Positions 1 to 64,000 are shown, numbered from the stretch's first letter. The stretch is 64,000 nucleotides of DNA from an uncultured Clostridium sp. (GCA_900554175.1 USGK01000003.1:25790-89789), one strand, 5' to 3'. The notes: generated from the letters alone by a model not told the origin. Numbers and translations are program-made.

Positions 1-772
1 AATACTGTTTTGCCGGAGATTTATTAAACCAATGTATTTCTTCTAGTTTTGGTCTTAGAGAATTAAATATTCCGTTTTTCGGAATTTTCGGTGCATGTTC
101 TACTTTTGTTGAAGGATTATCTTTAGCATCTGTTTTTATTGACGGAGGAATAAATAAAACATTGTGTACTGCCTCAAGTCACTTTTGTAGTTCTGAAAGG
201 CAATTTAGATTTCCTCTAGAATTAGGAAATCAAAGACCTCCAACAGCTCAATGGACAGTCACAGCTTGCCGGAGCAGCCATTCTTTCTAGAGATGGTCAA
301 GGACCATTTATTACACACATTACTACTGGAAAGATTGTTGACATGGGTATAAAAGATGCAAATAATATGGGGGCAGCAATGGCTCCTGCTGCATTTGATA
401 CAATTATGACTCATTTTAAAGATACTGGAAGAAATCCATCATATTATGATGCAATTTTAACAGGAGATTTAGGTTATATTGGAAAAGATATTGTTATTGA
501 TTTATTTGCTAAAAATGGTTACAACATAAAGTCTGTTTATAATGATTGTGGCGTTTTAATTTTTGATAAAGAAAATCAAGATACTCATTCAGGAGGTAGT
601 GGTTGCCGGTTGTTGTGCAAGTGTCTTTTCTGGATTCTTATTTAACCAATTAAAAACAAAGAAAATAAAAAGACTTCTACTTGTCGCCACAGGTGCTCTT
701 ATGAATTCAATGAGTTCTCAACAAGGTGAATCTATTCCCGGGATTGCTCATGCTATTAGTATCGAATTATAA
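1..772 (+). pseudogene. spoVAD: Stage V sporulation protein AD (SpoVAD), 5'-partial at window edge and apparently disrupted by two frameshifts. Three frame segments: ~3-290, ~262-645, ~596-772.
   Basis: Frame-3 translation from nt 3 reads YCFAGDLLNQ...GACSTFVEGL...TSSHFCSSERQFRFPLELGNQRPPTAQWTVT, typical of SpoVAD. It continues in frame 1 (AGAAILSRDGQGPFITH...DTHSGGSG), then in frame 2 (AGCCASVFSGFLFNQL...). Each switch needs removal of one T in a TTGCCGG context, near 266 and near 606. spoVAEB lies downstream. Confidence 0.65.
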
Positions 773-860
773 CTTATATTTTTTACTTTTATTTTAATTT
801 TATATTTAGAAAGGAGTGTATGATTATTTAAACTTTTAAATATATCATACAAGATTTTAA

Positions 861-1247
861 ATGGATTTTATTTCTACAATTGATTGGATGGGCTTGCTTA
901 AATGTTTTATAGTTAGTGGGTTAATATGTGTTATTGGTCAAATTTTAATTGATAAAACTAAACTTACTCCTGCAAGAATTTTAGTTTTATTTGTAACATT
1001 GGGAACAATTTTAGGCGGTCTTGGAATCTACAAATATTTAGTTAATTTTGCAGGAGCTGGAGCCACTGTTCCACTTACAGGTTTTGGCTACAATCTAGCT
1101 AAAGGAACTATTAAAGCTATTCAAGAAGATGGAGCTATTGGAATTTTTACTGGTGGAATAAAAGCCTCTGCTGGTGGAATAGCAGCTGCTGTATTCTTTG
1201 GATATATTGCTTCTTTAGTTTCAAAGCCAAAAATGAAAAAGCAATAA
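861..1247 (+). CDS. spoVAEB: Stage V sporulation protein AEB (SpoVAEB)
   Basis: 128 aa. Strong similarity to the SpoVAEB pattern (GLICVIGQ...KLTPA...FAGAGATVP.TGFG). Sits immediately after spoVAD, as in spoVA operons. Confidence 0.85.
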   Translation: MDFISTIDWMGLLKCFIVSGLICVIGQILIDKTKLTPARILVLFVTLGTILGGLGIYKYLVNFAGAGATVPLTGFGYNLAKGTIKAIQEDGAIGIFTGGIKASAGGIAAAVFFGYIASLVSKPKMKKQ

Positions 1248-1262
1248 AAATTCATAAATATA

Positions 1263-1320
1263 AATTAACCCCAGTTTGTTAGATTGAATTTTCTAACAAA
1301 CTGGGGTTAATTTTAAATTT
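1263..1320. terminator. Bidirectional rho-independent terminator between spoVAEB (+) and ftsZ (-)
   Basis: 19-bp perfect stem TTAACCCCAGTTTGTTAGA / TCTAACAAACTGGGGTTAA with a 7-nt loop. A T-run follows on the plus strand and an A/T-rich run flanks it on the minus strand. Confidence 0.85.
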
Positions 1321-1329
1321 ATATGTTTA

Positions 1330-2454
1330 TTATTTATTTTTATTTTTTCTTAAAAATGATGGAATATCTAAATCATTTTGTGATGAAGACAAATCAGAAC
1401 TTGATGGTATTGAATTTATTTTCTTTTCCCATGTTTTATTTACTAAATTGTTAACACCTTTTGATATATTAGTATCTTGATCTTGATCAAATCCTGTAGC
1501 TATAACTGTAATCTTTATTTCATCTGTCATTTCTGGATCAATTACTGTACCGAATATTATATTAGCCTCAGGGTCTACACTACGTTGGATAAGCTCAGCA
1601 GCTGTATTAACTTCTTGTAGTCCTAAATCTTCTCCACCTGTAATATTTATAATTACACCTCTTGCTCCTTCTATTGAAGTTTCAAGCAATGGACTTTGAA
1701 TAGCTTGTTTTGCAGCATCTTCTGCTTTATTTTCACCTGATGCGCTTCCTGTTCCCATATGTGCCATACCTGTATTTAACATTATTGTTTTAACATCTGC
1801 AAAATCCAAATTTACTGTTCCTGTAACTGTAATTAAATCTGATATACCTTGTACGCCTTGTCTTAATACATCATCAGCCATCATAAAAGCTTCTGACATA
1901 GATGTTTTTCTATCTATTATTTGAAGTAATTTGTCATTTGGTATTACTATTAAAGTATCTACTTTTGATTTTAGACTTTCTATTCCACGTTCAGCTTGTG
2001 CTAGTCTTTTCTTTCCTTCAAATGTAAATGGTTTTGTAACAACACCTATTGTTAATATTCCCATTTCTTTAGCTAAACCTGCTACTACTGGTGCAGCACC
2101 TGTTCCAGTTCCTCCACCCATTCCGCATGTTACAAATACCATATCTGCTCCGCGAAGAACTTCTGATAATTCTGTTTTACTTTCTTCTGCTGATTGAGCA
2201 CCAATATCAGGATTAGCTCCTGCTCCTAATCCTCTTGTTATTTTTTCTCCTATTTGAATTTTTGTACTAGCTTTTGATTTTTGTAAAGCTTGTCTATCTG
2301 TGTTTACTGCAATAAAGTCTACTGATTTTATCCCAAGTTCAAGCATTCTGTTTACTGCATTGTTTCCAGCACCTCCTACACCTATTACTTTGATTGTAGC
2401 TGTGCCGTCCATCATAGTTAACCCGTTGTTATTGTTATCTTCATAGTCCATCAT
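1330..2454 (-). CDS. ftsZ: Cell division GTPase FtsZ
   Basis: 374 aa. Tubulin-like GGGTGTG motif ([15 protein letters not shown]; [13 protein letters not shown]). Directly downstream of ftsA. Confidence 0.97.
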
Positions 2455-2552
2455 AAATGAAATTCCTCCCTCATTAAATTAAGTTATTTTATGTTTTATT
2501 AAATTTAAAATCCTCTCCATATGGCTTTCCCATTTATTATAAAAAGTATTCT

Positions 2553-3782
2553 TTAACTATAAAAGAATTCTTTTACTTTTGATAATGCCATTTTTATAAA
2601 ACTTTCTTTTGAATTTGTATCTATTTTACTAGAAACTGATTTTGTAAATGGTCTAGCTGCAATATACCTGACCAAAGCATAACTTGTTCTAAACTCTGGT
2701 TTTATAGTACTTACTGCTCTTCCTGTTGATATTTTTACTGGTATGTTTAATACTATTTTTCCTGCTACATCACTTTTATTTATACTTGTTATTCCTTGTC
2801 CTGTTAATATTACATTATTAATCTTTGACTTTATTCCCTCATTTGAAATTTCTTTATTAACAAGTGAAAAAATTTCTTCAACTCTTGCTTCTATAATTTC
2901 AATTAGTTCAGAACTTTTTATTGTTTTTGTTTTTGTATCGTCTTTACAAGTATTTAATATAATTTCATTATCATTATCTATAAATGATTTTAAAGCTAAG
3001 CCATACTGTTTTTTTAACTTTTCTGCTTCCTCATGTGAAATATCTAGTACAAGCTCTATATCATGTGTTATATTGTCTCCTCCAAGAGGAACAGTACCTG
3101 TATATACAAATTTTTCTTCCTCAAAAACTCCTATATCGGTATTTCCTGCACCTACATCAAGTAACATTACATTATCTGATAATTCATTTTTATCTAAAAT
3201 TAAATTTCTTTCTGCAAGAGTTGCTGGAATTATTCCGTCTATTTCTAAACCTGCTTTTTTGAAAATACTATTTAATTTTCTTACATATTCCTTTTCTGCT
3301 AAAATAACTTGTGCACCAATTGTAAAACTTGAAGCGAAACTACCCACTGGATCTTTTACAACTTTTCCTGTGTCTAACATAATTTTATCTATTACAATAT
3401 CAATTAATGTTTTATCTTCTGGAACTTCAATATCTTTTAATTGTAACATAGCATTTTGCAAATCTTTTTGGGTTATCCCAGCAAATTTGTCTTTTACTTC
3501 TTTTACAATACTATTTTGAACAATTGTTACATATTTACCTGGAATAGTTACATATGCTGAATTTATTTTAAAACCAGCACGTTCTTCAGCTTCTTGAATA
3601 GTTTTAGAGATACTTAAACTGATATCATCTTCATTTACTATTTTACTCTTTTTTAATCCATTACATTTATACGAGGTACAACATATTATTTCTATCTGTT
3701 CAAAATTATTTACTTCGCCTAGAACAGTACATACTTTAGATGTTCCTATGTCGATACCTGCTATGATATCTCCTATTGCCAA
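2553..3782 (-). CDS. ftsA: Cell division protein FtsA. The ORF-track start at 3842 is a TTG inside the promoter; a likelier start is the TTG at 3782, preceded by GGAGGA.
   Basis: Actin-like ATPase motifs (GIDIGTSKV, DVGAGNTD). Sits upstream of ftsZ. An RBS GGAGGA lies 6 nt upstream of the proposed start. Confidence 0.9.
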   Translation of the reverse strand: MAIGDIIAGIDIGTSKVCTVLGEVNNFEQIEIICCTSYKCNGLKKSKIVNEDDISLSISKTIQEAEERAGFKINSAYVTIPGKYVTIVQNSIVKEVKDKFAGITQKDLQNAMLQLKDIEVPEDKTLIDIVIDKIMLDTGKVVKDPVGSFASSFTIGAQVILAEKEYVRKLNSIFKKAGLEIDGIIPATLAERNLILDKNELSDNVMLLDVGAGNTDIGVFEEEKFVYTGTVPLGGDNITHDIELVLDISHEEAEKLKKQYGLALKSFIDNDNEIILNTCKDDTKTKTIKSSELIEIIEARVEEIFSLVNKEISNEGIKSKINNVILTGQGITSINKSDVAGKIVLNIPVKISTGRAVSTIKPEFRTSYALVRYIAARPFTKSVSSKIDTNSKESFIKMALSKVKEFFYS

Positions 3783-3812
3783 GATAATTCCTCCATTTTT
3801 TATTATATTTAC

Positions 3813-3849
3813 TAGCCTTATATATATTACATTTTTTGACAAATGTCAA
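3813..3849 (-). promoter_or_regulatory. Putative sigma-A promoter of the ftsA-ftsZ operon
   Basis: Minus strand reads TTGACA (plus 3844-3849), a 17-nt spacer, then TATATA (plus 3821-3826). The -35 element is embedded in a perfect 14-bp palindrome TTGACAAATGTCAA (3836-3849). Confidence 0.4.
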
Positions 3850-3855
3850 TAGAAT

Positions 3856-3910
3856 TTGTAATATTTTTGTTATATTTTTGTTACATCTTTGTAATAAGTT
3901 TGTAATATTT
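3856..3910. repeat. Five in-phase 11-bp direct repeats (TTGTAATATTT / TTGTTATATTT / TTGTTACATCT / TTGTAATAAGT / TTGTAATATTT) immediately upstream of the ftsA -35
   Basis: Units begin at 3856, 3867, 3878, 3889 and 3900 with an exact 11-bp period. The first and last units are identical. Confidence 0.7.
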
Positions 3911-3930
3911 TCTTTTTTAATTTTTTGCTG

Positions 3931-4314
3931 TTATTTAGTCTTACATTCTTTATTTTTCTTGCTTTTACTGATTTTTTCTGACCATTTGTCTATGTAGTAC
4001 TTTCTTATTATTGTTAAATTCAAAAACATTCTTCCGACAAATACAACTATTGCTGCTAAATATATATCTACATCTAATTTATTGCCTAAATAAGTAAGTA
4101 GTATTGATAAGATACTATTACAAAAAAATCCAGAAATAAAAACTTTAAAATCAAATTCTCCTTTTAAGACACCTGTAATTCCTCCAAATACAGAATCTAA
4201 TGATGCAATTATAGCTATTGCTAAATAGCTTGAATATGTATAAGAAATTATTGGTGCATTCACTCCAACTATAGCACCTAAAATACATCCTATAATTATT
4301 GCTATAAATACCAT
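3931..4314 (-). CDS. sbp: Small basic protein Sbp (DUF1290-like small membrane protein)
   Basis: About 127 aa, two to three TM helices. Conserved position between ylxX and ftsA, as in Bacillus (divIB-ylxW-ylxX-sbp-ftsA-ftsZ). Start moved to the internal Met (MVFIAIIIG) to avoid a 59-nt overlap with the upstream gene. Confidence 0.6.
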   Translation of the reverse strand: MVFIAIIIGCILGAIVGVNAPIISYTYSSYLAIAIIASLDSVFGGITGVLKGEFDFKVFISGFFCNSILSILLTYLGNKLDVDIYLAAIVVFVGRMFLNLTIIRKYYIDKWSEKISKSKKNKECKTK

Positions 4315-4315
4315 T

Positions 4316-5056
4316 TTATTTAACCTCCTCCATATACTTTGTTTCAAAATTACCGTCAAACTTTGCAATCTCAACTTTATTGGATTTTTCTATTGTTGCT
4401 TTTATTCCTGTTGTACTAAGTTGCTCCGCATAACCATTTTTTCCAAATATGCTACTTTCAAGATAAGAGCTATTTCCAATTGCTTTAATTTGATATTTAT
4501 CTTCTCTTAAATATTTGCTATTTACTTTTATTGCATCTCCTACATCAACAAAATCTGTAGTATTAACTACTCTTTCCCCATTAATAGATATAGCTTCGGC
4601 CCCTGCATCTTTTAAATAATTTACTATGCAGTATAAGTCTTCGGCTTTAATTGGTATAATTTCTTCATCTTCACTAAGCTCGTTTTGTTTTTTTTCTTGT
4701 AAAGTTATTGTAACACCTTCACCCTTAACATCTGTTATACCAAGAGCTAATTTTAATTTTTCAAGTTCTATTTCTAAATTTTCTTTTGTCTTATCGTCTG
4801 TTGAACTTGTTTTTTTATACGAATCAAGAGTTTCCTTTGTTTCATTGTATTTTTCTTTTGTTTCTTCATATTTTGATTTCCAATTTGCAAGTTCTGTTCT
4901 CAAATCTGTTTCTCTCATTGTGTCTAATTCTGTTTTCTCTGTTTCACTTACAACTTTAAATTGCATAAAAATACTCATAGCTAATAAGAAACATACTATT
5001 GCAATAGTTACAGAAACAATTATCTTTCCTTTCTTTATTTTCATATATTTTATCAT
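4316..5056 (-). CDS. DUF881-family division-cluster protein (YlxX-like)
   Basis: 246 aa. N-terminal TM, coiled-coil region and conserved C-terminal domain. Paralogous to the next gene; conserved synteny downstream of divIB. Confidence 0.6.
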   Translation of the reverse strand: MIKYMKIKKGKIIVSVTIAIVCFLLAMSIFMQFKVVSETEKTELDTMRETDLRTELANWKSKYEETKEKYNETKETLDSYKKTSSTDDKTKENLEIELEKLKLALGITDVKGEGVTITLQEKKQNELSEDEEIIPIKAEDLYCIVNYLKDAGAEAISINGERVVNTTDFVDVGDAIKVNSKYLREDKYQIKAIGNSSYLESSIFGKNGYAEQLSTTGIKATIEKSNKVEIAKFDGNFETKYMEEVK

Positions 5057-5066
5057 CCTTTCATAA

Positions 5067-5777
5067 CTACTTTACAGTCTTTGCATATTTAAAATTAAAT
5101 ACTCCTGTATACTTTGGTATTTGAACATTCGAAGATTTATTAAGTTCTACTTGCTTTCCCAACTCTTTAAAACGTTCTAATGTTCCTCCTGCTCTATTTA
5201 ATGTGGTAAGTTGTTCTGGTAACCCTATTGCATAAATCTCTATAGGTGAACTTATTTTTTCACCATTCACTACTATAACATTTCCATCACATGATATAGC
5301 TGTTGTATTCACAACTCTATTTCCATTTATAGAAATTGCCTCTGCCCCTGCATTTTTAAGCTCATTTACAATACTTAAAACATTTAAGTCATGTACTAAT
5401 AAATCATTAGCATTTGTTGTGGCAGAATTTGCTACACCATCTTGAACTTTAATTATAACACCTTTTCCTTTTACATCAGTTGTACCCAGTATATTGTTAT
5501 AATTTTTAATTTCTTCTTCTAATGCTTTTAATTCATTATTATTACTAGCTGCTTTTTCCCTTGTTTTTGCAAGTTCTTTTTCTATTCTTTCTAATTCAGC
5601 ATATTGATTTTCATATTTTTCTTTCATCTTAAGAACTTGAGTTTTAAGTTCACTTTCTTCTTGATTCAAACTTACTGTTGTTCCATTTTGTTTTACTGTT
5701 TTTATTTGAATACAGATAAGTACTGTTAATAAAAAACATAATATTCCTAATGTAATACTTTGCCATTTTTCGCTCAT
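5067..5777 (-). CDS. DUF881-family division-cluster protein (YlxW-like)
   Basis: 236 aa. N-terminal TM, coiled coil, and a C-terminal domain homologous to 4316-5056 (shared motifs LKNAGAEAISINGNRVVNTT / LKDAGAEAISINGERVVNTT). Confidence 0.6.
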   Translation of the reverse strand: MSEKWQSITLGILCFLLTVLICIQIKTVKQNGTTVSLNQEESELKTQVLKMKEKYENQYAELERIEKELAKTREKAASNNNELKALEEEIKNYNNILGTTDVKGKGVIIKVQDGVANSATTNANDLLVHDLNVLSIVNELKNAGAEAISINGNRVVNTTAISCDGNVIVVNGEKISSPIEIYAIGLPEQLTTLNRAGGTLERFKELGKQVELNKSSNVQIPKYTGVFNFKYAKTVK

Positions 5778-5811
5778 TTTGATTCAATCCCTTCCTAATA
5801 TGCTTTATTTT

Positions 5812-7029
5812 TTAATTTTCAATTGTTTCTTCTCTAAAATATGGTTTAAATCCTTCATTTAAATCTCCATTAATAAAAATACTTCCTGGATGTTCTTTTT
5901 CTACCTCCATAATTTTTTCTACATATAGCATTTTATTTGTCAAATTGTTTCCATTTCCTATATATATTTTTTTATTTTGCGATTTTACATATATTATAAA
6001 ATTATTTTCATTTTTAATATTTATACTTACAGTTGAAAGATCCAAATCATTTATTTTTTGAAAAGCTTCCTTTATTTTTAATACTTTTTTTAATTTATTT
6101 ATATCTTCATCATTTAATTTTTTTTCATTTATTAAGGCTTCCTCTGATGTAGAATATCCTTCTATAAACATCACATTGGCTTTTGTTTCTGAATTTTCTA
6201 ATATATTACCAGATTTATCTATATAAATATAACTTGATATTAATTTTATTTGGTATTCAATTTCTCTTTCTGTAATTTTAATTTGTATTGTACCTGGTAG
6301 TATTCTTTTCATTGTTGCCTCTTCAATATAAGAATTTTCCTTTATATTTTTAATTACTTTTTTCTTATTATTTCTGAATAAATTCTGTCCTAAATTAATT
6401 TCAGCTAAATTTATTATGCTTGTTGTTGAAACTCTAGAATTGCCTTCTACATTTATCTGAGTAATATTAAAAATTGGTGTTACTAATGCCATAACGATAA
6501 CTGCAATACATAAAACTAAAAACAGAAAAACTTTGGTTAAAGTTCTTTTCACTTTATTTTTCTTTTCTTTTTTTTGATTGATTTTATTTAGTATATCTAT
6601 ATTTTCGCTATTATAAAAATTATTTTTACCATTCTTTTTGTTATTGGAATTTTTCTTTATATTGTTTTTTTGTTTCTTATTTATTTCTTTTACTCTATTT
6701 TTATTATTAACGGTGTCTTTATTTTTTTTCTTATTTAAATTTTTGTTTTTTCGTTTTCTATTTGATTTTCTATTCTCGTCATCTTCCAAATTTCTTTTAT
6801 TATTTACACCTATTACTATTTCTCTTTCAAAATTAAAACCTTGTGTGTTTGGAACTCTTTTGTATTCTGTTTCCTTTGGTGCTTTAACTTCAATTTTATT
6901 ATGACTTTCTTTTCCATTTATCCTTTTAGTTACGAAAACCTGCTTAGTTTCTTTCTTTTCTTTTACAATCTCATTATCACCAAAATATAATAAATTTTCT
7001 TCTTTTGGCTCTTTCACTTTTATCACCAC
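5812..7029 (-). CDS. divIB: Cell division protein DivIB/FtsQ with an extended K/N-rich N-terminal cytoplasmic region
   Basis: 405 aa. Lys/Asn-rich low-complexity N-terminus, a single TM (VFLFLVLCIAVIVMALV), then a POTRA-like/FtsQ C-terminal domain. Conserved position upstream of ylxW. Confidence 0.75.
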   Translation of the reverse strand: MVIKVKEPKEENLLYFGDNEIVKEKKETKQVFVTKRINGKESHNKIEVKAPKETEYKRVPNTQGFNFEREIVIGVNNKRNLEDDENRKSNRKRKNKNLNKKKNKDTVNNKNRVKEINKKQKNNIKKNSNNKKNGKNNFYNSENIDILNKINQKKEKKNKVKRTLTKVFLFLVLCIAVIVMALVTPIFNITQINVEGNSRVSTTSIINLAEINLGQNLFRNNKKKVIKNIKENSYIEEATMKRILPGTIQIKITEREIEYQIKLISSYIYIDKSGNILENSETKANVMFIEGYSTSEEALINEKKLNDEDINKLKKVLKIKEAFQKINDLDLSTVSINIKNENNFIIYVKSQNKKIYIGNGNNLTNKMLYVEKIMEVEKEHPGSIFINGDLNEGFKPYFREETIEN

Positions 7030-7079
7030 CGTTTTTTTTTATTCATTTATCCGCTTTTATATTTTACTAAAAAATGCAG

Positions 7080-7118
7080 AAAATAGCAAGATTTTCTTGC
7101 TATTTTTCGTAATTTTTT
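7080..7118. terminator. Hairpin terminator downstream of scpB
   Basis: AATAGCAAG-ATTTT-CTTGCTATT stem-loop followed by T-rich sequence on both strands. Confidence 0.55.
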
Positions 7119-7160
7119 GTTACAAAATAAATCTATATTTTTATATTAAATAACTTCGAT

Positions 7161-7742
7161 TTATTCTGAAACAATTTTCTCATTCTCTTCAATTAACTCA
7201 TATATAACAATTTGATGATTTTCATCAACTTTATATCTAGGTAAATCTGGCAAATCCTTTAAAGATGTATAACCAAACATTTTTAGAAATTCTGATGTTG
7301 TTTTGTAAGACATTGGTCTTCCTGGTAAATCAAGTTTTCCAGCTTCTTCTATCAAATCATATTCTAATAATTTGTAAATAGTTGCATCTACATTTACACC
7401 TCTTATAGCTTCTATTTCAGCTCTTGAAATTCGTGGATTGTATGCAATTATCGCAAGTGTCTCTAGTGCTGCATTTGAAAGCTTAGGCTTACTTCTTTTA
7501 TCTATTATTTGATATATATATTCTGCATTTTCTTTTTTACTACACAACTGATATCCATTATCTGCTTTTATTAATTCTATTCCACTAGACAATTTTTCAT
7601 ATCTTTCTTGCATATTTACAATTGCTTTTTCAATTTCATCTTTTGAAAGTTCTAAAGCCAATGTTAATTCATCAATTTTCACTTCTCTACCTGCAGCAAA
7701 TAAAATACTTTCTATTGCTGATTCAATCTTATTTTCGTCCAT
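7161..7742 (-). CDS. scpB: Segregation and condensation protein B (ScpB)
   Basis: 193 aa. Motifs ESILFAAG, LETLAIIAYNPRISRAEIEAIRGV, GRPMSYKTT.EFL..FG. No scpA is adjacent. Confidence 0.9.
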   Translation of the reverse strand: MDENKIESAIESILFAAGREVKIDELTLALELSKDEIEKAIVNMQERYEKLSSGIELIKADNGYQLCSKKENAEYIYQIIDKRSKPKLSNAALETLAIIAYNPRISRAEIEAIRGVNVDATIYKLLEYDLIEEAGKLDLPGRPMSYKTTSEFLKMFGYTSLKDLPDLPRYKVDENHQIVIYELIEENEKIVSE

Positions 7743-7828
7743 AAAATTATTCTATTTTTCCTTGTATATATTTAGGTTTTTTAAGTTTTACCTATAAACT
7801 TTTTGATCAATTATATCCAAATTAATTA

Positions 7829-9196
7829 TTAATTTATAAATTCAGCTATTAAATCATAATTATCCACATTCATAATTTTAGCATTTACAATCTTATCTAA
7901 ATATTTTTCATTTTCAGAATTCTTCTTAATATAAACAATTCCATCAATGTCTGGAACATCATTTTTAGTTCTTCCTATTAAATATTTTCCATCAAATGAT
8001 GTATTTTCAATTAAAACTTCCATTTGTTTTCCTATATTTTTCTTAAGATTTTCTTTTGATATTTTTTGTTGAATTGTCATAATCTTATCAAATCTTGATT
8101 TTTTTGTTTTATAATGAACTTGATTTGGCATATTACTAGCAGGTGTTCCCTCTTCTTTTGAATATTCAAAAACACCCAATTTGTCAAATTTTGTATTTTC
8201 TACAAATTCTAAAAGCTCCTGAAAATTTTCTTTTGTCTCACCTGGGAAACCAACAATTAGACTTGTCCTTAAAATCACATTTGGGATTTCTTTTCTTATC
8301 TTTTCAATAATTTCGATTACATGCTTTTTAGATGTTTTTCTATTCATTCTTTTTAGGATATCATCAGAAATATGTTGAATTGGAATATCAAAGTATTTTG
8401 CTATCTTTTCTTGATTTTTCACTGTAGTTATAAGTTCATCTGTTATCCCTTCCGGATATGCATATAAAAACCTAACCCATTTAATTTTATCAATTTTGCA
8501 AATTTCATTTAACAATTCAGATAACATTGACTTTCCATATAAATCTTCACCATATTTAGTAGTATCTTGTGCTATAATTATTAATTCTTTTATTCCTTCT
8601 GAGGCTAATTTTTTTGCCTCTTTAATTATATCTTCCATCGGTCTTGATACAAATAGACCTCTTATGTATGGTATTGCACAATATGTGCACATGTTGCTAC
8701 AACCTTCTCCAATTTTTAAATAAGCATAATTCTTTCCAGTAGAAATGGTTCTATAAAGATATTCTTGTTCTTTAAACATTGGTAACTTCTTTAATTCATT
8801 TTCTTTATTTTCATCACATGAGATTTTTTCTAAGATTGTTTCTGTATCATTGCTTATTAACCCGTCAATCATCTCAAATAGATGAGGATAATCCTCTATC
8901 TTTAAAAATAAATCTACTTCTGGTAATAACTTAGGCAAATCTTTATAGTACCTTTGAACTAGGCATCCCATTGCTATAAGATATTTGCATCTCTTTTTCT
9001 TATATTCAGCCATTTCTAAAATAGTATTTATTGCTTCTTCTTTTGCTTTATCTATAAAACCGCATGTATTTACAACTATTACATCTGCTTGTTTCGGGTC
9101 GTTTACTATTTTATATTTTTCCTTTAGTTCACCTATTGCTACTTCTGTGTCAATTAAATTTTTTGTGCATCCAAGAGATACAAAACCTATATTCAT
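7829..9196 (-). CDS. rimO: Ribosomal protein S12 methylthiotransferase RimO (radical-SAM MTTase with TRAM domain)
   Basis: N-terminal MTTase domain (IGFVSLGCTKNLIDTE), radical-SAM CxxxCxxC (CSNMCTYC) and a C-terminal TRAM domain. Start placed at the ATG of MNIGFVSLGC; the ORF track extends to the GTG at 9217. Confidence 0.8.
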   Translation of the reverse strand: MNIGFVSLGCTKNLIDTEVAIGELKEKYKIVNDPKQADVIVVNTCGFIDKAKEEAINTILEMAEYKKKRCKYLIAMGCLVQRYYKDLPKLLPEVDLFLKIEDYPHLFEMIDGLISNDTETILEKISCDENKENELKKLPMFKEQEYLYRTISTGKNYAYLKIGEGCSNMCTYCAIPYIRGLFVSRPMEDIIKEAKKLASEGIKELIIIAQDTTKYGEDLYGKSMLSELLNEICKIDKIKWVRFLYAYPEGITDELITTVKNQEKIAKYFDIPIQHISDDILKRMNRKTSKKHVIEIIEKIRKEIPNVILRTSLIVGFPGETKENFQELLEFVENTKFDKLGVFEYSKEEGTPASNMPNQVHYKTKKSRFDKIMTIQQKISKENLKKNIGKQMEVLIENTSFDGKYLIGRTKNDVPDIDGIVYIKKNSENEKYLDKIVNAKIMNVDNYDLIAEFIN

Positions 9197-9227
9197 AATC
9201 AAATTCATTCCTTTCACAAGGCATTTT

Positions 9228-10874
9228 CTATCCTTCTATAATATTTAATATATCTTTTTCTAAATCTTTCATTTTTTCTTTTATTCTAAACATATCTTCA
9301 TCTTTTAGATCTTTATTTGCTAAATCTTCTTTAACACTCTCTTTCATGTCATCAATTTGACTTTGTAATTGATCTAATCTTGTTAAAATTTCTCCTCTTA
9401 TAGTTACTGGTCTATGTGTTTTTATTTCTCCTATTTTCTCTGGAATATTTTCAACATCATATATTTCTCCATAGCTTGGTATTGTTACCGGAATTTCGGT
9501 TTCCTCTACAATTTTATCTTTTAATACTATTTGTGATTCTTCTTCACCATGAACCAAAAATATATGTTTTGGTTTTTGATTTTTAAAAGAATATACAAAA
9601 TTCATAAGCCCTTTTTGGTCAGCATGTCCAGAATATCCCTCTATATATTCCACTCTTGCATTTACTGCTATATCTTCTCCAAATATCTTTACTTTTTTTG
9701 CTCCATTTACAATGCTATATCCTAGAGTTCCTGGTGCCTGATAGCCTACAAAAAGAATTGTATTTTTTGGGTCCCATAAATTGTGTTTTAAATGATGTTT
9801 TATTCTTCCAACATCACACATTCCACTTGCCGATATTATAATTGATGGTACTTTATTTTCATTTAAAGATTTTGATTCATCTGCAGTCATAGTAAATTGA
9901 AGCCCTGGGAATTCCAAAGGATTGTCTCCTTTTGAAATAGCTTGCTTTGTCTCTTCGTCAAATAAATCCATATTTTCTTTAAAAACTTCTGTGGCAGATA
10001 TAGCAAGTGGACTATCAACATATACCGGAGCTTTCATTAAAGTTCTGTATTGGTGCATAAATTCTTCATCATCTCTTGTTTCTTTTATTTTATTTAACTC
10101 ATATAAAATTTCTTGTGTTCTTCCAACTGCAAATGAAGGTATTACTACATTACCACCTTTATCAAGAGTTTCAGATACTATTTTAAGAAAAAGTTCAGCC
10201 TTTTCATCATTTCTAATATGAAGTCTACTTCCGTATGTCGATTCCATTACTAAATAATCTGCTGAATCTATCATAGTAGGAGATCCAATTAACGGAATAT
10301 CATTGTTTCCAATATCTCCTGAAAATACAATTTTCTTATTTTCTTCTCCTTCTTTTACCCAAATTTCTATTATACTTGATCCTAACATATGTCCTGCATC
10401 ATTAAATCTAACGTGAATTTCTGGGCTAATTTCTATTATTTGGTCATATACAACAGGAATAAAAAGTTCTAAACATCTTGCTGCTTCTTCTGCTGTATAA
10501 ATTGGTTCTACAGGCTTCAATCCTTTTCTTTTTCTTTTTCTATTTTGCCATTCAACTTCCATTTCTTGAATATGTCCACTATCTGGAAGCATTAAACTAC
10601 ATAAATCACATGTTGCCTTATGAGCATATATTGGTTTTTTATATCCTTCCTTATATAATTTTGGAATTCTCCCTGAGTGATCTATATGTGCATGTGTTAG
10701 TAACATAAAATCTATTTGACCTACATCATAATCAAATTCTGCCTCATTCTCATACTCATCTTCTGCTCCTCCTTGAAAAAGTCCACAATCCACTAAAAAT
10801 TTCTTTCCAGCTGCTTCTACTAAGTAATTAGAACCGGTAACTGTTTTTGTTGCACCTAAAAATGTTATTTTCAT
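9228..10874 (-). CDS. rnj: Ribonuclease J (metallo-beta-lactamase / beta-CASP RNase)
   Basis: HxHxDH motif (LTHAHIDHSG), beta-CASP region and about 550 aa length. Start placed at MKITFLG. Confidence 0.9.
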   Translation of the reverse strand: MKITFLGATKTVTGSNYLVEAAGKKFLVDCGLFQGGAEDEYENEAEFDYDVGQIDFMLLTHAHIDHSGRIPKLYKEGYKKPIYAHKATCDLCSLMLPDSGHIQEMEVEWQNRKRKRKGLKPVEPIYTAEEAARCLELFIPVVYDQIIEISPEIHVRFNDAGHMLGSSIIEIWVKEGEENKKIVFSGDIGNNDIPLIGSPTMIDSADYLVMESTYGSRLHIRNDEKAELFLKIVSETLDKGGNVVIPSFAVGRTQEILYELNKIKETRDDEEFMHQYRTLMKAPVYVDSPLAISATEVFKENMDLFDEETKQAISKGDNPLEFPGLQFTMTADESKSLNENKVPSIIISASGMCDVGRIKHHLKHNLWDPKNTILFVGYQAPGTLGYSIVNGAKKVKIFGEDIAVNARVEYIEGYSGHADQKGLMNFVYSFKNQKPKHIFLVHGEEESQIVLKDKIVEETEIPVTIPSYGEIYDVENIPEKIGEIKTHRPVTIRGEILTRLDQLQSQIDDMKESVKEDLANKDLKDEDMFRIKEKMKDLEKDILNIIEG

Positions 10875-10903
10875 ATTTATTATCATTCCTTTCTTTCGTA
10901 AAA

Positions 10904-12460
10904 TTATATAAATAATTTTATTTTCTTATTTAATTTTATTTTTAAATCATTTTTATCTAAAATATTTTTTGATTCTATTTGTTTTTCCATAATTTCTTCT
11001 TCAAAAAATTGTATTTTAAAATTTTGTTCATTTTTTTCTTTAAAAACTTTTATACTTACTTTTTCCAAAGAGATAATTTTTGAAACAAAAATATTTTTAT
11101 AAATTTCTGATTGTATTTTTTCATTATCTGAAATGTCTAAAATAACTTTCTTTTGAATTGCCTTATTTATTAATTTTGTATATATTTTTTTAATATCTTC
11201 TTTTATTATATCTATTTTTAAAATATTTTTTTCATTTGTAACAGGTAAATTTAGATAGTATCTAAAACTATATATTAGCTTTATAATTTCTGCTTTTTCT
11301 TCTACCTTATCAATCTTTATATTAAAGACGTTTAGTATCTCTTTTTGCAAATCTATTATATATTTCCTAAGCATTTCTAATTTTGATTTTTCTTCAACTA
11401 TAGAAAAATATTCTACACTTTTTCTTAATTCCGTTTGTTTTTGTATGAAAAAATGAGGATTAATTTTTTTGCTATATTCTTCTAGTTTTTTTACTAATTC
11501 ACTTCTTTCGTCTTGCATTATTTTTTTTAATACCTTCATACTAAATATTTTTTCTTCTAAAGGTAACTTAGAATTTCTTTTTTCATATTCTTCTAATAAC
11601 AATTCTTTATCATTTATTGTTTGATCTATTTTTTTTATTTTTTTTGAAATTCTCTTTTTCTTATTAGTTATTTCTAATATATATTTTTCACTATCTTTAA
11701 ATTTATCATATTTCTTTTCTACTTTTATTTTTTCTTTTTCAATATTCTCTTCAAAATTTTTATCTAAAATCATTTTTTCTAATAATGAAATTTTTATTAT
11801 ATCTGTAATTAAATTGTCTTTTATTTTCTTGCCATAATCTTCTGTTAATTTATTTTCCAAAACTTCAAAGTAATCTAATATAAACTTATTATTGTTTATC
11901 CAATTTTCTAAGAAGTTGTTTCCATTTAATATTATTAAATCTTGATATACCAAATTATATACTAAATTATATATATCTTTTGCTACAACATTCCAGGAAA
12001 ATCCATTAAAATCTCTTAGTGGTTCACATGTATTTATATTATTGCCTTCATTTAACATATCTGTTAATGCTATTTGTACATATTCATTGTTATTTTTTAT
12101 AATTGTATCTTTTTTCTTTATTCCTGATAAAGAATATAATAAATTAATTTCAATTGGATAACATTTTATTAATTTATCTTTTCTATTAATTTCTTGTTCT
12201 TGATTTCTATTGATAAATTCTATGCTATTGCATTCTTTTTGTATTACATATATAATTTTCTCTATATATTCTTCTTTAGAAAGTACTCCTTTTTTTACGG
12301 TTTCATAATCTTTATAGGCACTTTCTATTTTATAACACATACTAAGTATTAAACTTTTTACATCTTCTTTGTAGTTTTTTTTAGATAAAACTTCTTCAAG
12401 TTCATTGTTGTAGTCTTTTCTCACAAATTTACTTAATAACTTATCCTTTTTTTCTACCAA
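10904..12460 (-). CDS. Hypothetical K/E/N-rich coiled-coil protein, 518 aa
   Basis: Long ORF in the operon-like run between rnj and ftsK. No recognisable catalytic motifs; strongly charged, predicted coiled coil. Confidence 0.5.
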   Translation of the reverse strand: MVEKKDKLLSKFVRKDYNNELEEVLSKKNYKEDVKSLILSMCYKIESAYKDYETVKKGVLSKEEYIEKIIYVIQKECNSIEFINRNQEQEINRKDKLIKCYPIEINLLYSLSGIKKKDTIIKNNNEYVQIALTDMLNEGNNINTCEPLRDFNGFSWNVVAKDIYNLVYNLVYQDLIILNGNNFLENWINNNKFILDYFEVLENKLTEDYGKKIKDNLITDIIKISLLEKMILDKNFEENIEKEKIKVEKKYDKFKDSEKYILEITNKKKRISKKIKKIDQTINDKELLLEEYEKRNSKLPLEEKIFSMKVLKKIMQDERSELVKKLEEYSKKINPHFFIQKQTELRKSVEYFSIVEEKSKLEMLRKYIIDLQKEILNVFNIKIDKVEEKAEIIKLIYSFRYYLNLPVTNEKNILKIDIIKEDIKKIYTKLINKAIQKKVILDISDNEKIQSEIYKNIFVSKIISLEKVSIKVFKEKNEQNFKIQFFEEEIMEKQIESKNILDKNDLKIKLNKKIKLFI

Positions 12461-12485
12461 CTTTTCTCTCCTTTAAATTAGAAGT

Positions 12486-14975
12486 TTATTCTTCTTTTGC
12501 TTCTGATGTCATTTTCATTTCTGCAAGTTTCTCTAATGTCCATAATACTTCTCTTGGTTTGCTTCCTTGGTAACCAGAAATAACACCTCTTTCTTCCATT
12601 TGATCAATTATTCTTCCAGCTCTTGCATATCCTACTTTAAACTTTCTCTGAATAAAAGATGTAGATGCTTGTCCTGTTTCAACAACAGTATCTATTGCAT
12701 CTGATAAAAATGGATCTGTATCATCATCGGCTTGTTGTTCAGCTTCTAAGTTTTTCCTTTGTTCTTCTTTACTTCCATTTTCTATTGTATCTAGAATATC
12801 TTCTCTATATACTGCTGTTCCATTTGATTTTACAAATTCTACTATTTGCTCAACTTCATCATCTGAAACAAATGCTCCTTGAACTCTAGTTGGCTTTGAT
12901 GCACCAGAAGGGAAAAATAACATATCTCCTTTTCCTAAAAGTTTCTCTGCACCAACCTGATCTAGTATTGTTCTTGAATCTATTTGAGACGATACAGCAA
13001 AAGCAATTCTTGATGGTACATTTGCTTTGATTAATCCTGTAATTACATCTACGGACGGTCTTTGTGTTGCAATTACTAAATGCATTCCTGCAGCTCTAGC
13101 TTTTTGAGCTAATCTACAAATAGCTTCTTCTACATCTTTTGCAGCAACCATCATTAAATCTGCAAGCTCATCTACAATTATTACAATTTGAGGTAATTTT
13201 CCTTGATTACCTTCTTTCTCAATAAGCTTATTGTATCCTTTTAAATCTCTTACTCCCTTTTCTGCAAATTTATTATATCTGTCATCCATCTCTTGTACTG
13301 CCCAAGCTAATGCACCAGCTGCTTTTTTTGGGTCAGTAACAACTGGAATTAATAAATGAGGAATACCATTATAAACAGAAAGTTCAACAACTTTTGGATC
13401 TACCATTATTAATTTTACTTCACTTGGCTTACTATTGTAAATTATACTTGTAACAATTGTATTTATACAAACACTCTTTCCTGAACCTGTTGAACCTGCA
13501 ATTAAAACATGTGGCATTTTTGCAATATCTGCAATAATAGCACTTCCTGCTACATCTTTTCCAAGAGCTACGCTTAATTTAGAATTATTATTCTTAAATT
13601 CGTCACTTTCTATAACTTCTCTTAGTCCTACCATTTCTTTTTCTTTATTTGGAACTTCTATTCCTACAGCTTGTTTTCCTGGAATCGGTGCTTCTATTCT
13701 TATTGTTTCTGCTGCTAAATTTAATGCTATATCATCTGCTAGATTGGCAATTTTACTAACTCTTACTCCTTCTGCAGGTTTAAGCTCATAACGAGTAATT
13801 GCAGGTCCTACTGTTACATTTTCTACTTTTGCAGACACACCAAAACTATATAAAGTTTTTTGTAATCTTGCAGCTGTCTCTGTAAGAGATTTTGTTCCAC
13901 CTTTTATAGATTTATTCTCTTTTTTCTTTAAAATTTTTATTGGTGGATATACATAATTTTCTTCTTCAACAGCAATTGTATGTTCAAGTTGTAATACTTG
14001 CTTAGTTTTATCTTGTTTTTCTTCTTCTTGCATTTTAAATAACTCTTCATTATCATTAAAATCTTTTACAGCAGTCTTATTTAACGTGTCTGAATTGCCA
14101 ATTGAGCTTGCCATTTTTGTTATACTGTGATCTTTTTCTTTATTTTTCTTAGATTTTAATTTAGATAAAAATCCTTTATCTTCTTCTTCATTTTCTATTA
14201 TTCTTCCATTTAAATTAATTTTTATCTGTTCTGGCTCTTCATTTAAAATAGGCTTCATTTTTGGAGCTGTTTGTACTTCTATAGATGGATGATTTTCATC
14301 AATTTTGTTCTTTTTATTTGATTTGCTTTCTCTTTCGGCTAAAATTCTTTGTTCTTCATAATATTTTTCTCTTTCTTGTTTTCTTATATCTTTTTTCTCT
14401 AAATAATCTTCAACCTTATTGCTTACAAATTCCGCTATATCTATTTCAAATACAAATGCAAATAACATTAGAGATACACCTATACTTAAAACAACAGCTC
14501 CAAGTGAACCAAGTAATTTTACTAGTGGTACTGCTGCAAGTGTTCCTATAACACCTCCACCTGCATCTTTTGCTCCAAGAGTATATGCGTTTTTCATTAC
14601 TTGTGAAATATCTTTTGTGATATCTAAGGTTCCTTTTGATATTTGATATACACTCATAACAATTGCGATGCAAATTATAAGTATGGCATACTGTACAAAT
14701 TTCTGTGTAATATATTCTCTTTCATTCTCACATGCTTTTTTAATAGCTATTGCAAAAGCTCCAACAGGAAGAATATATCTTAAAATCCCCATCATCCCAC
14801 CTAGAACTTCATTTAATTTTTTTCCAAGAGTACCAGAATTTGTATATAATAATATTGCTAAAAGTATACTAAATACTATAATTCCGATTATACTTAAGTC
14901 TAAGTTTGATTTTTTTGTACTTTTTTTAGATCTTCTTTTTGTTTTTTTCTTTGCCATTTGTATCATTCCTTCCAA
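12486..14975 (-). CDS. ftsK: DNA translocase FtsK/SpoIIIE
   Basis: 829 aa. N-terminal multi-TM domain, long linker, C-terminal motor with Walker A GSTGSGKS and a gamma domain. Confidence 0.93.
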   Translation of the reverse strand: MEGMIQMAKKKTKRRSKKSTKKSNLDLSIIGIIVFSILLAILLYTNSGTLGKKLNEVLGGMMGILRYILPVGAFAIAIKKACENEREYITQKFVQYAILIICIAIVMSVYQISKGTLDITKDISQVMKNAYTLGAKDAGGGVIGTLAAVPLVKLLGSLGAVVLSIGVSLMLFAFVFEIDIAEFVSNKVEDYLEKKDIRKQEREKYYEEQRILAERESKSNKKNKIDENHPSIEVQTAPKMKPILNEEPEQIKINLNGRIIENEEEDKGFLSKLKSKKNKEKDHSITKMASSIGNSDTLNKTAVKDFNDNEELFKMQEEEKQDKTKQVLQLEHTIAVEEENYVYPPIKILKKKENKSIKGGTKSLTETAARLQKTLYSFGVSAKVENVTVGPAITRYELKPAEGVRVSKIANLADDIALNLAAETIRIEAPIPGKQAVGIEVPNKEKEMVGLREVIESDEFKNNNSKLSVALGKDVAGSAIIADIAKMPHVLIAGSTGSGKSVCINTIVTSIIYNSKPSEVKLIMVDPKVVELSVYNGIPHLLIPVVTDPKKAAGALAWAVQEMDDRYNKFAEKGVRDLKGYNKLIEKEGNQGKLPQIVIIVDELADLMMVAAKDVEEAICRLAQKARAAGMHLVIATQRPSVDVITGLIKANVPSRIAFAVSSQIDSRTILDQVGAEKLLGKGDMLFFPSGASKPTRVQGAFVSDDEVEQIVEFVKSNGTAVYREDILDTIENGSKEEQRKNLEAEQQADDDTDPFLSDAIDTVVETGQASTSFIQRKFKVGYARAGRIIDQMEERGVISGYQGSKPREVLWTLEKLAEMKMTSEAKEE

Positions 14976-15029
14976 TATGTTTTCATTATATTTTCCATAA
15001 AAATTCCCATATTATTTTATCAAAATACA

Positions 15030-15062
15030 AAAAAAATAGCAACAAATTTTGCTATTTTTATT
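15030..15062 (-). terminator. Rho-independent terminator after the 15058-15561 gene
   Basis: Minus strand reads ATAGCAAAATTTGTTGCTAT hairpin followed by TTTTTTTGTATTTT. Confidence 0.7.
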
Positions 15063-15561
15063 GTAATTCTTTTCTACTATTTTGTATTGTTTTTATTGTA
15101 TCTTCTAAAGATATTTGCATTAAATTTAAAGCTTCACTCATATTCTTTTCTAAATTATTTAACGTATTTGTTAAAACTGTTTCTGTATTATTTAAAAGAC
15201 CATCTGCGTATTCCTTTGTTCCTGATGTTATTTCTCTTGACATTTCATTTGCTGTTTCTATAATTTCATTTTTTTGATCATAAGCTTTTCTAGTTATTTC
15301 ATGCTCATCTATCATTGATATTATTCTATTTTCTGCTTCTTTTACTATTTCATCAGCTTCTTTTTGTGCTTCTAATAATATTCTTTGTCTTTCTTCTTTT
15401 ACCCATTTAGCTTGTTTTAATTCATCTGGAAGTTTTAATCTTATTTCCTTTATAATTTCTAATATTTCTTCTTTGTCAACAATACTTTTCTGTGTAAAAG
15501 GTACTCCCTTACTGCTTTCTAATATGTCTTCTAATGTTTCCAACAATGTAAATATTTCCAT
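15058..15561 (-). CDS. Hypothetical acidic coiled-coil protein, 167 aa
   Basis: ORF with clear context (own terminator, RBS). No TM; no family recognised from sequence alone. Confidence 0.5.
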   Translation of the reverse strand: MEIFTLLETLEDILESSKGVPFTQKSIVDKEEILEIIKEIRLKLPDELKQAKWVKEERQRILLEAQKEADEIVKEAENRIISMIDEHEITRKAYDQKNEIIETANEMSREITSGTKEYADGLLNNTETVLTNTLNNLEKNMSEALNLMQISLEDTIKTIQNSRKELQ

Positions 15562-15592
15562 ATATTTCTTTCCTCCTAGAAAATCTTTGTAA

Positions 15593-16153
15593 TCATGTCA
15601 TGATCTTTTCTTTTAAAAAAACAATGTATGCTCTGCCATACTTTCTATTATCTATAACCTCTATATTTAGATCTTTTATTTCATTTAAAACTCTTTCTTC
15701 TTCATCAGTTTCAAAAATTATTAAACCATTTTCTTTTAAACAATTGTATTTTAAAATATCTATAATGGAATCTTTTATAAAATTTGTTTTATATGGTGGA
15801 TCTAAATAAATAATATCAAATTTTTCTTTTTGAACTTTTTTTAAAAGTTCTTTATAATCCAAATTATAAAAATAAACATTATCTTTAAGATGTGTTTTTT
15901 CAATATTTGCTTCTATAATAGCTTTAGCTCTTTTAGATTTGTCACACATCAAAACTTTTCTTGCTCCTCTACTTGCAAATTCAAGACCTATTGCTCCACT
16001 GCCTGAAAATAAATCTAATACTGTACTTTCTGGTATTCGATTTTGTATTATATTAAATACTGATTCTTTTACTCTGTCTAATGTTGGTCTTGTTTCTTCT
16101 CCCTCATTAGTAAAAAGTTTTGTACCTCTTGCTCTGCCACTTATTATTCTCAT
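15593..16153 (-). CDS. rsmD: 16S rRNA (guanine966-N2)-methyltransferase RsmD
   Basis: RIISGRARG...TRPT.DRVKESVFN...LDLFSGSGAIG...DPPY motifs. Confidence 0.9.
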   Translation of the reverse strand: MRIISGRARGTKLFTNEGEETRPTLDRVKESVFNIIQNRIPESTVLDLFSGSGAIGLEFASRGARKVLMCDKSKRAKAIIEANIEKTHLKDNVYFYNLDYKELLKKVQKEKFDIIYLDPPYKTNFIKDSIIDILKYNCLKENGLIIFETDEEERVLNEIKDLNIEVIDNRKYGRAYIVFLKEKIMT

Positions 16154-16285
16154 TATTAAATATTTTCCTTTTACAATTTTATCATACTATTATTTTATAT
16201 CTTTTTTTATGTTTGTCAATATTCTTGACAGAAATGTAATATACATTTAATATAATTGTAATATTACATTCATATTACATAATAC

Positions 16286-16328
16286 ATAAAAAGACTATTC
16301 CTTTTTAAGAATAGTCTTTTGTTTTTAT
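16286..16328. terminator. Hairpin terminator downstream of divIVA
   Basis: AAAAGACTATTC-CTTTTTAA-GAATAGTCTTTT followed by GTTTTTATT. Confidence 0.7.
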
Positions 16329-16780
16329 TAATTCTCTTTATTAATTTCTTTTATTAATTCAAGTTGAGAGTAAAGTAATGATTCCATTTTTACTCTATAT
16401 ATATCGAATTGTTTTTGTAAGTCGTTTAGAGCTCTCTTTTTTGTAGTAATTTGTTCATTTATATTATTTAACTCTTTTTGTGCTGTTGATTTTGCATCTG
16501 TTATTATTTGTTCTGCTTGTTGTTTTGCAACTTGTTTTACTTCTTCAGCAGTCTTTTGAGCCATAACCAACGTATTTTGTAAAGTTCCTTCGATATTTTT
16601 ATAATGGACTAATTCATTATTTAGATCTTCTATTGTTTTTGATGTTTCTTTAAGTTCTTTATATTTTTTAGCATAATCAGCACCTATCTCATCTAGAAAA
16701 TCATCTACTTCTTCAACACTATATCCATTCATCATTTGTTTAGAAAATTTTTTATTTTCAATGTCTAGTGGTGTAAGCAT
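16328..16780 (-). CDS. divIVA: Septum-site determining protein DivIVA
   Basis: MLTPLDIENKKFSKQMMNGYSVEEVDDFLDEI N-terminal DivIVA domain followed by a coiled coil. Confidence 0.9.
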   Translation of the reverse strand: MLTPLDIENKKFSKQMMNGYSVEEVDDFLDEIGADYAKKYKELKETSKTIEDLNNELVHYKNIEGTLQNTLVMAQKTAEEVKQVAKQQAEQIITDAKSTAQKELNNINEQITTKKRALNDLQKQFDIYRVKMESLLYSQLELIKEINKEN

Positions 16781-16798
16781 CTTAAGACCTCCTTAATA

Positions 16799-17293
16799 TT
16801 AGTTAATACTATTTTTATTTAACCATGAAACAGATAACTTATTTTTTATTTCTTCTCTTGCCATTTCATTTGTTATTTCATAATTAATTGGTGCAATCAA
16901 AAATATAGAATTTGATACTTTTTGAATATGTGCATCTAATGCATATACTCCACCACTTATAAAATCAACAATTCTTCTTGCTACATCTTTATTAACATAT
17001 TCTAAATTAACTATTACTGATTTTTTTTCTTTTAAGAACCCGCAAATTTCTTCTGATTGTTCAAAACTTGTAGGTTGTGATATTACCATTCTTATTGATT
17101 GAGTTTGAGGTAAAGAAACAACTTTATTGTTGCTATTATTTCTTCTCATAAAACCTTTTTTTTCTTCTTGAGGTTCTTCTTCTTCCTCATAGTCGTAATC
17201 ATATACGTTTTCATCTTCATTTTCTATATCTTCAGGATCTGTTTGATCCATTCCGAACAAATTCCAAACTTTACTCATTATTGCACTTGACAT
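16799..17293 (-). CDS. sepF: Cell division protein SepF
   Basis: C-terminal SepF domain (VIVNLEYVNKDVARRIVDFISGGVYALDAHIQKV) with an acidic N-terminal linker. Confidence 0.9.
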   Translation of the reverse strand: MSSAIMSKVWNLFGMDQTDPEDIENEDENVYDYDYEEEEEPQEEKKGFMRRNNSNNKVVSLPQTQSIRMVISQPTSFEQSEEICGFLKEKKSVIVNLEYVNKDVARRIVDFISGGVYALDAHIQKVSNSIFLIAPINYEITNEMAREEIKNKLSVSWLNKNSIN

Positions 17294-17378
17294 TGCAAAA
17301 ACCTCCTAAAACTTTCTTATATTAATCACTTGCCATTAGTATCCTACTTTTTACATGAATTGTCAAGCGTTTTAATTA

Positions 17379-17425
17379 ATTGTAATGTAAACTTAATATT
17401 GTTGTAATATTTTTGTAATATTTTT
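17379..17425. repeat. Tandem 11-bp TTGTAATATTT-type repeats upstream of the sepF operon -35
   Basis: TTGTAATGTAA, then TTGTAATATTT TTGTAATATTT at 17401-17422. They lie adjacent to a minus-strand TTGACA (plus 17361-17366), a 17-nt spacer and GATACT. Confidence 0.6.
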
Positions 17426-17452
17426 TTATCTCTAAAAAAAATATTATAATCA

Positions 17453-18700
17453 TTAAAATCGTTTATTTGGATACATTAAAATCATATCATACTGAGATAA
17501 TTTACTATATGAATTTACATTTATTCCGATTTTATTAAGGTCCTCTGTTGAATAATTTTCAACTATAGAATATTTATCATTTTGTTTTAATACTTTTATA
17601 TAAATATTACTATATGATCCTGCTTTTTCTTTAACAACATATTTTACATCATTTTCTCCGCTTACTATCGCATCATTCGGAATCTTTAATCCTGATTTGC
17701 TCCACCAGGTAATGTTAAAAGATACTTTTCTGTATTGAATCATTTCATCTGTTAAAATATTTAGCTTAAATACAATAAGTGTCTTTCCACTTTCTTGTTC
17801 TTCCTTTTTTTGAATTTTAGCATTTAATTGTTTTCCTGTTGAAATTGTTATCTTTACTTCATCTCCAACATTTGATTCTTTAGCTATATCAGAATTTAAA
17901 ATAGTAGCAATATAAACATTAAAATTGTTAATAATTTTTGCAGACTCACTGCTTACAGGAACAATTTTTCCAGCCTTTATTCCCAATCCATCTAATTGTT
18001 TCTCTGTTAAGTTTTCTATGCATTCTGGTGTTAATGTATTTTCTAATCCATCTACTCTGTATGAAACCAATCCTGCAACTGGTGCTTTTATATATTCAGA
18101 TCCACTATTTAGCTCATTTTCGTATTTTTCTCTTTCGGTAGTAAGACTCTTTATATATGATCCTGAATTGCTTAGTTCACCAATTATTTTAGCCTTTTTT
18201 AATATAATACTTGAAATTTCCTTTTTGCTTTCTCTTATTTTTTGTAAATCTGTTTCTGTATTTAATAGCTTTGTTTTTTCATCTATTTGTTTTTCCAAAT
18301 TTTTTATATCACTTGAAGGAAGCCACGACTGTTTAGATAGTGCTTCTTGTATTTTGGCATCAACTTCTTGTATTTTTGATTTTAAATTTTCTTCATCTTT
18401 TGCCATATATCTAAAAACTGTTTGATTTTTTGCAGCTCTATTTTTTTCTGAAATTATTGTAGTTATTCCGTTTTTATAATTTTCTCCCTTAAGAACTGTT
18501 TCTTCTCTTATTATATACCCTGTTGCAGTTTCTTCTCTTGTAAGAGTTCCTGACTCTACTGTAAATGTATCTGTTGGAGATTTTATCAGTAAGTATATTG
18601 CATAAATTATGTAAAATATAATTATAATAAATAATACATATATAATATATTTTTTTATTTTCTCTTTCTTAAATTTTTTTATACTTATTACATTCTTCAA
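17453..18700 (-). CDS. HlyD-family membrane-fusion-like protein, 415 aa (orphan periplasmic adaptor architecture)
   Basis: N-terminal TM, long coiled coil, then the IKAPVAGLVSYRVDG motif characteristic of HlyD/MFP beta-barrel hairpins. No partner transporter is adjacent. Confidence 0.45.
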   Translation of the reverse strand: MKNVISIKKFKKEKIKKYIIYVLFIIIIFYIIYAIYLLIKSPTDTFTVESGTLTREETATGYIIREETVLKGENYKNGITTIISEKNRAAKNQTVFRYMAKDEENLKSKIQEVDAKIQEALSKQSWLPSSDIKNLEKQIDEKTKLLNTETDLQKIRESKKEISSIILKKAKIIGELSNSGSYIKSLTTEREKYENELNSGSEYIKAPVAGLVSYRVDGLENTLTPECIENLTEKQLDGLGIKAGKIVPVSSESAKIINNFNVYIATILNSDIAKESNVGDEVKITISTGKQLNAKIQKKEEQESGKTLIVFKLNILTDEMIQYRKVSFNITWWSKSGLKIPNDAIVSGENDVKYVVKEKAGSYSNIYIKVLKQNDKYSIVENYSTEDLNKIGINVNSYSKLSQYDMILMYPNKRF

Positions 18701-19659
18701 TTTATTTCCTCCAAAATAATATTTATATTATTTTGCATATCTGCCAAGCCATCAATCCATATTATTTCTTTATTTTTTCTAAACCAAGTTAATTGACGTT
18801 TAGCATATCTTCTTGTTTCTTGTTTTATCTTTTCTTTCATTTCTTTATAACATATCTTTTCGTTTTCTTTAATATAACTATCAGCTCTATTTTCTTCAAT
18901 TTTTCTTAAATATTCAACAACTTCTTTATATCCTATTGCCTGCATAGCTGTTGGAAATTTATCGCATTTTTTTAAAATTGATTCTACTTCTTCTATCAAT
19001 CCTTGTTCTAGCATAATATCTACTCTTCTATTAATTCTGTCATATAATATTTCTCTTTTAATATCTATTGCAAATACTTTATAGTCATATTTAGGTTCAT
19101 TTTTTCTAGATTCCGCTTCTTGTTCCGTTTTAGTTTTTCCTGTTGAATTATATATTTCTAGAATTCTTATAATCCTTTTTTTATCATTAGGACTTATTTT
19201 CTCACAAGCTTCTTTATCTATTTTCATTGCTTTTTCATATAGCATTTTTAAGCCTGTTTCTGTCATAGCTATTTTTTCTTGTTCTTTTCTAAATTCCTCA
19301 TCATATTCAATTTCATTGTATTCTATATTATAAATTAAACTATCTGCATATAGGCCTGTCCCGCCAACAACAATTGGAATCTTTCCTTTATTTAATATTT
19401 CATCAATTGATTTTTCTGCATTTCTTTTATAATCTGCAACAGAAAATCTTTCATTTGGTTCTAAAAAGTCTAACATATAGTGTTTTATTCCTTGCATTTC
19501 TTGCACTGTAGGCTTTGCAGAACCTATATTCATATATTTATATATTTGCATAGAATCACAAGATACTATTTCACCATCTATTTTTTTTGCCAATTCTATT
19601 GAAAGTGCAGTTTTTCCTGATGCAGTTGGTCCAACAATAACTATTACTTTTGGTTTCAT
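18697..19659 (-). CDS. miaA: tRNA dimethylallyltransferase MiaA
   Basis: P-loop VIVIVGPTASGKT at the N-terminus and DSMQIYKYMNIGSAKP. 320 aa. 4-nt overlap with the downstream gene. Confidence 0.92.
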   Translation of the reverse strand: MKPKVIVIVGPTASGKTALSIELAKKIDGEIVSCDSMQIYKYMNIGSAKPTVQEMQGIKHYMLDFLEPNERFSVADYKRNAEKSIDEILNKGKIPIVVGGTGLYADSLIYNIEYNEIEYDEEFRKEQEKIAMTETGLKMLYEKAMKIDKEACEKISPNDKKRIIRILEIYNSTGKTKTEQEAESRKNEPKYDYKVFAIDIKREILYDRINRRVDIMLEQGLIEEVESILKKCDKFPTAMQAIGYKEVVEYLRKIEENRADSYIKENEKICYKEMKEKIKQETRRYAKRQLTWFRKNKEIIWIDGLADMQNNINIILEEIN

Positions 19660-19698
19660 TTTTTGTAGATGCTAGCAAAAGCTGCACCCTCTCCTTTC

Positions 19699-20157
19699 TT
19701 ATTTTTTATATAAATTTAATATTCCGTTTTGTATATCTTTAAAGTAAAAAATTTCAATTATTAATATTACAATAAATATTATAGTCATTACAGTTATTCT
19801 CTTTTTAAATATTTTGTCGTCAATTTGTTCAGAATTTAAGTTTCCTATTTGAATTGCTAAATATGGCATTACTATAAAGCCATTAAGTGGTATAAAAAGA
19901 AATTCAATTATTCTTCTTACTGGAGCAATCATATTTTTATTTGGATATTGAACTCCACTAGACGATATATTAAAAATTATTGTTGTTATAATAGTTAATA
20001 TAATTAAATTTATTACAATATACTTAATTTTTATATTTTTTTCTTTTATATTTGTTAATGAATTCCATGACCATACAATTAAAACAATCCATAATGCTAT
20101 CTCAATTAAATAAATTATAGTTGCCATATATTCCTCCACAAAACTATTTTCTCTCAA
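19699..20157 (-). CDS. Hypothetical small integral membrane protein
   Basis: 152-aa ORF with four predicted TM segments between mutL and miaA. The start may be the internal Met at ~20127, which would remove the overlap with mutL. Confidence 0.4.
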   Translation of the reverse strand: MRENSFVEEYMATIIYLIEIALWIVLIVWSWNSLTNIKEKNIKIKYIVINLIILTIITTIIFNISSSGVQYPNKNMIAPVRRIIEFLFIPLNGFIVMPYLAIQIGNLNSEQIDDKIFKKRITVMTIIFIVILIIEIFYFKDIQNGILNLYKK

Positions 20158-22519
20158 ATTTTCTTTCTATGTCATATTTAGACATTTTTATAACCGTTGG
20201 TCTACCATGTGGACAAGAAAATGGATTTTGAAGTTTTAGAAGTTCATTCATTAGACTGTCTACTTCTTCTTTTGTTAAAACCATATTTGCTTTTACTGCA
20301 GCTTTGCATGCGACAGTTGCTATAAATTTTTCTTCTTTTTCTTGTTTTGCTGTTCTTGCAACTGTGTTTATTTCATCTAAAGTTTCCATAAATAATTCTT
20401 TTGTATCAAGATCTATACAAATATCTGGAACACCTGATAATTTTATAGTATTTTCTCCGAATTCTTCTAAAATAAATCCAGCTTTTTCAAACATTTCAAA
20501 ATTATCTTTTGCTATTCCCATCTCTTTATGTGTAAGTGTAATTATGTCTGGCAATAATAACAGTTGTGAATTATTTTTATTGCCACTATAGAAATTTTTC
20601 TTAACCTTTTCATACATTATTCTCTCATGTGCTGCGTGTTGATCCATTATATACAATTCTTTATCCATTTCTAAAATAATATATGTATTAAACGCTATGC
20701 CTATAAATTTATATATTGGTTTATTGTATTCTTCCATATTTTCAAACATTGAAATATTATTATTATCTATCTCTTTGTCAATTTTGTATACATCTTCTGG
20801 TTCTGATTTTGTTTCTTTTCTTCCCCCATATGGTTCTTTACCAAATAACTGCTTGTACATTTCTTCAAATGATATTTTTTCTTTGCTTTCTGTTTTTTCA
20901 TTCTTTGAAATCTCTTCATTTAAATTAGTTTCTGTTTTTTCGCAAGTATTTTTACTATCAACATCTTCAATTTTATCATTTATTGATTCTTTCTCTTCAA
21001 ATTCTTTGTTATTTCCTTGATTTTTAGTTGCTTTTTCATCATTTTCAGGTTCTTCTTGTTTATTTTCAGAATCATTATCTTCAAATACTATAGGTATTAC
21101 CTTTTCTTGTTCATTTGATTTATCTATAACATATTCTTGTATTTCTTCTTCATTTTTTTCTTCTGATTTATTTTTTTCATTTTTAAGTTCAATATTAATA
21201 TTTTCTTGGATTTCACTTTCTTTATTTTTTTCTTCATTTTGTTTTTTAATATATATATCCTTTAAAATATTTTGTGTATTTGTTTCTTCTATATTTATAT
21301 CACTATTATTTCTGCCAAATAAATCAGAGTTTAACGTTTCTTCTTCCGATAACGCCCTTAGTCCTTTAGGTATTTCATTTTCTAAACTATCTGTATTATC
21401 ATCTTTCTCTTCTTCATTTTCTTTTCTTTTAAATAATCCTGTTATTCCTCTTGCAAAACTTGATTGAACTTTAAATGCATCTTTTGAAGCTACATTTGCT
21501 TCTCTTGTTTTTTCTCTATCAGATATCAAGTTTGCCTTTAAAAGTGTATCTTTTACAGCATGATACATTGCTTTAAAAATTACATCTTCATTCTCAAACC
21601 TTACTTCAAGCTTTGCTGGATGCACATTCACATCTACTTTATTAGGATTCATCTCAATATTTAGAATTATAAATCCAAATTTTCCTATTGGAATTAATCC
21701 TTTAAATGCCTGTTCAGCAGCAGCTGTTAGAGTTTTATCTTTTACATATCTTTTATTTACAAAAAAGATTTGATTTGATCTATTTGATCTTGCTATTGCT
21801 GGTTTTCCTATTACTCCACTTATTTTTATATCTTCATATTCAGATGAAACTTGTAAAACTTCTTCAGTAACTTGTTTTCCATATATGCTGTAAATTACAT
21901 TTTTAAGTTCTCCACTACCATTCGTTTGTAAAATTGTTTTATTACTGTTTATTAGTTTTATTGCAATTTCAGGATGTACTAATGCAATTCTTGTCATTAC
22001 ATCTTCTATGTATCCACTTTCTGTATAATCCTTTTTTAAAAATTTATATCTAACAGGTGTATTAAAAAATAAGTTTCTTACAGTAATGCTAGTTCCCTTA
22101 CTACAGCCCTCATCTTCTATCGCTAGAACATCTCCACCTTCTACAACTATTTTTGTTCCTATTTGTTCTTCTTCAGTTTTTGTTACAAGTTCTACTGTTG
22201 CAATAGCAGCAATACTAGCTAATGCTTCTCCCCTGAATCCCATTGATTTTACATCTTGAAGATCTGCAGCACTTCTTATTTTGCTTGTTGCGTGTCTTTC
22301 GAATGCCATCTCTACATCATCTCTTGCAATTCCTTTTCCATCATCTGAAATTCTTATATATGATATACCTCCATTTTTTATTTCAACTGTTATATTTTTA
22401 GCTCCTGCATCTATTGAGTTTTCTACCATTTCTTTTATAACTGACGCCGGTCTTTCTATAACTTCTCCTGCTGCTATTTTGTTTATTGTTAAATCATCTA
22501 ATAATACTATATTTCCCAT
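20144..22519 (-). CDS. mutL: DNA mismatch repair protein MutL (with long E/K/N-rich linker)
   Basis: GHKL ATPase N-terminus (KIAAGEVIERPASVIKEMVENSIDAG), C-terminal dimerisation/endonuclease region (QHAAHERI, ACKAAVKAN, FSCPHGRP). 791 aa due to a low-complexity linker. Confidence 0.95.
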   Translation of the reverse strand: MGNIVLLDDLTINKIAAGEVIERPASVIKEMVENSIDAGAKNITVEIKNGGISYIRISDDGKGIARDDVEMAFERHATSKIRSAADLQDVKSMGFRGEALASIAAIATVELVTKTEEEQIGTKIVVEGGDVLAIEDEGCSKGTSITVRNLFFNTPVRYKFLKKDYTESGYIEDVMTRIALVHPEIAIKLINSNKTILQTNGSGELKNVIYSIYGKQVTEEVLQVSSEYEDIKISGVIGKPAIARSNRSNQIFFVNKRYVKDKTLTAAAEQAFKGLIPIGKFGFIILNIEMNPNKVDVNVHPAKLEVRFENEDVIFKAMYHAVKDTLLKANLISDREKTREANVASKDAFKVQSSFARGITGLFKRKENEEEKDDNTDSLENEIPKGLRALSEEETLNSDLFGRNNSDINIEETNTQNILKDIYIKKQNEEKNKESEIQENINIELKNEKNKSEEKNEEEIQEYVIDKSNEQEKVIPIVFEDNDSENKQEEPENDEKATKNQGNNKEFEEKESINDKIEDVDSKNTCEKTETNLNEEISKNEKTESKEKISFEEMYKQLFGKEPYGGRKETKSEPEDVYKIDKEIDNNNISMFENMEEYNKPIYKFIGIAFNTYIILEMDKELYIMDQHAAHERIMYEKVKKNFYSGNKNNSQLLLLPDIITLTHKEMGIAKDNFEMFEKAGFILEEFGENTIKLSGVPDICIDLDTKELFMETLDEINTVARTAKQEKEEKFIATVACKAAVKANMVLTKEEVDSLMNELLKLQNPFSCPHGRPTVIKMSKYDIERKFERK

Positions 22520-22829
22520 TTTTTATCTCATTCCTTTTGTAAATATAATTTAATGCAATTATATCATTTTAATCCAGTTTTTGTATAGAGTTTTTTAAAA
22601 ATTTTTTTAAAACACCATTGGTCTATAAAATCATTTATATTTTTATTTTATTAAACTATATATTTATAAGTATTTTTAATATTAGTTTCATTTCTAAATA
22701 AAATTCAAACTAGCTTTTAATAGAAATTCAACAGTAACACTTTTTATAAATTCTCATATTATATATCAAACAAAGGAAAAAAAACAAGATTTTTTGATAC
22801 TTATAAGGATTTTGAAAGGTGGTGAAAAC

Positions 22830-22952
22830 ATGCCAGAAAATAGAGGAGGATGCGGATGCGGATTCGGTTTCGGTGATGACTGTTGCTGGATAATAATTCT
22901 TATTATTTTATTATGCTGCTGCTGCGGTGGAAATAATAGAGGATGTTGCTAG
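22830..22952 (+). CDS. Tiny 40-aa Gly/Cys-rich transmembrane peptide, YjcZ-family-like (sporulation-associated tiny TM protein)
   Basis: Not in the ORF track. Strong RBS AGGTGGTG 7 nt upstream of ATG. Translation: MPENRGGCGCGFGFGDDCCWIIILIILLCCCCGGNNRGCC (10 Cys, 9 Gly, central hydrophobic core). Followed directly by a strong terminator. Confidence 0.55.
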   Translation: MPENRGGCGCGFGFGDDCCWIIILIILLCCCCGGNNRGCC

Positions 22953-22959
22953 AATAAAA

Positions 22960-22999
22960 GATTCCCAAATTACTTATAGTAATTTGGGATTTTTTATTT
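22960..22999 (+). terminator. Rho-independent terminator, copy 1 of a duplicated terminator module
   Basis: TCCCAAATTAC-TTATAG-GTAATTTGGGA followed by TTTTTTATTT. Confidence 0.8.
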
Positions 23000-23130
23000 A
23001 AAAATACTTTTATTTCATAAATTAAAACTATATATTTTTTGTATTTATTCTCTTCAATTTTATTGATATTACCAAACTTTTCAAATGTAATTATTTATGA
23101 TATAATTTTATAAAAAGAAAGGAGAAAAAT

Positions 23131-23310
23131 ATGAACAAATTAAATAAAATATTTTTAATTATAATTATTATTCTTGTAATATCATTAATAATTATGACTA
23201 CTTGCTTCTTTAATATGAAAAAAGTTGCTCTTTATAACTATTCCTTATATAAAAATTCGGAGGAACATGTCACTCAACTGGAAACAGAACTAAATACTCT
23301 AGTAAAATAA
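23131..23310 (+). CDS. Hypothetical 59-aa small membrane-anchored protein
   Basis: Not in the ORF track. RBS AAGGAG 6 nt upstream. Translation: MNKLNKIFLIIIIILVISLIIMTTCFFNMKKVALYNYSLYKNSEEHVTQLETELNTLVK. Followed by a second copy of the same terminator. Confidence 0.45.
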   Translation: MNKLNKIFLIIIIILVISLIIMTTCFFNMKKVALYNYSLYKNSEEHVTQLETELNTLVK

Positions 23311-23313
23311 AAA

Positions 23314-23357
23314 GATTCCCAAATTACTTATTATTGTAATTTGGGATGTTTTTATTT
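23314..23357. terminator. Rho-independent terminator, copy 2 of the duplicated module; also positioned to terminate the convergent dltD-like gene
   Basis: TCCCAAATTAC-TTATTATT-GTAATTTGGGA followed by TGTTTTTATTT; near-identical to 22960-22999. Confidence 0.8.
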
Positions 23358-23367
23358 AAAATATTTT

Positions 23368-24444
23368 CTATTCTATATTTTTCATTTGTTTTTGTTCATC
23401 ATATTTTAATAAATCTTCATTCCAGTTTTGGAAATTTGCGTCCTCCTTGTGACTTTCTAAATTATAATTTTGTTTCAAATAATTACTTAAAAAATCAGCA
23501 ACTTTTTTTGCTCCGTATATATTTAAATGATCCCCACCATCTTGTGTGTCTTCTTGCCAGTCAATTTTTACGGAATCTTCATAATTCAAATCAATAAATT
23601 TAACTTCATTGTCTTTTGCCAATCCTTCTATTATTTCATGTCGTTTATTACTCCATACCTTAGGTTCTGGCATTTTTAAAAATATTAATTCCGCATTATT
23701 TTCCTTACAAAACTCAATCATTTTTTCTATTTTTGCTTTAGTTTCATCAGGCATTTTTTCAATCTCTTCTTCTAAAACCTCATCACTAAGTTCATCTTCT
23801 TTTGATAGTTTATTATTAACTTTACCTGAATATTTTTTATGCTTATTTTCTAATAAATACCCTTTATATGTATATTCATTTTTATTTATAAATTTTCTAA
23901 GATCGCTTTCTTCCAAGCTAGACCATCTTGAATGATATCTTAATATTGGGAATATACAACTTAATTTTTCAAAATTTGACATACCATAATCACTATCATT
24001 TATCATTTCTATTTTATTTTTACTAAGTTTTAAAGGGTCTATTGCATTTCTTGTACCTAATTCATCATTAGCAGTTTTTCTAGAAAAAGCTTCACCGATT
24101 TCTAAGAAAACTATTTTAGGTTTTTGAGTTCTAAAAGCTTCTCTTATGTAATAATATGATGACCACATTTTTTGACGAGGTGTAGAAAAACAATATCCTG
24201 TTATCCCTGTCTTTTCGTATATTTCCATCGGTGAAATTCCTGTATATATACAAGAATTTCCAACATACAAGACATCAATCGAATTTTCTTTTTCTTTATA
24301 AAATTCTATTATAGCATATGATTGAAACCATTCCTTTATTGTACCTACTGGATTAAAAAATTTACCCAATATACAAAAGACAAGAAAAAATATGCCTAAA
24401 AATATGCCTGCTTTTAATGTTTTTATTATTAAATCCTTCTTCAT
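23368..24444 (-). CDS. dltD: DltD-like protein (N-terminally anchored SGNH/DltD-family)
   Basis: 358 aa. N-terminal TM anchor, last gene of the dlt-like operon. Identity rests on context and architecture rather than strong motif recall. Confidence 0.5.
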   Translation of the reverse strand: MKKDLIIKTLKAGIFLGIFFLVFCILGKFFNPVGTIKEWFQSYAIIEFYKEKENSIDVLYVGNSCIYTGISPMEIYEKTGITGYCFSTPRQKMWSSYYYIREAFRTQKPKIVFLEIGEAFSRKTANDELGTRNAIDPLKLSKNKIEMINDSDYGMSNFEKLSCIFPILRYHSRWSSLEESDLRKFINKNEYTYKGYLLENKHKKYSGKVNNKLSKEDELSDEVLEEEIEKMPDETKAKIEKMIEFCKENNAELIFLKMPEPKVWSNKRHEIIEGLAKDNEVKFIDLNYEDSVKIDWQEDTQDGGDHLNIYGAKKVADFLSNYLKQNYNLESHKEDANFQNWNEDLLKYDEQKQMKNIE

Positions 24445-24476
24445 TAAATTTACCTTCTATTTATTTTTAATTTTTA

Positions 24477-26072
24477 TTAAAATTGTCCATATATAAAACT
24501 TTGAATATTATACCCTTTTCCATATATTCCAAATATAATTATTATAAAAATTAAAGCATATAATACAATCCATCTAAATATTAAATTTTGTTTAGCTAAA
24601 GATTCTCTAAATTTTAAACCTTTTTCTTTGTATATGCTAGTTACTAATAATATAATACTTGAAATTACTATTATTGCAATGTCTCCCGGATTTAAGCCTC
24701 CAAGCATGAAAGCTTTTCCATTAAATATATTTTCCAAATTGTGGACATTAAATATTGATTTTACCATTTCAAAAAAAGTTCTTAAATTTTCTGCTCTAAA
24801 TATTGTCATTCCTATACATACAAACATATCTGTTCTTAATATTTGAAATAACTTATAACTCCATACTTTGGTATTAATTTTAAAAATCTTTATAATTTTT
24901 TCAAATAAAGGAGCAAATATTTTTCCAAGCATCATTATTACATAATAATATAATCCGTAAACGATATATTTTGCTCCAGCTCCATGCCATATCCCATTAC
25001 AAAGCCATACAAATAAAAGTGAGAAAGCTATTGGAACTAATTTAGATAAATATGTATCTTTAAATATTTTTTTAGAAACATTTGTAACTTTTACCGATGC
25101 TTTTGAAAGTGAAACTGGGTAAAAAACATAATCTTTAAGCCAGGTTCCAAGTGTAATGTTCCATCTTCTCCAAAATTCGTCAATTGATCTTGCAAAAAAT
25201 GGTCTTTCAAAGTTTTGATCTAAATGTATATCAAAAATTTCTGCTGCTCCTCTTACAATATCAATTCCACCAGAAAATTCTGCATATATTTGAAGTGTGT
25301 ATGCTAAAGCACCTAAAACTATAATTGGTCCTGAGTATGCAGTATAATTATTAAATACTTCGTTTGCATACATTGCTACTCTATCTGCTATTACCATCTT
25401 CTTAAAAAATCCCCATAGCATTAGTTGAGTTCCAAAACAAATATTTTTATATGTAATTTCATGTGGTTCATACAAATTATTAGCTAATTTATCATATCTT
25501 CCAATTGGACCTTCTACAAGTTGTGGAAAGAATGCTAAGAACAATGCAACTCTTCCTATGTTTTTATCTGCTTTTATTTTTCCTCTATACACATCAACAA
25601 TATAGCTTATTGCCTGAAGTGTATAATAAGATATTCCAAGTGGTAAAATAAATTCTTTAAGTGGTATATTAAACTCTATATGCAAAATTTTAAATAATGA
25701 ATTTATACCTTCTCCGATAAATCCAGAATATTTAATAAATATGAGTACAGCTAAATTGAGTAGTATTCCAAAAACCAATACTCTTTTTTTATTCTTTTTT
25801 GAATCTTGTTTTATTTTTTTCTTTTTTTCTTTATCATCTATAGTTTTTGATATTTTTTTACATTCATCATCAATCTTTCCAATTTTCAATGCCACTAAAT
25901 ATATTGAAAGAGTTGTAAAAAGCATACATAAAATTAAATACGTGCTATTAGAAAAGTAAAAAATATAACTAGAAATTAATAATACAAGCCATTTTACTTT
26001 TTTGGGTACTATTTTGTATATTAAAACTATTCCTAATAAAAATATCAAAAACTCAATTGAATTGATTAACAT
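24477..26072 (-). CDS. dltB: MBOAT-family membrane O-acyltransferase (DltB-like) with a lysine-rich inserted loop
   Basis: 531 aa polytopic membrane protein with MBOAT-like features and conserved His region (WHGAGAKYIVYG). About 60-aa K-rich insertion (KKISKTIDDKEKKKKIKQDSKKNKKR). Confidence 0.7.
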   Translation of the reverse strand: MLINSIEFLIFLLGIVLIYKIVPKKVKWLVLLISSYIFYFSNSTYLILCMLFTTLSIYLVALKIGKIDDECKKISKTIDDKEKKKKIKQDSKKNKKRVLVFGILLNLAVLIFIKYSGFIGEGINSLFKILHIEFNIPLKEFILPLGISYYTLQAISYIVDVYRGKIKADKNIGRVALFLAFFPQLVEGPIGRYDKLANNLYEPHEITYKNICFGTQLMLWGFFKKMVIADRVAMYANEVFNNYTAYSGPIIVLGALAYTLQIYAEFSGGIDIVRGAAEIFDIHLDQNFERPFFARSIDEFWRRWNITLGTWLKDYVFYPVSLSKASVKVTNVSKKIFKDTYLSKLVPIAFSLLFVWLCNGIWHGAGAKYIVYGLYYYVIMMLGKIFAPLFEKIIKIFKINTKVWSYKLFQILRTDMFVCIGMTIFRAENLRTFFEMVKSIFNVHNLENIFNGKAFMLGGLNPGDIAIIVISSIILLVTSIYKEKGLKFRESLAKQNLIFRWIVLYALIFIIIIFGIYGKGYNIQSFIYGQF

Positions 26073-26093
26073 TTTCTTTTTTCCCTTTCAATA

Positions 26094-26357
26094 TTACTCT
26101 TCATCTTGCAATTTTTGTATTAATTTATATATATCTTCAGCTGATTCAAAATTTTCAGGAATCAAATCTGATGGTGTAATTTCAATATCAAATTCATCAT
26201 TTAATTTAGTTACTAATGTAACTATATCAAATGAATCTAATATTTCCTCACTTATCAAATTTTTTTCGTTTTCAAAATCAATCCCTGGTTTTACATCTTT
26301 TAAAATCTCAATTAATTCTTCCATAATAATTTTCCTTTCTTTATTTATTGTTTTCAC
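26094..26357 (-). CDS. dltC: D-alanyl carrier protein-like ACP (DltC-like)
   Basis: 87 aa acidic protein with phosphopantetheine-attachment LDSF motif (EEILDSFDIVTLV). Overlaps dltA-like by 17 nt. Confidence 0.7.
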   Translation of the reverse strand: MKTINKERKIIMEELIEILKDVKPGIDFENEKNLISEEILDSFDIVTLVTKLNDEFDIEITPSDLIPENFESAEDIYKLIQKLQDEE

Positions 26358-27879
26358 TATTTATAGAAATTTGTCCTTTTAATAGTTTTCTATCTATTTT
26401 GCCATTACTGTTATATGGCATTTTTGTAATTTTTACATATTTATTTGGTCTCATATATGGTAAAAGTAAGTTTTCTGCCTTCTTTGCAATTTCAGTTTCT
26501 TCGATATCTCCTTGGTAAAATAATATTATTTGTTGATTTTTTTCATCATAAACACAAGCACATAAAATAATATTTTCTATACTATAAATATTTTTTTCGA
26601 TTTCTCCAAGTTCTATTCTATATCCCATATGTTTTATTTGATAATCTTTTCTTGAAATATATATAAGTTCTTCATTTTCGTTATATTTAGCAATATCTCC
26701 TGTTTTGTATACTATTTCTGGATAATTTTTGTTTATAGGATTTTGAATAAAGGCTTCTTTTGTTTTTTTGATATTTCCAAAATATCCATCTGCTAAAAAT
26801 GAGCCTCTTACTAAAATTTCTCCTACTTCACCTTTTTTTGCTTCTTTTCCATCTTCTTTAATTAAAATAATTCCACAATTGTCACAATGTTTTCCTATAG
26901 GAAGTGTTTCATCATTTTTAAACTCTCTATCTACTATATAATAAGAACATATATCAGTTGTTTCTGTTGGTCCATAAAGGTTAGCATACATACAATCTGG
27001 TAATGCTTTTCTCCACATATTTAGTTGCTTAATTGGCATTACTTCTCCGGCAAATAATATTTTCTTTAAATCAGGAAGCTGTATATTTTCTAAAGCTCCT
27101 AAATTTGCTACAATACATAATGCTGAAGGAACCCAATAAATCGTGTTAACTTTTTTCTCTTTCAAAAATTCAAGTAATTTTATAGGGAAAGAGAAAAACA
27201 TTTTTGGTATAATGTATAGAGTCGCTCCTGTATAAATTGTTGTAAATACATCTAAAATAGACATACTGAAATAAAAAGGTGTTTGACTACCAAATATTGT
27301 TTTACTATCTATTTCGAAGCATTCCTTTACCCAATTCACATATGATATTACTGCTCTATGACTTACAACTGTTCCTTTTGGAATTCCTGTTGAGCCTGAT
27401 GTAAAAAGAACATACATTGGATCTAAGTCAATTTGCCTTTTTCTTATTTCTTCTAATTTTTCTTGGTTAATATCTCCTTGTTGTAAATCTTCGTATAATA
27501 AAACTTTTATTTCTTTATTATCTAAATTAATCTTTTCCAACTTTGATATATTTTTTTGATCTGTTATTACTATTTTACTCTCTAAAGTTTCTATTATACT
27601 TTTGGCTCTTTCTGCTGGCGATTTTGTATCTATTATTGTATAAAAATTACCACTGTATAATATTCCCATCATTGTTTCTAGACAGTTTATTGTCTTGTCA
27701 ATAAATATTACTATTGGTTCTTTTTCTTTTTTTATATTTTTTATTATGTTTGTTCCAATCTTTTTTGAATTTTTTAAAAATTCACTATATGTTACTTCTT
27801 TTTCACTTTCCCCAAAAATTATTTTCTCTGGAAATTTTCTTTCTGAGTTTTCTAATGCTTGTAATATATTTTTTATCAT
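26341..27879 (-). CDS. dltA: D-alanine--D-alanyl carrier protein ligase (DltA-like adenylation enzyme)
   Basis: 512 aa AMP-binding enzyme (YVLFTSGSTGIPKG, YGPTETT, YKTGD, GRxDxQIK-like). DltA-like N-terminus (ILQALENSERKFPEKIIF). Confidence 0.8.
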   Translation of the reverse strand: MIKNILQALENSERKFPEKIIFGESEKEVTYSEFLKNSKKIGTNIIKNIKKEKEPIVIFIDKTINCLETMMGILYSGNFYTIIDTKSPAERAKSIIETLESKIVITDQKNISKLEKINLDNKEIKVLLYEDLQQGDINQEKLEEIRKRQIDLDPMYVLFTSGSTGIPKGTVVSHRAVISYVNWVKECFEIDSKTIFGSQTPFYFSMSILDVFTTIYTGATLYIIPKMFFSFPIKLLEFLKEKKVNTIYWVPSALCIVANLGALENIQLPDLKKILFAGEVMPIKQLNMWRKALPDCMYANLYGPTETTDICSYYIVDREFKNDETLPIGKHCDNCGIILIKEDGKEAKKGEVGEILVRGSFLADGYFGNIKKTKEAFIQNPINKNYPEIVYKTGDIAKYNENEELIYISRKDYQIKHMGYRIELGEIEKNIYSIENIILCACVYDEKNQQIILFYQGDIEETEIAKKAENLLLPYMRPNKYVKITKMPYNSNGKIDRKLLKGQISINSENNK

Positions 27880-28033
27880 GGTATTCTAAGCCTTACTTTC
27901 TTTTAAATTTTTCTTTAATATATTACCATTAAAGATTATATTTTTCAATAAATTTGTTTAATTTTCATAAAAAATTTACTATTAATTTAAGTACTTTTTA
28001 AATTACAAAATAGTTTTTTATATACATTTAAAA

Positions 28034-28079
28034 GAAATAAGCTATTATCAAAATAGCCTATCTTGATAATAGCTTATTA
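28034..28079 (-). terminator. Terminator of mreB paralog: perfect 16-bp inverted repeat
   Basis: AATAAGCTATTATCAA - 11 nt - TTGATAATAGCTTATT, abutting the mreB stop. The minus strand has a TTCTTTT run after it. Confidence 0.7.
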
Positions 28080-29090
28080 TTAGTTACGTTCTTTACTATC
28101 TAAAACATCTAACGTATCAAGTGCTTTTCCAGTTCCAAGTGCTACACATGATACAGTGTCTTGTGCAATCATAACATTTATTCCAGTTTTTTCTTGTAAA
28201 AGCTTATCTAATCCATCTATTAAGCAACCTCCACCTGTCATATAAATTCCTTTGTCGCTTATATCTGCTGCAAGTTCTGGTGGTGTTTTTTCTAAAACAG
28301 AATGTACTGCATCAACTATCATCATTGCAGGTTCAATCAATGCTTCTAGCATCTCTGTTGATCGAATGGTAACTGTTGTAGGAAGGCCTGTAATTAAATC
28401 TCTTCCTCTAACATCCATTTCTGTATCTTGAATTTTTGGATATACACATCCTATATTAACTTTTAAATCCTCTGCCGTTCTTTCACCTATTGCTAAATTA
28501 TGTTTTCTTTTTATATATTTTACTATATATTCATCAAATTTGTCTCCTGCAACTTTTATAGATGTACTTACAACTGAACCTCCAAGTGAAATTACTGCAA
28601 TATCAGTGGTTCCCCCTCCGATATCTACTACCATATTTCCACATGGCTTAGATATGTCAATTCCTGCACCTATTGCTGCAGCTATTGGTTCTTCTATTAA
28701 ATATACTTTTCTTGCTCCTGCTTGATTTGCTGCATCTATTACTGCTTTTTTTTCAACTTCTGTAACTCTAGATGGTATACAAATCATAATTCTTGGTGCA
28801 AATAAGGTTCTTCCGCCAACTTTATTAATAAAATATTTAAGCATTTTTTCTGTTACTGTGTAATCTGAAATTACTCCGTCTCTTAGCGGTCTTGTTGCTA
28901 CAATATTTCCTGGTGTTCTTCCCAACATCCTTCTAGCTTCTTTTCCGACTGCTACAACTTCTCCTGTATTACTATCTACTGCAACAACAGAAGGTTCTCT
29001 TAAAACTATTCCTTTTCCTTTAACATATGCAATTACTGTTGCAGTTCCTAGATCTATACCTATATCTTGCCCAAATCCAAATTTAAACAT
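28080..29090 (-). CDS. mreB: Rod-shape-determining actin homolog, MreB/Mbl family (orphan, no mreCD adjacent)
   Basis: DIGIDLGTATVIAYV, VVDIGGGTTDIAVISLGG, and an overall MreB match across 336 aa. Confidence 0.92.
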   Translation of the reverse strand: MFKFGFGQDIGIDLGTATVIAYVKGKGIVLREPSVVAVDSNTGEVVAVGKEARRMLGRTPGNIVATRPLRDGVISDYTVTEKMLKYFINKVGGRTLFAPRIMICIPSRVTEVEKKAVIDAANQAGARKVYLIEEPIAAAIGAGIDISKPCGNMVVDIGGGTTDIAVISLGGSVVSTSIKVAGDKFDEYIVKYIKRKHNLAIGERTAEDLKVNIGCVYPKIQDTEMDVRGRDLITGLPTTVTIRSTEMLEALIEPAMMIVDAVHSVLEKTPPELAADISDKGIYMTGGGCLIDGLDKLLQEKTGINVMIAQDTVSCVALGTGKALDTLDVLDSKERN

Positions 29091-29237
29091 ATTTAATAAT
29101 CTTCTCCTTTGCTAAATCATAAAATTATATTATAACGTATTTCATTATTATTACATTTTTGTTACAATTATATTACATTATTTTAATTTTATCAATAGAT
29201 ATTTTAAATTTGTTTAAAAAGATTTATTATTAAAAAA

Positions 29238-30170
29238 TTATTTATTTTTTAACTCTAGAATTTCTTCTTTAGTAAGTCCTGTTGCTTGTTCTATTAATTC
29301 TATTTCTATTCCTAGTTTTAGCATTTTCTTTGCCGTTGATATTTTTTCTTCTTTGATCCCTAGGATTTTTCCTTCTTCAAGTCCAAGATTTTTACCTTCT
29401 TCAAGTCCAAGATTTCTACCTTCTTCAAGTCCAATACTTTTTCCTTCTTCCAATCCTGCTGTTTTTGCATGTTTTAAAGCTGCCTGTTCTTCCATTTCTG
29501 ATAACATTCTTATTTCTGCTAGCCTTTTGACTTCTTCCTCTCCTGTTAATACATTATATTCTTCGTCTGCTTCTTTTATTATTTTACTTTCTTTTTTCGC
29601 CATATCGATTAGATCGCCCCTCTCTCCATCAATAAATGCTAACCATTGATTTACTTTTTCTTTCATATCTAGTGATATGTTTTCTCTGAATTTTTTTAGT
29701 TCAATATAATAGTATTCTGCAAAGTTATTATATTTATAATTTCTGTGTTTTTCTAAAACTCTTACCGTTTTTGTTACATAGTCCTGTAACTCAAATAAAT
29801 TATAATCTAATAATGCTATTATTATTACCTTTTTTAGTCCTTTATAGTATCTTCCTATGTTTCTTTGTTCTGTTATTTTCTTTGATGCATAAAATGTCGT
29901 TCTTTCTTCTATATTTTTATAATCGTTTAGTTGCATTTCTATATCTACTATCTCTCCTGAACTCAATTCTACTTCTAAGTCTAGTATTCCATATTTTTCT
30001 TCTAATACTATCTGTTCTAACCTAGCATCATGTTTTACTTGTTTTATTTTTACATTTTCTTCTAATACTGCATCTAAAAAATCTTTTAGAAATCTTTCGT
30101 TTCCTCTTTTACTAAAAAATGCTTTAAATACAATATCATTTTTTAATTTTAATTTTTGTGTATTATTCAC
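29238..30170 (-). CDS. Rpn-family recombination-promoting nuclease / putative transposase (PD-(D/E)XK, YhgA-like) with a C-terminal tandem-repeat tail
   Basis: N-terminal DIVFKAFF...ILDLEVE...IVDIEMQ motif set typical of Rpn/Transposase_31. C-terminus carries 4 x LEEGKxLG repeats. Confidence 0.8.
   Translation of the reverse strand: MNNTQKLKLKNDIVFKAFFSKRGNERFLKDFLDAVLEENVKIKQVKHDARLEQIVLEEKYGILDLEVELSSGEIVDIEMQLNDYKNIEERTTFYASKKITEQRNIGRYYKGLKKVIIIALLDYNLFELQDYVTKTVRVLEKHRNYKYNNFAEYYYIELKKFRENISLDMKEKVNQWLAFIDGERGDLIDMAKKESKIIKEADEEYNVLTGEEEVKRLAEIRMLSEMEEQAALKHAKTAGLEEGKSIGLEEGRNLGLEEGKNLGLEEGKILGIKEEKISTAKKMLKLGIEIELIEQATGLTKEEILELKNK
29371..29466. repeat. Four 24-bp tandem repeats inside the Rpn gene (encode the LEEGKxLG repeats)
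   Basis: CCTTCTTCAAGTCCAAGATTTTTA / CCTTCTTCAAGTCCAAGATTTCTA / CCTTCTTCAAGTCCAATACTTTTT / CCTTCTTCCAATCCTGCTGTTTTT. Confidence 0.85.
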
Positions 30171-30490
30171 CGAAAATCCTCCTTATCTTATATTTGTATT
30201 TTATTGATTTTCGCCTCACTCCCTCTCCAAAATATTTTTTTGATTTTAGTTAAATTAGAAAAAAATTTTTGATGTCTAATTAAACTGAACTAATTTTTAT
30301 TTTGCCTAACCTAAGTTGCATTTTTTTAATATACCCTTATTATACAGGCTTTTTCGGATTTGTCAACACTTTTTTTTTATAATAATTTCGTTTTCTATTA
30401 TTAAAATCACATTTTTTTATTATTTAAAAAATAAACGTCTAAATTTGCTTAACTTAGCATAGTTAAACAAATTTAAACGTTTATATATCT

Positions 30491-32185
30491 TTAATAATTT
30501 TTTAGATAATACTTAAAATCTGTATCATGTGTTATTTTATATGAGCCATATCTTTCACGCGCAAGGGCAGTATAATAAGCTGCTTTTAATTTTTTATCAG
30601 CATCTCTCATGTACTTATACATATCTCCTTTTGATGTATCAACACTTGTTTGTGAAACTATACTTGTATATGAACCTGTGTATATATTATCTTTGTTAGC
30701 TCTTATTGGAAAATAATATGTTGTATTATCTCCATCTTTTATGTAATGTTTTTCAAAGTCAAGTTTAAATACACCCTTTAAATTATTATCTAGATTAATA
30801 TCTCTTGCATTTGCTCTATGATACTGGTTATCAATATCAGTAGCAATATAAATAGAATTTTCGTCAACAAATTCTTTTGTTGTAGTATTTGCACTAACAG
30901 CATATCCATTATATTTTTTTGTTCCAATATCTAAACCTTGTAAGAAACCTATAACAGATACATTATTTTCTATAGTCTCCCAATCTTCTTCAGATATTTT
31001 AGGCATTGCAAATTGTATATCCTTTTCTGAATAGTTACTAAAACCAGCAATAGCTGCCGATAAATTAGTTTCTATTGTGTGTCTTATTACCGCCTTACGA
31101 TGTTGATTAAAATCTGAATCTGAATCTTGAATATATTTACCATCTATCTTTTTAAAGATTTCATAATTTCCATAATCCTTCATATTAACAAATTTTTTTG
31201 TCTCATTATCATAATATCCAGCATCTGATGATTTAAGGTCACTAAGACCATAAGCCCCTCTAATTTTATTAATAAACTCAAAAGCTTCTTTATAGTAATA
31301 ATATGCACTTTTATTTTCCTCTATAGCATTATAATATTTTTTATACAAATCTTCATTTTTTTCTTGAGAAACCTGGTTCACTTTTGTTCCATTAACAAGG
31401 TGAAAAACCTTACCCTTCCCATCACCATCACTCGTATCCAAATAATATTTTGTCCCATTAATTTTAACATAATTAGTAAAATCATTAACAATATACTCTG
31501 AGGAATTTGATTTCGGATAACCCTTATTAGAAATTTTCACATCACCATTTTCATAAAACTTAACTCCATCATATTCATAATAATTGCCATTTAAATCCAT
31601 TCCAGATTTAATTCCATCCATCAAATATCCCGAATCATCGACATAATTTTCTTGTAAAAATCCTTGAATCCTTATATAATTATCTAAAGAATATGTTATT
31701 ACAAAATCATCTCCATTATTTCTTTGATACCTACAACTATAAAAAACATAAGACTTAATTCCTTCTACTAATGCACCATCTGTATAAGTAGAGTCACTTT
31801 TAACATTTTTCTGAGATAATGTATTGTAATATTTAGAATATATATAATACCCATCATACATAGTATACACAACAGCTGGAACATATTCTTGCATAACCGA
31901 TGCTTTATATCCACTTAAACCGAAACTTGATTGTAATGATGCTAAATAAGTTGATGCTGATGCTTCGATGTTTTCCATTTTTGCAGTTACTACATCATTT
32001 TCTGTATCAACTATTGAATTTGCTTGGTATACTTCTAAAGCATCATAAACGCAGTCTACTAAACGCCTATCATATATTGCTTGGTTTCTTATTGTGTTTA
32101 TTTGTGCATCTAGATATAGTCCTAAAACTATATCGATTGGTAAAATTATTAAAAGAAAAATTATTGCCAAGTGCTGAATTTTCAT
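30491..32185 (-). CDS. Large Tyr/Asn-rich secreted or membrane-anchored protein, 564 aa, terminal gene of the Tad-like locus (candidate pilus-associated adhesin or tip component)
   Basis: N-terminal hydrophobic anchor/signal (MKIQHLAIIFLLIILPIDIVLGLY), Tyr-rich extracellular body. Co-directional and contiguous with the pilin-like genes. Confidence 0.4.
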   Translation of the reverse strand: MKIQHLAIIFLLIILPIDIVLGLYLDAQINTIRNQAIYDRRLVDCVYDALEVYQANSIVDTENDVVTAKMENIEASASTYLASLQSSFGLSGYKASVMQEYVPAVVYTMYDGYYIYSKYYNTLSQKNVKSDSTYTDGALVEGIKSYVFYSCRYQRNNGDDFVITYSLDNYIRIQGFLQENYVDDSGYLMDGIKSGMDLNGNYYEYDGVKFYENGDVKISNKGYPKSNSSEYIVNDFTNYVKINGTKYYLDTSDGDGKGKVFHLVNGTKVNQVSQEKNEDLYKKYYNAIEENKSAYYYYKEAFEFINKIRGAYGLSDLKSSDAGYYDNETKKFVNMKDYGNYEIFKKIDGKYIQDSDSDFNQHRKAVIRHTIETNLSAAIAGFSNYSEKDIQFAMPKISEEDWETIENNVSVIGFLQGLDIGTKKYNGYAVSANTTTKEFVDENSIYIATDIDNQYHRANARDINLDNNLKGVFKLDFEKHYIKDGDNTTYYFPIRANKDNIYTGSYTSIVSQTSVDTSKGDMYKYMRDADKKLKAAYYTALARERYGSYKITHDTDFKYYLKNY

Positions 32186-32271
32186 CTTATGCTCCTTTCA
32201 AAACTGGTATTTTATAAATTTTGTTATAAATAAAAGCCTGTAAAAAACTTTACAAGCCCCTTTTTTTATTT

Positions 32272-32790
32272 TTATTGTGCTGTAGTTGTAACAACTCCAG
32301 AGCTAGAAGCAACTATTGCTCCTGTTGTACTGTTTTTACCTAAGTACTTTGTTAATTGTTGAAATATTGTAGTATTTGTGCTTGTTACTTTTGCTGTAAT
32401 AATATCCCCTTCCTTTAAAAGAAGTGTTCCATTATTATTATTTAACATATCAAGTATTTGTGTTGTATAATATGTTGTGTATGTACTTTTACTAGAAACA
32501 GTCCCTTCTGATTGAATTGCTTTTTTTGAAGCATTTTCATCTAATCTTTGTAATTCCATTTCTACATCGAAAGAATTACCTGTTGCTGATATTTCTTTTA
32601 AATATGCCTCATAATCAGAATATTTTAATTTTCCTGTTGTTCTAATTGTATCTACATATTGGTTTGTAGATGATTCTACAGCTACTTGGGCTGCCTTGTC
32701 AGTTTTTCCTGCCATTGTTATTAATGGATAACCAAACATTATTACTGCAGCAACAAATATTGCTAAAATTACAGATGCGTTATTTTCCAT
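32272..32790 (-). CDS. Pilin-like protein 6 of the Tad-like locus (class-III-signal-like N-terminus MENNASVILAIFVAAVIMFG)
   Basis: Conserved MEN..S.. leader plus about 20 hydrophobic residues, then a Ser/Thr-rich C-terminal domain. Paralog of the neighbouring genes. Confidence 0.5.
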   Translation of the reverse strand: MENNASVILAIFVAAVIMFGYPLITMAGKTDKAAQVAVESSTNQYVDTIRTTGKLKYSDYEAYLKEISATGNSFDVEMELQRLDENASKKAIQSEGTVSSKSTYTTYYTTQILDMLNNNNGTLLLKEGDIITAKVTSTNTTIFQQLTKYLGKNSTTGAIVASSSGVVTTTAQ

Positions 32791-32803
32791 CTTAAAGACC
32801 TCC

Positions 32804-33487
32804 TTAATTATTTATTTTTTCAATATAAGTAATAACTCTTGATTCTTTTTTGTTTGCGTCTGAAACATGATCACCACTATAGCTAGGATCACGTGATGGG
32901 TCACTCTCTCCTAAAGGATAAGTGTCTGCTTCATAGTAAACTCCTGTGTATTCTATAAAAGTTTTATCTTTAAGTAATTCATATAATCCTGCCTTTAAGG
33001 TATTGTTTATATATTCTTTATCATTCTGTGCAGTTGGTATATCAAATACTAAAATATAATCATTGCTATTAATTATTTGATCTCCACTTGATTTATATTT
33101 TTGTTCTTTCACTACTGTCGCTCCATTTTTTAGGCAGTTTGCGTAATCTTCCAACTCTTTACCTGAGTCAAACTTCTCATAATTTGTAGAATTTCCATTT
33201 CCTAATTTTATTACAACAGTATAATTCTCTTTATAAACTCTATAAAGAGAATTTGATACTGTATCAATTCCAACTGTTCTTTTCTCATCTGAACTACTTA
33301 TATAGTTTATATATTTAGTTTTCCCATTTTCATCTTTAGTTGTTGCAGTATCTACCTTTTCCTTTGATAAGATTAAATCTTCTAGGTCATTTCTAAAGGT
33401 TGAGAAGGATGATAAAGTTAATGTAAGTGCTAACATAAATATTAATACTGCTGCTGCCATATATAGAGCTTCTACAGAATTTTCCAT
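32804..33487 (-). CDS. Pilin-like protein 5 (leader MENSVEALYMAAAVLIFMLALTL)
   Basis: Same leader architecture; 227 aa. Confidence 0.45.
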   Translation of the reverse strand: MENSVEALYMAAAVLIFMLALTLTLSSFSTFRNDLEDLILSKEKVDTATTKDENGKTKYINYISSSDEKRTVGIDTVSNSLYRVYKENYTVVIKLGNGNSTNYEKFDSGKELEDYANCLKNGATVVKEQKYKSSGDQIINSNDYILVFDIPTAQNDKEYINNTLKAGLYELLKDKTFIEYTGVYYEADTYPLGESDPSRDPSYSGDHVSDANKKESRVITYIEKINN

Positions 33488-33525
33488 GATTTATCATCCT
33501 TTCTTTATTATAAATTATAACATAT

Positions 33526-34047
33526 CTAATTTTGATAAATATTAATTTTAGAAACTAATCCGTCTTTATAGTTGCACTCAACAATATAATTTTCACCTGT
33601 TTTAACAGCAAGCTGTGGTACGGTTGCCAAAGCATTATACTTCTCAAGAGTACAACTTGCATAATCTTTGATCCTCTTTGCAGTGTCTTTACCTCCCGCA
33701 TTAGACGAAATTATTTCACCATTTGAATTTCCTGATATAACAATATAAGAGCTATTATAATTTAATGGTTTATAACATACCATTACATAGCTACCTTTTC
33801 CATTAGTAGCTGTAGCCTGATTGGTAGCAATAACTTGTTGTATTAAAGAATTAACTCTTGAACCTGCTACACTATCTCCTTCATATGCTGTGAATTTTGC
33901 ATTAAATGATTGTATTTCTTGTTCACTTAAATTTGTATTATCTGTTACATTTCTTACATTATTTACCACTATTAATCCTAATGATATTATAACTATCGCA
34001 AGTAGGATTGCCCCTGCAATAATAAGTGCTTTAGAAGCATTCTCCAT
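33526..34047 (-). CDS. Pilin-like protein 4 (MENASKALIIAGAILLAIVIISLG leader). Its N-terminal 53 aa differ at only 3 positions from protein 3.
   Basis: Leader and first ~160 nt are almost identical to 34069-34449; the C-terminal domain is unrelated. 173 aa. Confidence 0.55.
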   Translation of the reverse strand: MENASKALIIAGAILLAIVIISLGLIVVNNVRNVTDNTNLSEQEIQSFNAKFTAYEGDSVAGSRVNSLIQQVIATNQATATNGKGSYVMVCYKPLNYNSSYIVISGNSNGEIISSNAGGKDTAKRIKDYASCTLEKYNALATVPQLAVKTGENYIVECNYKDGLVSKINIYQN

Positions 34048-34068
34048 TTTTTATTTCTCCTTCCAAAA

Positions 34069-34449
34069 TTATTTCTCAATTGTAATTTTGTTAACTAAAG
34101 CGTTATTATATGTAAGTGTTACTTTGTATGTTGATCCTGTAGCTATTCCTGTAATTTCTTCTGGTTTAGCATTATCCTGTGTACCATATTTAAAAGTAAC
34201 TTGTTTATCACTATTACTTGCATTAGAAGAAATAGCAGTTTGAAGCAGTGCTTTTACCTTTGTTCCTGATACGTTTGTTCCTTCATATGGTGTAAATTTT
34301 GCATTAAATGCTTGTATTTCTTGTTCACTCAAGTTTGTATTGTCTGTTACATTCCTTGTATTGTTTACTACTATTAATCCTAATGATATTATAACTATTG
34401 CAAGTAGGATTGCCCCTGCAATAATTAATGCTTTTGAAGCGTTTTCCAT
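34069..34449 (-). CDS. Pilin-like protein 3 (MENASKALIIAGAILLAIVIISLG leader). Short, 126 aa; candidate major pilin.
   Basis: Class-III-like leader (K-A | L hydrophobic), small mature size, Thr/Ser/Asn-rich. Confidence 0.55.
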   Translation of the reverse strand: MENASKALIIAGAILLAIVIISLGLIVVNNTRNVTDNTNLSEQEIQAFNAKFTPYEGTNVSGTKVKALLQTAISSNASNSDKQVTFKYGTQDNAKPEEITGIATGSTYKVTLTYNNALVNKITIEK

Positions 34450-34538
34450 AATAATTCCTCCTTATATTTTTTCTTTTATATTTTTCTAGATATAAACTCA
34501 TTATGGATATAATTCATATCTAACATAAAAATCTTTTG

Positions 34539-34970
34539 TTATATGCTCTTTTGTTCAAACAACATATATTTTATTTGTTTTGAATTTGAATGATATTCTA
34601 TTTTTGTACATTCAAATTTTATGTTGCTATAATACTGTACAAATGTTGTCATTCCTCCATTATAAAGTGTTTCCATACTATAAAGTGTATCATTGTCTGT
34701 AATTTTAATTTCAACCTTTATTGAATTTGTTTCATTTTCAATGTAATTTCCATTTTTATCTTTTTCTATTCTATTTAATTCGTTGTCATTTACTGCCCTA
34801 TTTACAATTGTAGCTACATCTGAACCATATAACTCTTTTTGGTAATAAGACTCATATTTAGAATTAAATTCTTTTATTTTGCTATATTCATCTTTATAGT
34901 TGTAATACTTTATTGCTAGCAGAATTAAAACAATTATTACTGCTGTAATAAAAGCTAATATTTTTTTCAT
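34539..34970 (-). CDS. Pilin-core-like protein with a different leader (MKKILAFITAVIIVLILLAI). Shares the post-TM EFN(S/A)K(Y/F)E motif with the MENASKAL paralogs.
   Basis: IKEFNSKYESYYQKELYGSDVATIVNRAVNDNE aligns to EVSEFNAKFEFYENKELTPNDIVSIMNLVVENN of protein 2. Confidence 0.45.
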   Translation of the reverse strand: MKKILAFITAVIIVLILLAIKYYNYKDEYSKIKEFNSKYESYYQKELYGSDVATIVNRAVNDNELNRIEKDKNGNYIENETNSIKVEIKITDNDTLYSMETLYNGGMTTFVQYYSNIKFECTKIEYHSNSKQIKYMLFEQKSI

Positions 34971-35073
34971 TTATTGACAGCTCCTTACTTATTATAACAT
35001 TTTATGTTTTTTTTTGCAATATTTAATAAAATTTTTAAACAGCATTTATACACTAAAAATATTTTTTATTTAC

Positions 35074-35595
35074 TTACCATTCATCATGCTTATGTGTAGT
35101 AATTTTCATTTTATTTACTTTACCATTTTTATATTCATTTCTATTTATCGAAAAAGTAAAATAATACAGTAAGTCATTCTTTTTTTCGTAAGTAACATTG
35201 CCATTAGAATCTTTAACCTTCACCTTAATATCTGACATTATAGTTAAATTTTTTATAAATTGATCACTATCATAACCTGTTTGAATAAAACCGCTAGTTG
35301 GAGCATTAGCCTCTGATCCAACATCACTGTCATAATAATATCCTATATTTTTTCTTGATATATTATTTTCAACAACTAAATTCATAATAGATACAATATC
35401 ATTGGGAGTCAATTCTTTGTTTTCATAAAATTCAAACTTTGCATTAAACTCACTAACCTCTTTTTCACTCATTCTTGCCAACATTTTTTCTGAATGATCA
35501 TGATAAACACCGTATAGATACACACCAAACGATGCTACTATCATTGTAATAAGAACACCACCTGCAATTAACAGTGCTTTTGACGCATTTTCCAT
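35074..35595 (-). CDS. Pilin-like protein 2 (MENASKALLIAGGVLITMIVASFG leader)
   Basis: Leader plus EFNAKFE motif; 173 aa. Confidence 0.5.
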   Translation of the reverse strand: MENASKALLIAGGVLITMIVASFGVYLYGVYHDHSEKMLARMSEKEVSEFNAKFEFYENKELTPNDIVSIMNLVVENNISRKNIGYYYDSDVGSEANAPTSGFIQTGYDSDQFIKNLTIMSDIKVKVKDSNGNVTYEKKNDLLYYFTFSINRNEYKNGKVNKMKITTHKHDEW

Positions 35596-35613
35596 ACTAT
35601 ATTTATCCTTTCT

Positions 35614-36486
35614 TTATTCAATTTCACCTGTAAATTCAAAAGTTAACTCGTTTACTTTTCCAGTAGTATCATCATATTTTAAACTTGTGCATTTAAATTT
35701 TGCTTTTGTGAATTGAGAATATTCATAATATTGATACATCTTAATACCATTATCGTTTAACATGGAAAGATATTGCTCTTTTACATTTTCGTACGTTTTA
35801 TTTTTCCCTTTTAAATTTTCACTGTATGTACTACTTTGTGTAATTGATTCATATTTAAGAATAGCATTAAGCATTTTAGTAATCTTTTTATTTTCATCAG
35901 TACCTGCATCGCTTACGATCTCCCATTTTTTCGTCGTATTATTATAGCTACAAATTTCTTTCAAAATTATTTTATCTATATTTTTCGTTAGTCCTTTTAG
36001 ATACTTACTATCTTTTTCTAACTCTCTTGCGTTTTTATTAAACTTTTCTAAACTTGATTCGTTATTTTTATTCAAATAACTATTCTCTTCTATAAGCTTA
36101 TTTTTAGATTCATCTAATAAATAAAAATTTCCATCATAGCTTAATTTATTTTTTGCATCATCATTTTGATTACCTTTCCACAAAATAATAGAAATCTTCA
36201 CCGGATTAGCTTTAACATCGTTTCCTTCTGAAGTTTCACTAGACAATCTTTCATTGTAATCAATAATCTTATTAGATAACGAAATCAACTCATACCCTGC
36301 AACATCGTTTCTATTATACCTTGTAAACTGTTCGTTAAATTTAGTTTTATCTTCAGTCATTTTAAGTTCTTCTTCAGAAGCATAATAGTTTGAAATATTT
36401 CCTTTAACTAATAAAACTAAACTTACTAAAATAATAAGTATAAGTATTCCACCTGCAATAAGCAAAGCTTTTGATGCATTCTCCAT
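35614..36486 (-). CDS. Pilin-like protein 1 (MENASKALLIAGGILILIILVSLV leader), 290 aa
   Basis: Leader plus FNEQFTRY motif; largest paralog. First pilin-like gene after the platform genes. Confidence 0.5.
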   Translation of the reverse strand: MENASKALLIAGGILILIILVSLVLLVKGNISNYYASEEELKMTEDKTKFNEQFTRYNRNDVAGYELISLSNKIIDYNERLSSETSEGNDVKANPVKISIILWKGNQNDDAKNKLSYDGNFYLLDESKNKLIEENSYLNKNNESSLEKFNKNARELEKDSKYLKGLTKNIDKIILKEICSYNNTTKKWEIVSDAGTDENKKITKMLNAILKYESITQSSTYSENLKGKNKTYENVKEQYLSMLNDNGIKMYQYYEYSQFTKAKFKCTSLKYDDTTGKVNELTFEFTGEIE

Positions 36487-36504
36487 TATGCTTCCTCCTT
36501 AATC

Positions 36505-37296
36505 TTAAGATATACTTGACATAGAGCTTGACATACTTGTAAGACCTATGTAAACTAATGGCACAATTAAGTACCCAACAAACATACAAACCATTGGTGC
36601 GAAACCTAAGATTTTTCCATACAATGATTTTCTAGATATTAATTTTTCATTGGTTTGTTTTCTTTTATCTTGGTAATATGTTCTTTCTGAATCTAACTCA
36701 TCGAAAGCTTCTCTGATTGGAATCTTTTCAACTGCTGCTTGCAAACTTTCTACAATTCTTATAAATAGTTGGTAATTTGTATCATTTTTTAAAACCTCTA
36801 GTGCTTCCCATGCTCCTGCTTCATAGTTGTTTACGCACCTTGCAATTGGCTCTCTAAATATGTTTGAATATCTTTCAAGCCACTCTAAAATAATTTCAAC
36901 ATTAACCCTTTCTATTCTCATAAGCATAAGTATTATTGTTTGGAATTGCATTACTTCATCTTCCATTTCCATTTGGCGTAATTTTAATTGGAACATCATT
37001 ATCCAAATTGGTGACATATATCCCAAACACATTGTTATACATGCAAATAAGATTTCATACCAAGCTAATACTTCAGCATTTATAATTTGTAACTTATCAT
37101 AAATTTTATCTGTTGCTTTCTTTATATCGTCATCTTTTGCTCCCGCATATTCATTTGATTTTACTAATGCTGATTGAATTTTTTCTTTTGTAATATCTTT
37201 TTTTCCTTTAAACTTGTCTAAAAACACATTTTGCCTTGCAGTTTCTTCTTCTGCTGTTTTTTGTTCTTTATCAGATAAACCTCCGCAGTAAATCAT
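36505..37296 (-). CDS. TadC/GspF-family (T2SSF domain) pilus platform membrane protein
   Basis: TM - ~110-aa cytoplasmic helical domain - TM architecture (WYEILFACITMCLGYMSPIWIMMF ... ILGFAPMVCMFVGYLIVPLVYIGL). Position after the ATPase and tadB-like gene. Confidence 0.5.
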   Translation of the reverse strand: MIYCGGLSDKEQKTAEEETARQNVFLDKFKGKKDITKEKIQSALVKSNEYAGAKDDDIKKATDKIYDKLQIINAEVLAWYEILFACITMCLGYMSPIWIMMFQLKLRQMEMEDEVMQFQTIILMLMRIERVNVEIILEWLERYSNIFREPIARCVNNYEAGAWEALEVLKNDTNYQLFIRIVESLQAAVEKIPIREAFDELDSERTYYQDKRKQTNEKLISRKSLYGKILGFAPMVCMFVGYLIVPLVYIGLTSMSSSMSSIS

Positions 37297-45269: not shown

Positions 45270-47147
45270 ATGGCATTTGATGGTATTGTGACAAAAAAGA
45301 TTTGTGACGAATTGCAAAATATAATTGGTTATAAAATAGATAAAATCTATGAACCTGATAAAAATACAGTATTAATTGGTCTTTATAAAAAGTTTTCTAA
45401 CCTTGCACTTTTAATAAATATATCTTCAAATAATACTAGAATTTGTTTAACAAGGCATGACTATAAAAATCCTACTGTAGCACCTAATTTCTGTATGCTT
45501 TTAAGAAAGCATATTATAGGTTTTAAAATAAAGGACATCTATATTAAAGGACTTGAACGAGTAGTTTTTATTGATTTAGAAAATACTGATAATCCTGATA
45601 AAATTATATCAAAAAAACTTATTATTGAACTTATGGGAAAACATAGCAATATTATTCTAACCAATTCAACCGAAATAATCATTGATAGTTTAAGACATAC
45701 TTCTGTTGAAAATAATTCTTTAAGAGATATCTATCCAGGTTCAAAATATAGTTTTCCCCAATCTAACAAAGCGAATTTTTTAAGTCTCTCTTCTTTTGAA
45801 GAATTCTATGAAAAAATTGAACATTGCCTTACAGATGAAATTTCTTATAATATTTCTTCTAAAATCGATAAAGAAAGTAAATCTCCTATAAAAAATACCA
45901 CAAACTCTTCACATTCAAATTCTGATTTATTAAATTTAAACGAATCTAATATTATAAAATTTAAGAATATTGATTTAGGTAAAGTGATTTCTTCTGTTTT
46001 TAACGGAATAAGCTCCTCTACCATATATGGTATATTGCAAAATTACAATGATTTAACTATTTCCAAAAGTTCTATTTTAGAAGTTTATAATAATATTTGG
46101 GATATTTTAAATAGTTCTTCTTTAACTTTTGAAACTTACTCAGTTTCAAAGAAAAATTGTTCTAAAAAGAAGGAAGATTATTTTATAAAACTTTCCAGTA
46201 AGTTAGAAAATGATGCATATAGATTAAACTATTTTATCGATAATTTTTATTTTGAAAAAGAACATAACGAACTTTTTGAAAATTACCGAAATACTGTATT
46301 AAATTTGATTTTAGTTACTTTAAAAAAATATGAAAAAAGGCTTGAAAATATTGATTCAAAACTTCAGGAGTGTAATGGAATGGATCAATTTAGGCTTTAT
46401 GGAGAACTTATTACTGCAAATTTATATAAAATTCCTAATTACAATCTATCTCAAATAGAGCTTGAAAATTATTATAATGAAAATGCAAAGGTTATTATTC
46501 CTTTAGACAAAAGGTACCTTCCAAGTTACAATGCAAAGAGATTTTTTAAAAAATATAATAAATTAAAAAATGCATTGGAAATTGTAAATATACAAAAAAA
46601 AGAGACTATTGAAGATATTAATTATTTAGAAAGTATTGTTTACGAATTAGATAATTGTACAACGGTTGAAGAAATATCTTATGTATATGATGAAATGGCA
46701 GAAAGTCCGATTTTTTCTGATAAAATCAAACAAAAAAGCACAAAAAAAGTAAATACGAAAAAGAAAAAAAATCTTACATCAAATAAGCTTGCATCTTTTA
46801 ATCCTCTAAAATTTAAATTTGACGATTATACTATTTTAGTAGGAAGAAATAATAAAGAAAATGATTATTTAACTACTAAATTTGCAAGTAAAAATGATTT
46901 GTGGTTTCACACTAAAGACATTCACGGAAGTCACGTTATTTTAAAACTTTCTCCTGGTGAAACCGCTTCTATAGATGCAATACATGAATCTGCTAGACTT
47001 GCAGCATTACATAGTAAAGCTAAAGATTCAACAAATATACCTGTTGACTACTGTAAAGTATCATTTGTTAAAAAGCCTCATGGAAGCAAGCCAGGTATGG
47101 TAATCTATTCTAATAATCAAACTATATATATTAAAAAAGTAAATTAG
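45270..47147 (+). CDS. rqcH: Rqc2/RqcH homolog (fibronectin-binding protein A / NFACT family) for ribosome-associated quality control
   Basis: 625 aa. NFACT-N (MAFDGIVTKKICDELQN..G.KIDKIYEPDKN), coiled-coil middle, C-terminal NFACT-R/DUF814 (NDLWFHTKDIHGSHVILK). Confidence 0.85.
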   Translation: MAFDGIVTKKICDELQNIIGYKIDKIYEPDKNTVLIGLYKKFSNLALLINISSNNTRICLTRHDYKNPTVAPNFCMLLRKHIIGFKIKDIYIKGLERVVFIDLENTDNPDKIISKKLIIELMGKHSNIILTNSTEIIIDSLRHTSVENNSLRDIYPGSKYSFPQSNKANFLSLSSFEEFYEKIEHCLTDEISYNISSKIDKESKSPIKNTTNSSHSNSDLLNLNESNIIKFKNIDLGKVISSVFNGISSSTIYGILQNYNDLTISKSSILEVYNNIWDILNSSSLTFETYSVSKKNCSKKKEDYFIKLSSKLENDAYRLNYFIDNFYFEKEHNELFENYRNTVLNLILVTLKKYEKRLENIDSKLQECNGMDQFRLYGELITANLYKIPNYNLSQIELENYYNENAKVIIPLDKRYLPSYNAKRFFKKYNKLKNALEIVNIQKKETIEDINYLESIVYELDNCTTVEEISYVYDEMAESPIFSDKIKQKSTKKVNTKKKKNLTSNKLASFNPLKFKFDDYTILVGRNNKENDYLTTKFASKNDLWFHTKDIHGSHVILKLSPGETASIDAIHESARLAALHSKAKDSTNIPVDYCKVSFVKKPHGSKPGMVIYSNNQTIYIKKVN

Positions 47148-47175
47148 GGAAATTTACCCCTAATTTACTTTTTTT
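47139..47175. terminator. Bidirectional terminator between rqcH (+) and the KAP NTPase gene (-)
   Basis: GTAAATTAGGG-aaattta-CCCTAATTTAC followed by TTTTTTT. Both convergent stop codons lie at the arms or T-run. Confidence 0.8.
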
Positions 47176-49126
47176 AAACTTCGTTTGCCTCTATAATTTC
47201 CATTAACGCATTCGAGAACTCTTTAATTACAACTGTTTTAATTGTTGATTCTTTTCCTTTTAAATAGTCATCCATGATTTGTTTTAATATTTTTAAATTC
47301 TTATTTTCTTCTTGTAATTTTTCTTTATGAATTCTATTTCTTTTAACTATCTTATCTTTAATTATCATCGTGTCTTCATTACTTGCACATGATATTCTTT
47401 GGAACATTTGATATGGATCATAATATTTAAGAATTGGTATATCCATACACTCTTTGTCAAATTTTTCATAAAACTGTTGCATCTTCATTGGTATGTTTTT
47501 AAATACATCTTCTGCTAAATCCTTATATTTCTTTTCAAGTAATTGCTCATTTAAATTTTTAAAATGTTCTAAAATTTCTTCCATTTCTGTTGTATAGAAT
47601 TCTTTTATTGCAATCTTCCCTAGCTCCTCTTCTAGATTATCACAATAACTTGAATGAAGACTTGCTAAATTCATTCCATTTATAAACATTACCTTTAGAT
47701 TTTTCAAGTCATAACTAACTAAATCTTTTTTGATAAAATGTATATAATATGCAAATAATTTTACCATATCTATTAATTCAATGTCACCTTTTTTTACATC
47801 TTCTAGTGCTTCATTTACTACTTTAAAAAATTTGTCATCCTGCATCTTCCAATATTCTTGAGTTAAAATTTGTTTATATGCAGATACAGCTTTTGTATTT
47901 GTAGTATTTTCAATTTCTTCCATATCTTTTTTGAAAATTTTCTTATCAAAGATTCTTGTACGAATGTAGTATTCTATAAATTTAAAGAACCTGTATTCTG
48001 CTTTAAAATTATAATAATAGTTACTATCAAATTCTTTGATATAAAACTGTCTATTATCCATTAATACTCTTGATGAAACTAAAATAGATTTATATTCTTC
48101 ATTATTTTGAATATTTTTAAATTTCTCTTTTGTTATTTTCCCTGCTTTTATTTCAAATGACATTGCTATTGTAAATATTAGCATTGTTTGCATTACAAGG
48201 TTGTTTGTATTTGGATAAAATCTTTCTACCATTTCGTATATTTTGCTAAAGTCATTTAGTGAATGTTTTAATATACGCAAATTTCTTGTACCACTTTTTT
48301 TAAATGTATTCATTATTAAAAATGTGTTTTCTCTTAAAAATTTCATTAATTCTTTGTTATTTTCGTATCTCATAAGAATTCCATTTATAATGTAGTCAAA
48401 TTGTGGTGCATATTCAAACGTTTCTCCAACTAGTTTTTCCTTTATTCTTTCATAGTCATTTGCTTTGTCAAATACATGCTCTATTTTTTCTTGTATTTTC
48501 TCGACCATAGGAATATCATTTTTGTTAAGCTCTCCTTGTTTATCTAAAAGATATGTTGCTATAAATGTTTTCATTTCCAAATTTGAACTTTTTATTTTTG
48601 TTGATAATTCTTTTTCATTGCATATTATTATTGTTTTTATATGGTCATGCTCTACGAAATTATTTATATATCCTAAAATGTCTATTACATCAACATTTGC
48701 TCTTTCTAAATCATCAAAACACAAAACCTTATCATCAGTTGAAAAGAAATCAGCATAATTTACTTTATTTCCTGGTGACTTTGCTCCGAATAAGTTTGCC
48801 ATATCTATTCCTGTTTTTGCATATTCGGGTATTGTCATTTGTCCATGAGTATCCATAAACTTTCTCAAGTCTCTATCTAAAAGTTGACTGGTTTCCATAA
48901 ATATTTTCTTACTTATTTCTTCTAGATTTGAGATACCATACAAAGACATATATATAGTTGTGTAACGTTTACCATTTAATTTCATTGTATCTATTTTTTT
49001 CTTTATTTGATTATTCCAAAAATAGGTTTTTCCTGATCCCCATTCTCCGTTTATCATTATTGCATAATCTGTATAGTCTGACCTTACATAATCAAGTATA
49101 CTTTCAACTAATTCTTCCATTTCCAT
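47174..49126 (-). CDS. KAP-family P-loop NTPase, 650 aa
   Basis: N-terminal AIMINGEWGSGKTYFWNN Walker A in the KAP arrangement, a long helical C-terminal region, and a DD Walker-B-like motif (LCFDDLER). Confidence 0.7.
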   Translation of the reverse strand: MEMEELVESILDYVRSDYTDYAIMINGEWGSGKTYFWNNQIKKKIDTMKLNGKRYTTIYMSLYGISNLEEISKKIFMETSQLLDRDLRKFMDTHGQMTIPEYAKTGIDMANLFGAKSPGNKVNYADFFSTDDKVLCFDDLERANVDVIDILGYINNFVEHDHIKTIIICNEKELSTKIKSSNLEMKTFIATYLLDKQGELNKNDIPMVEKIQEKIEHVFDKANDYERIKEKLVGETFEYAPQFDYIINGILMRYENNKELMKFLRENTFLIMNTFKKSGTRNLRILKHSLNDFSKIYEMVERFYPNTNNLVMQTMLIFTIAMSFEIKAGKITKEKFKNIQNNEEYKSILVSSRVLMDNRQFYIKEFDSNYYYNFKAEYRFFKFIEYYIRTRIFDKKIFKKDMEEIENTTNTKAVSAYKQILTQEYWKMQDDKFFKVVNEALEDVKKGDIELIDMVKLFAYYIHFIKKDLVSYDLKNLKVMFINGMNLASLHSSYCDNLEEELGKIAIKEFYTTEMEEILEHFKNLNEQLLEKKYKDLAEDVFKNIPMKMQQFYEKFDKECMDIPILKYYDPYQMFQRISCASNEDTMIIKDKIVKRNRIHKEKLQEENKNLKILKQIMDDYLKGKESTIKTVVIKEFSNALMEIIEANEV

Positions 49127-49168
49127 TAGCCGATGCTTTTAGCATCTCTCTCCTTTCTTTTCTTAAGT

Positions 49169-49885
49169 TTAATCCTTTGCTATTGTAAAAATTCCAACTT
49201 GTCTTGCTCCATTTTCTTTTAAGATTCTCGAACATTCATTGCAAGTTGACCCTGTTGTAAAAACATCATCAAATAACAATATTTTTTTGTTTTTTATCTT
49301 TTCTTTTAAGTTTGTTCCACTTTTTAATTTATATACATTTTTTGCATTTAAGAGCCTTTCTTCTTTTGATAGTGTACTTTGTTTTTTGTTATCTTTATAT
49401 TTCGTTAATATCCTTTCTTCGTAATCCATATTAAAATTTTTTGCCAAACTTTTAGCAATCAAACTTGATTGATTATATCCTCTTGTTTTCAATCTTTTAT
49501 TGCTTATTGGAATTGGCATTATTATATCATATTTTTTTAAATGTAAATACAAATTTTTATTTTTTTTGAAAAAATTTGTAAATGCTTTATAAATATATGG
49601 TTTTGAATTAAACTTGTATTGTAATATTAAATTTCTTATTTCCCCATCATATATAAATTCATATATATGTTCATCAAAATAAAAATTTTCTTTTTCATGG
49701 TTTTCATTTCTATTATTTTTACCTAATTCAATTCTTTTTATATTTTTATCATTTTCTTGAACTTTTTCTATACTCTTCAATTCTTTGTAAAAGCCTTTTC
49801 TTGATACCATTTCTATATTCTCTAGTTTTTTTGTGCATTTATTACATAAATATTCTTTTGATGGTGATCCACAAATAGAACACAT
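49169..49885 (-). CDS. comFC: ComF-family protein (ComFC-type: zinc ribbon plus phosphoribosyltransferase domain)
   Basis: N-terminal CxxC..CxxC (MCSICGSP...CNKCTKK) and C-terminal PRTase motif ILLFDDVFTTGSTCNE. Confidence 0.8.
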   Translation of the reverse strand: MCSICGSPSKEYLCNKCTKKLENIEMVSRKGFYKELKSIEKVQENDKNIKRIELGKNNRNENHEKENFYFDEHIYEFIYDGEIRNLILQYKFNSKPYIYKAFTNFFKKNKNLYLHLKKYDIIMPIPISNKRLKTRGYNQSSLIAKSLAKNFNMDYEERILTKYKDNKKQSTLSKEERLLNAKNVYKLKSGTNLKEKIKNKKILLFDDVFTTGSTCNECSRILKENGARQVGIFTIAKD

Positions 49886-50037
49886 TGGTGGATATATTAT
49901 ATCTTTTATTATTTCAAAAAAATCTATTTTTTGTCTTTCCTTTCACTCTTCTAATTTCTTACATTTTCTTCAATTTAAATTTAAGTCCTGTATTTCTTTT
50001 TTTACTATCTACATTTTGTATCATATATTTTATAGTT

Positions 50038-52185
50038 TCATTTGCACCGAATTACTATTAATAAATCCTTTGCTCTTGTTATTCCTGTATATAATAAATT
50101 TCTTGTAAGTAACATTGGAGCAGCTTTTGGAATACACATTATTACAACGTCGAATTCACTTCCTTGTGCTTTATGAATTGTTATTGCATAGCTGTGCTCA
50201 ATTTGTTCAAGCTCATTAAATTGGTACCATACTATTTTTTCATCATCAAATTTTATTTCTATATTTTTTTCTATTACATTTATTTTTATGATTGTTCCTA
50301 TTTCTCCGTTAAATACCCCTGTCCCTGTTTCTGTTGTTCTTCCTTGTTTTTCCCAATAAATATCATAGTTGTTTTTTACTTGCATAATCCTGTCGCCAAC
50401 TCTAAAAATTATATTTCCTGATTTTCTTTCTTCTTTTAAATCTCCTTTTGGATTTAGCGCTTGTTGTAAATACATATTTAATTCTTTTGTTCCTAAAAGT
50501 CCTTTTTTAGTTGGTGTTAAAACTTGTATATTTTGAAAGAAATCGTAATTTCCAAAATTTTTAAGCCTTCCTGTACAAAGCGATATTACTTCTGTTAATA
50601 TTTTTTCTTGATTAGGTTGTTTTATAAAAAAGAAATCCTGTTTTGAATCATTTTCAGTTTCTTCTTTAGATATAAATTCTATTCCTTCGTTTACTCTATG
50701 TGCATTTACAATTATCTTACTTTTAGCAGCTTGCCTGAAAATTTTATCAAGCCTTATTGTAGTTATTTTTTCAGATTCAATTAAATCTTTTAGAATACTT
50801 CCTGGACCAACAGATGCTAATTGGTTAGCATCTCCAACTAAAACCAGTTTACTTCCAATGTATATACATTTTAATAAATAGTTCATTAAAAACATATCTA
50901 CCATTGACATTTCGTCTACTATAATTACATCTCCATCTATAGGACTTCCCTGATAATCTAAAGAATTTCTAAATAATTCATCTTCATTTATTTTACCTAT
51001 TTCAAGCAGTCTATGAAGAGTACTAGCTTCTTTTCCAGTTGTTTCTGTCATACGTTTAGCTGCTCTTCCAGTTGGTGCTGCTAAAGCAACTTTTTTTCCA
51101 TTTTTTTCATATATTTCTATAATACTTTTTATAATTGTGGTTTTTCCTGTACCTGGACCACCAGTTATTATTGTTACATTATTTTTATTTACTGCTTCTA
51201 TTGCTTCTTTTTGTTTTTCTGAAAGCTCAATATCATTTACTTGTTCCACTTTTAAAAGCTCTTCTTTGATATTTTTTACTTTTTTTAAATTTTGAGCTTT
51301 ATCTAATTTTATTATTCTTTGTGCTATTTGTTCTTCTGTTTTATAAAAACTTTCTAAATAAACCCACTCTTCTCCTTCTTCACGCTCTTCAATCACTATT
51401 TCTCCACTGGCTTTAAGGTTTATTAAATTATTTTCGATTTCTTCTTTTGGGACTCCTAAAAGATTTGAAACATATTCTTCAAGATTTTCCAAAATAGTAC
51501 AACAATGACCGTTATAACTAATTTGAATTAAGCCATACTTTATTCCACTCTTAATTCTTTTAGAATTATTATTTTCAACACCTAAATCTAGTGCCATTTT
51601 GTCAATCTTTTTAAAATCCACTCCCCTTGCTAAATCTATTAAAATATATGGATTTGCTTTAATCTCGTCAATTGCATTTATTCCAAATTTATCATATACT
51701 TTTTTTGCATTTTCTACACCTATATTGAATTTCTCTAAAAAACCCACAATTTGCCATACTTCCCAATGCTCTATAAAACTTTGTGAAATTTCTATGGCCT
51801 TTTCTTTACTTATTCCTCTTATCAAAACTAATTTCTCTGGCTCATATTTCAATACTTCTATAGTTTCTTCTTGAAATTTTTGGACAATCCTCCTTGCTGT
51901 TTTTTCTCCCACTCCTTTTATTGTTCCATTTCCAAGATACCTTTCTAATGCATCTAAAGTTTCTGGCATTATTTTTTCAAATGTGTCAACTTTAAATTGC
52001 TTTCCATATTCTTTATGCTCCACAAATTTCCCAAATAATTTTAGACTATCTCCTTCTGCTATAAATGGTAGATATCCTACAATTGTTTCAGTTGATTCAT
52101 TTTCTTCATCGTATATCTCCGCAATAGTATAACTATTTATTTCATTTTGATAGATTATTCCAATAACTTGTCCTTTTAATTCCAA
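50038..52185 (-). CDS. recD2: RecD-like DNA helicase RecD2 (YrrC family)
   Basis: 715 aa. Walker A IITGGPGTGKTT, SF1 helicase motifs, and the N-terminal OB/HhH region typical of RecD2. Confidence 0.9.
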   Translation of the reverse strand: MELKGQVIGIIYQNEINSYTIAEIYDEENESTETIVGYLPFIAEGDSLKLFGKFVEHKEYGKQFKVDTFEKIMPETLDALERYLGNGTIKGVGEKTARRIVQKFQEETIEVLKYEPEKLVLIRGISKEKAIEISQSFIEHWEVWQIVGFLEKFNIGVENAKKVYDKFGINAIDEIKANPYILIDLARGVDFKKIDKMALDLGVENNNSKRIKSGIKYGLIQISYNGHCCTILENLEEYVSNLLGVPKEEIENNLINLKASGEIVIEEREEGEEWVYLESFYKTEEQIAQRIIKLDKAQNLKKVKNIKEELLKVEQVNDIELSEKQKEAIEAVNKNNVTIITGGPGTGKTTIIKSIIEIYEKNGKKVALAAPTGRAAKRMTETTGKEASTLHRLLEIGKINEDELFRNSLDYQGSPIDGDVIIVDEMSMVDMFLMNYLLKCIYIGSKLVLVGDANQLASVGPGSILKDLIESEKITTIRLDKIFRQAAKSKIIVNAHRVNEGIEFISKEETENDSKQDFFFIKQPNQEKILTEVISLCTGRLKNFGNYDFFQNIQVLTPTKKGLLGTKELNMYLQQALNPKGDLKEERKSGNIIFRVGDRIMQVKNNYDIYWEKQGRTTETGTGVFNGEIGTIIKINVIEKNIEIKFDDEKIVWYQFNELEQIEHSYAITIHKAQGSEFDVVIMCIPKAAPMLLTRNLLYTGITRAKDLLIVIRCK

Positions 52186-52332
52186 TTTTTCTTCTTCCTT
52201 GTCTTCTTTTATCTTTGTGTTAATATAACATATTTTAATTTTAAATTCAATTACTAAATTAGAAAAATTGTTGAAAACATTTAAGATTTATATAATTTAT
52301 TATAATACATTAATAAAAATTTTTCATTTTAA

Positions 52333-52439
52333 AATTTCTTCTTTAGTAAGTCCTGTTGCTTGTTCTATTAATTCTATTTCTATTCCTAGTTTTATCATCT
52401 TCTTTGCCGTTGATATTTTTTCTTCTTTGATTCCTAGGC
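52333..52439 (-). pseudogene. Remnant of an Rpn-family gene: only the last ~35 codons, fused directly to sequence homologous to the region upstream of the intact copy
   Basis: 52333-52439 is ~90% identical to 29259-29364 (the 3' end of the Rpn gene). 52437-52462 (AGGCTTTTTCGGATTTGTCAA) matches 30346-30366, which lies upstream of the intact gene. Confidence 0.75.
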
Positions 52440-52664
52440 TTTTTCGGATTTGTCAATATTTTTTTATAGACTTAAATAACATTTTTTATTTCATTAAACA
52501 TTAAAAAAATTATTAACATATTTTTTTAATAAATTTATGTCAATAATAATTTAAAATTATTATCTATACTTTATATTCAAAATTGCTTAAAACCTTTCTA
52601 TTTACTTGACTTTTAGGCAATTTAGTAATATACTAAAAGTATTAATTTTTTTAGGAGGTAAACA

Positions 52665-53246
52665 ATGAGTAACTTAATAGAAATCAGATGGCATGGTCGT
52701 GGTGGTCAAGGTGCTAAAACAGCATCATTACTTTTAGCAGATGCTGCATTTAATACTGGTAAATTTATTCAGGGTTTTCCAGAATATGGTCCAGAAAGAA
52801 TGGGAGCTCCAATCACTGCTTATAACCGCATAAGTGATGAACCTATTACTGTTCATAGTAACATTTATAATCCAGATTATGTAGTAGTTGTTGATGATAC
52901 TTTACTAGAAACTGTTGATGTCACAGCAGGTCTTAAAGAAACAGGAGCTATAGTTATAAATACAACAAAAGATATAAATTATTTAAGTTCTGTTTTAAAA
53001 GGTTATACAGGAAAAATTTATACAATTGATGCAAGAAAAGTATCTATGGAAACATTGGGAAGATATTTTCCTAACACTCCTATGCTTGCTGCCATCGTTA
53101 AGGTTAGTAATGTTATGCCAGAAGATGCATTTATCCAAGATATGGAAGGTTCTTTTAAACATAAATTCGCTAAAAAACCTGAAGTTATTGAGGGAAATAT
53201 GAATGCTTTAAAACTAGCTTTAAAAGAAATAAAAGTTTTAAATTAA
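52665..53246 (+). CDS. porG: 2-oxoacid:ferredoxin oxidoreductase gamma subunit (POR/VOR/KOR family)
   Basis: IRWHGRGGQGAKTASLLLADAAF...GFPEYGPERMGAPITAYNRIS, canonical for the gamma subunit. Confidence 0.9.
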   Translation: MSNLIEIRWHGRGGQGAKTASLLLADAAFNTGKFIQGFPEYGPERMGAPITAYNRISDEPITVHSNIYNPDYVVVVDDTLLETVDVTAGLKETGAIVINTTKDINYLSSVLKGYTGKIYTIDARKVSMETLGRYFPNTPMLAAIVKVSNVMPEDAFIQDMEGSFKHKFAKKPEVIEGNMNALKLALKEIKVLN

Positions 53247-53337
53247 TTATTTACTTAATTTTAATAAAATACTTTGATAAAGGTTTATAGGTAAAACCTC
53301 TGTAAAAACCTAAATATTATTGTAAGGAATTATAAAT

Positions 53338-53634
53338 ATGAGTATAGATAAAAATACATTTTTAGAAGATATGACTATTGGTGGAAACATATACGAAGCC
53401 GGTAATTCAAAAGAATGCAAAACTGGTGACTGGAGAAGTATGCGTCCTATTTATATTGATGAAAAATGCAAACAGTGTGGTCTTTGTTTTCCTGTTTGTC
53501 CAGAAAATGCAATTCCAGTTTCAAAGGAAACTTTAAAAAGAGAAGATTTTAATTTCGATTATTGTAAGGGTTGTGGAATTTGTGCGAAAGTTTGTCCTTT
53601 TAAAGCAATCGAAATGAAGGAAGAAGGTGTTTAA
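53338..53634 (+). CDS. porD: 2-oxoacid:ferredoxin oxidoreductase delta subunit (2x[4Fe-4S] ferredoxin)
   Basis: Two CxxCxxCxxxCP motifs (CKQCGLCFPVCP; CKGCGICAKVCP). Confidence 0.85.
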   Translation: MSIDKNTFLEDMTIGGNIYEAGNSKECKTGDWRSMRPIYIDEKCKQCGLCFPVCPENAIPVSKETLKREDFNFDYCKGCGICAKVCPFKAIEMKEEGV

Positions 53635-53636
53635 TA

Positions 53637-54839
53637 ATGAGTATAAGAGAAAGATTAAGTGGCAATGAAGCTTCTGCAACTGCTATGAAACAAATTAATC
53701 CAGATGTTGTAGCAGCTTTTCCTATCACTCCTTCAACAGAAATCCCTCAATACTTTTCAACTTTTGTAGCAAATGGTCAAGTTGATACTGAATTTGTTGC
53801 TGTTGAGAGTGAACATAGTGCTATGAGTGCCTGTATTGGTGCTGAAGCAGCTGGAAGCAGAGCTATGACTGCTACTTCAGCTAATGGGCTTTCTTATATG
53901 TGGGAAATGATTTATATAGCCTCTAGTTTAAGACTTCCTATTGTAATGAGTTTGGTAAACCGTGCTGTGTCAGGTCCTTTGAATATACATAATGATCATT
54001 CTGATGCATACGGAGTTCGTGATAGTGGTTGGATTATGTTATTCTCTGAAAATAATCAAGAAGCATATGATAACCTACTTATGGCTCACAGAATTGCAGA
54101 ACATAAAGATGTTATGCTACCTTTAATGGTTTGTCAAGATGGATTTATTACATCACACTCAATCGAAAATATTATGCTTGAAGAAGATTCAGAAGTTAAG
54201 AAATTTGTTGGAGAATATAAACCTGAACATTATTTATTAAATAGAAAAGAACCTATGTCAATTGGTCCTTTAGATTTGCAAGCATATTTATTTGAGCACA
54301 AAGCTCAACAAGCTGAAGCAATGAGAAAAGCTAAAGATGTTATCTTGGAAGTTTCTAAAGAATTTGAAAATTGGACAGGAAGACATTATGGTCTATTTGA
54401 AGAGTACAAATTAGATGATGCAGATATCGCAATTGTTTGTATGAATTCAACTGCTGGAACAACAAAATTTACTGTTGATAAATTAAGAGCTAAAGGAATT
54501 AAAGCAGGTCTTTTAAAAGTTAGAGTATTTAGACCATTTCCATCTGAAGAAATTGCTAAGGCTTTGGCTAAAGTAAAAGCTGTTGCTGTTTTAGATAAAT
54601 CAGATGGATTAAATGCCGCTGGAGGAGCATTATTTACAGATATCACATCAGGTATGCAAGTAAATAAAATTTCTGTTCCAACAGTTAACTATATATATGG
54701 TATTGGTGGAAGAGATGTTCCTACTGAATCTATTGAAAGTGTTTATGAAGATTTATTAAAAATCGTAGAAACTGGAAATATAGAAAATCCATATAGATAT
54801 TTAGGTTTAAAAACAAAATCTTTAAAGGAGGTAAACTAA
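53637..54839 (+). CDS. porA: 2-oxoacid:ferredoxin oxidoreductase alpha subunit
   Basis: 400 aa, start overlapping porD's stop. Alpha-subunit transketolase-like pyrimidine-binding domain. Confidence 0.88.
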   Translation: MSIRERLSGNEASATAMKQINPDVVAAFPITPSTEIPQYFSTFVANGQVDTEFVAVESEHSAMSACIGAEAAGSRAMTATSANGLSYMWEMIYIASSLRLPIVMSLVNRAVSGPLNIHNDHSDAYGVRDSGWIMLFSENNQEAYDNLLMAHRIAEHKDVMLPLMVCQDGFITSHSIENIMLEEDSEVKKFVGEYKPEHYLLNRKEPMSIGPLDLQAYLFEHKAQQAEAMRKAKDVILEVSKEFENWTGRHYGLFEEYKLDDADIAIVCMNSTAGTTKFTVDKLRAKGIKAGLLKVRVFRPFPSEEIAKALAKVKAVAVLDKSDGLNAAGGALFTDITSGMQVNKISVPTVNYIYGIGGRDVPTESIESVYEDLLKIVETGNIENPYRYLGLKTKSLKEVN

Positions 54840-54840
54840 T

Positions 54841-64000: not shown

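Follow-up and report, generated by a model that had tools for sequence, protein, structure and literature searches.

Six proteins encoded on the minus strand of the 64-kb stretch of DNA analysed here (the window), called MEN proteins after their first three residues, are quite probably filament subunits of a Tad-like machine. The fuller interpretation, to which we hold tentatively, is that they are pilin-like subunits of a highly diverged Tad-type (type IVc-like) filament operon with uncleaved heads; this grading applies to the statement as a whole, including the lack of cleavage. Four of them start with MENASKAL (35614–36486, 35074–35595, 34069–34449 and 33526–34047; 290, 173, 126 and 173 aa), one with MENSVEAL (32804–33487, 227 aa) and one with MENNASVIL (32272–32790, 172 aa), and about 20 hydrophobic residues directly follow the polar head in each. 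The first-pass annotation had described this leader on six paralogs and had noted the lack of a positively charged n-region; both statements hold, with the coordinates unchanged and a basic n-region absent from the MEN proteins. A back-translated MENASKAL pattern gave 4 matches against 0.00 expected in 100 shuffles, indicating that the leader recurs beyond chance, and no further ORF with a MEN and hydrophobic start was found in the 64-kb window. A GGAGG/AAGGA Shine-Dalgarno sequence lies 6–9 nt 5' of every ATG among the six genes, and an in-frame stop 1–7 codons upstream of each start makes a longer leader impossible; fixed by these two features, the start codons are sound. Synonymous codons differ among the four MENASKAL genes, so the conservation acts at the protein level.

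The MEN genes are part of a 13-gene operon (g01–g13, all on the minus strand, 43225 to 30491) encoding a SAF protein, two ParA-like proteins, an ATPase, a polytopic protein of ~690 aa, seven small proteins anchored at their N-termini and one large protein. Comparison of related loci revealed that the gene order is kept in every one of 80 genome loci and also in 6 metagenome loci (close loci, L001–L086; the distant loci are L087–L096), and the 80 related genomes are without exception those of uncultured gut Clostridia. The window's copy is chromosomal, amid the housekeeping genes MutL, MiaA, FtsK, SepF, DivIVA and MreB, with no conjugation genes near it. Only the ATPase (g04) and the CpaB-like protein (g01) resemble known families, and the matches to Tad families all fall under curated cut-offs, with the exception of SAF.

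The first gene, g01 (42146–43225), encodes a membrane-anchored, CpaB/RcpC-like SAF-domain protein, which is found in all related loci; it passes the Pfam SAF cut-off marginally (21.7 bits against 21) and matches NCBIfam TIGR03177 (CpaB) at E=1e-6, under the cut-off of that family. The 227-aa soluble protein g02 (41443–42126) gave weak YqeC matches, none significant in Pfam or NCBIfam, and is possibly a degenerate P-loop/ParA-like (TadZ-like) protein in view of its position, which is kept in all related loci and in distant modules. The 277-aa g03 (40597–41430) is weakly assigned as ParA/MinD-like (TadZ/CpaE-like) from a Pfam CbiA match under the cut-off (E=0.0058) and a position conserved across the related loci. 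The 657-aa g04 (38606–40579) is, judged by its sequence matches, a secretion ATPase of the CpaF/TadA branch. CpaF was the best PDB match both in a single-sequence phmmer search (7e-8) and with the family profile (CpaF 1.2e-29, followed by FlaI at 2.8e-18, VirB11 at 1e-10 and then PilT/PilB). The best NCBIfam match, TIGR03819 (1.6e-9), reached 37 bits against a family cut-off of 373, and the Pfam T2SSE match was also under its curated cut-off, which marks g04 as a distant TadA/CpaF-family member. It carries an N-terminal transmembrane helix and an N-terminal extension of ~260 aa, and an N-terminal hydrophobic segment is present in 92 of 105 representatives of the family.

The next gene, g05 (36505–38572), occupies the place of a platform gene and encodes an all-helical membrane protein that is polytopic. 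In the window it is split near 37283–37291, where there is a conserved CGG shift site, into 37271–38572 (433 aa) and 36505–37296 (263 aa); it is a single ORF of 667–701 aa in 73 of 86 related loci, and the split recurs at the identical codon in 10 others. T2SSF was not detected in g05 with Pfam, PDB profiles or hhalign, nor in 37 + 15 orthologues scanned singly, and neither of two profiles gave a PDB match. No internal repeat was found, and the all-helical AF2 model was of low confidence (pLDDT 57.6) and too poor for a structure search. The agreement with a platform protein is limited to gene position and polytopic helical nature, and the failure of every method to recognise g05 as a T2SSF platform speaks against our preferred interpretation. 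At the other end of the operon, g13 (30491–32185) encodes a protein of 564 aa that has a transmembrane helix at its N-terminus (MKIQHLAIIFLLIILP...); its orthologues vary greatly in length (about 450–1240 aa), and no Pfam or NCBIfam match was obtained for it.

Compared with the Tad/Flp pilus (type IVc), the operon shares a CpaF-like ATPase (the best solved relative of g04), a CpaB-like SAF protein as its opening gene, ParA-like genes upstream of the ATPase, a polytopic protein after it that is sometimes split in two as TadB/TadC are, and then a group of small proteins that each carry a hydrophobic helix at the N-terminus. Like that system in a monoderm host, it has neither a retraction ATPase nor a secretin. 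Unlike it, the operon lacks the Flp motif (G|xxxxEY), Glu5, a leader peptide and TadV; its subunits are proteins of 126–290 aa with folded heads instead of ~60-aa Flp, the platform-like g05 has no detectable T2SSF (IPR018076), and g04 has a membrane anchor and the 260-aa extension at its N-terminus.

Between g05 and g13 lie the seven small proteins: g06 (290 aa) and g07 (173 aa), both starting MENASKALLIAGG..., the 143-aa paralog g08 (34539–34970) with a basic MKKIL N-terminus and a transmembrane segment, g09 (126 aa, MENASKALIIAGAILLAIVIISLG...), g10 (173 aa), g11 (the MENSVEAL protein) and g12 (the MENNASVIL protein, of a different N-terminal class). Ordinary basic N-termini are found on the other bitopic proteins of the operon (g01, g08 and g13), suggesting a specific signal function for the acidic MEN/MGD head. 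The MEN proteins have a single transmembrane segment within the first 50 residues, made of 20–25 mainly hydrophobic residues, and are at most 350 aa long. M1-E2-N3-A4-x-K6-A7-L8 is invariant among the orthologues of g06, g07, g09 and g10, and the g06 orthologues start with MENASKAL(L/I)MAGG in almost every related locus; a few loci have no gene call. Orthologues of g11 have Glu or Asp at position 6 in 60 of 70 and Lys at position 9 in 40 of 70, while those of g12 start M-[GS]-D-[TS]-..., with D3 in 71 of 81 and F-x-F-P-L in the helix; homologues of g12 are also present in distant modules.

Beyond the leader, a post-transmembrane motif, (E)FNAKF.(Y/F)E, is carried by five of the seven small proteins, namely the four MENASKAL proteins and g08, in line with the earlier description of it as common to several; neither the MENSVEAL nor the MENNASVIL protein has it. 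Its continuation in distant relatives reads Y-(D/E)-(G/N)-x-x-V-S-G-S-(E/Q)-V. In g08 it reads EFNSKYESY, and g08 and g06 have a C-terminal hairpin in common, with a BLASTP match (E=0.003) that covers the 26 C-terminal residues. Overall identity among the MEN paralogs is 17–35%. The earlier claim that only the leader is conserved is therefore borne out between paralogs but not for g09 and g10, whose first ~57 residues are nearly identical and whose heads differ. Among 63 homologues of g09, identity falls from 100% at residues 1–8 to 86% in the transmembrane segment, 56% at residues 29–78 and 29% at residues 79–126. With their hypervariable heads, g09 and g10 are most likely major-type subunits, and g06, g07, g11 and g12 most likely minor-type ones. 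An invariant N-terminal helix, a hypervariable head and an adjoining Tad-like ATPase match the pattern expected of major and minor pilins and support the earlier assignment of the MEN proteins as paralogous pilin-like subunits sharing an assembly signal. The CpaF/TadA-like ATPase, CpaB-like SAF protein and ParA-like proteins upstream of the subunits also argue for the pilin interpretation.

Structural analysis of g09 gave an AF2 model with pLDDT 85, in which a helix spanning residues 2–35 (pLDDT 89–93 over the first 20 residues) is followed by a flexible linker and a small alpha/beta head. In the "lollipop" fold of type IV pilins, the C-terminal half of a long alpha1 helix packs against an antiparallel beta-sheet. 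Neither the model compared with solved pilins nor the profile compared with the PDB gave a significant match, an observation that counts against the pilin-like interpretation. None of the seven small proteins matched Flp_Fap or TadE in Pfam or NCBIfam at E below 1, the E-Y dipeptide is absent from all of them, and 0 of the 6867 protein clusters homologous to g10 has a Pfam domain or a name.

These missing similarities, together with the unrecognisable platform protein, would suit proteins that simply stay in the membrane in an N-in orientation as accessory or periplasm-like parts of a Tad-related machine for secretion or DNA transfer, with no filament, comparable to the uncleaved, pilin-like FlaF/FlaG. 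Distant modules adjoin genes for conjugation that encode a VirB4-like AAA_10 protein, a coupling protein (TraG/TrwB) and an M23 hydrolase, which makes a channel-type role conceivable. In this respect they resemble the neighbourhoods of TadA-family conjugal-transfer ATPases (TIGR03819), lying inside conjugative-element-like regions of Paenibacillus and in metagenomic contigs; the window's operon differs in having no conjugation genes nearby and in the 37-bit score of its ATPase against 373. We consider a purely membrane-resident role improbable, since duplicated major-type genes and a hypervariable head joined to an invariant helix are traits of exposed polymer subunits, and a paralog set with a common N-terminal signature beside an extension-type ATPase is the standard layout of a pilin set. 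The MKK anchor of g08 further shows that a plain anchor looks different within the same operon.

Secretion by ordinary Sec signal peptides, with signal peptidase I cutting past the hydrophobic segment to yield soluble proteins, is very hard to credit. The N-terminal placement of the stretch and the small size and polar C-terminal domains of the proteins are as such secretion would have it, but a basic n-region is missing and the ~20–22 hydrophobic residues are of membrane-spanning length. They are followed by a conserved polar segment in which no A-x-A site is obvious, and residues 1–28 are extremely conserved, which is unexpected for a discarded signal.

A different processing route had been put forward by the first-pass annotation, in which the leader is a class III signal cut at K-A|L by peptidases of the PibD/FlaK/TadV type. 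In such a case MENASKA would be removed after A7 by an unlinked A24 peptidase (PilD/ComC/TadV-like), leaving a mature protein beginning LIIAGAILL. The archaeal class III pattern of FlaFind is [KRDE][GA][ALIFQMVED][ILMVTAS]. Lys(-2)-Ala(-1)-Leu(+1)-Ile/Leu(+2) fits this short, degenerate pattern in 67–100% of the orthologues of g06, g07, g09 and g10, and in Paenibacillus and L093 homologues. That K-A-L-[IL] fits in four of the six proteins, with A7 invariant in the clade, weighs against uncleaved heads. The archaeal resemblance is limited to those four: the pattern occurs in 9 of 73 g11 and 0 of 85 g12 sequences, and is not found in the distant modules L089, L092 and L096. Within the window, five of the six MEN proteins have A7 just before the hydrophobic stretch, and g12 has no such site.

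The PilFind rule, re-implemented from PMC3244431 as [GAS]-x4-[DE] followed by 14 uncharged residues (an acidic +5), gave 0–1 matches per paralog group of 19–86 sequences and none in distant relatives. Essentially all family members fail this type of predictor, the acidic +5 residue is absent, and the mature protein would have no charged residue near its N-terminus. The distant major subunits start with MSHGLKLL, MSHGLKMI or MERAVEFL, and the residue at the proposed -1 position, which is Ala, Leu, Met or Phe across distant modules, is Leu, Met or Phe in the major subunits of L089, L096 and L092, whereas the last residue of a class III leader is "invariably" Gly or Ala (PMC10191384). Class III leaders also vary in length (PMC10191384). 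The MEN head is therefore unlike a disposable leader, being the most conserved segment of the protein and 6–8 residues long from the Met in all distant modules, whose ATPases are ~32–37% identical to that of the window; it is also net neutral or acidic, not basic.

A check for a prepilin peptidase, covering the window and the related loci, did not find an A24 gene there. Peptidase_A24 was absent from the Pfam gene tables of L001–L006 and L087–L096, and neither the 64-kb window nor the ±10 kb around any of the 86 close loci contained a GxGD membrane ORF. In all, ~95 loci were examined, and TadV was absent from the 13 conserved genes and flanks of the loci examined. Every characterised type IV filament has a prepilin peptidase, which may be encoded elsewhere or shared (PMC6668835; PMC10191384); all MSH loci, for instance, are without one (PMC6668835). 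These precedents, the invariant A7 and an ATPase from the Tad/archaeal branch favour processing by an unlinked enzyme. With no linked A24 gene, the failed PilFind motif and a -1 residue and head length that run contrary to a class III signal, we nevertheless regard such cleavage as unlikely, and an uncleaved, leaderless pilin-like N-terminus is favoured over it. The archaeal type IV pilins processed by PibD, FlaK or EppA share with the MEN proteins the K-A-L-I at the polar/hydrophobic boundary of four of them and the lack of a Glu5 requirement, and the ATPase is second-closest to archaeal FlaI and GspE2. They differ from the MEN proteins in that here the host is bacterial, the operon has no linked peptidase gene, neither the paralogs nor the distant modules conserve the site, and the "leader" keeps a fixed length and is neutral or acidic.

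A likeness by description exists to Gram-positive tad-like loci without recognisable prepilins, reported from C. kluyveri, C. cellulolyticum, C. bolteae, Clostridium sp. L2-50 and D. hafniense (PMC3244431), in which the tad genes are distant from other clostridial tad genes (Imam et al. 2011, PMC3244431). Those loci are likewise clostridial and tad-like and encode no protein with a prepilin peptidase motif, but recognisable tadC and tadV genes were reported there, and neither is present in this operon.

In the mechanism that we propose, the MENASKA head and the ~20 hydrophobic residues would insert each subunit as a bitopic, N-in/C-out protein, and the membrane-anchored ATPase together with the polytopic g05 would extract the subunits from the membrane, allowing their N-terminal helices to stack as the core of a surface filament. 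The 7-residue polar head would be kept as the end of the mature pilin instead of being shed as a class III leader, in which case a prepilin peptidase would not be required. Classical pilins achieve charge pairing through Glu5 and the N-terminal amine. In the MEN proteins, E2 and K6, one helical turn apart, may be the candidates for such pairing, with possible equivalents in E2, D/E6 and K9 of g11 and D3 of g12. The host is most likely an uncultured, spore-forming gut Clostridium, and its operon is most likely a very diverged, unannotated Tad-type operon, the variable heads of whose subunits would be displayed on the filament exterior.

The six small proteins with near-identical N-termini are encoded in the distal part of a 13-gene operon on the minus strand (g01–g13, 43225 to 30491). 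The operon consists of a membrane-anchored SAF-domain protein (g01; SAF score 21.7 bits with the cut-off at 21, CpaB TIGR03177 at 1e-6), two soluble ParA/P-loop-like proteins with weak matches only (g02 and g03), a 657-aa ATPase (g04), a polytopic membrane protein that in the window is divided into two pieces of 433 and 263 aa (g05), seven small proteins anchored by their N-termini (g06–g12), and a 564-aa protein with an N-terminal transmembrane helix (g13). No family annotation exists for 11 of the 13 proteins, and Pfam and NCBIfam scans gave no match for g05, g13 or the seven small proteins (none at E <0.001 for the last two). The remaining window carries chromosomal housekeeping genes (MutL, MiaA, FtsK, SepF, DivIVA, RsmD, MreB, NFACT and a SASP spore protein), and the host is a spore-forming, Clostridium-like, low-GC (~27%) organism, its spore formation being deduced from the SASP gene beside the operon. 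This alpha/beta-type SASP gene (43712–43915, plus), which lies just upstream of the operon, was recognised in the window from its sequence; in two related loci (L004 and L005) the equivalent position has a PF00269 match. It adjoins a gene for a 322-aa protein (44111–45079, minus) that has no family match, a single transmembrane helix and a very basic N-terminus rich in Q and K. Just downstream of the operon, a PD-(D/E)XK_2 'transposase' family gene (29238–30170, minus) encodes C-terminal GLEEG(K/R) repeats (Yae1_N match) and recurs in two related loci, L001 (13855–14850) and L003.

Reading of the ORFs, all on the minus strand, indicated that four of the six proteins start with MENASKAL (35614–36486, 35074–35595, 34069–34449 and 33526–34047), one with MENSVEAL (32804–33487) and one with MENNASVIL (32272–32790), with about 20 hydrophobic residues directly after the polar start in each. 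The back-translated MENASKAL pattern had 4 matches against 0.00 expected, and no further MEN-type start was present among all ORFs of the 64-kb window. Each of the six ATGs is preceded by a strong Shine-Dalgarno sequence 6–9 nt upstream and by an in-frame stop 1–7 codons upstream, so the annotated N-termini are true and a longer leader is impossible. The ORFs, start sites and pattern count thus confirm the first-pass annotation of six neighbouring proteins sharing this arrangement. No part of the proteins is more strongly conserved than the MENASKA head. Its length is fixed while its codons vary synonymously, which proves that selection acts on the peptide. Since other bitopic proteins of the operon have ordinary basic N-termini (g01, MATNPMQRKARNS...; g08, MKK...; g13, MKIQ...), the acidic ME-N or M-G-D head represents a distinct, selected signal.

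Several features support the interpretation of these proteins as a pilin set. Their genes are placed directly after those of the CpaF-like ATPase and the membrane protein, the N-terminal helix is common to seven paralogs, and the 'major' gene is duplicated (g09 and g10), with up to three copies in relatives. Comparison of 63 major-type homologues revealed identities of 100% in residues 1–8, 86% in the transmembrane segment, 56% in residues 29–78 and 29% in the head, a gradient that would be expected if the helix is buried in the assembly and the head is exposed and diversifying. In the AF2 model of a pilin-like subunit (pLDDT 85), a helix (residues 2–35) is joined by a flexible linker to a small alpha/beta head, in which a helix packs on a 4–5-stranded sheet. 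Neither a single pilin-like sequence nor the 63-sequence profile matched solved pilins in the PDB, and a Foldseek search of the PDB with the model gave a best E of 1.9 and no similarity to solved pilins. The proteins might instead be membrane components that do not polymerise, which we consider improbable; quite probably, they are the filament subunits of a Tad-like machine.

Used as a single sequence against the PDB, g04 (38606–40579, minus) found the Tad motor CpaF as its best solved relative (7e-8), while a profile of more distant family members ranked CpaF first (1.2e-29), followed by FlaI (2.8e-18), archaeal GspE2 (8e-16) and VirB11 (1e-10), with PilT, PilB and GspE below. By this ranking, the family belongs to the Tad/archaeal branch within the type IV filament superfamily; the best NCBIfam match of g04 is 'TadA family conjugal transfer-associated ATPase'. 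The protein carries an N-terminal transmembrane helix (MFNIILGLAVVALMVILVIYFI) and an N-terminal extension of ~260 aa. Of 105 full-length representatives of the family, 92 have a similar hydrophobic N-terminus. The family is compact and distinct, as only 1383 clusters among 1.8 billion proteins match at E <1e-3.

By its position, g05 is the presumed platform protein, and the T2SSF signal was absent by every method tried. No match in the PDB was found by phmmer with g05 or by two profiles, one built from 37 close orthologues and one from 15 diverse ones; Pfam scans of single orthologues gave no T2SSF match, and alignment of the N- and C-terminal halves gave no sign of the internal duplication that a platform should show (hhalign probability 1.4%). 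The AF2 model (pLDDT 57.6) is unreliable and too poor for a fold search. The machine is thus Tad-like in layout and motor, with most parts belonging to new families. The system can be classed as a Tad-like type IV filament in which the pilin family is new, the platform cannot be recognised, the ATPase is anchored and no peptidase gene is linked.

The gene for g05 is a single ORF of 667–701 aa in 73 of the 86 loci of close relatives, and is split in the window (37271–37296, minus; shift site CTG CGG AGG at ~37283–37291) and in 10 loci scattered over the ATPase tree (L019, L023, L026, L029, L040, L052, L054, L058, L067 and L077). The split falls at exactly the same linker in all of them, ...YTEPTTDYDL(I/L)-GG-L(S/T)..., and in most cases a single additional C gives rise to a CGG codon in frame 0 with a stop within a few codons, the second half lying in frame +1; in L052 the shift seems to be +2/-1. 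No codon of the window is rarer than CGG (3 of 18,651), one of the three being the split site, and no Shine-Dalgarno sequence precedes the second half of split g05. Programmed +1 frameshifting at a hungry codon and recurrent TadB/TadC-like gene fission are the candidate explanations.

The first-pass annotation had proposed that the MEN head is a class III (prepilin-like) signal, cleaved at K-A|L by a PibD/FlaK/TadV-type peptidase. Class III leaders are hydrophilic, variable in length and invariably end in Gly or Ala; 20–25 hydrophobic residues follow, often with Glu5, and A24 peptidases perform the cleavage (PMC10191384, PMC3244431). Because such leaders are described as variable in length, the fixed and most conserved MENASKA head is not the pattern expected of one. 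PilFind requires [GAS]-x4-[DE] followed by 14 uncharged residues (PMC3244431). Essentially every member of the family fails this rule. Scoring of K-A-L-I/L with the archaeal FlaFind-type pattern gave a divided result: g06, g07, g09 and g10 match, whereas only 9 of 73 g11 orthologues and none of 85 g12 orthologues do.

Distant modules were reached by an ATPase search of a representative library (369 clusters at E <1e-30, all ~600–660 aa), followed by profile search and gene context. They keep the gene order (SAF, two ParA-like proteins, ATPase, a 550–690-aa membrane protein, small anchored proteins and g12/g13-like proteins), and their major subunits start with MSNAQKA(I/L)VMAAG in Paenibacillus, MTETPQKALLLGAA in L093, MENSTKAIIIAAS and MENATKAILIAAS in L095, MSHGLK(L/M)(L/I)LIAAG in L089 and L096, and MERAVEFLKIGAV in L092. 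The polar head always spans 6–8 residues from Met, with K6 (or E6) kept, while the proposed -1 position is occupied by A, A, A, L/M and F, respectively; the L, M and F residues indicate that a cleavage site requiring Gly or Ala is not a family feature. Cleavage after A4, where three lineages have a small residue (A/A/G), was also considered and rejected, as L093 has P there, and a Sec signal peptide was rejected on the length and conservation of the hydrophobic segment.

A peptidase was sought with a GxGD regular expression applied to all window ORFs and to multi-TM ORFs of the 86 close loci and the window (the latter mostly antisense artefacts). Neither the 64-kb window nor the ±10 kb around each of the 86 loci contains a GxGD membrane ORF, and no Peptidase_A24 match appears in the Pfam gene tables of 16 loci (L001–L006 and L087–L096). 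Pfam scans of two small multi-TM ORFs of the window gave no match for 19699–20157 and DUF1290 for 3931–4374. Class III cleavage at K-A|L is therefore not supported, given the PilFind failure, the non-Ala residues at -1, the conserved head of fixed length and the lack of a linked A24 gene. Cleavage by an unlinked A24 enzyme would be in keeping with the invariant A7 of the gut clade and with the existence of unlinked or shared prepilin peptidases (PMC6668835), and we regard it as rather unlikely. That the MEN proteins are filament subunits that remain uncleaved is a serious possibility, at somewhat less than even chances. More tentatively, they may define a type IV filament lineage with no leader peptide and no prepilin peptidase, in which the protein as first translated would already have the 'mature' pilin N-terminus (M-E-N-A-S-K-A plus helix). 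An E2/K6 charge pair would then stand in for Glu5 and the N-terminal amine, and the roles of the canonical motor and platform would fall to the membrane-anchored CpaF-like ATPase and to a polytopic protein that is not T2SSF.

Two further components show variations of the subunit architecture. The g08 protein (34539–34970, minus), encoded inside the pilin-like cluster, starts with MKKIL, carries the post-helix motif EFNSKYESY and has a C-terminal hairpin in common with the 290-aa g06 protein. It is kept at ~128–159 aa in almost every related locus extending far enough, and may belong to the set as a protein that stays tethered to the membrane and does not polymerise. The g12 (32272–32790) and g13 (30491–32185) proteins have a second type of N-terminus in common, in which a short acidic head is followed by a hydrophobic helix with F/L-x-F/L-P, then by an acidic segment and a motif resembling TEFVN. 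Two large proteins of L096 (597 and 724 aa, 14957–18925) both have this start, and the N-terminus common to all four suggests that g13 is an enlarged g12-type subunit.

In the mechanism we propose, subunits would insert N-in/C-out, with K6 and the N-terminal amine inside and the acidic segment after the helix, and the membrane-anchored ATPase and g05 would extract and polymerise them. The minor or tip subunits would be g06, g07, g11 and g12, and the large g13 protein would be a distal or anchoring component. On the favoured reading the 7-residue head is retained; VTAIEYGL of Flp, from the mature N-terminus to the hydrophobic core, has about the same length. Speculatively, E2 and K6, one helical turn apart, might neutralise each other in the filament core, and g11 (E2, D/E6, K9) and g12 (D3) might provide complementary charge patterns.

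The ATPase search reached at least 566 species-representative genomes. The best 80 are without exception MAGs of uncultured gut 'Clostridia/Clostridium sp.', sampled from humans, chickens, rabbits and ruminants, and each has the 13 genes in an unchanged order (80/80). Homologues of the 173-aa subunit form 6867 protein clusters, all of them without a name or a Pfam domain, and those of g05 form 6628, annotated 'hypothetical'. In the gut clade, the chromosomal location, vertical conservation and hypervariable major subunit point to a filament for adhesion or colonisation. In Paenibacillus and two metagenomic contigs the related module adjoins conjugation genes (VirB4-like AAA_10, TraG/TrwB coupling protein, M23 hydrolase and ParA/ParB); together with the conjugal-transfer NCBIfam match, this suggests a possible role of these relatives in cell-cell contact for DNA transfer. 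Conjugation-type neighbours in L087, L088, L091, L092 and L094 (Paenibacillus and metagenomic contigs) include a VirB4-like AAA_10/TraG P-loop protein, Peptidase_M23 and a D12 methyltransferase. Several distant modules are followed by a ~1100-aa DUF5704 protein, by SLH or Cu_amine_oxidN1 proteins and, in L095, by WXG100 genes.

Full-text searches of the literature returned no description of MENASKAL-type proteins, leaderless pilins or peptidase-independent type IV filaments, and searches on Tad-like conjugative pili of Bacillota likewise yielded no account of the MENASKAL family. Imam et al. (2011) reported a few clostridial tad-like loci without any prepilin-motif protein (PMC3244431); as described there, those loci differ from the MEN operon in keeping recognisable tadC and tadV. 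If the subunits polymerise uncleaved, the prepilin peptidase would not be universal for type IV filaments and the search strategy would change, as the MEN family would escape PilFind, FlaFind and the class III signature (InterPro IPR012902), and probably also MacSyFinder-type models. A leaderless lineage, if true, would be an exception to the core of four parts (pilin, peptidase, ATPase and platform) that is supposed to be universal, and would add a large new pilin family of ~6,900 protein clusters in >560 species of the human and animal gut. Relatives on conjugative elements of culturable Paenibacillus offer a direct experimental route. On the conservative reading, a 13-gene surface-filament operon with a hypervariable major subunit is kept across hundreds of species of uncultured gut Clostridia, and is a likely adhesion or colonisation determinant and antigen.
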